Part shown: piece after piece, positions 1 to 64,000 of the stretch
How the letters are laid out: the number at the start of each line of letters is the position of its first letter
How positions within the stretch are numbered: the first letter of the stretch is position 1
Origin: Ostreococcus lucimarinus
Lineage: Eukaryota
NCBI GenBank assembly: GCA_000092065.1
Contig: CP000590.1
Length of the DNA stretch: 64,000 nt
Reading direction: 5' to 3' (one strand)
Made by a program: the position numbers and the translations under genes
Notes under the pieces: model-generated
Databases searched by the model: none
Told to the model about the DNA's origin: nothing
What the model saw: the letters and a program-made list of their open reading frames with translations, nothing else

Positions 1-1158
1 GTACACGACGTCACCGACACGTTTAGGCACGGGCATGGACTCGCCCGTGAGCGCGCTTTCGTCAATCGCGCTCGCGCCGGCGACGATTTCGCCGTCGAGT
101 GGCACCTTCTCTCCAGGCTTGACGAGGACGACTTCACGCACTTTAACCTCTTCCACCGCCACGAGTGCCGTATCGCCTCGACGCCGCGCCGTTTCCGGTC
201 GAAGCGCCAGCACTGCGCCTATCGCGCGCGACGTTTTCGCCATAGCGCGCGCCTCGAGCCATTCTGAGAGCGCAAAGAGCGCCACCACCGCGGCGGCTTC
301 GCCGAAATCTTGAAGCGCACAAGCGCCGACGATGGCGATCCCCATCAGCGTGTTAATATCGACGATACCATTTCGTAAGCTCCCGAACGCTTTCAGGGCG
401 ATTTCGGGAATACCAACCGCAACGGACGCCAGAGCGACGTAGCGTAAATGTCGCGCGTCTCCGCCCAAGTAGTGAAACAGCGACACGACGAAGAAGAAGC
501 ACGCCAACGTGATTCGAAACGGTGGCCTCGCGAACGCATCGCTCGATTGCGCGTCATCGCGAGCTGAGGTACCGTCGCTCGGACCTTTCGTATCGCTCAC
601 GTGCGCCTGCAAACGCACCGCGTTCAAAGCGTCCACGATGGTCTCCGCGCTCACCGCCGACGCCGCGTGCTCGACGAGCACCGTCTTCGTGGGCACGACG
701 ACTTTGACGTCTCGCACGCCCTCCATCTTATCTAAAACCCTATGAATCAGCGGTACCTCACTCGGACAGCATATTCCGTTCACGAGCAAGCGCGTGTGCG
801 TGCTCTGTTCCGTCCCGCCCTTTGATTCCAGCGCCCATCTCGCGACGACGGCGTCGGAATCGTCCGCGTCGTTCGCGCCCTCCCGCGTCGACGGAAACGG
901 CTTGTAATCCCCCCCATCCACCCCACCGCGTCGATGTCGCAACACCTTCACCCACCCGTGATCTTCCACGTGCGTCTTCGTCTTTAACGCGCACCCGTCG
1001 CCGCAACAGTCCGCGTTTGAAAAATGCACCAACCGCTCGCCCACGAGAAAATCGACGTGGTCGTCGTGCGGCACCGTCTCGCACTTCCTCGCCACCAACC
1101 GCGCCCGCGCCTCTTCCACGTCCGGCGGGCACCCGATCGCGCCGAACAGCTCCACCAT
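1..1158 (-). CDS. Heavy-metal P1B-type ATPase (Zn/Cd HMA2/4-like), 5' portion; the gene continues past the window start
   Basis: Minus-frame translation gives ...[40 protein letters not shown] (HMA domain with the GICCxSE Zn-type motif), then TM helices and ...[41 protein letters not shown] (actuator-domain TGES motif). A Cys-rich N-terminus (DCCGDGC) is present. The first in-frame Met is at 1158; no stop falls inside the window, so it is absent from the ORF track. Confidence 0.7.
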
Positions 1159-1577
1159 CCTCTCGCGTTCCTCGCGCGCCGCGCCCTCCGCCTTCGCCCC
1201 GCGTCCCGTCGTCGTCGTCGTCGTCGTCGCGCTCGTCGCCCGCGCCGCCGCCCACGACCCATCCTCTCGCGCCACCACGAGCGCGCCCTCGATCAGGAAC
1301 GCATCGAGAGGCGCGCTTCCGTCGCTCGCGCCGCTCGCCGCGCCGCCGTCGACGCGCTCGACGCTCGTCGCGCAAATCTTCGTCGGGTCCAGGCACAAGC
1401 CTTGCTCCGCGCACGGCGTCGTCTCGCCGCACCACGCGCATCGCGCGTCGCGAAACGCCGCGGCGACGCGCGCGGGCATCGACGCGCGCCGCGTCGCGAC
1501 GCCGCGCGAGCTGGACGCGCGAGCGCGACGGCGAGCGCGACGCGAACTGCGGTCGTCACTCATCGACGCGCCGCGGC

Positions 1578-3065
1578 ATGGCGCCGGCGCGCGACGCGGC
1601 GACGGCGTCGACGAGCGCGGCCGACGGCGCGTTCGTCGCGTTTCTGTGCGCGCTCGCGCCGCGCGAGCTGGACGCGCTGTACGCGTCGTCGCCGTGGAGC
1701 GCGCTCGCGGTGCTGCGCGCGTGCGATTCGATCGCGAAACAAATCATCCTGCGCCTGGCGTACGTCGACGACGGCGCGGACGCGCGCGAGTGCGCGAAGT
1801 GGTGCGGCGACGGCGCGAGCGATGCGCGCGCGCTGGAGCGCGCGATGGCGCGGTTGGCGCGGTTGAGGGTGACGACGGCGCTGGGCGAGGGCGAAGACGC
1901 GCGCGTCGTCGCGAACGAGGCGTTCGCGAATAATCTGCGACGCGCGCTCGAGCGAGGATTCGTGAATTTGGACGATGGCGACGGGGCAGACGCGCGGGAG
2001 GACGCGGGCGTGGCGGCCAAGGTGCCGGATCGAGCGACGCTGAACGCGTACGCGAAGGCGAAGTGGGAAGACTTGCTGCTCACGCTCACGGGGGCGTCGA
2101 ACGCGTTCTCGAGGCCGGGGGCCAAGGTGAAGGGACGATTGGACGCGCAGGCGCTGTTTCGAGCCGCGGGGCTGACGACGGCGACGACGGCGGCGCTGAA
2201 GAAGGGCGGACAGAAGCGGTTGAAGAACGCGGGCGTCACCGCGGAGGGATTCGCGTTTTTGTTGCAGACGGCGCAAGAGCAAATATGGGTGCTGTTGACG
2301 CAGTACATACGCGATTCGCAGAAGACGTCGGCGACGAGCGCGATCAGTTTCTTGCTCAGGCTGACGTTTCAGGAACCGGGGCGCGCGTACGCGATGACGG
2401 GGGTGCTGAGCGACACGGAGCAAGACGTCGTGCTCGATTTGACGCATCTCGGGTTGCTGTACACGTTTGAGGTGAAGAAAAAGTTCTACTACGTCCCCAC
2501 GCTCCTCGCCAGTGGCTTGTCCGGCGGATTCACCGGGGATGACGGCGATACCAAGGCGGCGGCGGCGGCGGCGGAAGGACACATCATAGTCGAGACGAAT
2601 TATCGCGTGTACGCGTACACGTCCAGCGCCGTGGAGATGGAGATTTTGCGGCTGTTCACGCGCGCGGATTATCGCTTGCCCAACTTGTACGTCGGTATGT
2701 TGACGCGCGAGAGCGTGCAAAACGCACTTCGCGCGGGTGTGGACGCAGAACAGATCGTGGGGTACATTCGCGCGCACGCGCACAAGCAAGTTCGCCGAAA
2801 AAAGCCGAGTGTACCGAGCACGGTGTGCGACCAAATTCGTCTTTGGGCGCGCGACATGGAACGCATGGAAGCAGAGGAATGCGTGCTGTACTGCGATTTC
2901 CCGCAGGCCGGTACTTTTTACGGCGCCGTCGTGAGCGAGGCGGAAAAACGAGGCGCGCTGTTGTGGCGAGACGACGCGTCGAGGCGGTTGACTGTCCGCG
3001 CGTCGGCGCACGACGAGATGAAAGCCGTCGTCGGCGCGCTGAAGCAAAAGTTAGACGCGGTGTAA
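1578..3065 (+). CDS. TFIIH subunit p52 / Tfb2 (GTF2H4 family)
   Basis: N-terminal [42 protein letters not shown] and the C-terminal [35 protein letters not shown]...[27 protein letters not shown] motif are typical of p52/Tfb2. The 822..1577 part of the ORF is a low-complexity extension, so the start is taken at MAPARD (1578). Confidence 0.7.
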
Positions 3066-3103
3066 AATCAATGAATAGTTTAGCAGCATATTATTCCATC
3101 ACG

Positions 3104-4372
3104 TCACGGCGGGATCGCGATGCGCGCTTGTAACGGAAGGTGGTCGCTCGGAAATCCAAACGTCGGCAATCCGACGTCGCTCGGGATTTCGCTCTCGTCC
3201 GGTAGCTTGGCCACGCTCACCACTTTGCTTCCTCGATGGGCCGAGTAGAGGATGTAATCGATCGTGTGTTTGACTTCTCCGGTCTTGAACAACCCGGTGC
3301 GCGTCTTCCACGTCGAAAATCTGTTTGAGTTTTTATCGCCGAGGGCCGCGCTCATGTCCTCGTACGCGTTGCGCATGCCGCGTCCGCGCAAGTGCACCAC
3401 GCACGCCTCGTTGGGCGTCGCGTTCAAATCTCCGGCGATGATGATTTGGACTTTATCCACGTCCGCGCACAAACTCGTGGCGAACGCGTTCAAGTGTCGG
3501 CACAACTCTTTCGTTTGCTCCAGTCGAGTGATGATGCCGTCGACGGTTTTCGCCGACTCGAGATGGGTGGTGACGACGACGATTTCTTGGAGATCCTCTC
3601 CCGAGAACACGGGCTTGGCGTTGCCGCGAATGAGCGTACCGATCGCGTTGCGGATTCCAGACTCGCTTCGAGGATCCTTCTTCAACCGAAACCTCGCCAT
3701 TAACGTCTTCCCGGCGTTGAGCGCCGGGTCGTCCTTGCGCGCGCGCGGCGTCCCCGGCGCGTGCGACGACAACAGCTCGAGTTTGTCAGTTTTGTAAAAG
3801 ATGCACACGCCATCGCACGGCGCGCCGAATTTACGACAAGGCGACCACTGATCTTCCTTGTACAACCCCGCGTACCCGAGTTTCTTCAGCTCGGGCTCGA
3901 AGAAATCGTAGTAGTGATCGCACTCTTGCATGCAAATGACGTCCGGCGCCGTCGTCGAATCATTCGACGTGATCGCTCGAAGCAAATCCTTCGACCGTTT
4001 CGTCCAATTCAAATCATACATTTCCTCGTTCGCCTCGGCGTCGTCCTCGCCGTAGTACGCGCTCGCGAACGCGTCGTTCAGCGCCAACGCGTCGGCGAGC
4101 GCGTTGTACTGGCACACCTGAATCGTCCTCGCGCCCGACGTCGACGTCGTCATCGACGCGTCGTCCCGGTTCGGGTCGTACACGTACCTCGACGCGTCGT
4201 CGTCCGTTTCGCTCGACGCCTCGCGCGCGCGCCGTCGCGCGTCGTCGTCGTCGTCACCGGTCTTTTCGTCGTCACCGGTCGTCGCGGGCGCGTCGACGCG
4301 CGTCGCGCGCGCGTCGTCGGCGTCGTCGCGCGCGCCGTTCGCGGCGGCGCCGTTCGCGGTCTCGGCGAACAT
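3104..4372 (-). CDS. Endonuclease/exonuclease/phosphatase family protein (CCR4/nocturnin-like deadenylase)
   Basis: Motifs ICMQECDHYYDFFEPELKKLGY, IIAGDLNATPNE and GFPSDHLPL match the EEP fold. The ORF track extends to 4648, but that extension runs through a tRNA gene, so the start is taken at MFAETANG (4372). Confidence 0.6.
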   Translation of the reverse strand: MFAETANGAAANGARDDADDARATRVDAPATTGDDEKTGDDDDDARRRAREASSETDDDASRYVYDPNRDDASMTTSTSGARTIQVCQYNALADALALNDAFASAYYGEDDAEANEEMYDLNWTKRSKDLLRAITSNDSTTAPDVICMQECDHYYDFFEPELKKLGYAGLYKEDQWSPCRKFGAPCDGVCIFYKTDKLELLSSHAPGTPRARKDDPALNAGKTLMARFRLKKDPRSESGIRNAIGTLIRGNAKPVFSGEDLQEIVVVTTHLESAKTVDGIITRLEQTKELCRHLNAFATSLCADVDKVQIIIAGDLNATPNEACVVHLRGRGMRNAYEDMSAALGDKNSNRFSTWKTRTGLFKTGEVKHTIDYILYSAHRGSKVVSVAKLPDESEIPSDVGLPTFGFPSDHLPLQARIAIPP

Positions 4373-4516
4373 CGCGCGCGTCGACGCGAACTCGCGATCG
4401 GCGCGACGCGCGGCGCGGTGTGGCGCGCGCACGGATCGGCGATTCGGCGATTCGACGCGCGCGAACGATGGGCGACAGGCGCGGGCAAAAAGAGCGCGAC
4501 ACGACAAAAAGAAACG

Positions 4517-4663
4517 AGGTCCTACCTGGATTCGAACCAGAGTCGCTGGATTACTGCGTGCGCAATCCGAGGGCGAGAGCGCGCCGTTCGACCGGCGCTC
4601 GCGTATGGACACTTTGCGTGTGAATTCAAAGTCCAGAGTGATAACCAACTACACTATAAGACC
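4517..4663 (-). tRNA. tRNA-Gln (anticodon UUG) with a 74-nt intron (exon 1 4626..4663, intron 4552..4625, exon 2 4517..4551)
   Basis: Minus strand reads GGTCTTATAGTGTAGTTGGTTATCACTCTGGACTTTGA | 74-nt intron | ATCCAGCGACTCTGGTTCGAATCCAGGTAGGACCT. The acceptor stem GGTCTTA/TAGGACC pairs with one G-U. The D-arm is GTGT-AGTTGGTTA-TCAC, the anticodon loop CTTTGAA, the T-arm TCTGG-TTCGAAT-CCAGG. The spliced product is 73 nt and nearly identical in layout to eukaryotic tRNA-Gln-TTG. The intron sits at the canonical position 37/38. Confidence 0.7.
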
Positions 4664-4790
4664 GTGACGGAAACTGATGGGCTTCACGTCGCCTTAACTA
4701 CTCCACATGCCAAACGATGTCGCCGTCGCCCCCGTAAAGTTGGCGGCGCCAAAGTTATGGGTTTTCCGCGCGCCGCGCGGGCGGCCGCGC

Positions 4791-5111
4791 TCACAGCGCG
4801 AGGTCCGCGAGCGCCTCCGCGACGGCGCCGTCGCTCGAGACCTCGCACGACGCGCGCTGGATCTCGGACAGGAGAATCATGTTGATCGTGCGCTGCGGCG
4901 CGGTGGCCTCGGAACCGTCGTCCGCGATCGCGGCGTCGAGCGAGGCGTACTCGCGCGCGTCGGAGACGACGATGTTCCTCTGCTTGTCGACGCACCGAAG
5001 GGTGCCGACGAAGCAGCGCCCGTCGCGCGTGGTGGTGCGTATCGTCGCTCCGATGTAGTTTTCACGAAACGAGGACGAAGACGGGGACGAGGACGCCGGT
5101 GGAATCATCAC
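4791..5111 (-). CDS. Sm-like (LSm) domain protein, NAA38/LSMD1-like
   Basis: FRENYIGATIRTTTRDGRCFVGTLRCVDKQRNIVVSDAREY fits the Sm fold and resembles the NAA38 core (DGRxxxGxxxCxDxxxNxxLxxAxEY). Confidence 0.5.
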   Translation of the reverse strand: MMIPPASSSPSSSSFRENYIGATIRTTTRDGRCFVGTLRCVDKQRNIVVSDAREYASLDAAIADDGSEATAPQRTINMILLSEIQRASCEVSSDGAVAEALADLAL

Positions 5112-5192
5112 CGAGCGTCAAAGTGAGGCGAACGCGGCGGTCGATTTACACGCGAGCTAATAATTTTCCAAAGGGCGCCGACGCCGCGCGCG

Positions 5193-6404
5193 TCACCGCA
5201 CGTCGCGGTAACACCAGTCGTACAGTTTACGCAATTTCTCCGGACCGACGCCAAAGTTCCAGCTGCACGCGATCAAGACGTGTATGCACGTCGCCTTGAA
5301 GTTGCCGAGTTGCTCTATACGTCGGCCCGAGGTGGTGACGACGCGGTCCAAGAGCTTCACTCGTCCGCGGTACCGCCCGCGACCTTTGACGTGCATGCGC
5401 ACGCATAAATCCGCGTCTTCCATGATGGACAGCGAACCGTCGAAGCCGCCGACGGCGTTAAAATCGTCGAGGCGACAAAACATGGCTTGGTCGCCGAACA
5501 GGATGCGAAAGCCTCGAAGGTAGCCAAAAGGGCGACTAATCACAGCGCAATACGTCGTCTTGACGACGTTGTGATACGACATCGCCCAAAACGTGCGCGA
5601 CTTGGTCTCTATGAGCGACACGAACCCGCCCACGACGGTCTTTTGATCGCGAAGCTGTCGACGAATGACGTCCACGACGTCCGCCGGCGGCGTCGTATCC
5701 GCGTGCAAAAACAATACGTAATCCCCAGTCGCGATTCGCGCGCCCGCGTTCATCTGATTCCCTCGTCCCTTTGCTCCCGAAACCACGATCGCGCCGTGCG
5801 CGGCGGCGATCGCCGCCGTGTCATCCACCGAGTCGCCGACGCTGACTATAACCTCCGCCGCCTCGGGCTCGAGCGCGCGTCGCAGTTGCTTCAACAACCG
5901 CCCGATCGCCTTGCTTTCGTTCCGAGCCGGGACCACGATCGAGACGCGTTTTTGCTCCCACGCGTCGTCATCGGGCGCGTCGTGCGCCGGTCGATCGTTC
6001 CACGCGATGACCTCGTGCGTCGTCCAGTTGAGCGCCACCGCCCCCGCGAACAACCTCATCCACGCGTTAAACTTCCTCGACGCCCCGTCGTGGTCGGGAT
6101 CGTCGTCGTCGTCGCGCCAACGCCGCGCGCCGTCGTCGTCGTTCCCACCGAACCCACCGAGCCCGCCGCCGTCGAGCGCGGCGGCGGCGACGCGCGAAGC
6201 CTCGCGACGGCGCGAGGCCCGAGGCGCGGCGCGCGCGCTCGCGCGTCGTCCACCGCGCCGCCGCGCCGCCGCGTCCAACCGCGCGCGCGACGTCGACGTC
6301 GACGTCGATGTAGACGTCGACGCGAAAGCCGCGGACATCGCGACGCGCGTCGCGCGACCGAATGTGCGGCGGACGCGCTTCGCGTCGAGTCGTCCCGTCG
6401 TCAC
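5193..6404 (-). CDS. Family 2 glycosyltransferase (GT-A fold), possibly organelle-targeted
   Basis: VSIVVPARNES...GDYVLFLHADTTPP...DADLCVRM are the GT2 N-terminal nucleotide-binding and DxD-region motifs. The N-terminus is Ser/Thr/Arg-rich and presequence-like. Confidence 0.55.
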   Translation of the reverse strand: MTTGRLDAKRVRRTFGRATRVAMSAAFASTSTSTSTSTSRARLDAAARRRGGRRASARAAPRASRRREASRVAAAALDGGGLGGFGGNDDDGARRWRDDDDDPDHDGASRKFNAWMRLFAGAVALNWTTHEVIAWNDRPAHDAPDDDAWEQKRVSIVVPARNESKAIGRLLKQLRRALEPEAAEVIVSVGDSVDDTAAIAAAHGAIVVSGAKGRGNQMNAGARIATGDYVLFLHADTTPPADVVDVIRRQLRDQKTVVGGFVSLIETKSRTFWAMSYHNVVKTTYCAVISRPFGYLRGFRILFGDQAMFCRLDDFNAVGGFDGSLSIMEDADLCVRMHVKGRGRYRGRVKLLDRVVTTSGRRIEQLGNFKATCIHVLIACSWNFGVGPEKLRKLYDWCYRDVR

Positions 6405-7304
6405 GCCGACGTCGCCTCGACACCGCGCGCGCGCGCCTCGTCATCGTCGTCCTCGACGCGCGCGCGCGCGTCCTCGTCCGCGCGCGCGTCAACCGCGCGC
6501 CGCCGCTCTCTCGACCCGCCGTCCCGTCGCTCGACGTACTCGCAATACTCTGCGTAAAAGGCGTCCTCGCGCGGCGCGCGCGTCGTCGTCGCCTCTCGCG
6601 CCTCGCCCCAATCCCGCTCGACGCCCGGCATCCCTCGACGATCCCACACCTTTCGCCCGCGTTCCAGCGCCCGCGTGTGCTCGCGCACGCGCTCCAGCGC
6701 CGCCATCTGCGCGGCGTCGTCGCGATCGCACTTCGCCTCGAACGCGCGCAGCGCGTCTCGCAGCGCGTCGCGCCCGTCGTCGACCCGCGCTTCGCCGTAC
6801 ACCGCCGCGCCGCGACTCGCGCCCGTGTCCGCGCGCGCGCGCACGTTTCGTCGCGCGACGCCCGCGCGCGTCGCGCCCTTCGCGTCGTCGTCGTCGCGCG
6901 TCGCCATCTCGCGTCGTCGTCGCGCGTCTCGGCGAGCGTTTTTTTTTCCGTTTTCACCGTCGCGACGACGTCGCGTCCGACGCGTCGCGACGCGCGGTCG
7001 CGACGACGACGGACGTCGACGACGACGCGACGACGACGACGCGAGGGGCGACGCCTCGACGCGCGCGCGTCGATTCGCGAAAGAGCGAACGCGCGTTCGC
7101 ACCGCGCGCGACGGCGACCGCGCGCGACGCCTCGAGGCGCGACCGCGCGGTCGCCCTCGCGACGCGCGCGCGCGACTTACGGGTTTTTCGCGCCGTCGCG
7201 CGTCGCGCGTCGCGCGTCATTCGTCACTCGTCGGCGCGCGTCGACGCGCGTCGGGCTTCGTCGACGCCCGTCGCGTCGATCGATCGTACATTGAAGCGCG
7301 CGGC

Positions 7305-9920
7305 ATGCTCGCGCGCGTCGCGGTGCGCGCGCCCGCGCGCGACGCGCGACGCGACGCGACGAGGACGAGGACGAGGACGACGAAGCGTTCGAAGATGACG
7401 ATGACGACGACGACGACGACGACGACGCGCGCGATGGCGCGCGCGATGACGACGACGACGACGCGCGCGACGCGCGGGACGGTCGTCGTCGTCGGTGGGC
7501 GCGCGCGCGCGCGCGAGGGACGCGAGGGCGCGCGCTCGGGACGGACGCGAAGGGAGGCGCGAGGGCGCGAGGACGAGGACGAGACGGGCGAGGACGAGGC
7601 GCGAGGCGCGAGCGCGGAGGGATCGAGCGAAACGACGACGGGAGGCTCGGAAACGTCGACGTCCGAGACGGCGGCGACGGCGACGGGACGCGAGGGGGGG
7701 AAAGCGTCGTGGATAAGGGCGAAGGCGAAGGCGTTCGCGGACGGTTTACCCTTCGCGGCGAATAAAAAGAAGTGGGACGCGCTCTTCGCCGACGCCGACG
7801 CGAGTCCGCTGGACGCGGCGAAGCAGGACGTGTTGATGCGAGAGCTGTTGGCGTACGATAGGAACGATGATTTGATGAAGCGGTTCGAGACGAGACGGTA
7901 CGCGAGCGGGCCGGTGTCGGTGCTCGCGTACGTCACGGCGCTCGTGCGGACGAATAGATTGGAACACTTCGTCGCGGGCGGCGATGCGGGATTCGGGAAG
8001 CCGTTGCCGAGCTTCGACGAGTCCACGGCGTATCGCAAGCTTCCGGATTTGTTGGGCGATCTCTCCGAACGCTCGAAAGGCGCGGACGCGCTCGTGCCTT
8101 TGGAGACGGGGAAGAGCGCGCAGGCGCCGTTGCACGTCGCCTTTGTCGGTGGTGTCGGTGGATTGGCGCCGCCGCAAAGCGCGGGGCGGCGATTGTTGAA
8201 TGCGTTTTTAGGTTTCATGCTCTTCATCGCGAGTTTAAGCTTCTTGAGCACGCTGGCGTTGCGTCACATCGCGGTTCGCGTCATCGAGAGCGGGCCGAGT
8301 CACAGTTCGAGTCACTCGTTGCCGGCGCCGCGAGACGAATCGGGCTCGTCTGCGTCTTCGAGCTTGGGGCCGGGTTCGAACGGTGGTGGACCGAACTTTG
8401 ACCCGAAGCAGTTCAACAAAGACACGATGCCGGAGAAGAGTTTGAAGACGTTCGACGACGTCAAAGGGTGCGACGAGGCCAAGGACGAGCTCGCGGAAAT
8501 CGTCGAGTATTTGAGAAATCCGGAAAAGTTTACGCGACTCGGTGGCAAGTTGCCGAAGGGCGTCTTACTCACGGGTCCACCGGGAACGGGTAAGACCTTG
8601 CTCGCGCGCGCGGTCGCGGGCGAGGCGGACGTGCCATTCTTTTATCGAAGCGGGAGCGAGTTCGAAGAAATGTTCGTGGGCGTGGGGTCCAAGCGCGTTC
8701 GCCAGCTCTTCGCCGCGGCGAAGAAGAAGACGCCGTGCATCGTCTTCATCGACGAAATCGATTCCATCGGTACGTCGCGCAAGTCCATCGAGAACCAGCA
8801 CCGAAAGACGCTGAACCAGTTGTTGACGGAGATGGATGGGTTCGAGCAAAACGACGGCATCATCGTCCTGGCGGCGACGAACATCCCGGAGTCGCTCGAC
8901 CCCGCGCTCACGCGTCCGGGGCGATTCGATCGCATGGTGCACGTGCCTAATCCCGATATCGGTGGCCGCCGCGAGATCCTCGAGCATTACTTGGACGACA
9001 AGCCGACGACGAGCGACGTGGACGTCGACAAAATCGCGCGCGGCACCGCCGGATTTAGCGGCGCCGAGTTGTTCAACCTGGTGAACATGGCGGCGGTGCA
9101 AGCGGCGATGGCAGACGCGCCGGCGATCACCGCCGCGGATCTTGATTGGGCGCGCGATCGCGTGTTGATGGGTGCCGAGCGCAAATCCGCGGTATTGAGC
9201 GAAGAAAACCGAAAGTTGACGGCGTACCACGAAGCCGGACACGCGCTCGTGGCGTTGAAATCCGACGCGGCGCTTCCGATTCATAAAGCCACCATCATGC
9301 CTCGAGGGTCGGCGCTGGGGATGGTGATGCAACTTCCCGACAAGGACGAGACAAGCGTGAATCGCAAGCAACTCATGGCGCGTTTGGACGTGTGCATGGG
9401 CGGTCGCTTGGCCGAGGAGCTCATCTTTGGCTCGGACGAAGTCACCACGGGGGCGAGCGGGGATCTGCAGCAAGCCACACGTTTGGCGTTTTACATGATT
9501 AGCGACGTCGGCATGAACACCAACTTAGGTCCGGTGCATCTTTCGAGCATTCGCGGTGGAAACGCCGGACGCGGTGCTTCTGGGTCCACGGAGTCCGCCG
9601 TCGACGGCGAAGTCATCAAGCTCTTGAAGGATTCGCAAACGCGCGTGCAAAAGCTGTTAAAATCCAACCTGAGCGATTTGCACACCATCGCCAAGGCGTT
9701 GATGGAGAAGGAAACGCTCACGGGGAACGAAATCCGCGCGCTCATCGGGATGCCTCCGGCGAAAGAACCGGTGGCCGTCGTATCGCGCGCCAAGCCCAAG
9801 GCGCCGAAGCCCAAGGCGCCCGAGGCCAAGGCGGAAAAACCGAGCGAAGACGCGGCGGAGGAGGACGAAACGACGATCATCGTCATTCAGCTCAAGGACG
9901 AGGACGATTCGCCCAAGTAG
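7305..9920 (+). CDS. ATP-dependent zinc metalloprotease FtsH (i-AAA, YME1/FtsH4-like), likely mitochondrial
   Basis: Walker [18 protein letters not shown], Walker [33 protein letters not shown] and the zinc site HEAGHALV...[15 protein letters not shown] are all present. A YME1-like N-domain precedes the AAA module. The start is taken at [10 protein letters not shown] (7305); the ORF track begins at 6675 inside low-complexity sequence. Confidence 0.85.
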
Positions 9921-10025
9921 TTTACGCCCGAGGACGAGGAGCGACGAGGAGCGACGATGTACGACGGACACACTATGACTAGCTATCTTTCACATTACGA
10001 ATACAGTACCAACACGACGTTTCCT

Positions 10026-11027
10026 TCACGACGACCGCAGCCTGGCCAACTCGCACGCGATGTCCGCGCCGATTTTAGCGTTGTTCATCACCAACGCGAT
10101 GTTCGCCTTCAAACTCGCCCCGCCCGTGAGCTCGGCGACGCGTTTCAGGACGTACGGCGTGACGTCGCGGCCCGCGACGCCTCGTTCTTCGGTTTCGCGC
10201 AACGCGCGCGCCGTCGCGCTCTCGATGCTCGCCCCCAGCGCCTCGTGCTCGAGCGGTATCGGCACCGCGAAAACGCTTCCGCTGTTTAGATTCAGCCGCA
10301 GTCCCGCGTCGATGACCTTCGCCGCCTCCAGAGGCGTGTCCACGCGCGCCGGCGCCTCGCATCCGCTCGATCTCGTGAAAAAAGCTGGAAATTCGTCGAC
10401 GCCGTACGCGCACACCGTCACCCCGTTCGTCTCCAGCACCTCCAGCGTCCTCGGAATGTCCAGAATCGACTTCGCCCCCGCGCACACCACCGCCACCGGC
10501 GTTCTTCCGAGCTCCATCAGATCCGCGCTCACGTCCATCGTGTCCTGCCCCCCCACGTGCACGCCACCGATCCCTCCCGTGACGAACACGTCCACGCCCG
10601 CCGCGCGCGCCAGCACCATCGTCCCGCTCACCGTCGTCGCCGCCGTCTTTCCCGTCCCGCACGCCGCGCTCAGGTCTCGTCTCGACGCCTTCGCGCACGC
10701 CGTCCCCATGCGCGCCACGCGCTCGAGTTCACCGTCCGTCGCGCCGACGACGCAGACGCCGTCCACGATCGCCACCGTCGCCGGCGTCGCGCCTCGCGCG
10801 CGCACCGCGCGCTCGACCGCGCGCGCCGTTTCGAGATTTTCTGGATGCGGCATCCCGTGCGCGACGATGGTGCTCTCGAGCGCGACGACGGCGCCGCCGC
10901 GCGCCAGCGTCGCGCGCACCTCGTCCGAGACGCGCACGGCGACGTCGGCGCGCGCCGTCGGCGCGACGTGCGTCGAGAGACGCGCGATGCGTCGCCGCGG
11001 GGCGTCGGCATCGCCGACGCGCGGCAT
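10026..11027 (-). CDS. Pseudouridine-5'-phosphate glycosidase (PsuG / IndA-like)
   Basis: ALESTIVAHGMPHPENLETARAVE...GATPATVAIVDG...VFVTGGIGGVHVGG...DVSADL matches the conserved PsuG core. Confidence 0.8.
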   Translation of the reverse strand: MPRVGDADAPRRRIARLSTHVAPTARADVAVRVSDEVRATLARGGAVVALESTIVAHGMPHPENLETARAVERAVRARGATPATVAIVDGVCVVGATDGELERVARMGTACAKASRRDLSAACGTGKTAATTVSGTMVLARAAGVDVFVTGGIGGVHVGGQDTMDVSADLMELGRTPVAVVCAGAKSILDIPRTLEVLETNGVTVCAYGVDEFPAFFTRSSGCEAPARVDTPLEAAKVIDAGLRLNLNSGSVFAVPIPLEHEALGASIESATARALRETEERGVAGRDVTPYVLKRVAELTGGASLKANIALVMNNAKIGADIACELARLRSS

Positions 11028-11094
11028 CGCGACGCGAAGTGTCGCCGCACTCCGACCCGCAGCGCGCGCCGATCGCGCGACGCGACGCGACGCG

Positions 11095-12177
11095 ATGCCC
11101 GCGGTGACGCTGTACGCGCGCCAGCGCTCGATCGGGGACGCGCCGACGCACGACGGCGTGGAGAGCGCGCACGTCGCGGCGCTGCTGCTGACGTCGAGCG
11201 TCGAACATCGCGTCGAGCGGTGCGCGACGGCGGCGAGCTCGCCCTCGGGCGCGCTGCCGTGCGTGGAGATCGATGGTGACGTCGACGGGGACGCCTCGGG
11301 GGCGGGACCGGCGCCGCGGAGCGCGCGAGAGGCGGCGCACAGATGCGCGACGGCGACGCGGACGCGGACGCGAGACTGCGACGGCGACGCGAGCGCGGAT
11401 GAACGCGCGATGATCGCGGGATTGCACGCGCTGGCGCGAGAAAATTTGAGACTGGCGAGCGAATACTTTGCGTACGTCGACGCGGTGGGATACGAGGCGC
11501 GAAAGGAGGAATTGGCGAAGACGCTGCCGTGGCCGCTGAGCGCGTGGACGGCGCGAAGCGCGGCGAAGGAGGCGAAGCGAGAGCTCGATAGGGCGGGCGT
11601 GGACGGCGAACGGGCGTGCGCGATGGCGGTGGAGGCGTATGGGGCGTTGAATAATCGATTGGTGAACTCGAACGCGAGGCACGGAGATGGGTATTGGTTG
11701 TGCGGGGCGAAACCGAGGAGCTGCGACGCGGCGGCGTACGCGCAGTTGAGTTATCACGCGCGGTCGCCCTCGTGCGGGCCGCTGCGAGCGGAGATGAAGC
11801 GGTATCCGCGGTTGATACAGTACGTGAACGATGTCACGGAACGATTGGTGGAGATGGAGAAGACGCTGGTGCAGAACGCGGACGACGTCGAGCCCTCGCG
11901 AGGAACGGCGCCGACGGTGGATCCGAGCGCGTGGGGCGACAGGTACGACTCGAATCACGCCGAGCGTCGAACGGGATGGAAACCGCGCACGACCAAGGCG
12001 AAGAAAATGAGCGAGAAAGATAAGGATATGCGCAGGAAGGCGTGGTACTCGGTCGGTTTCGCCGCGGCGTCGGTGATTTCGTACATGTTTCTCGGCGGCT
12101 TCATTCAACTCGATTTCGACGACGAAGACGACGAAGACGAAGATCACGCGGCGGACGACGTCGACGACGACGAATGA
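11095..12177 (+). CDS. Metaxin-like GST-fold protein (mitochondrial outer membrane SAM/TOM37 family), tentative
   Basis: GST_C-like segment GDGYWLCGAKPRSCDAAAYAQLSYHARSP...LRAEMKRYPRLIQYVNDVTERL, followed by a C-terminal hydrophobic anchor (WYSVGFAAASVISYMFLGGFIQL) and an acidic tail. The start is taken at MPAVTLYARQ; the upstream part of ORF 10060..12177 is antisense to PsuG. Confidence 0.4.
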   Translation: MPAVTLYARQRSIGDAPTHDGVESAHVAALLLTSSVEHRVERCATAASSPSGALPCVEIDGDVDGDASGAGPAPRSAREAAHRCATATRTRTRDCDGDASADERAMIAGLHALARENLRLASEYFAYVDAVGYEARKEELAKTLPWPLSAWTARSAAKEAKRELDRAGVDGERACAMAVEAYGALNNRLVNSNARHGDGYWLCGAKPRSCDAAAYAQLSYHARSPSCGPLRAEMKRYPRLIQYVNDVTERLVEMEKTLVQNADDVEPSRGTAPTVDPSAWGDRYDSNHAERRTGWKPRTTKAKKMSEKDKDMRRKAWYSVGFAAASVISYMFLGGFIQLDFDDEDDEDEDHAADDVDDDE

Positions 12178-12231
12178 GTGCGTTCGCTACAAACTAAAAG
12201 ATATATGCAATACAAAACGCTAATCGTGCCT

Positions 12232-13161
12232 TCAACGATGCATACAGCAGCCAAAGAGGGCGCCGGAGAGGCGCTCAAAAAACGTCGCCGGCGGTTTTTT
12301 CGCGTTCGCCAGACGCGCCGCCTTTTTCCGATACACCGCGGTGTTCTTGTAGTCCATCCTCTGGCGCACCTTGCGCTGATCGTCCTCGTGCGAGAACGAT
12401 ATCGCCCTTTGGAATTCCTTGGCGAGAGCATCCACCGACGACGACGCGTTTTCCTTCTTCGCCGCCGCCGCCGCCTCGGCGGCTTCGCGTCGCAGTCTAT
12501 CCTTCTTATCCTTCTTCGCCTTGAGTGCGGCCTCGTAATCTTTCCGCGCCTTGTCGTATTTCTCCACAACTTTCTGCGGCACCACGGCGGAGCCGATGTG
12601 ATGGGCGCCTTGTCGCTTCTTCGTAGCTTCGTCGTCCAAGTCCTCGTCGTCCCAAATCTTTGGGGTTTCCCCTCCCAACGCGTTTAATAAACCGTTCACG
12701 CCCACGTTCACGGAGCTCCCATCTTGCGTGCTTCGCTCGTCCGCGAAATCCGGATCCACGCTCTCCGTGCTCGCGAGCATCGACCCTCCGCGCGGCCCTC
12801 GACTCGAGTGCCTCGAGCTCGCGCGCGACCCCCGTCGACTCGACCGCGCGCTCGAGCTCGAGTACCCAGCCTCGCTCCTCGCCTGATCGATCTTCTCCCG
12901 CAATTTCTCCAGCTCCGCCCGCGTGATCTCGATCGCCTCGTTCTCGGCTTCGTATTCGCTGTGTCGCGACGCCGACCGTCCCGCGTACACCGCGCCGAGC
13001 GCGTCGCGTCGGTTCAATCGCTTCGTCGACCGTCCCCGTCGACCGTCGTCGCTCGCGTCGCCCTCGTCCTCGCTCAACCACGCGTGCGCGTCGCCCGAGT
13101 CATCGTTCGCGCGCGCGCGCGCGTCGAACGACGCGAGACGTCCCGCCGCGGCGCGCGACAT
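12232..13161 (-). CDS. Hypothetical protein (coiled-coil, Ser/Arg-rich, C-terminal CC motif)
   Basis: A 309-aa ORF with coding-like codon usage. It has the coiled segment EAENEAIEITRAELEKLREKIDQARSEAG and a basic/acidic C-terminal half. No recognisable domain. Confidence 0.35.
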   Translation of the reverse strand: MSRAAAGRLASFDARARANDDSGDAHAWLSEDEGDASDDGRRGRSTKRLNRRDALGAVYAGRSASRHSEYEAENEAIEITRAELEKLREKIDQARSEAGYSSSSARSSRRGSRASSRHSSRGPRGGSMLASTESVDPDFADERSTQDGSSVNVGVNGLLNALGGETPKIWDDEDLDDEATKKRQGAHHIGSAVVPQKVVEKYDKARKDYEAALKAKKDKKDRLRREAAEAAAAAKKENASSSVDALAKEFQRAISFSHEDDQRKVRQRMDYKNTAVYRKKAARLANAKKPPATFFERLSGALFGCCMHR

Positions 13162-13493
13162 TCCGGAGGGTGTTACGAGTGCGAACGCGCGCGCGTCGCG
13201 CGCGCGTCGCGCGCGCGTCGCGAGCGCGTCGCGCGTCGAGCGTCGCGGTCGGCGCGCGTTCGAGCGTCGGGACGAACCGGCGCGGCGTCGCGGCGCGCGG
13301 CGTCGTGACGCGCGGGCGGGCGGTCGTGAATGTCGAGGGGCGCGCGTCGACGCGCGCGCGCTCGAGTCCCCTCGCTCGAGTCCTGAACCGTCGATGGAGC
13401 GTTTTTTGAGCGTTTTTCGTCGGGAACGACGACGACGCGGGACCGAGGCGCGACAGAGCGACGCGCGACGCGACGCGCGAGGCGTCGAACGAC

Positions 13494-13904
13494 ATGGCGA
13501 AGATCACCGAAGTCGACGACGGGCGCGATGGGGACGCGACGCTGGGAAAGGCGCGCACGAGGCACGAAGAGATGAAGGAATTGCAAGCGCTGGCGGATGA
13601 AATCACCGAGGACGCGCGCGATGGTTCGGGGGACGACGAGGACGAGGACGACGACGGCGAGAGCGAGAGCGAGGAGGAAATCGTGAACGGGGAGTTCGTC
13701 ACCGGACCGACGGTGTGGGAAGCCGCGGCGGACGAAGAAATTCCGGAAAACCATTGGGAGTATCACATGCGCAAGAATATGAACGACGGGCGCGGCGACT
13801 CGGTGGCTCGAAACTTGGCGTACGTACCTGTGTGTAACTGCATGCCGGTGTGCGCGGGGGAGGAGTGCAGAAATCCTTATTTCATGTGGACGAAGAAGAA
13901 GTGA
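13494..13904 (+). CDS. Hypothetical small acidic protein with a Cys-rich C-terminus
   Basis: 136-aa ORF. It has a D/E-rich centre, a CNCMPVCAGEEC motif and a poly-K tail, and sits between two better-supported genes. Confidence 0.3.
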   Translation: MAKITEVDDGRDGDATLGKARTRHEEMKELQALADEITEDARDGSGDDEDEDDDGESESEEEIVNGEFVTGPTVWEAAADEEIPENHWEYHMRKNMNDGRGDSVARNLAYVPVCNCMPVCAGEECRNPYFMWTKKK

Positions 13905-13963
13905 ACGACGTTATTGCTGTATGAAATGAAATAAATACATTTACAACACTCGAGCGCTCGACG

Positions 13964-15602
13964 CTAAAAATTCGTCGGCGTCGCCTCGACGGGGTCGCCG
14001 CGATCGTTTCTTCGCATGATCTCGCGCGCCAGACGCACTTGTCGACCGAGCACGAGAACAGACACGCGCCCTTCGCCCAACGCGCCGCGCGCGGTGCGCC
14101 CGACTCGTCGAACGTACTCGCTCGGGTCGCGCGGGAAATCAAACAAGATGACGTGCTTGACTCGCGAAGCGTCCAAACCTCGAGACGCGCGGTCCGTGCA
14201 CACGAGAATGTGCGGCATCTTCGACGGCGACGTGATGAACTCTTTCAGGTTTCTCTGCTGCTGCTCGCGCGACAGCGCGGCGTGGTACGGTAGTATCTTG
14301 TACTTGTCGCCGTCGCGATCGGCGCGCGTGAGCATGTTTTCGAGCTTTCTGCACGTCTCGATTTTGTTGCAAAACAGCAACGCCCGGTCGGCTTTGTCGA
14401 CCTCGAGCAAATCGAGCAAGGCTTTGAACTTGCGATAAAATCCCGATTGGTCATCGAAGACGTCACCACCGCTACAATCGATGAGACGCTCGAGCATACC
14501 AGCCGAAGGACGATGAAGACCCGGGCCTTGCACGACGCGAATATCGCGCTCGAAAAACTTTTTCAGTTGCTTCAACACTTCGTCCGGGATCGTGGCGGTG
14601 ACGAGCACGAACTGCGTGTCTGATTTCACCGCGTTTCGAATCGGCGCGACTTGTTCGGCGAACTCAAAGCTTTCACCGAGCAAGACGTCGCACTCGTCCA
14701 AAACCACCGCGTCGACGTCGTCCGTGAACATTTTGCCTTCCTCGATGAGCCTCGCCACGCGCCCGGGAGTGCCGACGACGATGTCTACGCCGTCTACGAG
14801 AGCTTCAATTTGCGTTCGCGACTTACTGACGTTGTTTGCCAGGAGCGAGCGCGAGCGAAGGCCGCCGAAAGAGAGTTGCTTTACGACGTCTCGCACTTGC
14901 GTCGCGAGCTCGCTCGTCGGCGTCAAAACCAAAAGCCGCGGCTTTTTCGATTTGCTTCGCCCTTGCTCGACTTCGATCTTTTGCACGCGCTGCAGCAGCG
15001 GCAACAAGTACGCCAACGTCTTTCCACTTCCCGCTTGATCGGCCAACAAAACGTGGCCGTCGTAGCGCGGCGCGGACGCGCCCGCGACGTCGCCGCTGAG
15101 CACGCGGTACGATTGCGCTTGAATGTGCGACGGACGATCTATTTTGAAACTCTCCTTCAACGCCGCGCGCACCTCGTCGCTCGCGCCGAGCTGGTTGAAC
15201 CGCGCGCCGGAAAAGAACGAGTACTCGTCCAAATCATCCGGCTCGCGCGTGTACACCATGGGTTCGAAGTCGTCCTCGACGTACTTGCTCAAGAGTTCGG
15301 GGAGGTACTGTTTTCTCTCCTCGCCCCATCGACGTCCGTCCTCGAGTTCGTCCTCCAGCCCTCGCAACAACCAATCGTCATCGTCGTCATCGAACGCGCG
15401 ATCGTCTTCGTCCATCACGTCGTCACCTCCCTCGTACTCGCTCCTCGCGTCGTAATACCGATCCCGCCGCTCGTACGCGTCGTCGCCATCGCCTCGAAAC
15501 CCTCGCGCGCCGCCCTCGCGTCCGCGCGCGCCGTCGTCACCGACCGCTCCGCGTCCAAATCGTCCCCGCCCGCGTTCGCCGTCCCGCTCGGCGCCGTCGA
15601 AC

Positions 15603-15645
<43 letters not shown>

Positions 15646-16141
15646 CCTCGCGCGCGCCGCCGCGACCGCCGCGACCCCGCCGTCCTCCCTCGCGCGCGCG
15701 TCCACCGCCGTCCGCCTCGAACCTCGACCCGAACCGCGCGTCGTCTCTTTCTCTCCGCGCGAATCCGTCGTCTCTTTCTCTCCGCGCTCGCCGCGCGTCG
15801 TCGCCGTCGTCGCCGTCGTCGCCGCGCCTCGCGTCCGCGTCGCCCGGCCGCGAGCCGTCGCCGCGCTCGATGATTCGAAACCCGCCTCGCCGCTCGGCGT
15901 CGCGCTCGCGCGCGTCGCGCTGGTGCGCGCGCTCGTCGGCGTCGTCGCGCCGATGCGTCCCTCGCGCGCGAGACGCGCGCGCGTCGTCGTCGTCGCGAAA
16001 CGCGGCGGCGGCGGCGCGACGGGGCGCGCGCGCGCGCGCGAGGGACGCGCGCGAGACGCGCGAGGACGCGCGACGCGCGAGGGCGACGACGCCGACGCGC
16101 GTCGCGCGCGCGCGCGAGGGCGCGGTCGCGGCGGAGGTCAT
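13964..16141 (-). CDS. DEAD-box ATP-dependent RNA helicase (organelle-type N-extension)
   Basis: Q-motif/motif I region PSHIQAQS...ADQAGSGKTLAYLLP, motif Ia LVLTPTSELATQV, motif II VVLDECDVLL, motif V/VI region VCTDRASRGLDASRVKHVILFDFPRDPSEYVRRVGRTAR. A long R/G-rich N-terminus precedes the core. Confidence 0.8.
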
Positions 16142-16395
16142 CGCGCGGCGGGGTGTGAGGATGCGCGACGACGACTGGCGTTACAAGAGCGTCCGGGCGC
16201 GGACGACGCGCGCGGGACGGCGCGGCTCGCGAAGCCGGCGCTCGCGAGATTTAAAACACAACAACAACGCGCGTGAGGGAAACCTCGCGCGAGGGATAAC
16301 GACGGGGGAGAAAATTTGACCGGGAGCGGCGGCGCCGACGAGACGCGGGACGCGCGCCGCGCGCGTTTCGGCGGCGGCGCGAGAACGCGTCGCGA

Positions 16396-17262
16396 TCAAG
16401 ACGTCGCGGATTCGGACAAGCCGAAAACGCCGATCTCGACGTTGAAGGCGCTGGGATCGTCCTCGCGCGCGAGGTCCATCGTCACGGATTCCGCGCGCGA
16501 CGCCTCCTCGGCGTCGACGGCGACGAATCTGTAAAAGCCTTCCATCGTACCGCGCTTGGTCTTCAAAGGCGTCGACGACGCGTACTCGAAGCTCGCGCCC
16601 GGTTTGATCGTCGGTTGCTTGCCCACGACCCCGGCTCCGCGCACGGCTTCCGTTCGTCCCTCGTCGTCCGTGATCAACCAGCTTCGACTCAACAACTTGA
16701 CGCTGGAGTCGGAGACGTTTGTAATCGTCACGACGTACTGGAAAAACCACATAGATTCCTTTGGCGAGCTTCGATCGATCACGCATCGCGATTTCACCCG
16801 CACGCGCACGCCGCGCGTCGTGCGATCGCTCTCGCACGGCGACAGCCCGTCCACGACGGCGTCTCGCTCGAGTTCCTCGATCAACATCTTCACGCTCGCC
16901 GCCTTTTCGTAGTCTTCGCGCAAAATCAGCTCCGCCAAGTCGTCCTCCGCCCGCGCCAGCGGATCGCGTCGTCGCAGCGCGCGCAGCTCGTCCCGCACGT
17001 TCGCCGCCGCCGCAAAATTCTCACACGCGATCGCGTCCGCCAACCTCTCGTCCAGCCGCATCGCTCGTCTCCTGAGCGCGGGATCCGTGAACGCCTCCGC
17101 CGTCGTCCTCAACCGTTTCGTGTTCCCGTCCTCCCCCGCGCCGCCCGCGCGCGCCGCGCACCGCGCCGCGCGCCGCGCGCGCGCGCCCCCGCGACGATCC
17201 CGCGTCCGCGTCACCGCCCGCGACGCCCGCGCGTCGCCCGAACGCATCGCACGCGTCGCCAT
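16396..17262 (-). CDS. ApaG-domain protein with an N-terminal UVR motif
   Basis: UVR-like AAANVRDELRALRRRDP...EDYEKAASVKMLIEEL, then an ApaG/DUF525 core FQYVVTITNVSDSSVKLLSRSWLITDDEGRTEAVRGAGVVGKQPTIKPGASFEYASSTPLKTKRGTMEGFYRF. Confidence 0.65.
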   Translation of the reverse strand: MATRAMRSGDARASRAVTRTRDRRGGARARRAARCAARAGGAGEDGNTKRLRTTAEAFTDPALRRRAMRLDERLADAIACENFAAAANVRDELRALRRRDPLARAEDDLAELILREDYEKAASVKMLIEELERDAVVDGLSPCESDRTTRGVRVRVKSRCVIDRSSPKESMWFFQYVVTITNVSDSSVKLLSRSWLITDDEGRTEAVRGAGVVGKQPTIKPGASFEYASSTPLKTKRGTMEGFYRFVAVDAEEASRAESVTMDLAREDDPSAFNVEIGVFGLSESATS

Positions 17263-17663
17263 CGCGAATCAGATCGCTGATCGCGAAAAAGCGATCAATC
17301 CAATCGCGCGATCGATGGATGAATCGACGCCGTCGTCGTTCGTCGCGATCGACCGAATCCGGCGTTCGCGACGAAGCGCGCGCGCGATGAAGAGCCGCAC
17401 CGACGCCCGAAGTCGCGCGCCGAGCGCGTCGCGGTCGCGTCGCGCTTCTGTGACGCGCGAACGCCGCGTCGGATCGTCGCGCGCGCGATCGCTTTTTCGC
17501 GAAAAAGCGCCTCGAGCGGCGCGATCGACGCGTCCGACGCCCGCGTCGATCGATCGCGCGGTCGATCGATCGATCGCGCGATCGTCGCGCGGTCGATCGC
17601 GCGATGGTTTCGCGATCGATCGATCGCGCGCGCGGCGCGCGGGCGCGAGGACGCGACGCGCGG
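17263..17663. promoter_or_regulatory. Bidirectional promoter region (ApaG <- -> GOSR1) rich in GATCGATCG palindromic repeats
   Basis: cgatcgatcgcgcggtcgatcgatcgatcgcgcgatcg...cgatcgatcgatcgcgcgcg. Multiple overlapping GATC/CGATCG palindromes between two divergent start codons. Confidence 0.4.
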
Positions 17664-17766
17664 ATGGCGACGACGGCGACGACGCGGGCGTGGGAGGATC
17701 TGCGCAAGGATGCGCGACGGACGGAGAGCGCGATAGAGCGCGAGCTCGGGGAGCTGAGCGCGCTCG
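17664..17766 (+). CDS. Golgi SNAP receptor complex member 1 (GOS1/GOSR1 Qb-SNARE), exon 1
   Basis: MATTATTRAWEDLRKDARRTESAIERELGELSAL matches the GOSR1 N-terminus (MAAGTSSYWEDLRKQARQLENEL...). The exon ends in phase 1 at a GTGCGC donor at 17767. Confidence 0.6.
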
Positions 17767-17911
17767 GTGCGCGCGCGACGCGACGCGACGCGACCATCCG
17801 ACGACGCGGGCGATTCGCGCGCGACGCGACCATCCGACGACGCGACGCGACGCGACGCGACGCGATGGCGCGAGCGGGCGATTGACGAGCGGCGACGGTG
17901 ACGGACGATAG

Positions 17912-18552
17912 GAGCGAAAGCGCGGTACGGCGGCGCGGACGCGCGCGCGGCGACGCGGGACGCGGTCGAGACGATGGAAAGGGTGGAGCGAGAGATCGCG
18001 CGACTGCGAGCGATCGACGAGGACATGGCGCGCGCGCTGGAGGCGGATGACGAACGGGCGAGAAGCGCGAGCGGACGGGAGGGGGAGGGCGCGACGAGCG
18101 CGGGGTATCGAGACTCGCGGAGACACACGCTGCAGAGACATCGAGACGTGCTGCAGGAATACGCGGACGAGCTGCGGCGGTTGAGAAGAGACGCCGAGGA
18201 CGCGGCGGAGCGGGAGAGTTTGTTGGGAGGACGCGCGGGGTCGAGCGCTTCGGGCGGACCCGACGAGAGCGCGGAGGCGAGGTTGATTCGTGAGCGCGCG
18301 CGCATAGCGGGGAGCGCGAGCGCGATGGACGATATCATCAGCGTGGCGCAGAACACGGCGCGAGAGCTCTTCGCGCAACGCGGAATTTTACAAAACGCCG
18401 GGGCGAAAATTTTAACCATGACGAGCAAGTTTCCGGTGTTGAATAACTTGGTGCTGGCGATCAAGCGGAAAAAGAATAAAGATGCGATGATTTTAGCCGC
18501 CGTCGTCGCCGCGTGCACGACGTTCGTCCTGCTCTACTACTTGTCTAAATAG
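17912..18552 (+). CDS. GOS1/GOSR1 Qb-SNARE, exon 2 (intron 17767..17911)
   Basis: After the AG acceptor at 17910-17911 the frame reads G-AKARYGGADARAATRDAVETMERVEREIARL...TLQRHRDVLQEYADELRR...SVAQNTARELFAQRGILQNAGAKILTMTSKFPVLNNLVLAIKRKKNKDAMILAAVVAACTTFVLLYYLSK. The SNARE motif and C-terminal TM anchor are colinear with human GOSR1. Confidence 0.65.
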
Positions 18553-18554
18553 CC

Positions 18555-20024
18555 GTGTCATCGAAAGCCGAGAAATTGTTCGCGCTCGCGAGGGACTTCA
18601 CGTCACACGCCGGCGCGATGCGTCGCCCCGTGTTTTGCGTGGTCGTATGCATCGCCTTTTCGTCGTTCCACGTCGGCGACGCCGCGGAGTCATCGTGCCA
18701 AACGCTCGTGTTCTCCGGGCTTTCCACGTCGTGCAACTTGAACGGCGGACAGAGCTCGAGCGAGGACGCGTGTTGTCGAGCGCTCGACAAAGCGAACGCA
18801 AAACGCTGTTTTTGCGACAATCAACTTATGACGACGATTCAGTTAGTGATTGGAGAAAACGGCATCCAGTTTTTTCGAGACTTCGCGATTGGTTCGTGCT
18901 CTGGAGAACTCACGGAGGGTGAGGCGTGCGACGACGTCGCCGGCGACGACGGATCCGAGTGGGACGGCGTCATCGCGCCGCCGCCGCCGATGGACCACAC
19001 ACACACACATCGCGATTTGGAGTTATCCGAGATTGAGTATTACACGCAAGACGTGCGAGGTTCGCCACCACCCGATCGTCGGCCGACGCCGCTGTTCCCA
19101 ACGCGAGCGCCTCCGGAACGAGAAACCATCGCAAATTTCATACTCGATCCCAGACGCGACGCGGAGATTGGATTTACGGCGGACGCTCTCACGCTCACCG
19201 GCGTTCGGAACGACTTGGATTCCAATCAAACTTCAACGGTTTTCGTACCGACAAACGAGGCGTGGTACGCCCTGCTCTTTCGTCTCGGCGTCACGAAGGA
19301 GGAACTGTTCGCCGACACGATTTGGCTGGCCGACGCGCTTCGATACCACATCGTCCGCGACATCGCGCACACCTCAAACATGGGTTTCGGAACTTCGCTT
19401 ATGACTGATCTCGACGACGAAGAGTTGCATGTGGAGAAGTATACCGATAGCAGGCGTTCGAACGTTCCCGTTCGCGTCAACGGATGCTTTGTTCATCCCG
19501 CGGCGAATCGCCGCGACGTCAGAGTCGGCGACCACGGCGTCGTACACTATATCGATTGTGTTTTACTACCACCGCGGCACCCATTACCCACGTCGCGCAC
19601 GCTGGCGCAATATATTTCGTCAGAGCCGAGCGTGTCGATGTTCGCCAACGCGTTGGCGGGCTCGACGTTGATGTCCGAGCTCTGGAACGAATCCCGTAGG
19701 TTCACCGTCTTCGCGCCGACGAACGATGCGTTCGTGCGATTCTTGGGAGATCCACGCGTCGGGGCGACATTTTACGACGACGGCGTCTTTCGAGACATGC
19801 TGTCTCGCCACGTCGCGCTCGGATTCCACGAAATCTCTGAACTTGCCACCGGGCGCGCCTTGAAATCGCTCACCACCGTCGCCGGCGACGACGATCAAAG
19901 TCGCGTGTACGTGGAGACGCGACGACGAGGCGAAGTCTTCGTAAACGGATGCGCCGTCATCGGTGAACAAATTTTCGCGCGCGACGGCGCCGTACACTTC
20001 ATCGACTGCGTGCTGACTGACTGA
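18555..20024 (+). CDS. Fasciclin (FAS1) domain protein, secreted (two FAS1 repeats)
   Basis: Two repeats carry the FAS1 signatures TVFVPTNEAW...ALRYHIV...VVHYIDCVL and TVFAPTNDAF...MLSRHVA...AVHFIDCVL. The signal peptide MRRPVFCVVVCIAFSSFHVG suggests the true start is at 18618. Confidence 0.7.
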   Translation: MSSKAEKLFALARDFTSHAGAMRRPVFCVVVCIAFSSFHVGDAAESSCQTLVFSGLSTSCNLNGGQSSSEDACCRALDKANAKRCFCDNQLMTTIQLVIGENGIQFFRDFAIGSCSGELTEGEACDDVAGDDGSEWDGVIAPPPPMDHTHTHRDLELSEIEYYTQDVRGSPPPDRRPTPLFPTRAPPERETIANFILDPRRDAEIGFTADALTLTGVRNDLDSNQTSTVFVPTNEAWYALLFRLGVTKEELFADTIWLADALRYHIVRDIAHTSNMGFGTSLMTDLDDEELHVEKYTDSRRSNVPVRVNGCFVHPAANRRDVRVGDHGVVHYIDCVLLPPRHPLPTSRTLAQYISSEPSVSMFANALAGSTLMSELWNESRRFTVFAPTNDAFVRFLGDPRVGATFYDDGVFRDMLSRHVALGFHEISELATGRALKSLTTVAGDDDQSRVYVETRRRGEVFVNGCAVIGEQIFARDGAVHFIDCVLTD

Positions 20025-20064
20025 AGACTGTATACGTAATGATACAACGTAATGATACAACAAA

Positions 20065-20784
20065 CTAAAACTCGAGCGAAGCGTCGCCGCCACCGTAATG
20101 AATCATCTCTGCCATCGCGCACGCCACGCACAACGCAGCCACGCCGCCGAACACGCGATAAAACTCCCCCCACTCCACGTCGTCGCTCGCCGCGTTGTCG
20201 CTCGATCGACTCGGCGCCAACAACGAAAACACCTTGGCGTAACACCGCCACCCGAGCATCACCCCCAGCGCGGTGAGCGTCGACACCAGCAGCCCGTGAG
20301 ATGCCTCTTGCGCTAATCCGCCTTTCGTCGCGAACACGACCCCGACCGCTTGCAACGGCGCCCACACCGCCCACGTTTGGACGACTTCGCTCGTCGCGCG
20401 CCGCACCGACGGCGTCTCGTCCCAGTCGATTTCGTAACTCTTCGTCAAAACCGCGCTCACCACCACCCACAAGATCAGCGACCACGCCGCGTCGATCGAA
20501 AACGCCGCCGCGCTCCGCGCCGTGACCTCGATCGGGGCCAACCATCCTGGGAAATCCGCCGCCGCGCTCACCGCGGAGACTTTTTTATACAACAGAAACA
20601 GCCACAGCACCGTCACGTCGCCGAGGACGAGCAGCCCGTCCTCGAGCGCGCGTCCTCGGTCGCGCGCGTCCTCTCGCGGGCGCGCGTCGTCGTCGCGCGC
20701 GTCGTCCGCGTCGTCGTCCAGCGCGCGCGTCGTTCGCGCGCGCGACGAACGCGCGCGCGCGGGTCTCGAGCGCCACGTCAGCAT
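20065..20784 (-). CDS. Conserved hypothetical membrane protein (about 4 TM), presequence-like N-terminus
   Basis: Hydrophobic segments LLVLGDVTVLWLFLLY, AAWSLILWVVVSAVL, VVQTWAVWAPLQAVGVVFA and GVAALCVACAMAEMI. The start is taken at MLTWRS (20784); an alternative upstream Met is at 20919. The rest of ORF 20065..21561 overlaps the FGGY kinase gene on the other strand. Confidence 0.4.
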   Translation of the reverse strand: MLTWRSRPARARSSRARTTRALDDDADDARDDDARPREDARDRGRALEDGLLVLGDVTVLWLFLLYKKVSAVSAAADFPGWLAPIEVTARSAAAFSIDAAWSLILWVVVSAVLTKSYEIDWDETPSVRRATSEVVQTWAVWAPLQAVGVVFATKGGLAQEASHGLLVSTLTALGVMLGWRCYAKVFSLLAPSRSSDNAASDDVEWGEFYRVFGGVAALCVACAMAEMIHYGGGDASLEF

Positions 20785-21066
20785 CGAGACCGCCTCGCGC
20801 GCGCGCGCGCGGCGCGCGGGGCGCGCGGGGCGCGCGCGCGCGATCCACGCGCGCGTCGCGCGATCGGCGACCGCGCCGCGCGTCGCGCGACCGCGCGCCG
20901 CGACGCGCGCGAGCGCCATCGGCGACGACGCGTCAGTCTGTGCCGCGCCTCGCGCATGCGCTCGACGTCGACGCGGTCGACGAACGCGACGCGCGGCGCG
21001 CGACGCGACGCGACGCGCGAGAGCGCGCGCGTCTCGAGGCGCGGAACGGCGCGCGACGCGCGCGCG

Positions 21067-22395
21067 ATGCGGCGCGCGCGCGCGAGCGCGAGCGATGGGT
21101 GGTTGTACTGCGGCTTGGACTTTGGGACGTCGAGCGCGCGCCTGGCGCTCGTGGACGATCGAGGCGCGCTCGTCGGCGTGCGAACGAGGGCGTACGACGA
21201 CGCGAACGCGAGCGTCGCGCGGGCGTGGGAGCGCGCGCTGTTCGAGCTGCTCGAGGACGCGATGGACGCGGAGGAGCGCGAGCGGTGCCAAGGCGTGGCG
21301 GTGGACGGCACGAGCGGGACGGTGGTCATCGTCGACGCGCGCGACGGGCGAGCGCTGCGAGAACCGTACATGTATAACGAAACGTTTCCAGACGAAGTAG
21401 AACGCGTGCGAGCGCTGAGGAACGGGCCGGGGAAGGATTCGACGGAGAGCGCGTCGAGCGCGGCGTGTAAACTTTCGAGATGGTTTCGCGTGGACGCGGA
21501 GGGAGACAGAGAGCACGCGGCGCTGTTGCATCACGCGGATTGGTTGGCGTATCTGCTGCACAAGAAGATGGGCATGAGTGATTTCAATAACGCGTTGAAG
21601 CTTGGGTTCGATCCAGCGCCGGGGGTGGAGGCGTTTCCGGGATGGTTGCGAGACGCGCCGTTTGGGTACATGTTGCCGACGGACGTTCGCGCGCCGGGAA
21701 CGTCGTTCGGCGTCATGGACGCCGATGTGGCGAAGCGGTTAGGATTTCCGTCGACGTGTGAAGTCATCGCAGGGACGACGGATAGCGTCGCCGCGTTCGT
21801 GGCGTCGAAGGCGGCCGAATCGGGAGAGTGCGCGACGAGTCTCGGGAGCACGCTCGCGTTGAAACTCATCTCCGACACGCGCGTCGACGACCTGAGCTCG
21901 GGCGTGTACTCGCACCGTCTCAACGGTCGGTGGCTCGTGGGCGGGGCGTCGAATCTGGGAGGATGGATTTTACGCAGATTCTTTTCCAACGACGCCCTCG
22001 AGTCGCTGAGCGAGAAAATAGCAAACGAAGGTTACGTCGCGACGGAGGATTATTTCGACGGGGTGATGCTAGGTTTCGGTCTGAGCGTCGACGAGGCGTC
22101 GGCGATCGTGGAAAAGTCACGACCGGCGGACGACGCGCAATTCGTGGTGAACATTCTCAGTTCCATCGCCAACGTCGAGGCGAGATGCTACGAGCGCATG
22201 CGAACGCTCGGGGCGTCGCACGGCGCGCGCAAAGTGTACACCGCGGGAGGTGGGGCGAAGAACGGCGTGTGGAGTGGCATGCGCTCGAAAGCCATGGGAG
22301 ATATCCCTGTCGAACGATCGGCGTGCGACGAAGCCGCGTACGGCGCGGCGCTCCTCGCTCGACAGGGAAGGAAACGGTTATCCGGCTACATTTAA
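21067..22395 (+). CDS. FGGY-family carbohydrate kinase (xylulose/ribulose kinase-like, XK-1 type)
   Basis: N-terminal LYCGLDFGTSSARLALVD (FGGY N-domain), VIAGTTDSVAAFVAS and GGASNLGG, and the C-domain YTAGGGAKNGVWSGMRSKAMG. Confidence 0.7.
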   Translation: MRRARASASDGWLYCGLDFGTSSARLALVDDRGALVGVRTRAYDDANASVARAWERALFELLEDAMDAEERERCQGVAVDGTSGTVVIVDARDGRALREPYMYNETFPDEVERVRALRNGPGKDSTESASSAACKLSRWFRVDAEGDREHAALLHHADWLAYLLHKKMGMSDFNNALKLGFDPAPGVEAFPGWLRDAPFGYMLPTDVRAPGTSFGVMDADVAKRLGFPSTCEVIAGTTDSVAAFVASKAAESGECATSLGSTLALKLISDTRVDDLSSGVYSHRLNGRWLVGGASNLGGWILRRFFSNDALESLSEKIANEGYVATEDYFDGVMLGFGLSVDEASAIVEKSRPADDAQFVVNILSSIANVEARCYERMRTLGASHGARKVYTAGGGAKNGVWSGMRSKAMGDIPVERSACDEAAYGAALLARQGRKRLSGYI

Positions 22396-22476
22396 CGCTG
22401 CGAGCCTTTCGCCGTTCGCTCGGCGGTGAGTGCCTACATTTAATAGAATTCGATATCGCAACGCTGACTAAGCCAA

Positions 22477-23190
22477 TTAGTTATCGTACGGGTTCAGCAT
22501 CTTTTTGAACTTGGACAACAAGTCATTCTCTTCCGCGCCCGCCGTCGTCGAATCGTCATCCTTGGTGAGTAAAATGACGTCGTCGAACGGATTCTTCTGA
22601 CCTTGCTTTTCACGAATTTGTTCCTCGGTGATCTTAGAGCTTTCGTCACGCTCGCGATAACCGTACTCAACTCTTCCGAACGCCGGCGGTTTCGCCAACG
22701 CGGGATACATCTTAAACGCCGCCTCCTTCAAAGGCTTCTCCGCCGCCCAAATTTCCTTCTTGATATTACGCGGGCTCTCGCTCGCGAGAGGTCCCACGGG
22801 GAACCATTGATTAGGCCCAGCGGCGCGCACGAACACTTCGAAGATCGCTCCACCCTTCGCGACGATGGCGTCGAAGCGTTCCGCCGCCGCGACTTCCTCC
22901 GCGCTCGGCGGTTTCGCCTTCATCTGCTCCCCTTGCTTCCCACCGGTCTTCGCCTTACGCCTTTGAGGCTTTTGCGGTTTCGGCATCGGTTTGCCTCGTT
23001 TCGTCAACGCCGGCGCCTCGCTCGGCGCGACGAACGGCGATGGCGCGGCGCCATCGTTCGCGGCATCATCGTTCGCGGCGCGGCGAACGCACGCGACGCG
23101 ACGCTCGTTCTTCGCCGCGCGCCGCGTCGTCGTCGTTCGCGTCGTCATTCGCGTCGTCGTTCGCGTCGCCGTCGCCATCGTCGTCGCCAT
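22477..23190 (-). CDS. Hypothetical protein (basic N-terminus, conserved green-lineage-like C-terminal region)
   Basis: 237-aa ORF. The C-terminal block FDAIVAKGGAIFEVFVRAAGPNQWFPVGPLASESPRNIKKEIWAAEKPLKEAAFKMYPALAK...FGRVEYGYRERDE looks structured. A T/R-rich N-terminus suggests organelle targeting. Confidence 0.4.
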   Translation of the reverse strand: MATTMATATRTTTRMTTRTTTTRRAAKNERRVACVRRAANDDAANDGAAPSPFVAPSEAPALTKRGKPMPKPQKPQRRKAKTGGKQGEQMKAKPPSAEEVAAAERFDAIVAKGGAIFEVFVRAAGPNQWFPVGPLASESPRNIKKEIWAAEKPLKEAAFKMYPALAKPPAFGRVEYGYRERDESSKITEEQIREKQGQKNPFDDVILLTKDDDSTTAGAEENDLLSKFKKMLNPYDN

Positions 23191-23335
23191 CGCGTCGCGA
23201 GTCGGCGTGAGTATATGTGACGTCAGATGTGACGTCGTTATCCACTGAAAAAGGTCGGGACGCGTTTCGATTCAGTTTGGTTCGGTTCGGTTCGGTTCGA
23301 TTCAGTGCTACGCTACGCTACGTGTACGTTCATCG

Positions 23336-26300
23336 TTAATGCGTCAAGCGCTGAAGCTCTTCGACGCGACGAATGATTTCGGCGCGATCGCACTTCATGT
23401 CAGCGGCGACGACGTCGGCTTGCTCGACTTTTAAGTCGAGAAACGATTCGACGAGGTCGCCGTCGACGAAATTCCTCGAAGGATCGCTCTTGCGGCGAAG
23501 CGTGTGGCGGAATGAACGCCACTCCGCGTGTTTCAAGCCACCGACGCCTTGGATGTGCTTGTTCATGGAGGTTTGAAGGCGCTCGGCGAAATCGTAGGCG
23601 TCCTTCGGCAGACTGGCCAAGACGCCGATGACGCCGTTACCAGTGCCGAAGAGCAAAGTGGGGACTTCTAAACTGTCGCCATCTTTGAGGCTCATGACGA
23701 GTGAACCAGGAGAGAACACGTTGACGAACTCACCTAGGTGATACTCGCCCGTGATTTCCAAACGACTACGCTCTTCGTCCGTCATAGCGTTCATGTTGCG
23801 AGCGACGGTAAACAGGTTCAAGCTGTTCTCGGCGCCGAGATAGGTTTCGTCATCGTCTAACATCGCCACCGCAGTCATCCAATTTGCGTTAAAGTCTCTC
23901 GCGATCTCGTCGATCGCGCCTTCTTCGGGCTTGTACTGTAACAGCGACATGGACTTAAGCAAATCGCCGACGAGAATCCAATCGCCTCTCGTCTTGACGG
24001 AGAACGTGATGATTTGGCCGTGGTGCGAGCACTCGCTCACCAGCTCGTGCGCGTCGTCTTCGCGCGGTGTCCATTTGAATAGCTCTAGCTTAGAATTGAT
24101 CCCCGCGAGAAGTTTACCCTTGAATGCGTTCAAGTTGTACACGGCGCCTCGAACTTCTTTCTCGGATACGAGTTCAAGGGCGTCCGCCTCAACGCGTAAG
24201 ACGAGAATGCGCCCGCGCGACGGTTCATCTTCTTGCTCGTAAGCAAACCCCGTACCGACGACGTAGTACTCTCTCGAATCGCCCGCGAACGAGCACGACA
24301 TCAAGGAACTCGCCAATTCGTGCTCTTCTAATCGAAACTGGTGGAGCGTGTCAAACGAACCGTCGTCGATGAGTCTGATGAAGAGTTCTTGATCACCCTT
24401 CGACATCAAATGCTCGACCGCGACCGCGAATGTGTTCGTGTCGACCTGATGCGCGATCCTACGCGGGTGACCACCGAGTGGGATCGTGCGAATGTGCAGC
24501 TTTTGAATGTCGTCAATCCCGCCGATGGTTAAATCTTCGTCGCCCGCCAACGCGAGAGCGTCCGGGAACGCTTCGCTGCTGAACGGACAGACATGCAACA
24601 CCTCTTGCACGTTGACGTTGGAGTAGATTAGCTTTTTGTTGTTGCTGAAGATCACCGTCGGCCTATCCGACGCCGCGAACACACTACTCACATTCGTCGC
24701 ATGGCTCTTAAACGTTTGCAACGTAATCGGCTTGGTACCGAGGCTCAATTTTTTGCGCCCGCTCAAAGCCCCAGTGTTCTGATCTAAAACGTACGTGATC
24801 AACTGACCGTCACCTAAGCCTACGAACAAGTATGGAATGTCTTCGAACGAACACAGCAACGTCGATCGAGGGATGATGTCTTCATCTGTACTTTCTTTCG
24901 TGATGACGCTCAAGTCACTCATTGACGCGAGCACGATATCCATGGACCACAAACCAACCGCGCACACCGGCGAGCTCATCCCATCGCCCATGGGCGTGCA
25001 ATCTAAGCAAGCTATTTCGTTCTCGAATGTCTTACTCGCCAAGAGGACGATTTTGCCCTTCGCCACGTTCAAGCAGTGTAACTGCCCGCCCGCCGCTGCA
25101 ACAAGAATTTGAGTCGGGTTGCACTTCGCCGAAAGAATCTCCGCACCGTCCTTTGGCTTCCATTCATCGAGTAAGTCGCCACCTCTTGAGACGAGGCGGA
25201 CGCCCCTGTGCGTCACTTGAAGGAAAACATTGCCTTGCATGTTGCCACAGCACAAAGTTTGCGCTTCAGCGTCGAAACCCGCAATTTCTGTCTCGTCCAA
25301 CGTGTCCCCTTCGTCCCCGACAAAGCCCAAGATGCGAGTTTCGTTTATGAATGTGACGACCAAGTACTTATCCATTTGGCTATCGTCGCTATCGCGAAGT
25401 GAAAACAAGCCTTTGACACCGGGAAGCTGAATCACCGCTTGCTCGTCAATGCCTATGCCGTTGCGCACTACGCGTAAACTCCCATCTTTTAACGCCCCGC
25501 TACACGTAACCACTTGCCCTTGACCGTGCCGCTCTAAGTCAACGAATGCAAAGTCTACAATGGGACCGAGATTGGTGAACTCTTCTAAAATTTGCACGTA
25601 CGTCGGGTTGCCGTCTTTATCGATGCTCGTCTTCTCCGCGTGCAGCTTGATGAGTTGCGAGTCGCCGTACGTGCTACCGACGAATACCACGCCGTTATCG
25701 AGATAGCTAAGCGTACTCGCGATTGACGTGTCGCCAAGTCTCTCAATTTTAAGCTCTCGAACGCGCTTGCCGTCGTGTAAGATGACGAGCAAGTAGAGCA
25801 TGCCGTCCGCGTCGCCCAGCAGGTAGCGCGAGCCGTCCGGATCAATAGCGCCGTAGCACGTGATGTTCGTCCGATCGGGGATGTTGGGGATGTTGATCGC
25901 TTTGAGAAACACATCTGCGTCGTCTTCGAACTTGTTCAAGTACACGATAATTTCCTGCCCCAAGACGACGACACCGCCGATGGGCGCGGGGACCGGAATT
26001 ATTTTATTCGAGCCACCCTCTAAATCGTTCTGCGCCCAAGGCGACGACACGAATTCCTTCTCGCGAATGCCGATCTCGTACGTCTTAATGTGTACCGCAT
26101 CTTTAGTGTCTCGGTAAAGCACCGCGATCGTCGGCTTGGGCGTGCCGTGCAAGAACTTGATGTCCTCCACGCGCAACTCCTCGAGGCGAATGTTAAACGC
26201 CTCCTTCACCCCGCCCTTTTCGTCGCACGGAATCACCTTGAATAATCCGTCGTACAGCCGCAACCCGATCGCTCGACACGTGTCATCCACGATCCCAATC

Positions 26301-26935
26301 TGTCCATCATCCGCCGGTCGACCGATATTATCCTGCACGTCCCCGAACGCCTCCGTCTTCAACTCTTCGTTCGCCTCGTCGTACGACAGCACCGTAAACC
26401 CATACCTCTCCGTCGTCAGGTACAACCGCGCCTTCCCATCGCCCGATCCCGTTTGGCACAGCGACATCGTCGCGATTCGACCATTTATCGGCACATCCAG
26501 CACCGGTTTCAGCCCCTCCGCGTGCAAGCGATACACCTCCAGTCGCGTGCTCTTCGCGACGATTAAATCAGTCGCCTCGCTCGACGTAAACTTTCCCACG
26601 GCCGAGTGCGTGACCACGGTGGGTTTGTGCGCCTGCGGAAACCACGCGTCGTCGTCGTCGTCGTCGTCAGTCGATCGCTCGTCATCGCGCAGAGCGTCGC
26701 GCAGTCGGTCGTTCGCTCGGTCGTCAACGATCGAGCGTCGCGTCGCTTCGCGTCGTACGCGCGCGCGCGCACCGTGACGACGTAATTGTGCTGACACCGC
26801 GCGCCTGAACCGCTCTCGCGCGCGTCCTCGTTCGTCATCGCGTCGAGGTCTTCGCGCGTCGCCGAGTGCGGATTGGCAGCTTGGATTGGGCGGCGACGGC
26901 GAGACGCGGCCGCGGCGCGCGCTTCGCGAGGGCAT
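23336..26935 (-). CDS. DDB1: DNA damage-binding protein 1 (DDB1), CUL4 adaptor
   Basis: N-terminal AHKPTVVTHSAVGKFTSSEATDLIVAKSTRLEVYRL and the C-terminal ...FVDGDLVESFLDLKVEQADVVAADMKCDRAEIIRRVEELQRLTH are colinear with DDB1 over three beta-propellers. About 100 aa of R/D-rich sequence upstream of the conserved start carry no internal Met, so the start is uncertain. Confidence 0.85.
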   Translation of the reverse strand: MPSRSARRGRVSPSPPNPSCQSALGDARRPRRDDERGRARERFRRAVSAQLRRHGARARVRREATRRSIVDDRANDRLRDALRDDERSTDDDDDDDAWFPQAHKPTVVTHSAVGKFTSSEATDLIVAKSTRLEVYRLHAEGLKPVLDVPINGRIATMSLCQTGSGDGKARLYLTTERYGFTVLSYDEANEELKTEAFGDVQDNIGRPADDGQIGIVDDTCRAIGLRLYDGLFKVIPCDEKGGVKEAFNIRLEELRVEDIKFLHGTPKPTIAVLYRDTKDAVHIKTYEIGIREKEFVSSPWAQNDLEGGSNKIIPVPAPIGGVVVLGQEIIVYLNKFEDDADVFLKAINIPNIPDRTNITCYGAIDPDGSRYLLGDADGMLYLLVILHDGKRVRELKIERLGDTSIASTLSYLDNGVVFVGSTYGDSQLIKLHAEKTSIDKDGNPTYVQILEEFTNLGPIVDFAFVDLERHGQGQVVTCSGALKDGSLRVVRNGIGIDEQAVIQLPGVKGLFSLRDSDDSQMDKYLVVTFINETRILGFVGDEGDTLDETEIAGFDAEAQTLCCGNMQGNVFLQVTHRGVRLVSRGGDLLDEWKPKDGAEILSAKCNPTQILVAAAGGQLHCLNVAKGKIVLLASKTFENEIACLDCTPMGDGMSSPVCAVGLWSMDIVLASMSDLSVITKESTDEDIIPRSTLLCSFEDIPYLFVGLGDGQLITYVLDQNTGALSGRKKLSLGTKPITLQTFKSHATNVSSVFAASDRPTVIFSNNKKLIYSNVNVQEVLHVCPFSSEAFPDALALAGDEDLTIGGIDDIQKLHIRTIPLGGHPRRIAHQVDTNTFAVAVEHLMSKGDQELFIRLIDDGSFDTLHQFRLEEHELASSLMSCSFAGDSREYYVVGTGFAYEQEDEPSRGRILVLRVEADALELVSEKEVRGAVYNLNAFKGKLLAGINSKLELFKWTPREDDAHELVSECSHHGQIITFSVKTRGDWILVGDLLKSMSLLQYKPEEGAIDEIARDFNANWMTAVAMLDDDETYLGAENSLNLFTVARNMNAMTDEERSRLEITGEYHLGEFVNVFSPGSLVMSLKDGDSLEVPTLLFGTGNGVIGVLASLPKDAYDFAERLQTSMNKHIQGVGGLKHAEWRSFRHTLRRKSDPSRNFVDGDLVESFLDLKVEQADVVAADMKCDRAEIIRRVEELQRLTH

Positions 26936-27124
26936 TCGGTCGTTCGAGGATCGAGCGGTGCGCGAGTTCGAGAAACGCAGATGCGCATATTTTGTGGCGT
27001 TGCAAAGGCAGGCTGGCGGCGGGGTGATGTCGATTTCGCGAAGCGCGAGGCGTGGGTGCGGGAAGCGCCGCGTCTGCGGCTGGCGGGAATAAAACGCGAC
27101 GCGAGATGAGAACGCGGCGCGAGA

Positions 27125-27769
27125 TCACGACGCCACGGGACTCGGTTCGGCGTCTCGACGCTCCTGCTCGGTCATCTCCTCTAACTCTCGCAAATCGTCC
27201 ACGTCGTCGTACTCCACGCGCGCGCCCTCCACGACGGCGCACCGCTCCGCGGAGTGTTCGTTGAGCGCCGCGCGTAAAATCTTAATCTTCGCGATCGACG
27301 CCGAGAACTGCGCCACGCACCCTTCGGTGCCGCGATAAAACTTAAAATACGGCAGCACCTTCACCCCCAGCGATTTGCACAGATCCTTATTCGCGTCGAA
27401 GTTCACCTTCACGAAGACGACGTCCGGGTACTCGGCCGCGATTTTACACAGCTTTGGATACAGCGCTCGGCACGCCCCGCACCATCGCGCGTACACGTCC
27501 ACGACGACCAGTTTATCGCTGTGTTCGTTCAGCACGCCCAGGAACGCCATCGTGTCGTCGCACTCGATCATGTTTTCTCCGCCGCCCTTCTCCCACCAGG
27601 GGTCTTTCGACGAGATCCTCGCGCGCGCGCGCGTCCTCGCACCGCGCGCGTCCTCGCGCGCGCGTCCTCGCGCGCGCACCGCGACGTTCGCCGTCGCGAG
27701 CGTCGTCGCGCGCATCGTCGTCGTCCGCGCGCCGTTCGCGCGTCGTCGCGTGCCGCGCACTTCACTCAT
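27125..27769 (-). CDS. Thioredoxin-fold protein with atypical WCGAC active site, likely plastid-targeted
   Basis: KLVVVDVYARWCGACRALYPKLCKIAAEYPDVVFVKVNFDANKDLCKSLGVKVLPYFKFY is a thioredoxin fold with CGAC in place of CGPC. The N-terminus is Arg/Thr-rich. Confidence 0.7.
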   Translation of the reverse strand: MSEVRGTRRRANGARTTTMRATTLATANVAVRARGRAREDARGARTRARARISSKDPWWEKGGGENMIECDDTMAFLGVLNEHSDKLVVVDVYARWCGACRALYPKLCKIAAEYPDVVFVKVNFDANKDLCKSLGVKVLPYFKFYRGTEGCVAQFSASIAKIKILRAALNEHSAERCAVVEGARVEYDDVDDLRELEEMTEQERRDAEPSPVAS

Positions 27770-27976
27770 TCATTCACTCACTCACTCACTCACTCATTCG
27801 CGCGCGTCTCGGTCGAGACACCGCGACGCGACGCGACGCGACGCGCGATGACGACGACGTTCGAACGCGACGCGTCGTGAGCGCCTCGGTTCGAGCGACC
27901 TCGGCGCGAGCGACCTCGGCGCGAGCGACGACGCCGCCTCGACGACGCCGCCGCCGGAAGAGGCGCGACGGCACCG
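27770..27976. promoter_or_regulatory. Bidirectional promoter region (thioredoxin <- -> Dus) with a (TCAC)n/(TCATTCAC) microsatellite
   Basis: cattcattcactcactcactcactcactcattcg at about 27768..27802, between the divergent start codons at 27769 and 27977. Confidence 0.4.
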
Positions 27977-29254
27977 ATGGCGCGCGCGTCGCGAGGGAAA
28001 TCGCGCGCGAGCGAGGGATCGACGCTGGCGATCGCGCCCGGATTGGACGTGACGACGCCGTATTATCGCGCGCTCGCGCGAGCGATGACGAAACGGGCGC
28101 GGGTGTGGACGGAGATGGCGCATCACGACGCGGTGGAACGCTTAAAGTCAAACACGCTGACGCGCGGCGAAACGCTGGCGACGGCGCAGCTGGGAGGGGC
28201 GGATCCGAGCGGATTGGCGCGCGCGGTGGAGGTGTGCGAGGGTGAGTACGGATACGATGAGGTGAATTTAAATTGTGGGTGCCCGAGCGATCGAGTGTGC
28301 GGGAAGGGGGAGACGGAAAAACGGTTCGGGGCGTCGATGATGCTGGACGTCGAACGCGCGGCGGAGTGCGCGAGACGCATGGCGGAGGCGTCGGATCGAG
28401 CGAAGATTACGATTAAACACAGACTCGGGGTGCGGTACGATAAGACGATGATGAAACACGAAGAGACGGACTGTTACGATTACGTCGTGAACTTTGTCGA
28501 GGCCATACACGAGGCGGCGGGAGTGGAGCATTTCATCGTGCACGCGCGAAGCGCGGTGATGGGCGGATTGAATCCCGACGCCAATCGAAAGATTCCGCCT
28601 TTGCGATACGACGAAGTGTTCGCGCTGTGCGACGAGTTCGGAAGATGTGATTTCACGCTAAACGGTGGCGTAAACTCGCTGGCGCAGGCGAAAGAGCTTC
28701 TCGATCGCGAAGACGGCAAGTTGGCGGGCGTGATGATGGGTCGGGCGTTTTACAAGCATCCGTGCATGCTCGCCGACGTCGATCGAGTCATCTTCGGTGA
28801 CGCCGCGTGCGAGCCAGCGCTGACGCGCCGGTCGGTGATTCAGCGTTACGGTGAATTCGGCGACGGTGTGTACGCCGCCAGAGGCGCGGACATCGACGTA
28901 AAATCTCGCAAAGCCGTCGCGCGTAAGCTCTTCAAAGCCGTCTCCGGCGTCACCTTTGGCACGTCGACGGGGTCGAAAATGTTCCATCGCGCCGGCGACG
29001 CCATGCTCGCCGCGCGCTACGACGCCATTCCACCCGACCCATCGGATGACCGTCCATTCAGCGTCAACCTCATGGAGTGTTGCGTCGACGTCATGGACGC
29101 CGCCGTCTTGGACAAGCCTCTCGTCGACGTGAAGCCCGAGGGAGATCAGACGTTTTACGTCTCGCCGCGCGAGGACGGCTGGGACCGACGAAACCGAGGC
29201 GAAGACGGCGCTCCCGACGCGTGCGCGCGCGCGTTGAAAACCATCACGATTTAG
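27977..29254 (+). CDS. tRNA-dihydrouridine synthase (Dus family)
   Basis: GADPSGLARAVEVCEGEYGYDEVNLNCGCPSDRVCGKG...FIVHARSAVMGG matches the TIM-barrel FMN site and catalytic Cys region of Dus enzymes. Confidence 0.8.
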   Translation: MARASRGKSRASEGSTLAIAPGLDVTTPYYRALARAMTKRARVWTEMAHHDAVERLKSNTLTRGETLATAQLGGADPSGLARAVEVCEGEYGYDEVNLNCGCPSDRVCGKGETEKRFGASMMLDVERAAECARRMAEASDRAKITIKHRLGVRYDKTMMKHEETDCYDYVVNFVEAIHEAAGVEHFIVHARSAVMGGLNPDANRKIPPLRYDEVFALCDEFGRCDFTLNGGVNSLAQAKELLDREDGKLAGVMMGRAFYKHPCMLADVDRVIFGDAACEPALTRRSVIQRYGEFGDGVYAARGADIDVKSRKAVARKLFKAVSGVTFGTSTGSKMFHRAGDAMLAARYDAIPPDPSDDRPFSVNLMECCVDVMDAAVLDKPLVDVKPEGDQTFYVSPREDGWDRRNRGEDGAPDACARALKTITI

Positions 29255-29372
29255 TTCACGATTCATTTGTCTCGCCAAACGCGCGTTGTAGTCATAGCCT
29301 TAGATGTTCGCAAATGCCGAGCGCGTCGCGCTGAAGATTTGAAAGATCCTCACACTCGGACGCGCGCGCGCC

Positions 29373-30407
29373 ATGCCGCCGTCGTCGTACCGCACCGTCG
29401 GGTTCAACGGCTACGCTGTGAAGTTTTCCCCGTTCGTGCCGCACAGAATCGCGATATCGGCGTCGCAAAACTTTGGAATCATCGGTAACGGCGCGCAAAT
29501 CATCGGCGATGTCGACCCGCTGACGGGAAATTTCATCGAATTGTGCCGGTTTCACACGCGCGATGGGGTGTACGACTGCGCGTGGAGCGAAGGACACGAA
29601 AATGTCATCATCAGCGCGTGCGGAGACGGGAGCGTGAAGGTTTGGGACATCGCGAACGGGCCGCAGGCGAACCCGCTGCGAAGCCTGCACGAACACACGC
29701 ACGAGGTGTACGCGGCGTCTTGGAATTTGGCGGGCGGAAGAGACACGTTCTTGACGGCGTCATGGGATGATACGATTAAGTTGTGGAATTTAGAGCGCGG
29801 TGAGAGCATGCGGACGTTCGCGGAACACGCGTATTGCGTGTACGCGGCGGAGTGGAGCCCGCACCACGCGGATATTTTCGCGAGCGCGTCGGGGGATTGT
29901 TTGCTGAAGATTTGGGATCTTCGACAGCCGCACGCGACGCTGAGCGTACCTGTGCACGATTATGAGACGTTGTGTTGCGATTGGAACAAGTGGAACGACT
30001 GCGTGATCGCCACGGGGAGCGTGGACAAGACGGTGCGGTTGTGGGATATTCGGAACCCGTCGCGAGAGTTGCACACTTTGGTCGGGCACGATTACGCCGT
30101 GCGTCGGGTGAAGTGCTCGCCGCACGCGGAAAACGTCGTGTACACGTGTTCGTACGACATGACGGTGGGAATGTGGGATTGGAAGTCACCCGCGCCGCTG
30201 CTGAATCGTTGGGGGCATCACACCGAGTTCGCCGTCGGGCTAGACACGTCGTGTTTGGTGGAGGGATTAGTGGCGTCGTGTGGGTGGGATGAGATGGTAC
30301 ACGCTTGGAACACGGTTGATGGAAGCCCGCCACCGATTGCGGCGATGATGCGCGCGCCTCAGGCTTATCCTCCCATGGCGACGGCGTCGCCGGCTCCCGT
30401 GGCGTGA
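29373..30407 (+). CDS. PEX7: Peroxin 7 (PTS2 receptor), WD40
   Basis: MPPSSYRTVGFNGYAVKFSPFVPHRIAISASQNFGIIGNGAQ is the characteristic PEX7 N-terminus, followed by six WD repeats (VKVWDI, IKLWNL, LKIWDL, VRLWDI...). Confidence 0.8.
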   Translation: MPPSSYRTVGFNGYAVKFSPFVPHRIAISASQNFGIIGNGAQIIGDVDPLTGNFIELCRFHTRDGVYDCAWSEGHENVIISACGDGSVKVWDIANGPQANPLRSLHEHTHEVYAASWNLAGGRDTFLTASWDDTIKLWNLERGESMRTFAEHAYCVYAAEWSPHHADIFASASGDCLLKIWDLRQPHATLSVPVHDYETLCCDWNKWNDCVIATGSVDKTVRLWDIRNPSRELHTLVGHDYAVRRVKCSPHAENVVYTCSYDMTVGMWDWKSPAPLLNRWGHHTEFAVGLDTSCLVEGLVASCGWDEMVHAWNTVDGSPPPIAAMMRAPQAYPPMATASPAPVA

Positions 30408-30582
30408 AAAAGTAGCGAAATATAGATGTATGTACGGCGCCGAACATGAGAGCGAAACATATTCCCTCGGGCGCAATTGAGTTTCGGTAGCAACTATATT
30501 GTGAGAAGATGTAGATTTAGATTGTAAGAAGAATGATAAATAACAAAAGTGCAACTGTCTAATCAAATCTCGTCGAGGCGGA

Positions 30583-31790
<1,208 letters not shown>

Positions 31791-31878
31791 GCATCGATCG
31801 CGCGACGACGCGACGACGCGACGACGCGACGACGCGACGACGCGACGCGCGAACGCGCGAACGCGCGAACGCGCGACG

Positions 31879-32790
31879 ATGTCGCGACGCGACGACGACG
31901 ATCGCGATCGACGCGACGCGCGCGAACGCGCGACGTCGCGCGAACGCGATCGAGACGACGGACGACGACGGGACGGCGGCGACGGCGCGCGATTCGGATC
32001 GAACGGCGGCGACGGCGAGCGACGGGACGAACGACGCGCGCGCGATGAGGACGAACGAGGACGAGGCGAACGACGGGATGGCGATAGGTTCGGGCGACGG
32101 GACGAGCGCGAGCGCGATCGAGGCGGGGGAGGCGGACGGGGGGGAGGGGAACGCTTCGACCCGGACGCGGATTGGAGGTGCGCGGAGTGTAATAATTCGA
32201 ATTTTTCGTGGCGGAAGAGCTGTAAGCGATGCGGGGCTGGGAAATCGAAGGAATTGAAAGAGCGCGAGCGCGCGGCGCAGGCTGGGTGGTTGTTGGATGG
32301 GTTGGAGGACACGACGAATCGAATCTTTATTAAAGGTTTCGACGCCGCGAGCACGAGCGAGGACGATTTGCGAGAGGTGTTCTCGGGGATCGGGATCATC
32401 TCCAGGGTGCGGCAGCGCACGGGATTCCCAGATCAATGGCCGTATGCGGTGCGCATATACCTGGATGAACGAGGACAAAAGAAGGACGAGGCGGTGATTA
32501 CGTACGACGACCCGCACGCCGCGCAGTCGGCGCCGAGCTTTTACGACGGGTACGAGTTGAACGGGAAGAAGCTCCACGTATCCATCGCGCAAAGTAAGCC
32601 GAAATCTGCGCCACCACCGTCTTCGGGTGGTGGTGGTGGTGGCGGCGGTGGCGGCTACGGCGGCGGCGGCTACGGCGGCGGCGGTGGACGTGGCTACGGC
32701 GGCGGTGGACGCTCGTACGGGGGTGACCGACGCGACGATCGAGGCGGATATCGCGACGATAGAGGTGGATATCGCTCGCGGCCGTACTAA
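31879..32790 (+). CDS. RanBP2-type zinc finger + RRM + RGG/GGY RNA-binding protein (FET/TAF15-like)
   Basis: An RD/RE-dipeptide N-terminus, then ZnF_RanBP2 DWRCAECNNSNFSWRKSCKRCGAGK, an RRM (RIFIKGFDAASTSEDDLREVFSGIGII...KKLHVSIAQSK) and a C-terminal GGGGYGGGG/RGG tail. Only the 3' part of ORF 30628..32790 is used; its 5' part is antisense to ADK. Confidence 0.65.
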   Translation: MSRRDDDDRDRRDARERATSRERDRDDGRRRDGGDGARFGSNGGDGERRDERRARDEDERGRGERRDGDRFGRRDERERDRGGGGGRGGGERFDPDADWRCAECNNSNFSWRKSCKRCGAGKSKELKERERAAQAGWLLDGLEDTTNRIFIKGFDAASTSEDDLREVFSGIGIISRVRQRTGFPDQWPYAVRIYLDERGQKKDEAVITYDDPHAAQSAPSFYDGYELNGKKLHVSIAQSKPKSAPPPSSGGGGGGGGGGYGGGGYGGGGGRGYGGGGRSYGGDRRDDRGGYRDDRGGYRSRPY

Positions 32791-32959
32791 CTTTTTAGCG
32801 AGTTTTGATAATAATCGACGTTTTTGGTGTCTGTGTTCTACAATGTAATAAAATCGCTTCTAAAGCAATATATTTTGCTACTAAAGTTAGGAGTGTTCGG
32901 ACGCTCGAACATAAATGTAATCAATCGAGTAATGGCTCGGGAAAAAATCTTTGGCAACT

Positions 32960-35900
32960 CTACGAAGCCTTGTTGAGGGAGAGAATCTTCAGATGGCCGC
33001 GGGAATTGGCGGCGAGAAGGTGTTTGGAGTTCGGAGACCACACGACAGATGAGATAAATCCACCCTTGTCGCGTCTGTTGTGCGACATCGGCGTCGGCTT
33101 GTCGGCGAAGCCGTAGTGCGCAACGGGAGAGGATGCATGTTTCGCGTACACGTGCACGATGTTGTCTTCCGAACCGCACGCGATGTACCCATCAGCGTTG
33201 GTGCTCAACCCGACGAAGTTCTTCTCGTTGGTGTGGCCCACGTACGTTCGCACGCACGCCGTTCTGGGATCGTTTCTCTTGATGTCCCAAAGCTTGAGCG
33301 TGTTATCCGTCGACGCCGAAACCAACTCATCGCCGACCCAGTGCACGTAAGAAACGGCCTTACGATGGCCTTGCAGCGTCATCAAAGGCGTGCTCGGCTG
33401 GCGAAGGTCGTACACATGGATCCTGTGATCGGCGCTTCCGATGGCGAGCATATGTGCCGACGTCGGGTGGAATTTCACCGAGCACACGTTGGCGCGGTTT
33501 TGAAGCGTGCACACGCCTTCCTTCGTCGTCGTGGAAAAGATGCGAACCGTACCGTCGTCAGACGCGCTGGCAAGCTTAGTCGGGTCGATGTGGCTAAAGT
33601 CGATACTCCACACTCGTCTTCTGTGGGTGGTGTTCTCCCAGGTGGACGTTTCTTTCTGCACATCCCAAAGTTGTACGACGCCTTGATAATCACCAGACGC
33701 GATGGATTGCTTCACGTACGGGTTGTAGCACAACGCCGAAACCTTGGAGTGCGCTTCAAACTCCACCGCTGGGCAGTGCACGCGCGCTCCTAAAGTCATC
33801 ACCGCACTCGTCTCGTATACGCAAATGGACTTGCTCGTACCCGCCGTAGCGAACAGCTCGCCATCCCGATCCCAGCTCGCGCAACACACCATGGAATTAT
33901 TTGCCGCGAAATCGGCGAAGTCGCCGCCTATCGAGGCGCACCGCTTGATGGAAACCGCGCGAGTCACCAAACATATTTCGTTCTCAAACTCTTCCAGAGC
34001 GTCACGAACGGCCGTAGTATCGACGCCATCCGCTCGAACGCGTTTCAACCAAGCGGCGTCCGAATCGCCCTTAGTGCCGCCCTCCTTTATCGCCACGGCG
34101 CACTTGTCGAAGAGACCGCGCTCTAAATCCGCGAACACGGCCGGTTCGAGCGATTTGGGCGACTTGAACGCCGTGTGTACGACTGAATCAAGATCCTTGA
34201 GCGTCAGAGTCTCGTCGTCGTAGCACTCCATCGCGTGTTCGACGACTCTCGCGCGTTTGCGATCAGGCGAATCAGAGTGCTCTGAAGCGCTCCCTTTGGC
34301 GACTCCTGCTTCGGCGAGCAAAACGTCGAGCATTCCGTGAGATTGCGTCAACTCGCGCAGTTGAGAATCTCTGGCCGTTCGTAAAGTCTCCAACACTGTC
34401 TCAAGACGCTTCAAAGTCTCCAAGCGTCGCTCAGTCTCCACGCCGTGCGCGCGCGCATCACCCGCCACCGTTCGCAACCGCTCGCTCGCGTCTCTCGCGG
34501 TGGCGCGATCTTTTTGTCTAAGGAGGGAGACGACAACCTTGGCGGCGGCGAGCTCGCCCGTCATCGCGCGCTTTGCGAATCCACTCATGGTGATGACTTT
34601 CTCCAGCGCCTTGGCCGGGTAGTCAGCTTCGTACATCGTGACGAAGACGTCGGGCCAGAACATGTTGAGAATCACCAAGCCGACAACAAACAGAGGGTCT
34701 TGATCGCCGAGCTCTTGCGCGAGCTCCACGAATGTGTACTCGTCTTGGTCCGCTGCCACTTGAGAACGCGCTGCGAATGAGATCGCACCTTGAGGACTGA
34801 TGTCGAGGCAGTTGGCGTCGAATAGCTCGTAAGACGCGTACCCGCAACCGTTGACGGCGTCGACGAAGGCGAGAATCTGGCCGGCGACGTGCCAACGCTC
34901 CTCTTTTTGCGTCGCTTGCGCCCCCGCGGATTCGTCGTCAAGCCATTCCCTCAGTCGTCGGGAGCCGTTTTCTAATCCCGACAACGGCGCGGGCAACGGC
35001 CGCACGATGGACTCGGGGACGACGCGACTTCGCGCCTCGTCGCCTTTGCCGGCGTCGGCGGCGTCGATGACCATTTTCACCACGCTCCCTTGCGACACAT
35101 TATCCATCTGCTGCGCCGCAGTAGGCGCCGCAAACGGATACGCGGCGACATCCGCCTTGACACTCGCTCCAGTCGCGGCGAAACTCAGCGTGGAGTTGTT
35201 TCTAGGCAAAGTCGGCGACGGCGTCGGCGACGGCGACTTGGCCGTGGCGTTGGCGTCTTCGCTACCCATCCCCTCCGGCACGTGCTCGGGCACCGCCGGC
35301 ACGCCGTGCACTAACTCCCCTCTATCTTCGTCTTCGTCTTCTAAAATCTCTTCCCCGTTTTCAAACCGCGGCACCGCGCGCGACGACTGTATCTGCGACT
35401 TTCTCCACACGTGCTGCCACATGTGCTTGACGGCTTTTCTACTCACGGGTTTAAGCAAATAGTCTTCCGCCCCGTATTGAATGCACCTAAACACCGTATC
35501 GCTGTGCTCGTTCGCACTCATCATGATAACCGGCATGTCTCGCAATCGCTCGTCGTTGCGCACTATTTGCAACAGCGCCGGTCCGTCGATGCCCGGCATC
35601 ATGACGTCGGTGAGCAACAAGTGAAACTCCGTCCCTCGTCTCAACAGCTCCAGCGCCTCTTCTCCCGATTCCGCCGTCGTCACGCGATACCCACACTTTC
35701 GCAATAACGACGACGTTACCGTCCGGCATATCCTCTCGTCGTCCACGACGAGCACGTGCACGTCCGAAGTCGCCGTCGGTCCGTCGCCGCCGCTCGTCGC
35801 GCTCGTTCGCCGCGTCCGCGTCTCCATCGTCCCGTGTCGTCTTCGCTCGTTCATCTCCGTCATCGACTGCGCGCGTCGTCGCGAGGTATCCACGCTCGTC

Positions 35901-36160
35901 GTCCGCGTCGCCGCGCGCGTCGACGCCTCCGCGTCCCTCGACGACGTCGCCGCCATCGGTGCGCGCCCTCGCGTCGACGTCACGCCGTCTCCAGCGCTGC
36001 CGCCCCGCGCGCGTCGTCGTCGCGACGCCGTCCGCGCCGAGCCGTCGAGGACGCGCGGGCGACGATCGCGCGTCGTCGCGATCGAGCGCGCGCGCGGTGA
36101 CGCGCGCGCGTCGTCGTGTGGCGTCGGCGCCGACGCCCCGACACCCGGCCGCGCGGCCAC
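32960..36160 (-). CDS. Response-regulator receiver domain fused to a SPA-like pseudokinase/coiled-coil region and a COP1-type WD40 domain
   Basis: REC domain: VLVVDDERICRTVTSSLLRKCGYRVTTAESGEEALELL...LLLTDVMMPGIDG...PVIMMSANE...LLKP, with the phospho-acceptor Asp retained. Middle: LREWLDDE...WHVAGQILAFVDAVNGCGYASYELFDANCLDISPQGAISFAA, a SPA pseudokinase-like region, then a coiled coil. C-terminus: a WD40 region colinear with COP1 (SWDRDGELFATAGTSKSICVYE, IASGDYQGVVQLWDV, VWSIDFS...ASASDDGTVRIF, ANVCSVKFHPTSAHMLAIGSADHRIHVYDLR, GHRKAVSYV...LVSASTDNTLKLWDI, GHTNEKNFVGLS...YIACGSEDN, FISSVVWSPNSKHLLAANSRGHLKIL). The start codon is uncertain; alternatives are MTEMNERRRHGTMETR near 35850-35880. 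Confidence 0.75.
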   Translation of the reverse strand: MAARPGVGASAPTPHDDARASPRARSIATTRDRRPRVLDGSARTASRRRRARGGSAGDGVTSTRGRAPMAATSSRDAEASTRAATRTTSVDTSRRRAQSMTEMNERRRHGTMETRTRRTSATSGGDGPTATSDVHVLVVDDERICRTVTSSLLRKCGYRVTTAESGEEALELLRRGTEFHLLLTDVMMPGIDGPALLQIVRNDERLRDMPVIMMSANEHSDTVFRCIQYGAEDYLLKPVSRKAVKHMWQHVWRKSQIQSSRAVPRFENGEEILEDEDEDRGELVHGVPAVPEHVPEGMGSEDANATAKSPSPTPSPTLPRNNSTLSFAATGASVKADVAAYPFAAPTAAQQMDNVSQGSVVKMVIDAADAGKGDEARSRVVPESIVRPLPAPLSGLENGSRRLREWLDDESAGAQATQKEERWHVAGQILAFVDAVNGCGYASYELFDANCLDISPQGAISFAARSQVAADQDEYTFVELAQELGDQDPLFVVGLVILNMFWPDVFVTMYEADYPAKALEKVITMSGFAKRAMTGELAAAKVVVSLLRQKDRATARDASERLRTVAGDARAHGVETERRLETLKRLETVLETLRTARDSQLRELTQSHGMLDVLLAEAGVAKGSASEHSDSPDRKRARVVEHAMECYDDETLTLKDLDSVVHTAFKSPKSLEPAVFADLERGLFDKCAVAIKEGGTKGDSDAAWLKRVRADGVDTTAVRDALEEFENEICLVTRAVSIKRCASIGGDFADFAANNSMVCCASWDRDGELFATAGTSKSICVYETSAVMTLGARVHCPAVEFEAHSKVSALCYNPYVKQSIASGDYQGVVQLWDVQKETSTWENTTHRRRVWSIDFSHIDPTKLASASDDGTVRIFSTTTKEGVCTLQNRANVCSVKFHPTSAHMLAIGSADHRIHVYDLRQPSTPLMTLQGHRKAVSYVHWVGDELVSASTDNTLKLWDIKRNDPRTACVRTYVGHTNEKNFVGLSTNADGYIACGSEDNIVHVYAKHASSPVAHYGFADKPTPMSHNRRDKGGFISSVVWSPNSKHLLAANSRGHLKILSLNKAS

Positions 36161-36381
36161 GTCACGGGGCGATCGTGGATTTCACATTTACGCGCGAGCG
36201 TCCCGTGCGCATGGGACTCAGAACGACCCGAATACGCATCGTGGACGACGCGCACGCCACCAAAACCGCGATCGCGCGATCGCCACGCCCGCGCGTCGGC
36301 CGTCGCGCGCGCGTCGGCCGCGCGACGCGATCGCGTCGTCACTTCACGCATCGACGAAGCCAATGGTGCGCGCGATGCGAT

Positions 36382-36416
<35 letters not shown>

Positions 36417-36550
36417 GGACGAGGACGATCGAGGGCGCGCGCGCGAGACCGCGCGCGGGGCGCCGCGGCGGGGTTCGGGACGGGACGACGCGGGACGAGG
36501 ATGTCGCGTTATCCGACGTGGGCGATCGAGCGCGACGATCGGGACGCGCG

Positions 36551-36619
36551 ATGGCGTCGCGCGCGACGCCGTGGGGGTCGCGATGCGCGCGAATGATGGG
36601 GAAAAAATTCGCGCGTCGA
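36551..36619 (+). CDS. Putative exon 1 of plastid GAPDH (start of the transit peptide), tentative
   Basis: MASRATPWGSRCARMMGKKFARR ends at a GTGACG donor at 36620 in phase 0, matching the phase of the acceptor at 37019/37020. It resembles the start of a GapA transit peptide (MAS...GK.F..FSGL). Confidence 0.3.
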
Positions 36620-37019
36620 GTGACGCCGCGTCGAGGGCGAACGCGGGCGCGAGGACGCGAGGACGCGCGCGCGATGGGGCGTCGGGGACACCGCCACGGG
36701 GACATCGCGATCGAGCGCGCCGTCGGCGTCCGACGCCGCGCGAACGAAAGACGGCGCGGGGGCGACGCGACGCGGACGCGCGGCGCGACGAACGGGGCTC
36801 GTCTCGCGCTCTCGGAGCGTCGAACGGCCGCGCGGCGTGGGCGACGACGCGCGGGCGCCGCCGATCGCGCGCGCGCGGGGTGGATAAACCACCCGCGCGC
36901 GCGTCGAGGGGGTCGGGGCTGGGTCGCGACTCCTCGTCCACGACGAATAGTGTTGAATCGACCGCGAGAAGCGCCGAGACTGACCGAACGCGCGCGCGTG
37001 TTTTTCGTGTTGTTTACAG

Positions 37020-38159
37020 TCGTTCACTGGCCTCACCTCTACCGCGCTCCCCACCAAGGCGGAGCAAACCTTCACCGGTCGCGTCGCGCGCCAAACCGCC
37101 ACCAAGGCGACTGGCGCGAAGACCGTCGCGGCGATGAAGGGTAAGCAATGCAAGGTTGCCATCAACGGTTTCGGCCGCATCGGCCGCAACTTCTTGCGAT
37201 GCTGGCACGGACGCGCCAACACCATGCTCGACATCGTCGCCATCAACGACTCGGGCGGAGTGAAGCAAGCGAGCCACTTGGTCAAGTACGACTCCGTCCT
37301 CGGCACGTTCGAGGCGGATGTCAAGATCATCGACGACACGCACATCTCCATCGACGGCAAGTCCATCGAGATTGTGTCTTCCCGTGACCCGCTCCAGTTG
37401 CCGTGGAAGGCTCTCGGCGTCGACATCGTCATTGAAGGTACCGGCGTCTTCATCGACACCCCGGGCGCCTCCAAGCACTTGACCGCGGGCGCCAAGAAGG
37501 TTGTCATCACGGCCCCGGCCAAGGGTGACGACATCCCGACCTACGTCCTCGGTGTCAACGCCGACCAGTACAAGAACACCGACAAGATCGTCTCCAACGC
37601 GTCGTGCACGACCAACGGCCTCGCGCCGTTCGTCAAGGTTCTCGACGACCGATTCGGCATCGTCAAGGGTTTGATGACCACCACGCACTCCTACACCGGT
37701 GACCAGCGCATTTTGGATGCGTCTCACCGTGACTTGCGCCGCGCTCGCGCCGCCGCCTTGAACATCGTGCCGACCTCCACCGGCGCCGCCAAGGCTGTCG
37801 CGCTCGTCTTGCCGCAACTCAAGGGCAAGCTCAACGGCATCGCGCTCCGCGTCCCGACGCCGAACGTGTCCGTCGTCGATCTCGTCATCCAAACCTCCAA
37901 GAAGGTCACCGCCGACGAAGTCAACGCCGCGTTCCGTGAAGAAGCCGCCGGCAAGCTCAAGGGTATCCTCGCCGTCGCCGACGAGCCGCTCGTGTCTTGC
38001 GATTTCAAGTGCTCCGACGTCTCCACGTCCATCGACGCCGCGCTCACCATGGTCATGGGTGACGACATGTTGAAGGTTGTCGCGTGGTATGACAACGAGT
38101 GGGGCTATTCGCAACGCGTAGTGGACTTGGCGGAATTATGCGCAGCAAACTGGGAATGA
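37020..38159 (+). CDS. GAPA: Glyceraldehyde-3-phosphate dehydrogenase, chloroplast A-type (GapA), main exon
   Basis: [21 protein letters not shown] (a GapA/B-specific N-terminus), [12 protein letters not shown] (catalytic Cys), and [15 protein letters not shown] at the C-terminus. The same frame continues upstream of the first Met as [38 protein letters not shown] (the tail of a transit peptide), beginning right after a ttgtttacag| acceptor at 37019. Confidence 0.85.
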
Positions 38160-38434
38160 TCAGTTCTGTTCGTTCCCGTTGAGAAGAACGCGATCGCCGC
38201 GTCGCGCCGCGCGACGCTCTCGTCGTGGTTTAGTCGCGGAGAATTTCCGCGTTTGGCCGCTCATTCGTATCAGTAATACACTACAGTGAAACACTTTTAT
38301 CGATCTTGTCCTCGTGCACGCTCGAACCGTCGCTCGAACCGCGCGCTCGATGAATGATGTTGGGTCATATTGACAACGGCTTGATTGAACAACTTTTTCT
38401 GGTTCGCGAGACTCGCTATAGGCCTCCTAAATGC

Positions 38435-40465
<2,031 letters not shown>

Positions 40466-40480
40466 CTATCACGAAAAAAT

Positions 40481-41260
40481 CTACTCGGAATCGCCGCGCG
40501 CGGCGCGGAGGGCGTCGCGAATCAACGGCGAGGCGACGTCGCGCGCGAGCGCGTACGGCGCCCGCTTGCTCGGCCACACGTCGCGAACCATCTCGTCGAA
40601 ATCTATCCAGCGCAAGCGATCGAACTCGCGACTTTCGCCGTTTTCGCCCGCTAAATTCACCGCCGGGTGCGTCGTGGGGTCGGCGTCGCAGTCCACGCCC
40701 GGCCAGTGAAAGAGCGCGAACTCGAGTCTCTGTCCCGCGAGTCCGCGCTCGGCGAGCCACGTGTTTTCTTCCACGCGATAGCAGTACCCATCGCTCTCCG
40801 GCAGCGCCCCGATCAATCGCACGACACCGCTCGAGCTCGGCGTCGTCGCGTCCATCGCGCGCACGCCCGTCTCCTCGAACAGTTCTCGCGCCGCCGCGTC
40901 CTCGACGCGTTCGCCCGCCTCGACGCCGCCCTGCGGCGCGTTCCACGACCCCGCTCGATCGCTCCTCTCGCCGCACAGAATCTCGCCTCGATCGTTGAAC
41001 ACGAGCGCGGCGGCGCACCTTCGGTATTTTTCCCCGTTCACCGTCACCGAGCGCGCGTCGGGGTACGGCTTCGCCTTCGCCTTCGCCTTGGTCTTCGCCT
41101 TCGTCCTCTTCGCCTTTGCCTTTGCCGTCTCGGTCGTCGTCGTCTCGGTCGTCTTCGCGCGCGCGCCGGTCGCGCCCTTGCGCTTGCCCCGGTCAGCGCT
41201 CGCGAGCGTCATGACGGCGCGACGGCCCGCGACGCGCGCGACGCGCGCTCGAGTCGACAT
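40481..41260 (-). CDS. Nudix hydrolase (Ap4A/NUDT-like), presequence-bearing
   Basis: Nudix box [23 protein letters not shown] and an upstream [19 protein letters not shown]-rich repeat ([19 protein letters not shown]) lies in the N-terminal extension. The start is taken at [10 protein letters not shown] (41260). Confidence 0.65.
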
Positions 41261-41480
41261 GCACCGCGCGCGCGCGCGTGCGGCGAATCGAATTGGCGCG
41301 CGCGGGGACGCGATTGGCCGGCGCGACGCGATTCGCCGCACACGACGACGCGCCGACGCGCGACGATCGCGCGAGGAGCTCGGGCGCGCGTGTCGCGTTT
41401 CCACGGTCCCGACGAAGGCGATGACGCGAGTCGAACGCGCGCGAAACGGACGACGAACGACGACGACGACGACGATCAAG

Positions 41481-42065
41481 ATGATGCTCGTCGTCGCGCT
41501 GGGCGCGCTGGCGTGCGCGTTCGTCGCGACGCCGGTGCTCGCGGAAAAGCGCGCGCCGAAAGTCACCGATAAGGTGTTCTTCGACGTGACGATCGACGGT
41601 GAACCCGCGGGGCGAATCGTCATGGGGCTGTACGGGAAGACGGTGCCGAAGACGGCGGAAAACTTCAAGCAACTCGCGACGGGGGAGAACGGATTCGGGT
41701 ACAAAGGCTCGGGATTCCATCGAGTGATCAAGAACTTTATGATTCAGGGTGGTGATTTCACCAATCACGACGGCACCGGGGGGAAGTCGATCTACGGCGC
41801 GCGATTCCCGGATGAAAACTTCAAGCTCAAGCACGAGGGGCCGGGGACGCTGTCCATGGCCAACGCCGGGCCGGACACGAACGGGTCGCAGTTTTTCATC
41901 TGCACCGTCAAGACGAGCTGGCTGGACGGCCGACACACCGTCTTCGGGCGCGTGCTCGAGGGCATGGACGTCGTGACGGCGATCGAAAACCTCGAGGGGA
42001 CGCCGCCGCAAAAGCCGGTGCTGATTGCCGACTCGGGCGTCTTACCGATGGACGCCGAACTTTAA
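41481..42065 (+). CDS. Peptidyl-prolyl cis-trans isomerase, cyclophilin B-type (secretory/ER)
   Basis: Signal peptide [21 protein letters not shown], then the cyclophilin core [31 protein letters not shown]...[31 protein letters not shown]...[21 protein letters not shown]...[19 protein letters not shown]. Confidence 0.85.
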
Positions 42066-42148
42066 ATCGACGCGTCACTTTAATTATCTATGCGCGCGCG
42101 CGTGCATACGTTGTCAATGCTGCTAAAATAAAATTACATTCGCTCGAT

Positions 42149-45100
42149 CTAATCGTCGCGATTGATCGTCGCGAGCATCGCCTCGACGTCGGCGTGTGTC
42201 TCCGGAACGACGACGCCGAATTCCTCGGCGACGACTTGTTCTATCACGTTCGATACAGAAGCCAGGAGTCGTGGAAAGTCGGCGCTGGAACCACCGCGTG
42301 CGATGATGGCTGACTTGATTCTTTCCTCCGCCAAACGCGCGCGAAGACGCAGGGCGAAAAATTCTCGCGACGTCTCCCAGGGGATGACAGCCTTGATCGC
42401 CTTCTTGTGCAGCATCACGCCCGGAGTGTCGTGCAAAGCGGCAAAGTGCACGGCGAGCTGTTTGAATGTCGGCATGAGTGCTTTTTTCTTCGCCTCGTCT
42501 TCGTGCGAGTCACCGATGCCTCCGGGAATCGTGCGCTTCATCGTCGACAGCAAATCTTGACGCCTGAATTTGATATCGACGATGCCCTCGGGCTCGAGGA
42601 CGCCGCCCTTGGCGCCTTCGGCGGCGTAGAATTCCATTTGCTCCGGATTGATGGAGCTATCGATGACCACCCAAGCGCCTCCGCGAAGTTCTCCGCCTTG
42701 AGGAATGTACACAAACACCGGCTGTTTGTACTCGCGAAGCGCGTCGACGATGTAGGCGCCGTACTTTAAAACTTCGCCGTACATATCTCGCAAACCGCCG
42801 GCGAAACCGCGCCAGTTGGCAAAGATTATGAGAGGTAGTCCTTCGCGATTCATGTCGCCGATCGCTTGCGCGGTTTTGAACGCGCTGTCGGGGAACCAGA
42901 CTTGACCAGCTTGAGACTCTTCCGCGATTTGTGCGCTCGCAAACGCCGGATCTGCGGGAATCGTCTTGTCCACGGTTCGCGTCTCCACGGCGACGGCGCC
43001 GATGGGCACGCCGCCGAGACGCGCGCGACCTGTGATGACAGTTCGTCCCCAGTCGGGCATGACTTCCATGAACGAATCAGTGTCGAAGAATGAGTGCAGT
43101 AGCTCACGTGGATCGTGCGGAGAGGAAGGAGGATTGAACGTCACGTAACGTCGCACCGGATCGACGCACGGGACGCAGGGGAGCGGCGCGCCGCGCCGGC
43201 TGGGTACGTATGACAACCATTGAAGAATATTCTTCACACCGTGCACGTCATCGGGTACGGTAAGATGAGATACCCCGTTGGCGCCCATGACTTTAGGACC
43301 GCCTATTTGCGAGTTGCTCGTGTAAACTTCGCGACCGAGCACCTTATTCAATGCGCTCGCGCCGGTTAAAATCAACGGCGCGTCGACGTGCTGAACCACA
43401 CGTTGGCATAGACGAGAGCAATACGCACCGATACCGACGCTCCTACCGGTGACGTAGGCCATCGTCACTGTGTGTTTGTACGCACGACTCGTCGCCGCGG
43501 CAATCTCACCGGATCCTTGTAAGCACTCGACGCTCTGTCCTCCGCACACATCCGTCAGCGCGTAATGAATCTCGTCGCGGTAAACGATTCGCTTCGCCTT
43601 GACCCGACCCTTCGCGGACAAGATCTCGTAGTCATCTTCGCTGAGGTAAATGTACTTGAAACCTTTAGAGACGTCATCATCGTCGACCCACTTCACTCTG
43701 AACGCCGCCTTGACGGCTTCGTCGAGACCGATGCGCGCGCCACTATTGGAGCTGATGTAAACGCACGGCAAACCTTCAGCCACAGCGAGATCAAACGCGG
43801 CGCGGTAGACACTGTCTTCCGGCGGAGACAAAGAACCGGACATGTGCGTGATATCATTCGCAACGAGAATGATTTCACGTCCTTTCGGATACTCTGTTGT
43901 CGCCAACTTGACGCGCCAGCAAACCATGCCAACTTCGTTCAGCCCTGGCGCACGATCGCTGCAAACGAGCGCTCGCGTCCTTGGGTCAAAGATGAGCTCC
44001 ATGAGATCGATGATGTCGCCTACGCCAGGGTTGATTTCGGCAAGGACATTCGCAAATATTTCTGGAATGTCGTATACGTACGTCGAGGACAAGTTTTGGC
44101 ACGCCATTCGCTTGCGCTGAATCTTGTTCAACCGAGGGTGCACGTCACGCGCGGCGCAATCCAGCGTCTTCGTGATTTTAAATCGTAAGCCACTGGTGTT
44201 CATCGCGATGACTGAACCCGTGCCGACGCGCACTTCGACACATGCAACCTTCAACCGCTTCAAATCGTTGAACGCAGTGTGAATGAACGAAGCTATCGCC
44301 GCTTCAACGCTCGGCAAATCGTCCTCGGCGTCGGCGCCGACGAGATTAATGAAGACGTGGTTCGCGGCAGTGCGATGACGACCCACCGCAAGCTCAAGAG
44401 AGCCGAGAACATCAGCGAACACGCTATCATCGTGCACGCCGCTCGAACTACCACCTATCGTCGTTCGAGCCAACTCTGAGTCCATGGTCACACTTCCCAA
44501 AGCTGTGCGGCGCGGCGTTCCTTCAGACGGGCTGTTTTCAAACAGCAAGTCCTTGTTGTAAACCGCTGCTCGCAAAAACACGCGACGATCGCGCTGGGGT
44601 TGCTTGTGCCCAGGCTTGACATTCGGTTCCTCAGCGAGAAATACACCGACAGTGTACTCAGACGGTGTCACAAAATTCGTGTGACGATGATGGGAACGAG
44701 AGCTCAAAACGCCTACGCACTCGACCCGGAAGAGTGCGAGCCGTTCGACCTCCATCTGATCGGCAATGTGAGGCCAAAACCCACGTGCGCTCGACATTTC
44801 ACAAAAACCTTCGACTGTGGAATCTTCAGAAGTACGCTTAAACGCGAAATGATGCGGCTTGGCGTCGAGCGCCAGCAACGTGACCACGACGTATTCGAGG
44901 CCTTCGCACTTGAGGGCACCAGCCAGGTACTGTCCAGTCACAAAAGCCTCCGCGGCGGCTCGAATATCGGTGTCGTTCCTACCCACAAGTCTATGATACG
45001 AGATGATGAAGTGCAACTTCTTCGGTTTGTTCGCCGTCGCATCGGGAAGCGCCGCCACCGCGTGTCCAAGAGATGGGGCAAAGAGATGAATGGTGTCGTC

Positions 45101-48100
45101 GAGCCAGACTCGCATGACTTCTGGTTCGCATGCGCACGGTTCGGGCTGAGCGTTCGGAATCATGTACGTATCTACGCCAGTCGCGCCGAATAGAGTCTCA
45201 ATCGCTGTAGTTCGCGACGTTTCGGACGTACTGTCGAACAAGCTCTCCCAAGTGTGCGCGTCCAAAATCTCATCCGTGGCTTCGTCGATGTTGCTGTACG
45301 ACTGATACCGTGTGATGGAGTTGTGCCGATCGAGGTAAATGTTACCGACGTATCTCTTGAACGAAGGATTGCTGTCCGACGCCTCGTTGTCACTCGCAGC
45401 GTTACTCATGAGATCTGACTCGCTACCGGCACTCGTCTTTGACAGAGACGCCGAGCGCTTCTTGCGCTTGGCGTCGTCAAGGGAAATTTGCGCGAAGGCA
45501 GAAAAGGACTCGTCGCGAGACATGCGGTTGGCCCGAGAAGCCGCAGCCATGCGTTCGCGTCTCGACTTACGTGTCATCTCTTGCTTACGCACGATGATTT
45601 CGCGCGCTGTCTGGGAAACCAATTCGTAGTCGCGCCCAGAAAGATTCATACAACGCACCACGGCGGCGTTGCACGACGGTATGTCGATCATATCGTGCAA
45701 CGAAATTTGTTCGAGGATCTTCAAAACCAAATCCGATCTACGCTTGAGTTTGGCGTTTGCATGTGCATACTTTGCGACGACTGAAACATCGTTGCGGTAG
45801 CGATCGCGTAAGAACATGATGGCGTCCTCGGTCGACGCGCAGCTCGAGAAGGGCTCTTCCGTGTCCAAGAACGATTCCAAGTATCGCGTCAACACGCGCG
45901 CCCTACTCTGCGCCAATCCGCCGTCATGACGTTCGCAAAATGCCGCTAGCGGTGCAAAGTCAGCGCCGTACTCGTTGATCAAGGCTCTAACGCGCATGAC
46001 CGCAGCAGATACGGCGTCTGTCGTGTTTTCTCCATTCGCCTCGCCGACGATGGACGCCGACATCGCTTCGGCGATCTCGCGCAGCTCGAGTCGCGCCGAC
46101 GGACGAGCACGCGAAATCACGGCTTCTCGCGACTCCATAAAATCATCCACGACGAGTGGTAGCGTGCCGAGCACGTCAAATAACACTTCGGTCGGATCAC
46201 CATTGTAATCGTAACCAGCCAAAATTTGGTCGACACCAGTGCTTGTGCGCGAGAATCGAACCAGCGGAGAGTCATCCGGTAACATGCCTGTTAACGAACG
46301 CGTGTGCATTTTCGTAAACTCTCCCGTGAACGGCGCACACCTACGCACACCGGTAGCGTCTTCGACGGCAACATCACACAAAACATCGCCTGCTTCTAAA
46401 ATCGCGCCTACACGCGCCACGTGCCGAATCGTCCCCGTGCTCGTCGCAATCAGAGGCATCACCGTCTTCATAACCTCGATCTCGCAGTAAGGTTGATTGG
46501 ATTCCACGCGCTCGCCGTCGCAAATCAAGTACTTGAGCAGTTTTCCAGGACCTTGGGCGATGAGCTTGGTGGCGTCAAAATCATCGGGGAAGAAACACGG
46601 CAACCCGTTGACGTGAATCTTCATTCCAACTTTCGTTTCCTCGGGGTGGACCAAGTACGCGCGACCGTCCAAGAGCACCTTCAAAGCGCCGTCTTGCAAC
46701 ACAAGAACTTCGGCTTCGATGAGACCTCCGTTTATGTGAAGATAAAACAGCTTCTCACTCCCCATGGTTACGCGCAAGTTATACTTGATGTCGTTGTAAA
46801 TCAGCTCAAAGTTGTGTTCGCTGAGATTCGTCATCCACGTCTCAGGCGGGACGCCTCGATTCAGATACGAGGCGACTTCGGCCTCGAGTTTTTGATGCCT
46901 CGTCGATGATCTAAGCACAGCCCCACACGCGACTACGATGTGCTCGTGCAACGTCTCTGCTCTGTCGCTCGCCGCGATAAGACCATCCAGCCAAGCGGTG
47001 TCGTGTTCGTCGGCTAAGAATTCTGGCTTCTCCAACAACTTCCCCAAGTACTTTTTGTTGCAGTGAATCTCCCCGCGGACGCTTAACTCGCTCAGCGCGT
47101 GCGTGAGTAAAGTGATGGCTTCCGCCCGACTTGGCTTGAAAGCGAAGATGTGTCCAAACTGCGAGTCGGCGAATTGATGAACTCCGCCCGAGGTGCCGAC
47201 GGAAAATGATCCATTCACGCCCGGGAGCGAACGGAAATGAAGCTCGTGAATGGCACCAGACGTAGGCTTGAAACCGCTGTCGGGATCTTCAGCGGTGATT
47301 CTTCCCGCCACGCAATGACCGAGCGGCGGAATCGGCGTAGTGTTATCGAAATCGATAGAAGAAACCCCGCGTACGTCGCTTTGCTGGAAGAATCGACGGA
47401 CGTCCGGAATCTTGTTCAACGGTATCCCCATCGCGAGCTGCAGCTGTACTGCGGGCAAGTTCACCCCAGTTATCTGCTCTGTCACTGGATGTTCCACTTG
47501 TAGACGAGGATTGACTTCGAGAAACGAGTATTCGCCAGTCTTGATGTTGTACAAGTACTCCACGGTACCGACGCCACAGTAGCCAACCTTTTTCGCCAGT
47601 CGCACGGCGCCGCGCTCGAGCTCTTCACACAATGCCCTCGGCGCCACGGTGATTGGACCTTCTTCAATGATCTTTTGATGTCGGCGCTGAACGGAACAGT
47701 CACGACCATACAGCGCGATCGCTTGACCGTGCGCGTCGGCAACCATTTGAACTTCTAAATGTCTTGAATCCACGCTAAGCTTTTGGATGAAAATCGGCGA
47801 ACCCGGGACTTCGGCCTGGACCTGGGCGAAACCAGTTTTGAGTTCCTCGATCGAGTTCACCTTGCGAATACCTTTCCCACCACCCCCTTCCGAAGCCTTG
47901 ATCATGACCGGAAAACCAATCTTTCCCACTCGCTGCACCGCGTCGGCGACGTCTGTGAGCGTCGCTTGCTTCAAGACGTCCTCCGGAATGCTCGTGCCGG
48001 GTACCGTGAGACCGCTACCAGACCAAGGGATGACATTCACGTCACACGATTGCGCGAGGATGTTCGCACAAATCTTGTCTCCAACGGCGTCCATGGCAGA

Positions 48101-48302
48101 TGCTGGTGGACCCAAAAATGCAATATCGTGATACGCCAACTGCGACGGCAGCTGCGGATTTTCGCTCGCGTGTCCCCAACCCGGCCACACCGCGTCTGCG
48201 CCGCACGTTCGCGCCACTTTGACGATCAAATCCACGTTTGCGTAATTGTTTCTATTGCTCCCCCCCTCCACGGTGATGAATTCATCGGCTAACCGGATGT
48301 AT
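42149..48302 (-). CDS. ACC: Acetyl-CoA carboxylase, homomeric multidomain (BC-BCCP-CT), 3' exon
   Basis: The biotin carboxylase region continues as (E)YIRLADEFITVEGGSNRNNYANVDLIV...GHASENPQLP...MIKASEGGGGKGIR. The biotinyl site is EVMKTVMPL. Carboxyltransferase motifs are present in the C-terminal half. The exon is joined to upstream exons by a catag| acceptor at 48303. Confidence 0.85.
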
Positions 48303-48436
48303 CTATGTTTAGAATGGGACGTCGTTATCATCCGAGCCTGTCAGTCTCGTCGAAACGCGAAAACGCTTCGAGCGCGAATTCGCCGCCGACGATCGCGAGA
48401 TGAGCGCCAATCACGCGACGTTCGCATCGCACGCAC

Positions 48437-48554
48437 TCTGCATTCGCCGCTAAATCGTCTGGCGTCGCCATGCACACCAAATGCAAAACTTCGTGCGACT
48501 TGAACGTCTCGTACGCCCACAGACGCATCGACCGAATCGCCTTCACCGCGCCCA
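48437..48554 (-). CDS. ACC: Acetyl-CoA carboxylase, internal exon (intron 48303..48436 downstream, 48555..48779 upstream)
   Basis: The spliced reading ...IANNG-L-GAVKAIRSMRLWAYETFKSHEVLHLVCMATPDDLAANAE-YIRLADEF... restores the conserved BC N-terminal sequence (VLIANNG.AAVKFIRS.R.WAYE...ATPED...NAEYIR.AD.F). Both donors are GTGCGT. Confidence 0.75.
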
Positions 48555-48779
48555 CTGCGTGTCGAAAAATTCGCACTCGCGTCAGTCATTATCGCGCGCG
48601 CGCTTCACTTTTACGATTTCGCGCGCGCCATCTCCCACGACCGCGTCGTCGGCGACGAAATTCGTCTCGAACGCGTCGGACCCTCGTCGGGACGAGCGTT
48701 ACGACGACTCGGATAACGACGTCCCCGTCGCGCCTTCGTCGGCGCCGCGCGCGTCGCGCGCGCGTCGCGCATCACGCAC

Positions 48780-49149
48780 ATCCATTATTCGCGATTAAAA
48801 CCTTCCGTATCGATCGCACGCCTCCCCGCGAGAGGACGTACGCCTCGTACGCCGCGTCGAGGTCCTCGCGCGGACTCGCGCGCACGAGACCTCGGTCCAT
48901 CGAACGTCGCGGCAGCCGCTCGCGCGCGGCGCCGTCGTCCGCGTCGCGCATCTCGCGCGCGGCGCTCGTTCGCGCTCGTTCGCGCGCGCGATCGCCGTCG
49001 ACGGCCGTCGTCGACGCGTCGCGCTGTGTCGGACGACGCGCGCGGCGTGGGAGACCGCGAGACATGACAGGAGGGACGCGAAACACCCGGGAGATCGCCG
49101 CCCGTTCGAACGCCCCGACCGACCGAAAGGACGCCGCTCGTCGACACAC
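48780..49149 (-). CDS. ACC: Acetyl-CoA carboxylase, first coding exon (start codon uncertain)
   Basis: ...REDLDAAYEAYVLSRGGVRSIRKVLIANNG ends in phase 1 at a GTGCGT donor. Upstream Met candidates (MDRGLV, MRDADD, MSRGLP, 49149) sit within an R-rich presequence-like leader. Confidence 0.7.
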
Positions 49150-49377
49150 GACGACGCTGTCCGGTCGACGAACGAACGAGGACGCGCGCGACGAACGAAC
49201 GCGCGCGATCGAAGCGCGCCGATCACGAATACGCGTCGGATTCGCGCGTCGCGCGACGCACGATCGAGCCGTCGACGCGCGTCGCGACGCGAAAGCTTTC
49301 CCGCCAAAAGGACAAATCTTATTCCGCGGACATCGCGCGCGTGATTCCCTCGCGTCTCGCGGCGTCGCGAGCGTGCG

Positions 49378-51843
49378 ATGGCGACTGAAACCGCGTTAGC
49401 GAAGGGACAAAGCCGCGTGTTGAGCAAACCGTCGTCGCCGCGATCGAACGATGGAAGAGACAACGCGAACGACGACTTAATCATTCGCACCGGCGAAGAG
49501 CTCGGCGAGCGCGTCGGGTCGGCGGCGAACGCCACGACGACTGGGCACCATCACAAAGGGCACCATCCGAGGGATGACGAAGACATGTCGGATGAGAGTA
49601 CGACGTACACTGTGCTCGACTCTCTCGGATCCGGTACGTTCGGGCAAGTCGTCGCCGCGGCGTCTAGCGCCGACGGTCAGACGAGAGCTCTCAAGGTGAT
49701 TAAGAATCACCCCGCGTATTTTCACCAAGCGCACGTCGAAATCGGCATCTTACGAACGTTGAACACAAAGTGCGGCGATCGACCGTCGGGGTCGGTGATC
49801 GTGGACTTGATGGATTACTTTGTCTGCCACAACCACCTCTGTCTGGTTTTTGAGCTGTTGGGAATGAACCTCTACGAGCTGCTGAGGAAGAACAAGTTTA
49901 AAGGATTACATCTCGGGGCGATTCGTGGGATGATGAAACAATTGCTCGGCGCTTTGGATTTGCTCAGAGACGCCCACGTGGTCCACTGCGACATCAAGCC
50001 CGAGAACATTTTGTTGTGCCGCGACGACTCGTTTCAAGTCAAACTAGTTGATTTCGGCAGCGCGTGTTTTCAAAACAGGACGGTGTATCAGTACATCCAA
50101 AGTCGTTTCTACCGCTCGCCGGAAGTGTTTTTGGGGATGTCGTATGGAATGCCCATCGATATGTGGTCTCTAGGGTGCGTCGCCGCGGAATTGTTTTTAG
50201 GCTTACCGATCTTTCCGGGTTCGAGCGAGTATGACTTGCTGAGCCGCATTTGCGAAACGATAGGAACGCCCCCGGCGGACATGCTCGCCAAGGCGCCGAA
50301 CACCAACAAGTTTTTCACGCGAGTAGATATCGGGTTCGACGAGAGCTCGTCTTCGTTGGCGTCTTCTTCCGGCGGTGGTACGTCGCGATACAAGCTTCTC
50401 TCGCTACGAGAATTCGAGGCGCGCTCTGGCAGGCGCGCGGCGATGGGGAAAAAGTATTTCAAGTACACTGAGTTTTCGGACATCATAGCGAGTATACCGT
50501 ACCAGTCATCCAAAGTGGATCCTAACGACCACGCCGCCGTAGACGCGGAGAAGAAAGCTCGAATGGTCGAGCGTTCGGCGTTCTACGATTTACTCACCGG
50601 CATGATGGAGATCGATCCCGCGGTGCGCTGGACGCCGGCGCAGGCGTTGAAACATCCGTTCATAACGGGCGAGCCATTCGACGAGCCGTTTGCGCCGAAG
50701 CCAATTCCTGAGCGCACGACACCAGAAGAGCGCGAAGAGTTGCAGCGCGTGGCGGCGAAGGAAGCGGCCAAGATTTCTTCGGGCGAGCCAGTCAAGAAGA
50801 AGAAGAAGCCCATCCCGCGCGACGTTCCGCCGATGGCCGACGTCGTGCCGCCGACGCCGCCGGCGATTCCAGTCGGTGGTTTGGCCGCCGCTTTCGCCGC
50901 AAGTTCTGCGTCTGGATCAGCACCGCCGATACAACCAATCACGCCGAATGTTGTCAATCCCGTTGTCGCCGAAGCGTTCAACGGAGCGATGCTGCAAGCG
51001 CAAGCGGCGGCGCACGCGCACGCCGCCGCGGCCATCGCGGCGATGTCTCCCGGAAGCATCCCGATGTCGCCGGGCGGTGGACTTGGCGGTGGTTATCCAC
51101 CTTTCGTCGTCGGTTCATCCGGAGGGTCGTTCAATTCGCCCTCGTCCTTGCTGTCCGGCTCCTTCATTGGTTCGCCGCACGCCACGAACAGCGCGGCGAT
51201 GCACCCGCTTCACTTTGGCGTCTCGCCGCCGACACACCAATTGTCGAGTATGGGTTTGTCGACATCACACGCGGCACGCGCGGCACAGGCAGCGGCAGCG
51301 GTGCAGCTCCCGCCTGCAAGTCCACTCGGCCCGCGCGGCGTGGCTTTCGCGCGCGGTATGGACGCTCGTCACGCCAAGCCGGGGACGTCCTTCCACGGCG
51401 TGGGCGGCGGGATGTGGAGCGCTTCAGCGTCGGCGTCGGCGTCGCGCGATAGTTTGAAAACGCTTCAAACAGTACACGAGTCCATGATCTCGCCACCGGT
51501 TGCATCGCCGAGTCCGATCGACGACGATCACGCAGAGGGCGCGGATTGGGATCCAACGTTCGGCGAGATGGACGATTTAGAGATGGAAGACGCGCCGACG
51601 AAGAAACAGGCGAACTCGACGACGACGATAGCGATGCCCACGCGTCAAGCGATACCACCTGTCGTCAACTCACTCTCCAGCGTAGCCGCCGCGTTTTCCG
51701 TCGGGAGCGCACCGAATTTTGCGAGCGCGAGTCAGTTCAGCGTCTCGCCAAACTCAGCGTTTGCGACGAATCAAACCAAACCGACGCGACAAAAGTCTAG
51801 CAAGGACAAAGCACCGGCGAGCGACGAGGACGGCAAAACCTAG
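49378..51843 (+). CDS. DYRK-family dual-specificity protein kinase (YAK1-like)
   Basis: Glycine loop LGSGTFGQV; catalytic loop VHCDIKPENILL; DFG then the activation-loop YIQSRFYRSPEV (DYRK YxY-type loop); a DYRK-like N-terminal part precedes the kinase domain; long Pro/Ala/Ser-rich C-terminal tail. Confidence 0.75.
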   Translation: MATETALAKGQSRVLSKPSSPRSNDGRDNANDDLIIRTGEELGERVGSAANATTTGHHHKGHHPRDDEDMSDESTTYTVLDSLGSGTFGQVVAAASSADGQTRALKVIKNHPAYFHQAHVEIGILRTLNTKCGDRPSGSVIVDLMDYFVCHNHLCLVFELLGMNLYELLRKNKFKGLHLGAIRGMMKQLLGALDLLRDAHVVHCDIKPENILLCRDDSFQVKLVDFGSACFQNRTVYQYIQSRFYRSPEVFLGMSYGMPIDMWSLGCVAAELFLGLPIFPGSSEYDLLSRICETIGTPPADMLAKAPNTNKFFTRVDIGFDESSSSLASSSGGGTSRYKLLSLREFEARSGRRAAMGKKYFKYTEFSDIIASIPYQSSKVDPNDHAAVDAEKKARMVERSAFYDLLTGMMEIDPAVRWTPAQALKHPFITGEPFDEPFAPKPIPERTTPEEREELQRVAAKEAAKISSGEPVKKKKKPIPRDVPPMADVVPPTPPAIPVGGLAAAFAASSASGSAPPIQPITPNVVNPVVAEAFNGAMLQAQAAAHAHAAAAIAAMSPGSIPMSPGGGLGGGYPPFVVGSSGGSFNSPSSLLSGSFIGSPHATNSAAMHPLHFGVSPPTHQLSSMGLSTSHAARAAQAAAAVQLPPASPLGPRGVAFARGMDARHAKPGTSFHGVGGGMWSASASASASRDSLKTLQTVHESMISPPVASPSPIDDDHAEGADWDPTFGEMDDLEMEDAPTKKQANSTTTIAMPTRQAIPPVVNSLSSVAAAFSVGSAPNFASASQFSVSPNSAFATNQTKPTRQKSSKDKAPASDEDGKT

Positions 51844-51915
51844 ATGCAGCATACAACGACATTGTAGATTACAGCAACACTTCTAGCGAGCGCGTGGCCA
51901 ACTAACTTCGAAACA

Positions 51916-53019
51916 CTACGACCCCTTGTCCACCTCTTCGTCGGCCTCTTCGTCGACGAAGAATGAGGCGAGCGACGCGACGAGAATCACTGCGCCTCCG
52001 ATTATCGTTGACTTTGTGAGCGTCTCACCGAGCGCCAACACGGACACCAGAGCGTTGAACGCGGGGGTGCTCGCATAAATGACTTGTGCCTCAGACGCCG
52101 ACACGCCCGCCTGTCCTTTCAACTGAATGTAATTCGCCAACGCGCCCGGGATGAAGGCGCTGTACACGACGGCGGCGGCGACGATGGGCGAAGCTAAAAA
52201 CGCAAACGACGCGTCTTCGGCGGATCCACCGCCGAAAACAGTGCGTGCATACCACGTACCCATGAACATCAGCATGACCAACGTCTTCGTACCCATCAAC
52301 TCCGAAGCACTGAACTCCTTGGCGTACTTGCCCGCGCGCAGCGTCAGCGCCGCGTAACACGCCGCCGACGCAAACGCCGCGCCGTCACCTTGCACGGCCA
52401 ACTCCGACGCCGTCGTACCGTCACCGCTCGAGACTGAATCCAAGCCGATCACGAGTACGCCGACGAATGTCATCAAGCACGCCGCCCACGTCTCTCGACT
52501 CACTCTATCGCCCTGAAGCACGGCGAGCGCCGGAACGAGGACGTTGACCGAGCCCATGATGAAGCCGCTGTGCGTCGACGACGTATGCTCTAATCCCCAC
52601 GCCTGTAACGACGTTCCGAGGGCGTTGAACAACCCGAGCTCGACTGCGGCGCTAATCGCGCGATCGGCCTCGACTTTTTCCCCTGGGCGCGCCGATTTCG
52701 ATCGCTCCATCGTCGAGAGCAGCGCCGGAACGAACGGCAACTGCGCCAAGCCGATGCGCGCGAGCGAAAGCGCCGCCGAACCAGGCGGTGTCTCCGAAAC
52801 GAACACGTAGCGCAGCGCGGGCGCGTACGTGGCCCACAACAATGGCACACAAAATAAAAGCAATCTCGCCGTCGCGGGATCGATCGCACCTTCGTCCTCG
52901 CCTTTGCCTCGGTCCTCGCCGCCTTCGTCGTCCCGCTCCGTCTCCGTCCCCGTCTCCGTCCCCGTCCCCGTCGCTCGAGCTCGCGGTGCGTCGCGTCGAC
53001 GCCGTCCGCGCGCGGACAT
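51916..53019 (-). CDS. EamA-domain (drug/metabolite transporter superfamily) membrane protein
   Basis: About 10 hydrophobic helices in two halves (LLLFCVPLLWATYAPALRYV...; ...IIGGAVILVASLASFFV), typical of DMT/EamA. The start is taken at MSARGRRRRD (53019); the track's ORF extends to 53382 through an R/H/T-rich leader. Confidence 0.55.
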   Translation of the reverse strand: MSARGRRRRDAPRARATGTGTETGTETERDDEGGEDRGKGEDEGAIDPATARLLLFCVPLLWATYAPALRYVFVSETPPGSAALSLARIGLAQLPFVPALLSTMERSKSARPGEKVEADRAISAAVELGLFNALGTSLQAWGLEHTSSTHSGFIMGSVNVLVPALAVLQGDRVSRETWAACLMTFVGVLVIGLDSVSSGDGTTASELAVQGDGAAFASAACYAALTLRAGKYAKEFSASELMGTKTLVMLMFMGTWYARTVFGGGSAEDASFAFLASPIVAAAVVYSAFIPGALANYIQLKGQAGVSASEAQVIYASTPAFNALVSVLALGETLTKSTIIGGAVILVASLASFFVDEEADEEVDKGS

Positions 53020-53326
53020 CGCGTGATGACGACGATCGCGCTCGCGCTCGTCTCGTCCGCTCGTCGACGGTGTCTCCGACGCCCACGTCTCTCGCGCGTG
53101 CGTCGCGACGCGAACAGCACCGACACCGCGACGATGTCGATGTCGACGTCGACGTCGATGTCGATGTCGAAGCGCCGTCGTCCCGGTCATCGTCATCGCC
53201 GTCCCGGTCGTCGTCATCGCGCGCGTCGTCATCGCGCGCGCGACCGCACCGTCGTCGCCGAATGCGGAATGCGTCGCGTCGTGCTGGGCGCGATGGGCGC
53301 GCGCGAACCAACCGTCACACTGCGAC

Positions 53327-54607
53327 ATGGTGGTGCGCGCCATCGCGCCTCGCGTCATCGCGCGCGCGACCGCGGCGCGCACCGCGCGGTGCGCATCGAC
53401 GACGTCGGCGTCTACTTCGGGCGCGCGCGCCGCGATCGACGTCGAAGGCGACGACGACGGGACGACGGAACGTGGCCAGGAGCGCGCGCTTGTGCACTAC
53501 TGCAAGGGACTACGAGAAGCGTTGCGCGCGTGCGACGACGACGGAGCGACGATCGCACGCGAGAGGGAGTCGTTAGTTCGCGCGTGCGAGCGACTGAAAG
53601 CGACGCTGCCCGTGAAGTATCGCTCAGGCGCGTTCATGTCTGCTGGCGCGCTTGCGACGGCGTTTGGGTACGAGCTCGAACGCGCGCGGAGCGCGGAGCA
53701 CCTCGCGGCGATCACAAACGTGAAAGTACGCGCCGCCGAAAAAGGTTTAGTGCCGTATCACAGCGCGCGCGAGAGCTATGCGCGAGTGAGAGAGTTATTG
53801 GACGGATCCATCGAGCTTCGACACCTCGATTTCTCCGCCAACCGCATCGAAGACGCAAAAAGTGCGACGCCGTGGACACTGACTCATAACACGCCCGCGC
53901 TCGACGCCAAGCTCGTAGCGGCGGCGATTGAGGTCAGACGTACTGGATACGCTATCGTGGATGGACTCGTCGGCGAGCCGATGGCGAGCGCGATTCGGCA
54001 CGCGCTCGCGAATTTCGTCGACGAGGACGAGGACGCGAGGACTTTCAGCAAAGGAGAGCTCGATCAGAGCGAAAGGCGCATCCTAGGCGATGCAACGGTA
54101 GATAAAATACGCGATGACACCATCGCTTGGCTCAAAGGAGATGAGCGAGATATGGTTGGAGCGTTCGCGCAATTTTTACGCGTGACCGTGTTGCGTCCGC
54201 TCTTCAGCGCCTTCGCGACGACATCGCATGGATTATCGTCGGCGCCACCGCTTGCGCCGGTGGATTCGTACGTGAGTAATGCCATGCTGAGCGTGTACGC
54301 CCCTGGTGCGCGTGGTTTTGTATCACACGTTGACAATTGCGGACCCGATATCGACCCGCGAGCGTTGTCCGTCGTGTACTATCCGATATCGTCGACGCCC
54401 GAAGAAGGAGGCGCGATGGTCCTGTTCCCAGGTCACGAAACGAAAGAGGTTCGTTTAACGCCGACTCGCGATCGTTTAGTTCTGTTCGCGTCGGCACGCG
54501 TGCCACACGCCGTGGAACCGCGCGCGCGCGACGCTTCGCGTCGCATCGCGGCGAGCTTTTGGTTCGTCGGCCAGCCGCTCGCCGTGATGGCGGCAGCGGA
54601 AACGTAG
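53327..54607 (+). CDS. 2-oxoglutarate/Fe(II)-dependent oxygenase (prolyl 4-hydroxylase-like)
   Basis: The C-terminal double-stranded beta-helix carries the HxD...H triad: GFVSHVDNCG...GGAMVLFPG...LVLFASARVPHAVEP...RIAASFWF. Confidence 0.55.
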   Translation: MVVRAIAPRVIARATAARTARCASTTSASTSGARAAIDVEGDDDGTTERGQERALVHYCKGLREALRACDDDGATIARERESLVRACERLKATLPVKYRSGAFMSAGALATAFGYELERARSAEHLAAITNVKVRAAEKGLVPYHSARESYARVRELLDGSIELRHLDFSANRIEDAKSATPWTLTHNTPALDAKLVAAAIEVRRTGYAIVDGLVGEPMASAIRHALANFVDEDEDARTFSKGELDQSERRILGDATVDKIRDDTIAWLKGDERDMVGAFAQFLRVTVLRPLFSAFATTSHGLSSAPPLAPVDSYVSNAMLSVYAPGARGFVSHVDNCGPDIDPRALSVVYYPISSTPEEGGAMVLFPGHETKEVRLTPTRDRLVLFASARVPHAVEPRARDASRRIAASFWFVGQPLAVMAAAET

Positions 54608-54730
54608 CAAATCCAAATCATAGTAGCGCACGCGTTCAAACGCAACGACGACGACGCCGACGATATGCGCTTCTCGCATCATCACTACACGCTAATTCAT
54701 CCCGCTACGCCGACGCTTCGTTTCGCGTCG

Positions 54731-55075
54731 CTATTTCCCTCCTCGCAACCCGGCGATGCGCGGCGCCTCGTCGTCCGTTTTTGCCTCGTTCGCCTCCTTC
54801 GCCGTCGTCTCGCGCGCGCGCGCCGCGCTCGAACGCGCGTGCTCGCTTCGAAACCCCAATTGCGTCAAATCCTCTCGCGCCATGAGCTCTCGCGCCATTC
54901 TACACTCTAAGTACGCCTTGGACAGCGTCGCGCACGCCGTCGCGTCGCGCTCGCGTCGCGCCAAACACTCCAAGTATCGCGTCTTGCTCGCGTCGCACTC
55001 GTGGAAGTGGTCGAGCGGGAACACCCCGCGCTCGGGGGCGTAACTCGTCGACGCGCGGTGCGAGGGCGTGGACAT
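54731..55075 (-). CDS. COX19: COX19 (twin Cx9C / CHCH-domain cytochrome c oxidase assembly protein)
   Basis: PERGVFPLDHFHECDASKTRYLECLARRERDATACATLSKAYLECRMARELMAREDLTQLGF carries two Cx9C motifs and the COX19 signature (PPERGSFPLDHFGEC...YLECRM...LGF). Confidence 0.7.
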   Translation of the reverse strand: MSTPSHRASTSYAPERGVFPLDHFHECDASKTRYLECLARRERDATACATLSKAYLECRMARELMAREDLTQLGFRSEHARSSAARARETTAKEANEAKTDDEAPRIAGLRGGK

Positions 55076-57128
55076 GGCGTCGCGATATCACGGGCGACGT
55101 CGCGCGAACCAAGCCCATCGCGAACCAGCCCAACCCATCGCGTCGCACGCGCGCGCGCCATTCGACCGCGCGTGCGCGCCGTCGCGCGGCGATAGCGACA
55201 ACGCTTTCATGCGCGTCGACGGCGATGACTCGGCCCGCGTCGTCGCGCGTCGTCGTCGTCGTCGCGCGCGCTCGAGCGACAAAATGCGCGCCGACACCGA
55301 GGTCGTTGCGTCGTCGTCGTCGCGCGTCGTCGTGCGCGTCTTCGTGCCGCACGATCATCTGCGACGGACGTGGATGCGACAGTCGCGAACGGGTGATACC
55401 GCGGCGCCGGTGCCGCTGGACGTGTACGGGACGCGACGGGCGAGGGGAGATGGTCGAGGCGCGGATGTCGTGGCGTGGCGGGCGACGGAACGACCGCGTC
55501 GGAGACGACGCGATCGAGGCGCGCATGGAGCGCAGGAAGAAGGCGGGCGTGTGAAAAAGCTCGTTCGTGTCATGGAAATCGTGTTCGGGGACGACGACGA
55601 CGACGATGACGAAATGGGTGACGACGACGACGAGTGCGCGTGCTTCGTGACGATGCGCGTGGGACGCGCGTGGGATGAGGCGCCTCGCGCGTCTGCGCGC
55701 GTTCGGCGACCGGACGGACGGTGGGTGCGCGCGGATAACGCGGTAGTGATATTGTGTCCAATGCCGGACCCACCGTTGATGGTGATGACATTGGGAGGGG
55801 ATTATGTCTCCGAGGACGGCGCGGCGTGCGCGTTCGAGCTCGCGTTGGCGGATTTGAACGACGCTGGCCGAGCGGCGAACGGATTCGTGGAGCACGACGT
55901 TGGGTCCAGCTCGTCTGCGCCCTCATCATTGTCGATCGTGTCGCGCGCGATCGTCGCCGTGATCGATGCGGCGTTGCGAGGCTTGGATTACAAGTGCATC
56001 AAAAGTCTCGGCACCGAGGCGCGATGGGGCGGCGGCGTGACGACGCGAAGCGTGTGCGAGGTGTCCGCCAGCGCGTGCGTCTTGCGCGCGCGTTTAGTGC
56101 TCGCTCGCTCGCTTCTCGTCCGTGATGGTATGGATTGGCGACGATCTAGTAGACTTGATAAGCGCCGTCTCGTGGCGCGCGCGGTGCAAGTTGCCGTCGA
56201 CATCTTCGCGGGCGTTTGCGTCGCACGCGTGCGCGACTCGCGTGATGTGTCGTTCGCGCTCGAGCGTGTCGCCGTCGGTGGCTGGGGCACTCGACCGGGA
56301 TCGCGAGATCTTCTCGGCACACGAGTCATAGAGACTAACGCGCGATGGATCTCCCACGGCGATCCGCTCGGCGTCAAGTTGCACGTGCCGTTGGCTCGGG
56401 CTCTGGGATCGCTCGGCGTCGGCTTCGCGAGCACGCTCTCCGGCGCCTATGAATCCAGCAGCGCGGTCAAAGCGTACCTCGGTTTCGTGTCGTTTTCGCT
56501 TCGACACGGCGGTATATTCGGAGCTTCCATGGTGTTCGCCATCGCCGCGGACACGATGACGATATTTACCTCGCACATCAGCGCCCTGCACGTGTACAGC
56601 TCGCTCTTCATCACCGCCCAGCTGCGATGCGTGCGATTTCTCTATCGACGCTTCATCAACCCGAAGCTACCACCGAAAGGTTTCAAGGCCCCGCTCGCGG
56701 ATGCCCGACCGCGCACGGTCGAAGAAGTCGTCGTGGGCACACTCACGTTACCACCGCTCTTGCTGCTCTTTCCCACGGTATTCTTCTATTACATGTCGTA
56801 CTTGGTTCTCCACGCGGGCACCGTGCTCGTGCGCTTGGTCATGGTATTCGCTGCGTCGACGCTTCTCGCGTTCCCGACCGACGACGTCCTCGTGCGTCTG
56901 TGGACCCCCTACGCGTTTCCGCAGAGCGTTGACTTGCGCACTCGAGCCTTGCACGGCGTCGAATTCGCCACAATCGTCCCCACCTGTCGATCCTTCGGCG
57001 ACGTCTTGCAACCGTTCGCTCGCCAAGCGGGCGCTTGGCTTGGCGCGGTGGCCGTCGCCGTCGCTCGAGCGTGCGCGACGTGCGGACGATTTCCCCTGGC
57101 ACTAGTTCCGTTCTCTCGAGCGTATTGA
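55068..57128 (+). CDS. GPI1/PIG-Q-like protein (GPI-GlcNAc transferase complex subunit), tentative; true start probably downstream of 55068
   Basis: C-terminal hydrophobic Gpi1-like region LHVYSSLFITAQLRCVRFLYRRFINPKLPP...LTLPPLLLLFPTVFFYYMSYLVLHAGTVLVRLVMVF. The ORF's first codons overlap the COX19 start on the other strand, so a downstream Met (for example near 55208 or 55372) is more likely. Confidence 0.4.
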   Translation: MDMASRYHGRRRANQAHREPAQPIASHARAPFDRACAPSRGDSDNAFMRVDGDDSARVVARRRRRRARSSDKMRADTEVVASSSSRVVVRVFVPHDHLRRTWMRQSRTGDTAAPVPLDVYGTRRARGDGRGADVVAWRATERPRRRRRDRGAHGAQEEGGRVKKLVRVMEIVFGDDDDDDDEMGDDDDECACFVTMRVGRAWDEAPRASARVRRPDGRWVRADNAVVILCPMPDPPLMVMTLGGDYVSEDGAACAFELALADLNDAGRAANGFVEHDVGSSSSAPSSLSIVSRAIVAVIDAALRGLDYKCIKSLGTEARWGGGVTTRSVCEVSASACVLRARLVLARSLLVRDGMDWRRSSRLDKRRLVARAVQVAVDIFAGVCVARVRDSRDVSFALERVAVGGWGTRPGSRDLLGTRVIETNARWISHGDPLGVKLHVPLARALGSLGVGFASTLSGAYESSSAVKAYLGFVSFSLRHGGIFGASMVFAIAADTMTIFTSHISALHVYSSLFITAQLRCVRFLYRRFINPKLPPKGFKAPLADARPRTVEEVVVGTLTLPPLLLLFPTVFFYYMSYLVLHAGTVLVRLVMVFAASTLLAFPTDDVLVRLWTPYAFPQSVDLRTRALHGVEFATIVPTCRSFGDVLQPFARQAGAWLGAVAVAVARACATCGRFPLALVPFSRAY

Positions 57129-57219
57129 TTTATTAGCCATCGTAGCGCGTTGTAGTCGTAGTCAACGTCAATCGCCGCCGCGTTCGCCGCAAGCCGCGCG
57201 AGCGAGCACCCTGTCCTCA

Positions 57220-58851
57220 GTGCTCGACGCCCGCGAGTTCGCGCGCGAGGCGAAAAGTCGTTCGTCCGAACGCGCTCGACTTGAACGCGAGTGCGTGCGT
57301 GCTCGAGCGCCGTCTGTGTCGCCCTCCGCGCGCGCGCGCGACGTAACACCCCCGTCGAGCGCGATGGACGGGGCGTTGGGCTTTTTGTCATCCCTGCTCG
57401 ATCGTGGACTTGGTCGAGGGCAAGAGACGACGGATCCGATCACCACGCGGCCGGTGAATACGTACGGGAGCGACGGGAGCGACGGGAGCGATGGAGCGAA
57501 GACGCGGCGGCGAGCGCGACCGGCGGCGCCGAAACCGACGCTGAGCGAAGAAGACGAGCGACGGTCGACGTACATTGAGAACGCGAAATACTTGTTGATC
57601 ACGTGCGTGGTGTGGGTGCACGCTTTGGATGACTTTTTAGCGACAGCCACGATCGTGAATGCCGAGAGCGCGAGCGTGCGGCGAACTAAACTCGACGTGA
57701 TGGAGCCGGCGTTGCCGTGGATTCGAGCGCTCTATCTCACGCTGGCGACGTTTAGCATGCCTCTTTTTACCGCTCTGGCGGGATTCCAGAGCAAGTCGTG
57801 GTTGGAAATCGCGAGAGGATACGACGCCAACGCCTCGGTGATGCTCGCGCGCGTGCAAAAGTCGACGTCCACGCTGATAGGAGGGTGGGTGTTTTGGCAA
57901 GCGTTGTACGTCGCGGTGTCGTATTCAGACGTATCACCGCTGCAATGGTGGTCACCCGTCGGCGTCACGTGGTTCCTGATCGCACTGTGGGTGTGGCGAA
58001 ACAGCGTATTACTCCTTGGGGCGCTGAGAGATAGCACAATCTACGCAATCGTGTGCGTATTAGCCATCGCCGTCGGTTTCACTGATACGCCGTCGACGAA
58101 GAATGGATTGGCGTTTTTGGATTGGCAACGCGTGTGCGCATACGCCATATACTTCTACGCTGGGTTAGTTTTAGTAAAGCGTGAGCACGTGGACGAGATT
58201 TTGAGGCGATTCATGCATCTTAGCAGGCCTTGGATGCGCTTCGCCGCGGGATATGGCGTTCTCGGCGTCGTTTTTGGCGCGTTTATGCTGTCGGATGTTC
58301 TCGGCGAGCCTTTCGGCGAAGTGCAAGAGTGGCTGCTCGTCGTCTCTCCTTATGGGGTAACCAAGTGGTACCATCCGATCATCGAGGCCCTTTGGCGCGT
58401 CGTGCTTTATCTCGTCGTCGCTTTGGCCTCAGTGGCGTTCATGAGCGTCGTGCCGACGGAGGAGTACTTCTTCACGGAATTGGGATCGCGGACGCTCACA
58501 GCCTATTTGCTTCATCGCGTGTTCCTCACGACTTACACCGACATCACGACCAAGTTTTGGGACGATGATGACATCGATGTCGCGTTCCAAATCACCATGG
58601 GCGTCTTCATGTTACCCCTACTAGTGTCTCAAGTGTGCTTGACCAGAGCCGTGACGACATTTTGCGCGCCCCTCGTCGACCCTGCGTCGCGAATGGCGGA
58701 GACGATGCCGTGGATTTTTCACGCTCGATACGACGCTTACGACACGACGGAAGAAGAAGAGATCATCGACGTCGCCGCTCGCGATGGTATCGAGACACCG
58801 CTCGATCCTACGGATCGCGATGTCGCGCGCTCGTGGCGAAGCGGAGAGTAA
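57220..58851 (+). CDS. Acyltransferase-3 family-like polytopic membrane protein, tentative
   Basis: Ten or more hydrophobic helices (YLLITCVVWVHALDDF, LYLTLATFSMPLFTALAGF, WFLIALWVWRNSVLLLG, IYAIVCVLAIAVGF, AYAIYFYAGLVLV, VVLYLVVALASVAFMSVV...), consistent with OafA/acyltransferase_3 topology. No catalytic motif was verified. Confidence 0.35.
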   Translation: MLDAREFAREAKSRSSERARLERECVRARAPSVSPSARARDVTPPSSAMDGALGFLSSLLDRGLGRGQETTDPITTRPVNTYGSDGSDGSDGAKTRRRARPAAPKPTLSEEDERRSTYIENAKYLLITCVVWVHALDDFLATATIVNAESASVRRTKLDVMEPALPWIRALYLTLATFSMPLFTALAGFQSKSWLEIARGYDANASVMLARVQKSTSTLIGGWVFWQALYVAVSYSDVSPLQWWSPVGVTWFLIALWVWRNSVLLLGALRDSTIYAIVCVLAIAVGFTDTPSTKNGLAFLDWQRVCAYAIYFYAGLVLVKREHVDEILRRFMHLSRPWMRFAAGYGVLGVVFGAFMLSDVLGEPFGEVQEWLLVVSPYGVTKWYHPIIEALWRVVLYLVVALASVAFMSVVPTEEYFFTELGSRTLTAYLLHRVFLTTYTDITTKFWDDDDIDVAFQITMGVFMLPLLVSQVCLTRAVTTFCAPLVDPASRMAETMPWIFHARYDAYDTTEEEEIIDVAARDGIETPLDPTDRDVARSWRSGE

Positions 58852-58926
58852 TTCTCTACTGTAAATCTAAAATCTAAATCTAAACCATCTAAACTCAACG
58901 CTAACGACGCGAACTTGACACGTCGA

Positions 58927-59955
58927 TCATAAATCGAGCTTACCGGTCGCGACGAGCGCGACCCAGATCACGCCGACGACGAGCGCCGAGATGCCGCTCA
59001 CGACGGAGAAGCGAAACGCCACGGCGGCGCTCCTGGGAAGCAAACCGAGAAGAAACGCCAACGCAGTCATCGCTGCGACGCTAGAGACGACGAAACCGAA
59101 AATATACAACGCCACGCGCGTGGAATCTGCGAGAAACGCGGCTGGGAGAACGTAAACCACGCCCGAAACGCCCGAAACGCCGTGCGCGACTCCGACGCCG
59201 AACGCCGCGAATTTACCTTCGCGCGTCGACTCCTCGCCGACCATGTCTCGCATGCGATTCCAAAGCGAACGACGCTCGGAAATCGCTTCGCCGTGGATTT
59301 CGCGCGTACCGTGAACGTCGTTCTTGTGCGCGTGCTCGTGGGAGACTCCCAATGCGTGCGCCTCGGCGTGTGCGGCGCTCCCCGCCACGACGACGACGGC
59401 GACGGCGTTCCGCGCGCCCGCCGTCGCGCCATCCTCGGCGTGCGCCAGATCGTCATCGCGCGCCGCTTCATCTTCGACGTGCGCCTTGGCGTGCCTTTGT
59501 TTTCGGTCCCATCGCCACGCGCTCCTTAACGTCGCCAATCCTAACCAAATCATCGCGAACCCGACGACGAAGTCGCTCGCCGCCCCCAGCGCGTCTTCGT
59601 CCACTCGGTCTTCGCACGCCAACACGATTCCACCCACGAGCGCGAGCCCTAGGGCGTGTCCCGAGCCCCATCGCGCGCCTTGTCTCGCGCACGCCCACGC
59701 GAGGTCGCGTCGACGACGCGCGTCGTCTTCGTCGTCGTCGTCGTCGCCGTCCGCCAACCGTCGCGCCCGTTCGACGCGTCGCGCGCTCGTCGCCACCGCG
59801 AACACGCCCGCCAAGTGATCGGGTCCCGTGAGCGCGTGTAACGTCCCCGCGATGAGCGCTAATCCGAACGCTTCGCCCGCCGACGCATCGCGTAGCGCGC
59901 GCGACGCCCCGCCCATGGCGCGACGCTTTATGACCGCCCGCCCGAACGCCCGCAC
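58927..59955 (-). CDS. NicO/HoxN-like transition-metal (Ni/Co) transporter family membrane protein with a His-rich loop
   Basis: TM1 motif LHALTGPDHLAGV (compare HoxN/NicO GxxHAxDADH); a central His-rich loop HAKAHVEDE...HAEAHALGVSHEHAHKNDVHGTREIHGE; a second half VAHGVSGVSGVVYVLP. Confidence 0.5.
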   Translation of the reverse strand: MRAFGRAVIKRRAMGGASRALRDASAGEAFGLALIAGTLHALTGPDHLAGVFAVATSARRVERARRLADGDDDDDEDDARRRRDLAWACARQGARWGSGHALGLALVGGIVLACEDRVDEDALGAASDFVVGFAMIWLGLATLRSAWRWDRKQRHAKAHVEDEAARDDDLAHAEDGATAGARNAVAVVVVAGSAAHAEAHALGVSHEHAHKNDVHGTREIHGEAISERRSLWNRMRDMVGEESTREGKFAAFGVGVAHGVSGVSGVVYVLPAAFLADSTRVALYIFGFVVSSVAAMTALAFLLGLLPRSAAVAFRFSVVSGISALVVGVIWVALVATGKLDL

Positions 59956-60168
59956 GACCTCGTGCCTAGGGTTGTGCTTTTTTCAGTTCAACCAGTGCGA
60001 TAGTGCGATGCCTGTGCTGGGTGCTGCTGCGAACTACTCGTGACAAGGACGACGGCGGCGGCGCGGAAGACGCGGCGACAACACACCTGTCGTCGTCGTC
60101 GCGTTTGAACGCGTGCGCTAGAGTGCTACAACTTACTATCTATCTACATATTCATTCGCAACCAACTT

Positions 60169-60900
60169 TTATTCGCCGTCCAAGAGTTCGTCAAGCCAAT
60201 CATCGTCGTTCGCGACGACGGGTTTCGGTGGTGCCGTCGGCTCGACGATTGGTCTCATTTCGTGTTTATGCCGCTCTTCGACGACCTCGGACGCCTCGCT
60301 CTGTGCACCCCGACCGTCGCCGTCTACGAATTCGTCGTACTCGTCGCTCAAACCGAGCAAACGCGCCAATCCGAGCGAGTTCAAATGTGCGCGTATATCG
60401 TCGCGATCGAGCGTCATCGCCTCGGCGATATCCTTCGCAACCGTTGACGTCGACGCTCGCGCGTTCGCGCCGTGCAGTAATAATCTTTCCGCGTCTTGAA
60501 GCGCGTCCACGCTCCAACTCGCGTCGAAGTGCGCCGCCGCCGCGCGCGGTCGAGGCAAACACTGCGTCGCGGCATCGCGCAAGAGTTCGTCTAAATCCGC
60601 CCCGCGCGACATCGCGCGGTCGTCTTCGTCGTCATCGCGCGTCTCCTCGTCCTCCCTCACATCATCACCGCGTCGCCGTTCGTCTTTGCTTCGCCTTTGC
60701 GTCGTCGACGTTGCGTCGCCTTCGCTTCGCCTTTGTGTCATCGTCGTCGTCGTCATCGTCGGTGTGCGCTGCCATCGCTTGTCGAGTCGTTTGCGCTGTT
60801 CGAAACGCGCGCGCGCGTCTCGTTTACGATCGTCCATGCGCGCGAAGACGCGCCGCCGTGTGCGGCGCGTCGCCGCCCAATCGGGACGCGCGCGCATCAT
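60169..60900 (-). CDS. Hypothetical acidic protein
   Basis: 243-aa ORF with a basic N-terminus, a D/E-rich middle and a C-terminus ...VVANDDDWLDELLDGE. It is followed by an AT-rich 3' region (taaaagttggttgcgaatgaatatgtagatag). Confidence 0.35.
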   Translation of the reverse strand: MMRARPDWAATRRTRRRVFARMDDRKRDARARFEQRKRLDKRWQRTPTMTTTTMTQRRSEGDATSTTQRRSKDERRRGDDVREDEETRDDDEDDRAMSRGADLDELLRDAATQCLPRPRAAAAHFDASWSVDALQDAERLLLHGANARASTSTVAKDIAEAMTLDRDDIRAHLNSLGLARLLGLSDEYDEFVDGDGRGAQSEASEVVEERHKHEMRPIVEPTAPPKPVVANDDDWLDELLDGE

Positions 60901-60947
60901 TCGGCGACGCGCAACGGGAGGCGACGACGGTGCGCGCGGTGCGAAGC

Positions 60948-61361
60948 ATGGACGCTACGATCGGGCACGGGGTGATATGTACCCTGGACGAGTGCGCACG
61001 CCGCGCCAAGGAGGCGGACGGGCACGAAGTTTCGATTCGCACGTTGGGAGTGCTCGAGCGTTTCGATACTGACACCGAGCGCGGGACGCTGCGAGCGACG
61101 TCGAAGAGTGCGTCTGGTGCTGACGACGTACACATCGACGTTGACTTCAGCGCCGTGCGACGAGACGAGGACAGCGCGTTCGATGGCGCCGTTCGCACCG
61201 GATCGCGCGTGTGCGTCATTGGCGAGGCGAGACGCGTCGGCGACGAAGCACTGTTTGAGATACGCGCGCGCGTCGTGCGCGCGATGGATGGGTTGGACAT
61301 GCGCGCGTACGGAAAGGCGTTGGAAATCCGCCGAAAATTCCTGGGCGAAACGCCGCCGTAG
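60948..61361 (+). CDS. Small OB-fold-like protein resembling TEN1 (CST telomere-capping complex subunit), tentative
   Basis: 137 aa: MDATIGHGVICTLDECARR...VSIRTLGVLERFDTDTERGTLRAT...GSRVCVIGEARRVGDEALFEIRARVVRAMDGLDMRAYGKALEIRRKFLGE. The C-terminal DG.DM..Y.K..E.RRKFL helix and overall size match TEN1 proteins. Only the 3' part of ORF 60003..61361 is used. Confidence 0.4.
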   Translation: MDATIGHGVICTLDECARRAKEADGHEVSIRTLGVLERFDTDTERGTLRATSKSASGADDVHIDVDFSAVRRDEDSAFDGAVRTGSRVCVIGEARRVGDEALFEIRARVVRAMDGLDMRAYGKALEIRRKFLGETPP

Positions 61362-61455
61362 CGGTGGCGAGCGAGTCGACGGAGAGGCGTCGCGACGACG
61401 CGTAGAACGTAGAGTAGACGAATAGATAAATATGTAGCCCTCGTAGCTTTCGTCA

Positions 61456-61911
61456 TTACATTGATCGACGATACTTGGCGTATACCGCGAGCGCCCCGCA
61501 CGCGATGATGGCCCCAGCGCACGCGCCCAACGCGAGCGTCGTCGCCGTGTGCCGCGCGCGCGCCGCGACCATTTCGTCCAAATCGCGTTCGAGTTTCGCG
61601 ACGCGTTCGGCGCGACCTTCGCTCTTCATCGAGCGATTCTTTTCCGCTCTCAGCGCCGCGCTCGCGACTTCTAACTGCGCGCGGACTTCCGCCAGCTCCA
61701 CCGCGAGCGAGTCCGGATTCGTCGGTGAAGCGAGTTCGGCTTCGAGCTGCACCACGCGCTTCTCGAGCGCCTTGACGTTGCGCTTAGCCTCTTCAGACTC
61801 TTCCTTGTACTGCGCGACGACGAGGGACGCGAAGACTCGTTGCGTCAGTCTCGGATTTGATTCGCACCATCGCGTTCGTTCGTCGTCCTCAGACGGTCGT
61901 CGTTCATTCAA
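61456..61911 (-). CDS. Hypothetical coiled-coil, tail-anchored membrane protein
   Basis: Coiled region EESEEAKRNVKALEKRVVQLEAELAS...LAEVRAQLEVASAALRAEKN and a C-terminal TM LALGACAGAIIACGALAVYAKYRRSM. The stop is followed by AT-rich sequence. Confidence 0.4.
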   Translation of the reverse strand: MNERRPSEDDERTRWCESNPRLTQRVFASLVVAQYKEESEEAKRNVKALEKRVVQLEAELASPTNPDSLAVELAEVRAQLEVASAALRAEKNRSMKSEGRAERVAKLERDLDEMVAARARHTATTLALGACAGAIIACGALAVYAKYRRSM

Positions 61912-62391
61912 ATCGCGTCGTCGTCACACCCACCTTGTTTCTCGACTCCATGAGCGCGGCGTATTTTTGCTTCAGCACGCTCGTCCCCACGGAAGCGCTC
62001 TTCGAGAACGTCTTCGACGGACTCGTCGTCGTCGTCGTCGTTCGTTCTTCGTCGTTCTCCTTATCGTTCGAGCTCATCGTGTCTCGGCGTCGCGCGATGA
62101 CGTCCGTCGCGCGCAGCAGCTGTCGGTCGTCGGAATTTTGAAAATCACCAGGTGTGTGATTGGACTGTGCCCGAACGCGCGATACTCGCGAGCGCGCGTC
62201 ACACGGCGACGGCGATCGTCGCGAGTTGCGCGGCGCTCGCACATGCGTCGTGGGATGACTCGAACGACGACGAGTCAGCGTCGCGCGTCGACGTCGGGGC
62301 GCAGAGACGCGTTCGAAGGCGCGTACGAACGAGAAGACGATGATGATGGGACGTACGACGACGCCGACGACGCCGATTCCGACGGTGAGTG

Positions 62392-63607
62392 GATGGATTA
62401 CGACGACGAGGTCGATCGAGTGAGCTTTCTCGCGTCTACGACGTTCCGTTCGAGCGCTGCGTCGAGCGAGCGGCGCGCGCGAGCGGCGAGGCGGCGAGGC
62501 GGCGACTCGGAGAGGTGCGGGTGCGCTTCGGGAGCGGTGGCGGCGTGTTTATTGGTATTAGGAGTGAGTTCTATCGGGAGAGCATCGTATTCAAACGTGC
62601 TCGCTAGACAGCGAGAAGCGTACGCGCGAGTGGTGGAGGCTTGGGACGACGGTGAACGCGAAAAGTTTGCTCGCGTTAAATTTGAGTGGGCGCTCGTCGC
62701 CGACGCCGAGCAGCCGACGTGGGTGTCGACGCGAGCGGTGACGACGCGCACGAAGGAGGGTGTGAATTTCGGCGTCGCGACGTATGAACCGTTGCGATAC
62801 GCGTTGGAGGGGGGTGATTTGCTCGAGGCGTTTGGCATTCCTTCGCTCATACGAGACGGCGTGCTCGACGCGAGAGACGCGCCAGATATCCACGACATTC
62901 TTCATCCCGATGCTGACATACATTCGTACACGAGTGGGTATAACAATACCGCGGTCATGGGCGCATTAATGGGCACGCGTGCGTTGAGACTTCGCATAAA
63001 CGACGGCGCGCAAGCTCTGGATGTGCGTAACGTTGAACTTTTCACCAAGGAGTTTCTCCCAATCACGAATTGGAAGACTTGCAAGTACCAACACGCTGGA
63101 TACCCCAACCACGGTGGCTGTGACACTTACAGCGTCATCGATAGAATATGCCTCAAGCTTCAGGCGACTTCTGGCGGGGAGTGGGATTTAGACACGAGCG
63201 GTGGCGGCGCTGGTTGCGAGGCGCGCTCGAGCGAAGACGGCGCCGACGCATACGATCCGATCATTCGTCATCGCATCGTAGCGCCAGTGACGGGTGCGTA
63301 TCCCGCACTTTCTGTCGTACGAAAGACGCTTGCGTTGACGCGCGACGCGGAAACCGCCATATTATTGCGCGCGTCGGATGACCCGCACTTGTGGCTGTTA
63401 AACGCCACCGACGGCACGGCCGCTTTCGCCGCGGCGCAGTCAAGACTGAACGCCGCAGGCATCGCGTTCGTCGTCCTCGCGGCCGTCTTTAGCATTCCCG
63501 CGATTTGTCTATTACTCCCGATGTTGTACGAAAAGTACACGGTGAAAGGTCGCTACGGACGTAGAAGTAGACGGGTAGAACCCGTGCCGCTGCGCGACAT
63601 GGTGTAA
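62392..63607 (+). CDS. Hypothetical membrane protein (N- and C-terminal TM segments), last gene before the telomere
   Basis: In-frame Met after the end of the upstream minus-strand gene. It has an N-terminal TM AVAACLLVLGVSSIG, a long Cys-containing lumenal/extracellular-like region, and a C-terminal TM IAFVVLAAVFSIPAICLLLPML. No recognised domain; the start is uncertain. Confidence 0.35.
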
Positions 63608-63754
63608 AACACACACGTAATTAATACGCGACTCGTCGTCCCCGCGCTAATCAATCGCACGTGGCGCAGGGCTTCTTGAACGAAAGCGTAGAAACATAGA
63701 AAATGATTTGCTCATTTGCGAAGACAACGAAAGACGAAAGAAACGAGTGTTCGC

Positions 63755-64000
63755 GCTAGGGTTTAGGGTTTTAGGGTTTAGGGTTTAGGGTTTAGGGTTT
63801 AGGGTTTAGGGTTTAGGGTTTAGGGTTTAGGGTTTAGGGTTTAGGGTTTAGGGTTTAGGGTTTAGGGTTTAGGGTTTAGGGTTTAGGGTTTAGGGTTTAG
63901 GGTTTAGGGTTTAGGGTTTAGGGTTTAGGGTTTAGGGTTTAGGGTTTAGGGTTTAGGGTTTAGGGTTTAGGGTTTAGGGTTTAGGGTTTAGGGTTTAGGG
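63755..64000 (+). repeat. Telomere: (TTTAGGG)n array, G-rich strand 5'->3' toward the window end
   Basis: About 35 uninterrupted TTTAGGG units (plant/green-algal telomere repeat) with one TTTTAGGG variant at the inner edge. This orientation marks a chromosome right end. Confidence 0.95.

Follow-up and report, generated by a model that had tools for sequence, protein, structure and literature searches.

Genomic context of the tRNA gene

We analyzed a 64-kb window of Ostreococcus lucimarinus DNA (the whole stretch considered in this study, with a G+C content of 62%) and searched it with the Rfam covariance models. On the minus strand a tRNA gene was found at 4517..4663. The tRNA model RF00005 aligns to 4663..4517 over model positions 1-71 of 71 with 47.7 bits, which exceeds the gathering score of 29 that defines membership in the family; the E-value is 4.2e-7 for the 64-kb window and 2e-9 when only the local 301 nt are searched. 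The alignment leaves an insertion of 76 nt in the anticodon loop unaligned. RF00005 is the sole Rfam family above its threshold in the window, and a permissive scan (E<=1) returned only sub-threshold noise beyond the tRNA, with no half-tRNA matches that would hint at permuted genes. The tRNA gene lies in a spacer of 418 nt between a gene for an LSM protein and a nocturnin-like gene, and the locus is composed as follows:

3104..4372, minus strand: coding sequence of a nocturnin-like endonuclease/exonuclease/phosphatase (422 aa, PF03372 (EEP), start ATG at 4372), downstream of the tRNA
4517..4551, minus strand: tRNA-Gln(UUG) exon 2, 35 nt, with A38, the 3' strand of the anticodon stem, a 4-nt variable region, the T arm, the 3' strand of the acceptor stem and the discriminator U (Rfam, reading, ARAGORN)
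4552..4625, minus strand: intron, 74 nt, at the canonical position 37/38 (Rfam, ARAGORN, reading)
4626..4663, minus strand: tRNA-Gln(UUG) exon 1, 38 nt, with the 5' strand of the acceptor stem, the D arm, the 5' strand of the anticodon stem and the loop up to A37 (RF00005 alignment, sequence reading, ARAGORN on the joined exons)
4627..4629, minus strand: anticodon UUG, within exon 1
4791..5108, minus strand: LSM/Sm-like protein gene (105 aa), upstream of the tRNA, 100% identical to XP_001420210.1 / ABO98503.1

An open reading frame of 514 aa (3104..4648) overruns the tRNA, and a preliminary description of the locus had regarded its N-terminus as an artefact. The extension 4373..4648 is indeed a spurious 5' part of this frame: gene callers on 82 contigs report the 422-aa product from the ATG at 4372, and in the alignment to L009 (a sister lineage with about 97-98% identity in coding DNA) the part from this ATG onward is clean and coding-like, and non-triplet indels occur upstream of it. 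The same description had guessed at an origin in the Mamiellophyceae, and this proved right, since the protein identical to the LSM gene product (XP_001420210.1) belongs to O. lucimarinus CCE9901.

Three repeat regions were observed elsewhere in the window. About 35 perfect copies of TAGGGTT, a plant-type telomere repeat (TTTAGGG)n, occupy 63757..64000 with the G-rich strand running 5' to 3' towards the window end, and the window therefore represents the outermost 64 kb of a nuclear chromosome. At 31719..32078 a perfect 13-nt tandem repeat (ACGGATCAAAAAC, 5.4 copies) is followed by ~280 nt of GC-rich tandem repeats of 8, 18, 49 and 53 nt. A palindromic tandem array of the CGCGCGATCGAT type at 17534..17664 attracts a number of Rfam hairpin matches (miRNA/sRNA) below threshold, almost certainly artefacts of low complexity.

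Identity of the tRNA and position of the intron

Read on the minus strand, 4517..4663 consists of GGTCTTATAGTGTAGTTGGTTATCACTCTGGACTTTGA, 74 nt and ATCCAGCGACTCTGGTTCGAATCCAGGTAGGACCT. Joining the exons at 37/38 yields a 73-nt cloverleaf that ARAGORN identifies as tRNA-Gln(UUG), with an acceptor stem of 7 bp and a T stem of 5 bp, each including one G-U pair, an anticodon stem of 5 bp and U as discriminator; CCA is absent from the encoded 3' end of exon 2. After splicing, the anticodon UUG stands in a 7-nt loop on a Gln-type body, in line with both the ARAGORN result on the joined exons and the Gln(UUG) orthologues. The division into 38, 74 and 35 nt, including the coordinates, had been proposed in the preliminary description and is borne out by the Rfam alignment and by direct reading. 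Its view of a textbook tRNA-Gln(UUG) is correct for the cloverleaf, the acceptor stem and the discriminator but not for the D stem, which has three Watson-Crick pairs and a U13:U22 mismatch instead of four pairs.

To place the intron we compared the locus with orthologues, which were fetched via the neighbouring nocturnin-like protein (PF03372) as anchor; the region GT2-LSM-[tRNA]-nocturnin-Tfb2 is found in related lineages. Among the compared Ostreococcus lineages, which are about 6-30% diverged at the protein level, the syntenic tRNA-Gln(UUG) was observed in four architectures:

Intronless, anticodon loop CTTTGAA: L013, L014, L016, L017 and L020-L022 at the locus, and L019 nearby
42- or 44-nt intron: L015 (42 nt; 2857..2971, minus strand) and L023 (44 nt, homologous to the intron of L015; minus strand)
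71- to 74-nt intron: O. lucimarinus (74 nt) and L009 (71 nt)
Circularly permuted, with the junction at 37/38: L011 (about 2754..2835, minus strand) and L012 (same position)

The exons of the window align to the intronless genes with the insertion directly after CTTTGA (CTTTGA/A, with the slash at the junction), that is, one nucleotide 3' of the anticodon, and the gene is therefore a tRNA-Gln(UUG) with a canonical 37/38 intron. The insertion had previously been placed exactly at this position; the comparison with orthologues confirms the placement, although the window sequence alone, with A/A at both junctions, permits 38/39 as well and gives the same product either way. Within this ambiguity the boundaries are those listed above. 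The intact CUUUGAA loop kept by the intronless orthologues in congeners likewise agrees with the earlier assignment to a nuclear tRNA-Gln(UUG).

With default settings ARAGORN reports no tRNA at the locus because its intron search is off. When the intron search (-i) is used, it returns a tRNA-Lys(ttt) with a 74-nt intron at 36-37, for the window (4517..4663) as well as for L009 (2285..2429). The borders in this call are displaced by two bases relative to 37/38, and the gene and the length of 74 nt are unchanged. Taken at face value, the locus would encode a tRNA-Lys(UUU) interrupted by a 74-nt intron at 36/37, a non-canonical position, and besides the agreement of the two calls it speaks for this assignment that the alternative joined sequence folds as a cloverleaf too. 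We rejected it on orthology and on the type of the tRNA body and find it hardly credible, as the Lys(UUU) label arises from the A/A and the GA/TA repeats at the borders and ARAGORN itself correctly calls Gln for L015. The body is of the Gln type, all intronless orthologues at the locus carry the anticodon UUG, as do all related virus-borne tRNAs with an identical anticodon arm, and CACTCTGGACTTTGAATCCAGCGA fits eukaryotic tRNA-Gln(UUG). In addition, a discriminator U is typical of eukaryotic tRNA-Gln and not of tRNA-Lys, and the eukaryotic tRNA splicing endonuclease measures a fixed distance from the tRNA body, cleaving at 37/38. For annotation the locus calls for caution, as the gene is missed by default ARAGORN, labelled Lys(UUU) once introns are searched for, and overrun by the naive 514-aa reading frame.

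Transcription and splicing signals

The gene has the full set of RNA polymerase III (Pol III) signals, namely an internal A box and B box followed by a T run, with an unusually long spacing of the boxes. The following elements were found by direct reading, the A box in comparison with the established consensus TRGCNNAGTGG:

4645..4656, minus strand: Pol III A-box-like TAGTGTAGTTGG (tRNA positions 8-19)
4528..4538, minus strand: Pol III B box GGTTCGAATCC, a perfect match to GGTTCGANTCC
4506..4514, minus strand: Pol III terminator TTT-C-TTTTT (TTTCTTTTT), starting 3 nt past the discriminator, with T5 at 4506..4510
4487..4491, minus strand: second T5 run

Owing to the intron, the distance from the A box to the B box is ~106 nt, compared to a usual spacing of 30-60 nt. 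In L009, where the 3' flank is otherwise unalignable, T runs occur again at the site of the terminator.

At its 3' end the intron reads ...CAGUA/A, so that G(-3) and A(-4) are able to pair with C32 and U33, leaving a 3-nt bulge U(-2)A(-1)A38 around the 3' cut. The pair C32:G(-3), which closes this bulge, corresponds to the anticodon-intron pair between nucleotide 32 and intron position -3. All four independent disrupted forms contain A(-4)G(-3)U(-2)N(-1)/A38: the window and L009, L015, L023, and the permuted gene of L011, where it lies in the leader. The presence of this motif in unrelated introns as well as in a permuted leader supports a real splice signal.

The preliminary description had raised the possibility of a bulge-helix-bulge at the exon-intron junctions and of unconventional processing. 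We found no strict form of the former and no sign of the latter. The strict archaeal hBHBh' motif is absent from the junctions, where the central helix would consist of C-G, U-A, a U:C mismatch and U:G, and no outer helix forms between intron positions +2.. and -7.., either by reading or in the constrained fold. In a permuted gene the 3' half would precede the 5' half on one strand; here the order is 5' half, intron, 3' half, so that the gene is neither permuted nor split, and its 3' site has the standard anticodon-intron pair. When the 147-nt precursor is folded without constraints, the minimum-free-energy structure differs from a cloverleaf and has a z-score of only -2.0 against shuffled sequences. 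Constraints were needed to obtain a cloverleaf of the precursor, and imposing the anticodon-intron pairs raises the free energy by 3.6 kcal/mol. A free fold other than a cloverleaf is common among long-intron precursors; it is not decisive and carries no information on the structure of the splice sites.

Judged from its eukaryotic Pol III signals and its anticodon-intron arrangement, the gene is probably processed in the conventional way. RNA polymerase III would transcribe it from the internal A and B boxes and stop at the T5 run, and the pre-tRNA would fold into a cloverleaf from whose anticodon loop the 74-nt intron protrudes. The tRNA splicing endonuclease would then cut at 37/38, measuring from the mature domain and using the C32:G(-3) pair together with the 3-nt bulge U(-2)A(-1)A38 at the 3' site. 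Finally, tRNA ligase would join the two halves, and CCA would be added afterwards.

Conservation of the gene

Nine independent metagenome contigs (L001-L008 and L010) carry the gene and its intron at 100% identity, which rules out an assembly artefact. Compared with L009, the exons are identical at 73 of 73 positions, while the intron of L009 is 71 nt long and differs by three substitutions and a 3-nt deletion, all located within the 3' third. Identical exons, a drifting intron and an unalignable 3' flank form the pattern expected for a gene under selection with a loosely constrained intron.

It is very unlikely that the locus represents a dead or dying gene, namely a tRNA-Gln disabled by a 74-bp anticodon-loop insertion that is not removed. 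Such a view could appeal to the uninterrupted version carried by close relatives, to a precursor that does not adopt the cloverleaf spontaneously and to the missing strict BHB motif. However, it would have to explain why the exons are perfectly kept in comparison to L009 while the intron and the flanks diverge, why the insertion sits exactly at the single position handled by the eukaryotic splicing machinery, why the 3' splice motif AGUN/A is common to three other independent disrupted forms, and why the B box and the terminator are intact and the gene is present in every metagenome contig of the species. Moreover, the genus has very few tRNA genes, many of them with long introns (PMC3673656, PMC13578239). 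PMC3673656 gives a total of only 44 tRNA genes for O. lucimarinus, 4 of which are permuted, and from this total we infer that the gene of the window is probably the sole decoder of CAA in this species.

Taken together, 4517..4663 is almost certainly a real, working glutamine tRNA gene of O. lucimarinus. Considered as a whole, our observations are best explained by a functional nuclear tRNA-Gln(UUG) gene whose 74-nt intron would be near-neutral and conventionally removed, and we place high confidence in this explanation.

Content and structure of the intron

Constrained ViennaRNA folds of the intron contain one defined structure:

4581..4598, minus strand: GC hairpin, GCGCCG-GUCGAA-CGGCGC, 6 bp

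A GC hairpin within the intron had been noted before; it is present, although longer than originally described (6 bp with a GUCGAA loop), and beyond a 4-nt bulge a further stem, GCGA/UCGC, can prolong it. Both stems are the same in L009, where substitutions fall in the bulge and further 3', leaving no covariation to test. The intron has numerous suboptimal folds of nearly equal energy, and only the GC hairpin is claimed here as a defined structure. The intron also contains CAAAG, the complement of CUUUG in the anticodon loop.

Introns can have functions of their own: archaeal tRNA-Trp introns encode C/D RNAs, and in eukaryotes Psi35 of tRNA-Tyr is an intron-dependent modification (PMC3531208). 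For the present intron a function as a small RNA, as a guide for intron-dependent modification or as a regulator of maturation appears quite improbable. The stable GC hairpin of 6-10 bp, which is the same in L009, and the first 45 nt, which are identical between the window and L009, would fit such a function, as would the known intron-dependent modification of other eukaryotic tRNAs. On the other hand, an Rfam search of the 301-nt locus at E<=10 returned the tRNA only and no family for the intron, and by reading we found no C/D or H/ACA boxes (UGAUGA/CUGA, ACA); the intron thus shows neither the boxes nor the small-RNA family match of a guide-RNA intron of the archaeal tRNA-Trp type. Overall, the intron has diverged from that of L009 by about 4-8%, to a similar extent as the upstream spacer, and congeners are intronless or carry an unrelated intron of 42-44 nt. 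A search for further copies with blastn-short in the window and all fetched loci gave only trivial GC-rich 11-13-mers. The intron is most likely a near-neutral passenger without a function of its own.

Two further candidates were dropped. The idea of a repeated or mobile element was given up after blastn-short gave no second copy in the window or the fetched loci. A 3-nt AAT at the intron borders, considered as a target-site duplication, is not long enough to be meaningful and does not occur in L015.

The orthologous locus in related lineages

The permuted gene of L011 consists of the 3' half ATCCTTCGCCTCAGGTTCGATTCCTGGCGGGAGCT, a spacer of 10 nt and the 5' half GCTCCTGTGGTGTAATCGGTAACACTAAGGACTTTGA; the spacer reads cgtattatac in L011 and cgtagtatac in L012. 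The joined L011 halves form a perfect Gln(UUG) cloverleaf. Neither Rfam nor ARAGORN found the permuted gene in L011 or L012. For L018, the sister of the permuted lineage, the sequence ends 70 nt upstream of the EEP gene and the tRNA site is not covered.

Intron presence and absence can be compared at close range between L014 (2834..2906, minus strand) and L020-L022 on the one hand and their sisters L015 and L023 on the other. At 94% protein identity, and with an orthologous upstream flank, the two groups differ by the precise absence or presence of an intron at 37/38. The difference is accompanied by a compensatory change in the acceptor stem from A7-U66 to G7-C66.

In a neighbour-joining tree of the concatenated nocturnin (EEP) and Tfb2 proteins (798 columns), all disrupted forms of the tRNA gene fall on one side of a split supported by 98%. 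Rooting with distant EEP homologues gave a root support of only 25-34%, and with a root this weak gain and loss of the intron are not polarised. We give an even chance to the reading that the locus forms a series of four states of tRNA-Gln(UUG) within Ostreococcus, i.e. intronless, with an intron of 42-44 nt, with an intron of 71-74 nt, and permuted.

One might go further and regard the long intron and the permuted L011 gene as stages of one process, which would be compatible with our preferred explanation of a functional gene with a conventionally removed intron. Two routes are conceivable: tandem duplication of an intron-containing gene would yield a permuted gene, or a permuted gene would be resealed and its former trailer and leader would become a long intron. 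A permuted tRNA-Gln(UUG) with its junction at 37/38 does lie in the orthologous spacer of L011 and L012, the disrupted forms all share one side of the 98%-supported EEP and Tfb2 split, and published models propose such a link (PMC3978253, Figure 5). Weaker evidence comes from ATCCTT, located 18 nt downstream of the permuted 5' half in L011, for which the chance probability is about 2%. Nevertheless, we consider a common process unlikely. No significant similarity (p 0.098-0.77) emerged from Smith-Waterman alignments, with 2000 shuffles, among the intron of the window, that of L015 (42 nt) and the L011 leader and trailer; moreover, the genes lie on opposite strands, and the tree, with its root support of 25-34%, does not give the direction of change.

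The hexamer ATCCTT of L011 (about 2730..2735, minus strand) repeats the six bases with which the 3' half begins. It might have remained from an outer 3' half after a tandem duplication, or it could be due to chance; beyond it, the L011 sequence has no more similarity to the 3' half.

A motif TACG..GAGC, which by eye seemed to be shared among the sequences compared, was dropped after the non-significant Smith-Waterman result. A prasinovirus tRNA-Gln(UUG) as source or copy of the gene gained no support either: 42 viral contigs have the anticodon arm in common, and the best of them is identical at only 63 of 73 positions.

The surroundings of the gene vary as well. The orientation of the tRNA and LSM genes relative to the nocturnin gene differs among L001, L011-L017, L019 and L020, and in L019 the tRNA is found on the opposite side of LSM with an extra gene of 397 aa in between. 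From these differences between lineages the LSM-tRNA-nocturnin spacer can be considered rearrangement-prone.

Comparison with known tRNA introns and permuted genes

The genome of O. lucimarinus was published in 2007, and its tRNA set has been catalogued in the meantime. Long canonical (37/38) introns in nuclear tRNA genes of Ostreococcus tauri were reportedly described by Maruyama et al. in 2010 (cited after PMC13578239; see also PlantRNA, PMC3531208). The gene of the window resembles those of O. tauri in genus, in the 37/38 position, in the length class of the intron (~64 versus 74 nt) and in being part of a compact genome with about 44-48 tRNA genes; it differs in being the Gln(UUG) gene of O. 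lucimarinus. With canonical eukaryotic introns such as those of yeast it shares the position 37/38, the pair between nucleotide 32 and intron position -3, the 3-nt bulge at the 3' site, the complementarity to the anticodon and the internal Pol III promoters. Yeast tRNA introns have lengths of 14-60 nt, the longest example being tRNA-Ile(UAU) with 60 nt, and an intron as long as the present one is not known from yeast or human tRNA genes, with the wide A-to-B box distance of ~106 nt as a second difference. In archaea, BHB introns and split tRNAs involve a homologous endonuclease family and likewise introns in the anticodon loop; in contrast to these, the gene of the window is without a strict hBHBh' motif, a non-canonical position, trans-splicing and an intron-encoded C/D RNA.

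The preliminary description had called the intron unusually long, which is correct with respect to eukaryotes at large. Within Ostreococcus a length of 74 nt is normal and the intron an ordinary feature: PMC13578239 and PMC3531208 describe long canonical tRNA introns (~64 nt, PMC13578239) and many intron-containing tRNA families in this genus. The long intron is already known in kind and very probably also as an individual instance.

The permuted tRNA genes of Ostreococcus, Micromonas and Cyanidioschyzon merolae (PMC3978253, Table 1) are similar to the gene of the window in lineage and in the junction at 37/38 (type II), and the orthologous locus of L011 and L012 itself carries a permuted Gln(UUG); unlike all of these, the gene of the window is collinear. 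That table has 19 permuted genes of green algae but no permuted Gln(UUG); the only Gln entry in it is Gln(CUG) of C. merolae.

By itself, the intron described here is of little weight, as it adds one more long canonical intron to a genus known for them. The orthologous series of several states, including a permuted Gln(UUG), is the sole part that may be of interest to specialists in tRNA evolution. Gain and loss of tRNA introns and the origin of permuted genes are open questions that are usually argued from distant comparisons, and one orthologous gene with all states inside one genus would make them approachable with population and clade-level genomes and straightforward RNA assays. If the reading of the locus as such a series is true, Ostreococcus would provide a natural series, open to dating, in which a tRNA intron is gained or lost and a gene permuted at a single orthologous site. 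This series would include a permuted tRNA-Gln(UUG) outside the published green-algal list (PMC3978253), and the difference between L014 and L015 would be among the most recent events of tRNA intron turnover available to study.

Follow-up and report, generated by a model that had tools for sequence, protein, structure and literature searches.

The 137-codon reading frame beside the right-hand telomere of an Ostreococcus lucimarinus chromosome very probably encodes TEN1, the smallest subunit of the CST (CTC1/Cdc13-STN1-TEN1) complex, and owes its telomere-side position to an accident of gene order. We analyzed this frame within a 64,000-nucleotide stretch of contig CP000590.1 (GenBank assembly GCA_000092065.1), hereafter the window; its features are collected in Table 1. 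A sequence-only reading of the window had tentatively called the frame TEN1-like, and the Pfam family Ten1_2, the fold match to human TEN1 and the dN/dS values show the product to be a genuine orthologue. The TEN1 function of the protein is predicted from homology.

To place the product in a family, we searched it against Pfam and against 5.8 billion proteins. The Pfam family Ten1_2 (PF15490, 'Telomere-capping, CST complex subunit') was matched at E 5.5e-30 with 103.9 bits, against a gathering score of 27, and residues 5-134 of the protein lie on positions 2-116 of the 117-position model. The only other Pfam match at E up to 10 was to an unrelated DUF (E 0.085). A profile search had been proposed as a check on the original call, and it returned the TEN1 family far over threshold and along the whole model, rather than an unrelated family or nothing. 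The larger search yielded 12 relatives at 45-100% identity, all with a Ten1_2 domain. These derive mostly from marine metagenomes and include orthologues, 45-93% identical, in several Ostreococcus clades; some members of their clusters carry the JGI name 'CST complex subunit TEN1'.

The 137-aa protein is exactly ABO98342.1 / XP_001420049.1 / UniRef100_A4S488 of O. lucimarinus CCE9901. The window lies at the end of a 613,585-bp record of this strain. Database labels for ABO98342 and A4S488 still read 'predicted protein' or 'Uncharacterized protein', while Table 2 of Shakirov and Shippen (Front Plant Sci 2012; PMC3400083) gives ABO98342 as O. lucimarinus TEN1. The TEN1 identification is correct but already published, and the databases under-annotate it. 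The same paper lists ABO95476 as O. lucimarinus STN1, and could not discern CTC1 in Ostreococcus, Micromonas, Chlamydomonas or Chlorella (PMC3400083). A literature search found no functional work on this algal protein.

Table 1. Features of the window, numbered from its first nucleotide
Feature	Position	Strand	Basis or remark
DNA damage-binding protein 1 (DDB1)	23336-26935	-	cluster name
ABO98333.1, exact match	27977-29251		protein look-up, O. lucimarinus CCE9901
Acetyl-CoA carboxylase, 2060 aa	42149-48331	-	cluster name
YAK1-type dual-specificity kinase	49378-51843	+	cluster name
243-aa acidic protein gene	60169..60900	-	conserved called gene (P0142, 419 contigs), no Pfam family
Head-to-head spacer, 47 bp, TEN1 ATG to ATG of 243-aa gene	60901..60947	.	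coordinates
TEN1 CDS, 137 codons + stop, one exon	60948..61361	+	ORF list, Pfam, exact protein match, dN/dS
N-terminal helix before the barrel (residues 13-22)	60984..61013	+	DSSP on AlphaFold model
Five-stranded OB barrel (residues 28-112)	61029..61283	+	model, Foldseek, alignments
C-terminal helix (residues 118-132, MRAYGKALEIRRKFL)	61299..61343	+	model, profile alignment to human TEN1
151-aa coiled-coil protein, C-terminal hydrophobic tail, tail-anchored-looking	61456..61911	-	
Last gene before the telomere	ends 63607	+	two genes stand between TEN1 and the telomere
Unique subtelomeric DNA, last stop codon to repeats	63608..63756	.	
Telomere tract, plant-type (TTTAGGG)n, one TTTTAGGG variant near the start	63757..64000	+	TRF

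The chromosome end and the position of TEN1

The telomere tract that closes the window contains 34.7 copies of the 7-nt unit with 99% matches (TRF), and 31 overlapping triple-repeat matches fall within it, compared with 0 in shuffles. The G-rich strand runs 5' to 3' toward the end of the window, which is the right chromosome end. The distance to the first telomeric repeat is 2,395 bp from the TEN1 stop codon and 2.8 kb from the ATG, making the earlier figure of about 2.6 kb a fair one. Ten wild contigs match the window at 99.5-99.8% identity, and none ends more than about 250 bp from the CCE9901 telomere junction. One of them, L011, enters (TTTAGGG)n about 95 nt further out than CCE9901, and the chromosome end is confirmed by this independent wild contig. 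We also considered a truncated reference chromosome with much wild DNA beyond it, as contigs L006 and L007 continue past the junction; this was rejected because the repeats of L011 start ~95 nt out.

The junction itself differs between the reference and the wild contigs. In the reference it reads ...GCGCTAG followed by GGTTTAGGG (window 63750-63760), and the wild contigs go on with ~95 nt of unique DNA, TCGCACGTCGCCGTCGTCGCC... The contigs compared at this point were L006 (10260-10421), L007 (3640-3678), L011 (12800-12994) and L020 (9055-9115), and L006 has a further, non-telomeric continuation past the junction. This suggests that the CCE9901 end is a ~100-nt truncation/healing event at a CTAG microhomology shared with the repeat, and that several end variants exist in the wild. 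A metagenome scan for the wild-type junction, GTTCGCGCTAGTCGCACGTCGCCGTCGTCGCC, gave no match.

Several contigs depart from the reference arrangement on a larger scale. In L019 (1-330), (CCCTAAA)n and 100 nt of unique DNA are joined at window 51857, beside the EamA gene, which puts a telomere about 9 kb from TEN1 on the opposite (upstream) side. In both L012 and L017 the last 23 nt connect window 63706 to positions 51939-51917 in reverse complement, in the YAK1/EamA intergenic region. These three contigs are consistent with some of the wild population having the terminal ~12 kb inverted, with an ~83-bp segment at both junctions, or possibly with artefacts at the ends of the assembler's graph. 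Additionally, in L001, from a 98%-identical strain, the sequence after 63607 is an inverted ~4-kb copy of 56190-60130 with arms that are 97-100% complementary. The inverted duplication flanks the TEN1 region (L001 5237-9201 versus 12738-16710) and represents a genuine fold-back duplication of the chromosome end or else a chimera of the assembly. Together, L019, L012/L017 and L001 suggest terminal inversion or fold-back variants, with assembly artefacts as a possible source. In another clade the last few kb likewise differ in arrangement between contigs, with a 2.5-kb segment of L031 (oriented as L024; 11269-13967) inverted relative to L034 (5906-9415), a hint that inversions at chromosome ends occur often in Ostreococcus.

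We compared the surroundings of TEN1 in the other clades. The P0029/P0032 clade has genes for PPIase, acetyl-CoA carboxylase and other products after TEN1; the overlapping contigs L024 and L034, 100% identical over 2.5 kb, reach about 17 kb beyond TEN1 and end in telomere-like GGTTTTTTAGGGTTTTAGGTT. Contigs of the P0005/P0015 clade stop 4.1-4.3 kb past TEN1 in a repeated element of ~230 bp, and L029 continues differently. This element (…AAGATGCGTTCGTCACGTAGAACAAACATGTAATTCAG…), seen at L002 14590-14884 and L027 14370-14791 with no telomere repeats captured, may be a subtelomeric repeat. The block comprising the YAK1 kinase, 2OG oxygenase, Gpi1, EamA, acetyl-CoA carboxylase and TEN1 is syntenic in the clades examined, and heavily shuffled. 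The block is apparently subterminal across the genus, and TEN1 falls within its terminal roughly 2-17 kb in the clades examined.

A telomere-capping gene so near a telomere raises the idea of a position effect, in which telomeric chromatin would adjust TEN1 transcription as the adjacent telomere changes in length or state and so feed back on end protection. If true, erosion or deprotection of the neighbouring telomere would change the amount of a capping subunit, upward or downward, in a eukaryote that is among the smallest free-living ones. In the reference strain TEN1 does lie 2.4 kb from the repeats, wild contig L011 has the same arrangement, the gene stays in the same terminal syntenic block in all clades examined, and many contigs break 4-17 kb from it. 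However, in the P0029/P0032 clade the probable end is at least 17 kb from TEN1, with more than five genes in between, the telomere of L019 is on its other side at about 9 kb, and even within the window two other genes intervene. Neither the present analysis nor the papers searched gave any sign of a telomere position effect in Ostreococcus. Furthermore, chance alone would put one of about a dozen telomere genes in such a place in roughly one genome in five. The O. lucimarinus genome has about 21 chromosomes and about 7,650 genes, from which a rough count puts roughly 1.6% of genes among the last three at an end, so one telomere-related gene near an end is unremarkable. On balance we consider a position effect very unlikely. 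In a weaker version of the idea, the terminal block would be a hotspot of inversion and truncation in wild populations, and TEN1 dosage or expression may vary between strains.

Thus, where the sequence-only reading placed a telomere-capping gene immediately beside a telomere, the adjacency is real; the significance it implied is unsupported, since the distance is conserved neither between clades nor between wild contigs. The adjacency is most likely coincidental, the chance result of gene order in a terminal block prone to rearrangement. We did not find this position of TEN1 reported in the literature. Its importance would depend on a demonstration of position-dependent regulation, and the comparison argues against a conserved arrangement.

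Predicted fold and putative STN1-contact residues

To examine the fold of the protein, we built an AlphaFold model on a shallow 9-sequence alignment and assigned secondary structure by DSSP. The model (mean pLDDT 74.7, pTM 0.67) has an N-terminal helix, five strands at residues 28-40, 45-50, 62-66, 87-97 and 102-112, and a C-terminal helix. Residues 54-58 and about 70-80, both in loops, are modelled with low confidence, and the barrel has a low-confidence loop of variable length between strands 2 and 3 as well as after strand 3. The OB-fold character and C-terminal helix anticipated from the sequence are both present in the model, as a single OB barrel and the helix at 118-132.

A Foldseek search against the PDB returned human TEN1 as its best four matches (8d0b_C, 4joi_C, 6w6w_D and 8soj_C), with E-values from 8.2e-9 to 2.5e-7, TM-scores of 0.69-0.80 and 21-22% identity. 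Thus, the structure comparison suggested by the sequence-only reading gave an OB fold, not a non-OB one, and its best PDB matches are human TEN1 in Stn1-Ten1/CST complexes. Searches by sequence against the same structures were weaker. A phmmer search of the protein against PDB sequences found no match at E up to 10, and a profile of the 9 orthologues placed human TEN1 best at E 0.065, with an unrelated Keap1 chain practically tied (E 0.067). Because these sequence-only searches are weak, the link to solved structures comes from the fold search. In the same profile alignment (E 0.065), the C-terminal motif of TEN1 proteins that the sequence-only reading had cited stands in register with the C-terminal helix of human TEN1.

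The next Foldseek matches were the Pyrococcus (P. abyssi) RPA small subunit at E 5.5e-5, then RMI2 and RPA14/32, all known structural cousins of TEN1. The protein might on this account be another small single-OB subunit, such as RPA14 (RPA3) or RMI2. The archaeal RPA small subunit, RMI2 and human RPA14/32 were indeed matched with probability 1.00 at E 5.5e-5 to 1e-3, and identity to human TEN1 is only 21-22%. However, compared with RPA14-class chains, the E-values of the TEN1 chains are 3-4 orders of magnitude better and their TM-scores higher, TEN1 gives the best PDB profile matches, and the Ten1_2 match at E 5.5e-30 was accompanied by no RPA14 or RMI2 Pfam family at E up to 10. We therefore regard this identity as extremely unlikely, and it was rejected on the Pfam result, which includes neither family, and on structural scores clearly below those of TEN1.

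In human TEN1, the residues that touch STN1 are R27, M100, L104/L105, I109, Y115 and R119, of which R27 forms a salt bridge to STN1 D78 (PMC3691326). In the profile alignment, human R27, M100, L105, I109 and Y115 align with R31, L116, Y121, L125 and F131 of the TEN1 protein studied here. R31 lies in the OB barrel; its pairing with R27 comes from a sub-threshold HMM segment of 2.4 bits and is a lead. Five positions, R31, L116, A120, Y121 and L125, are invariant among 9 Ostreococcus sequences; A120 stands opposite human L104. Position 131 is phenylalanine in O. lucimarinus and tyrosine in other clades. Human R119 has no clear counterpart in algal TEN1 in this alignment. By analogy with the human complex, we infer that the C-terminal helix would be the STN1-binding helix.

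The reading frame and its neighbours

The frame runs from the ATG at 60948 through a stop codon whose last base is 61361 and encodes 137 aa, all as originally described. The C-terminal sequence that the sequence-only reading quoted, AMDGLDMRAYGKALEIRRKFLGE, is present in the product, which ends ...AMDGLDMRAYGKALEIRRKFLGETPP. The last 6 kb of the window contain 42 ORFs of at least 50 aa in DNA of ~60% GC. Because long ORFs are common in such DNA, the length of an ORF is not by itself evidence for a gene.

Conservation provides that evidence. Residues M1 and D2 are invariant in all TEN1 orthologues aligned, which come from several Ostreococcus clades, and this indicates that the ATG at 60948 is the start codon, rather than the GTG further upstream that prokaryotic gene callers select. 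Across 9 orthologues, 47 residues are invariant, and over 100 independent contigs carry a call for the gene. Codon-aligned comparisons between Ostreococcus clades gave a dN/dS of 0.15-0.24, synonymous sites being close to saturated. A chance open frame in GC-rich DNA, with the real transcript coming from an overlapping frame such as the minus-strand ORF 60824..61522, would suit a region where both strands carry many overlapping ORFs of 50-450 aa, but it is vanishingly unlikely and was rejected given the family-level Pfam match, the conserved start and 47 invariant residues, a dN/dS well below 1 in the TEN1 frame at saturated synonymous sites, and the calls on more than 100 independent contigs.

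In the comparison with contig L001, from the 98%-identical strain, dN/dS was 0.5. Taken together, the sequence comparisons indicate that the TEN1 protein is fast-evolving yet constrained. When 60948-61361 is set against L001 10022-10435, the amino acid changes concentrate in strand 1 and the next turn, where GHEVSIRTLGVL-ER is replaced by GREASVRTIGSANER with a one-residue indel and dN/dS is locally high.

The 47-bp spacer upstream of TEN1 is a putative shared promoter region of compact form. The head-to-head pairing with the 243-aa gene is specific to O. lucimarinus; in other clades, the gene upstream of TEN1 encodes a 2OG oxygenase or an FHA/PAP-fibrillin protein. On the downstream side, the 151-aa gene probably has an upstream exon, for which the candidate is a 58-aa ORF at 61907-62080 on the minus strand, with a short intron between the two. 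Homologues of the 151-aa protein are labelled by JGI as 'predicted RNase H-like nuclease (RuvC/YqgF family)', while Pfam gives only weak coiled-coil matches, and the JGI label looks unreliable. The last gene before the telomere encodes a 325-aa product for which an exact look-up in protein records returned no entry.

A Pfam search of the neighbours (the 243-aa, 151-aa, 329-aa, 495-aa and 450-aa proteins and the 58-aa putative first exon) found no significant family. Because the neighbours lack a significant Pfam family, they provide no STN1 or CTC1 neighbour for TEN1 and no functional link through the 243-aa gene. Further from the telomere, the window contains DDB1, acetyl-CoA carboxylase and the YAK1-type kinase, none of which is telomere-specific.

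A proposed algal CST and comparison with known systems

The working of the algal complex is proposed here by analogy with human, yeast and plant (Arabidopsis) CST; what was computed in this study is the family, the predicted fold and the constraint. The C-terminal helix and barrel flank of TEN1 would pair with the N-terminal OB domain of STN1, for which ABO95476 is the candidate. STN1-TEN1, possibly together with a large subunit not recognised in green algae, would bind the G-rich 3' overhang. The complex would also restrain telomerase and bring in DNA polymerase alpha-primase to fill in the C-strand. As CTC1 is not recognisable, the algal assembly may consist of two subunits, STN1 and TEN1, like that of fission yeast, or may include a large subunit that has escaped recognition; in composition it may differ from canonical CST. 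Green algae seem to have STN1 and TEN1 with no recognisable CTC1, and a well-defined algal TEN1 can serve as bait to find the missing large subunit. The practical value of the present work is small: it confirms an assignment from the literature and adds structure-level support and a set of Ostreococcus orthologues.

Of the known systems, the conceptual analogue for a position effect is human TERT, which is regulated by telomere position effect over long distance (TPE-OLD), ~1.2 Mb from its telomere, by looping. It is a telomere-maintenance gene near a chromosome end whose expression tracks telomere length. In contrast, algal TEN1 lies 2.4 kb from the telomere and its position is not conserved. 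RPA14/RPA3 and RMI2 resemble the algal protein in having an OB barrel and a C-terminal helix, which bundles with partner OB domains.

The closest known structures are those of human TEN1 (4JOI, 6W6W, 8D0B and 8SOJ). Similar to the algal protein, human TEN1 is a single OB barrel with a C-terminal helix, although it is shorter (123 aa versus 137 aa) and only 21-22% identical. The algal protein has an additional N-terminal helix (residues 13-22) and a longer, acidic and poorly predicted insertion (~51-61 and 67-86), the length of which varies among Ostreococcus clades. A further difference is that a CTC1 partner is not known in green algae (PMC3400083). Among plants, the comparison is with Arabidopsis thaliana TEN1/MDF1 (NP_176022.2); ABO98342 is listed beside the plant TEN1 orthologues in Table 2 of PMC3400083. 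Plant and algal TEN1 belong to the common Pfam family Ten1_2, and both come from organisms with the same TTTAGGG telomere repeat.
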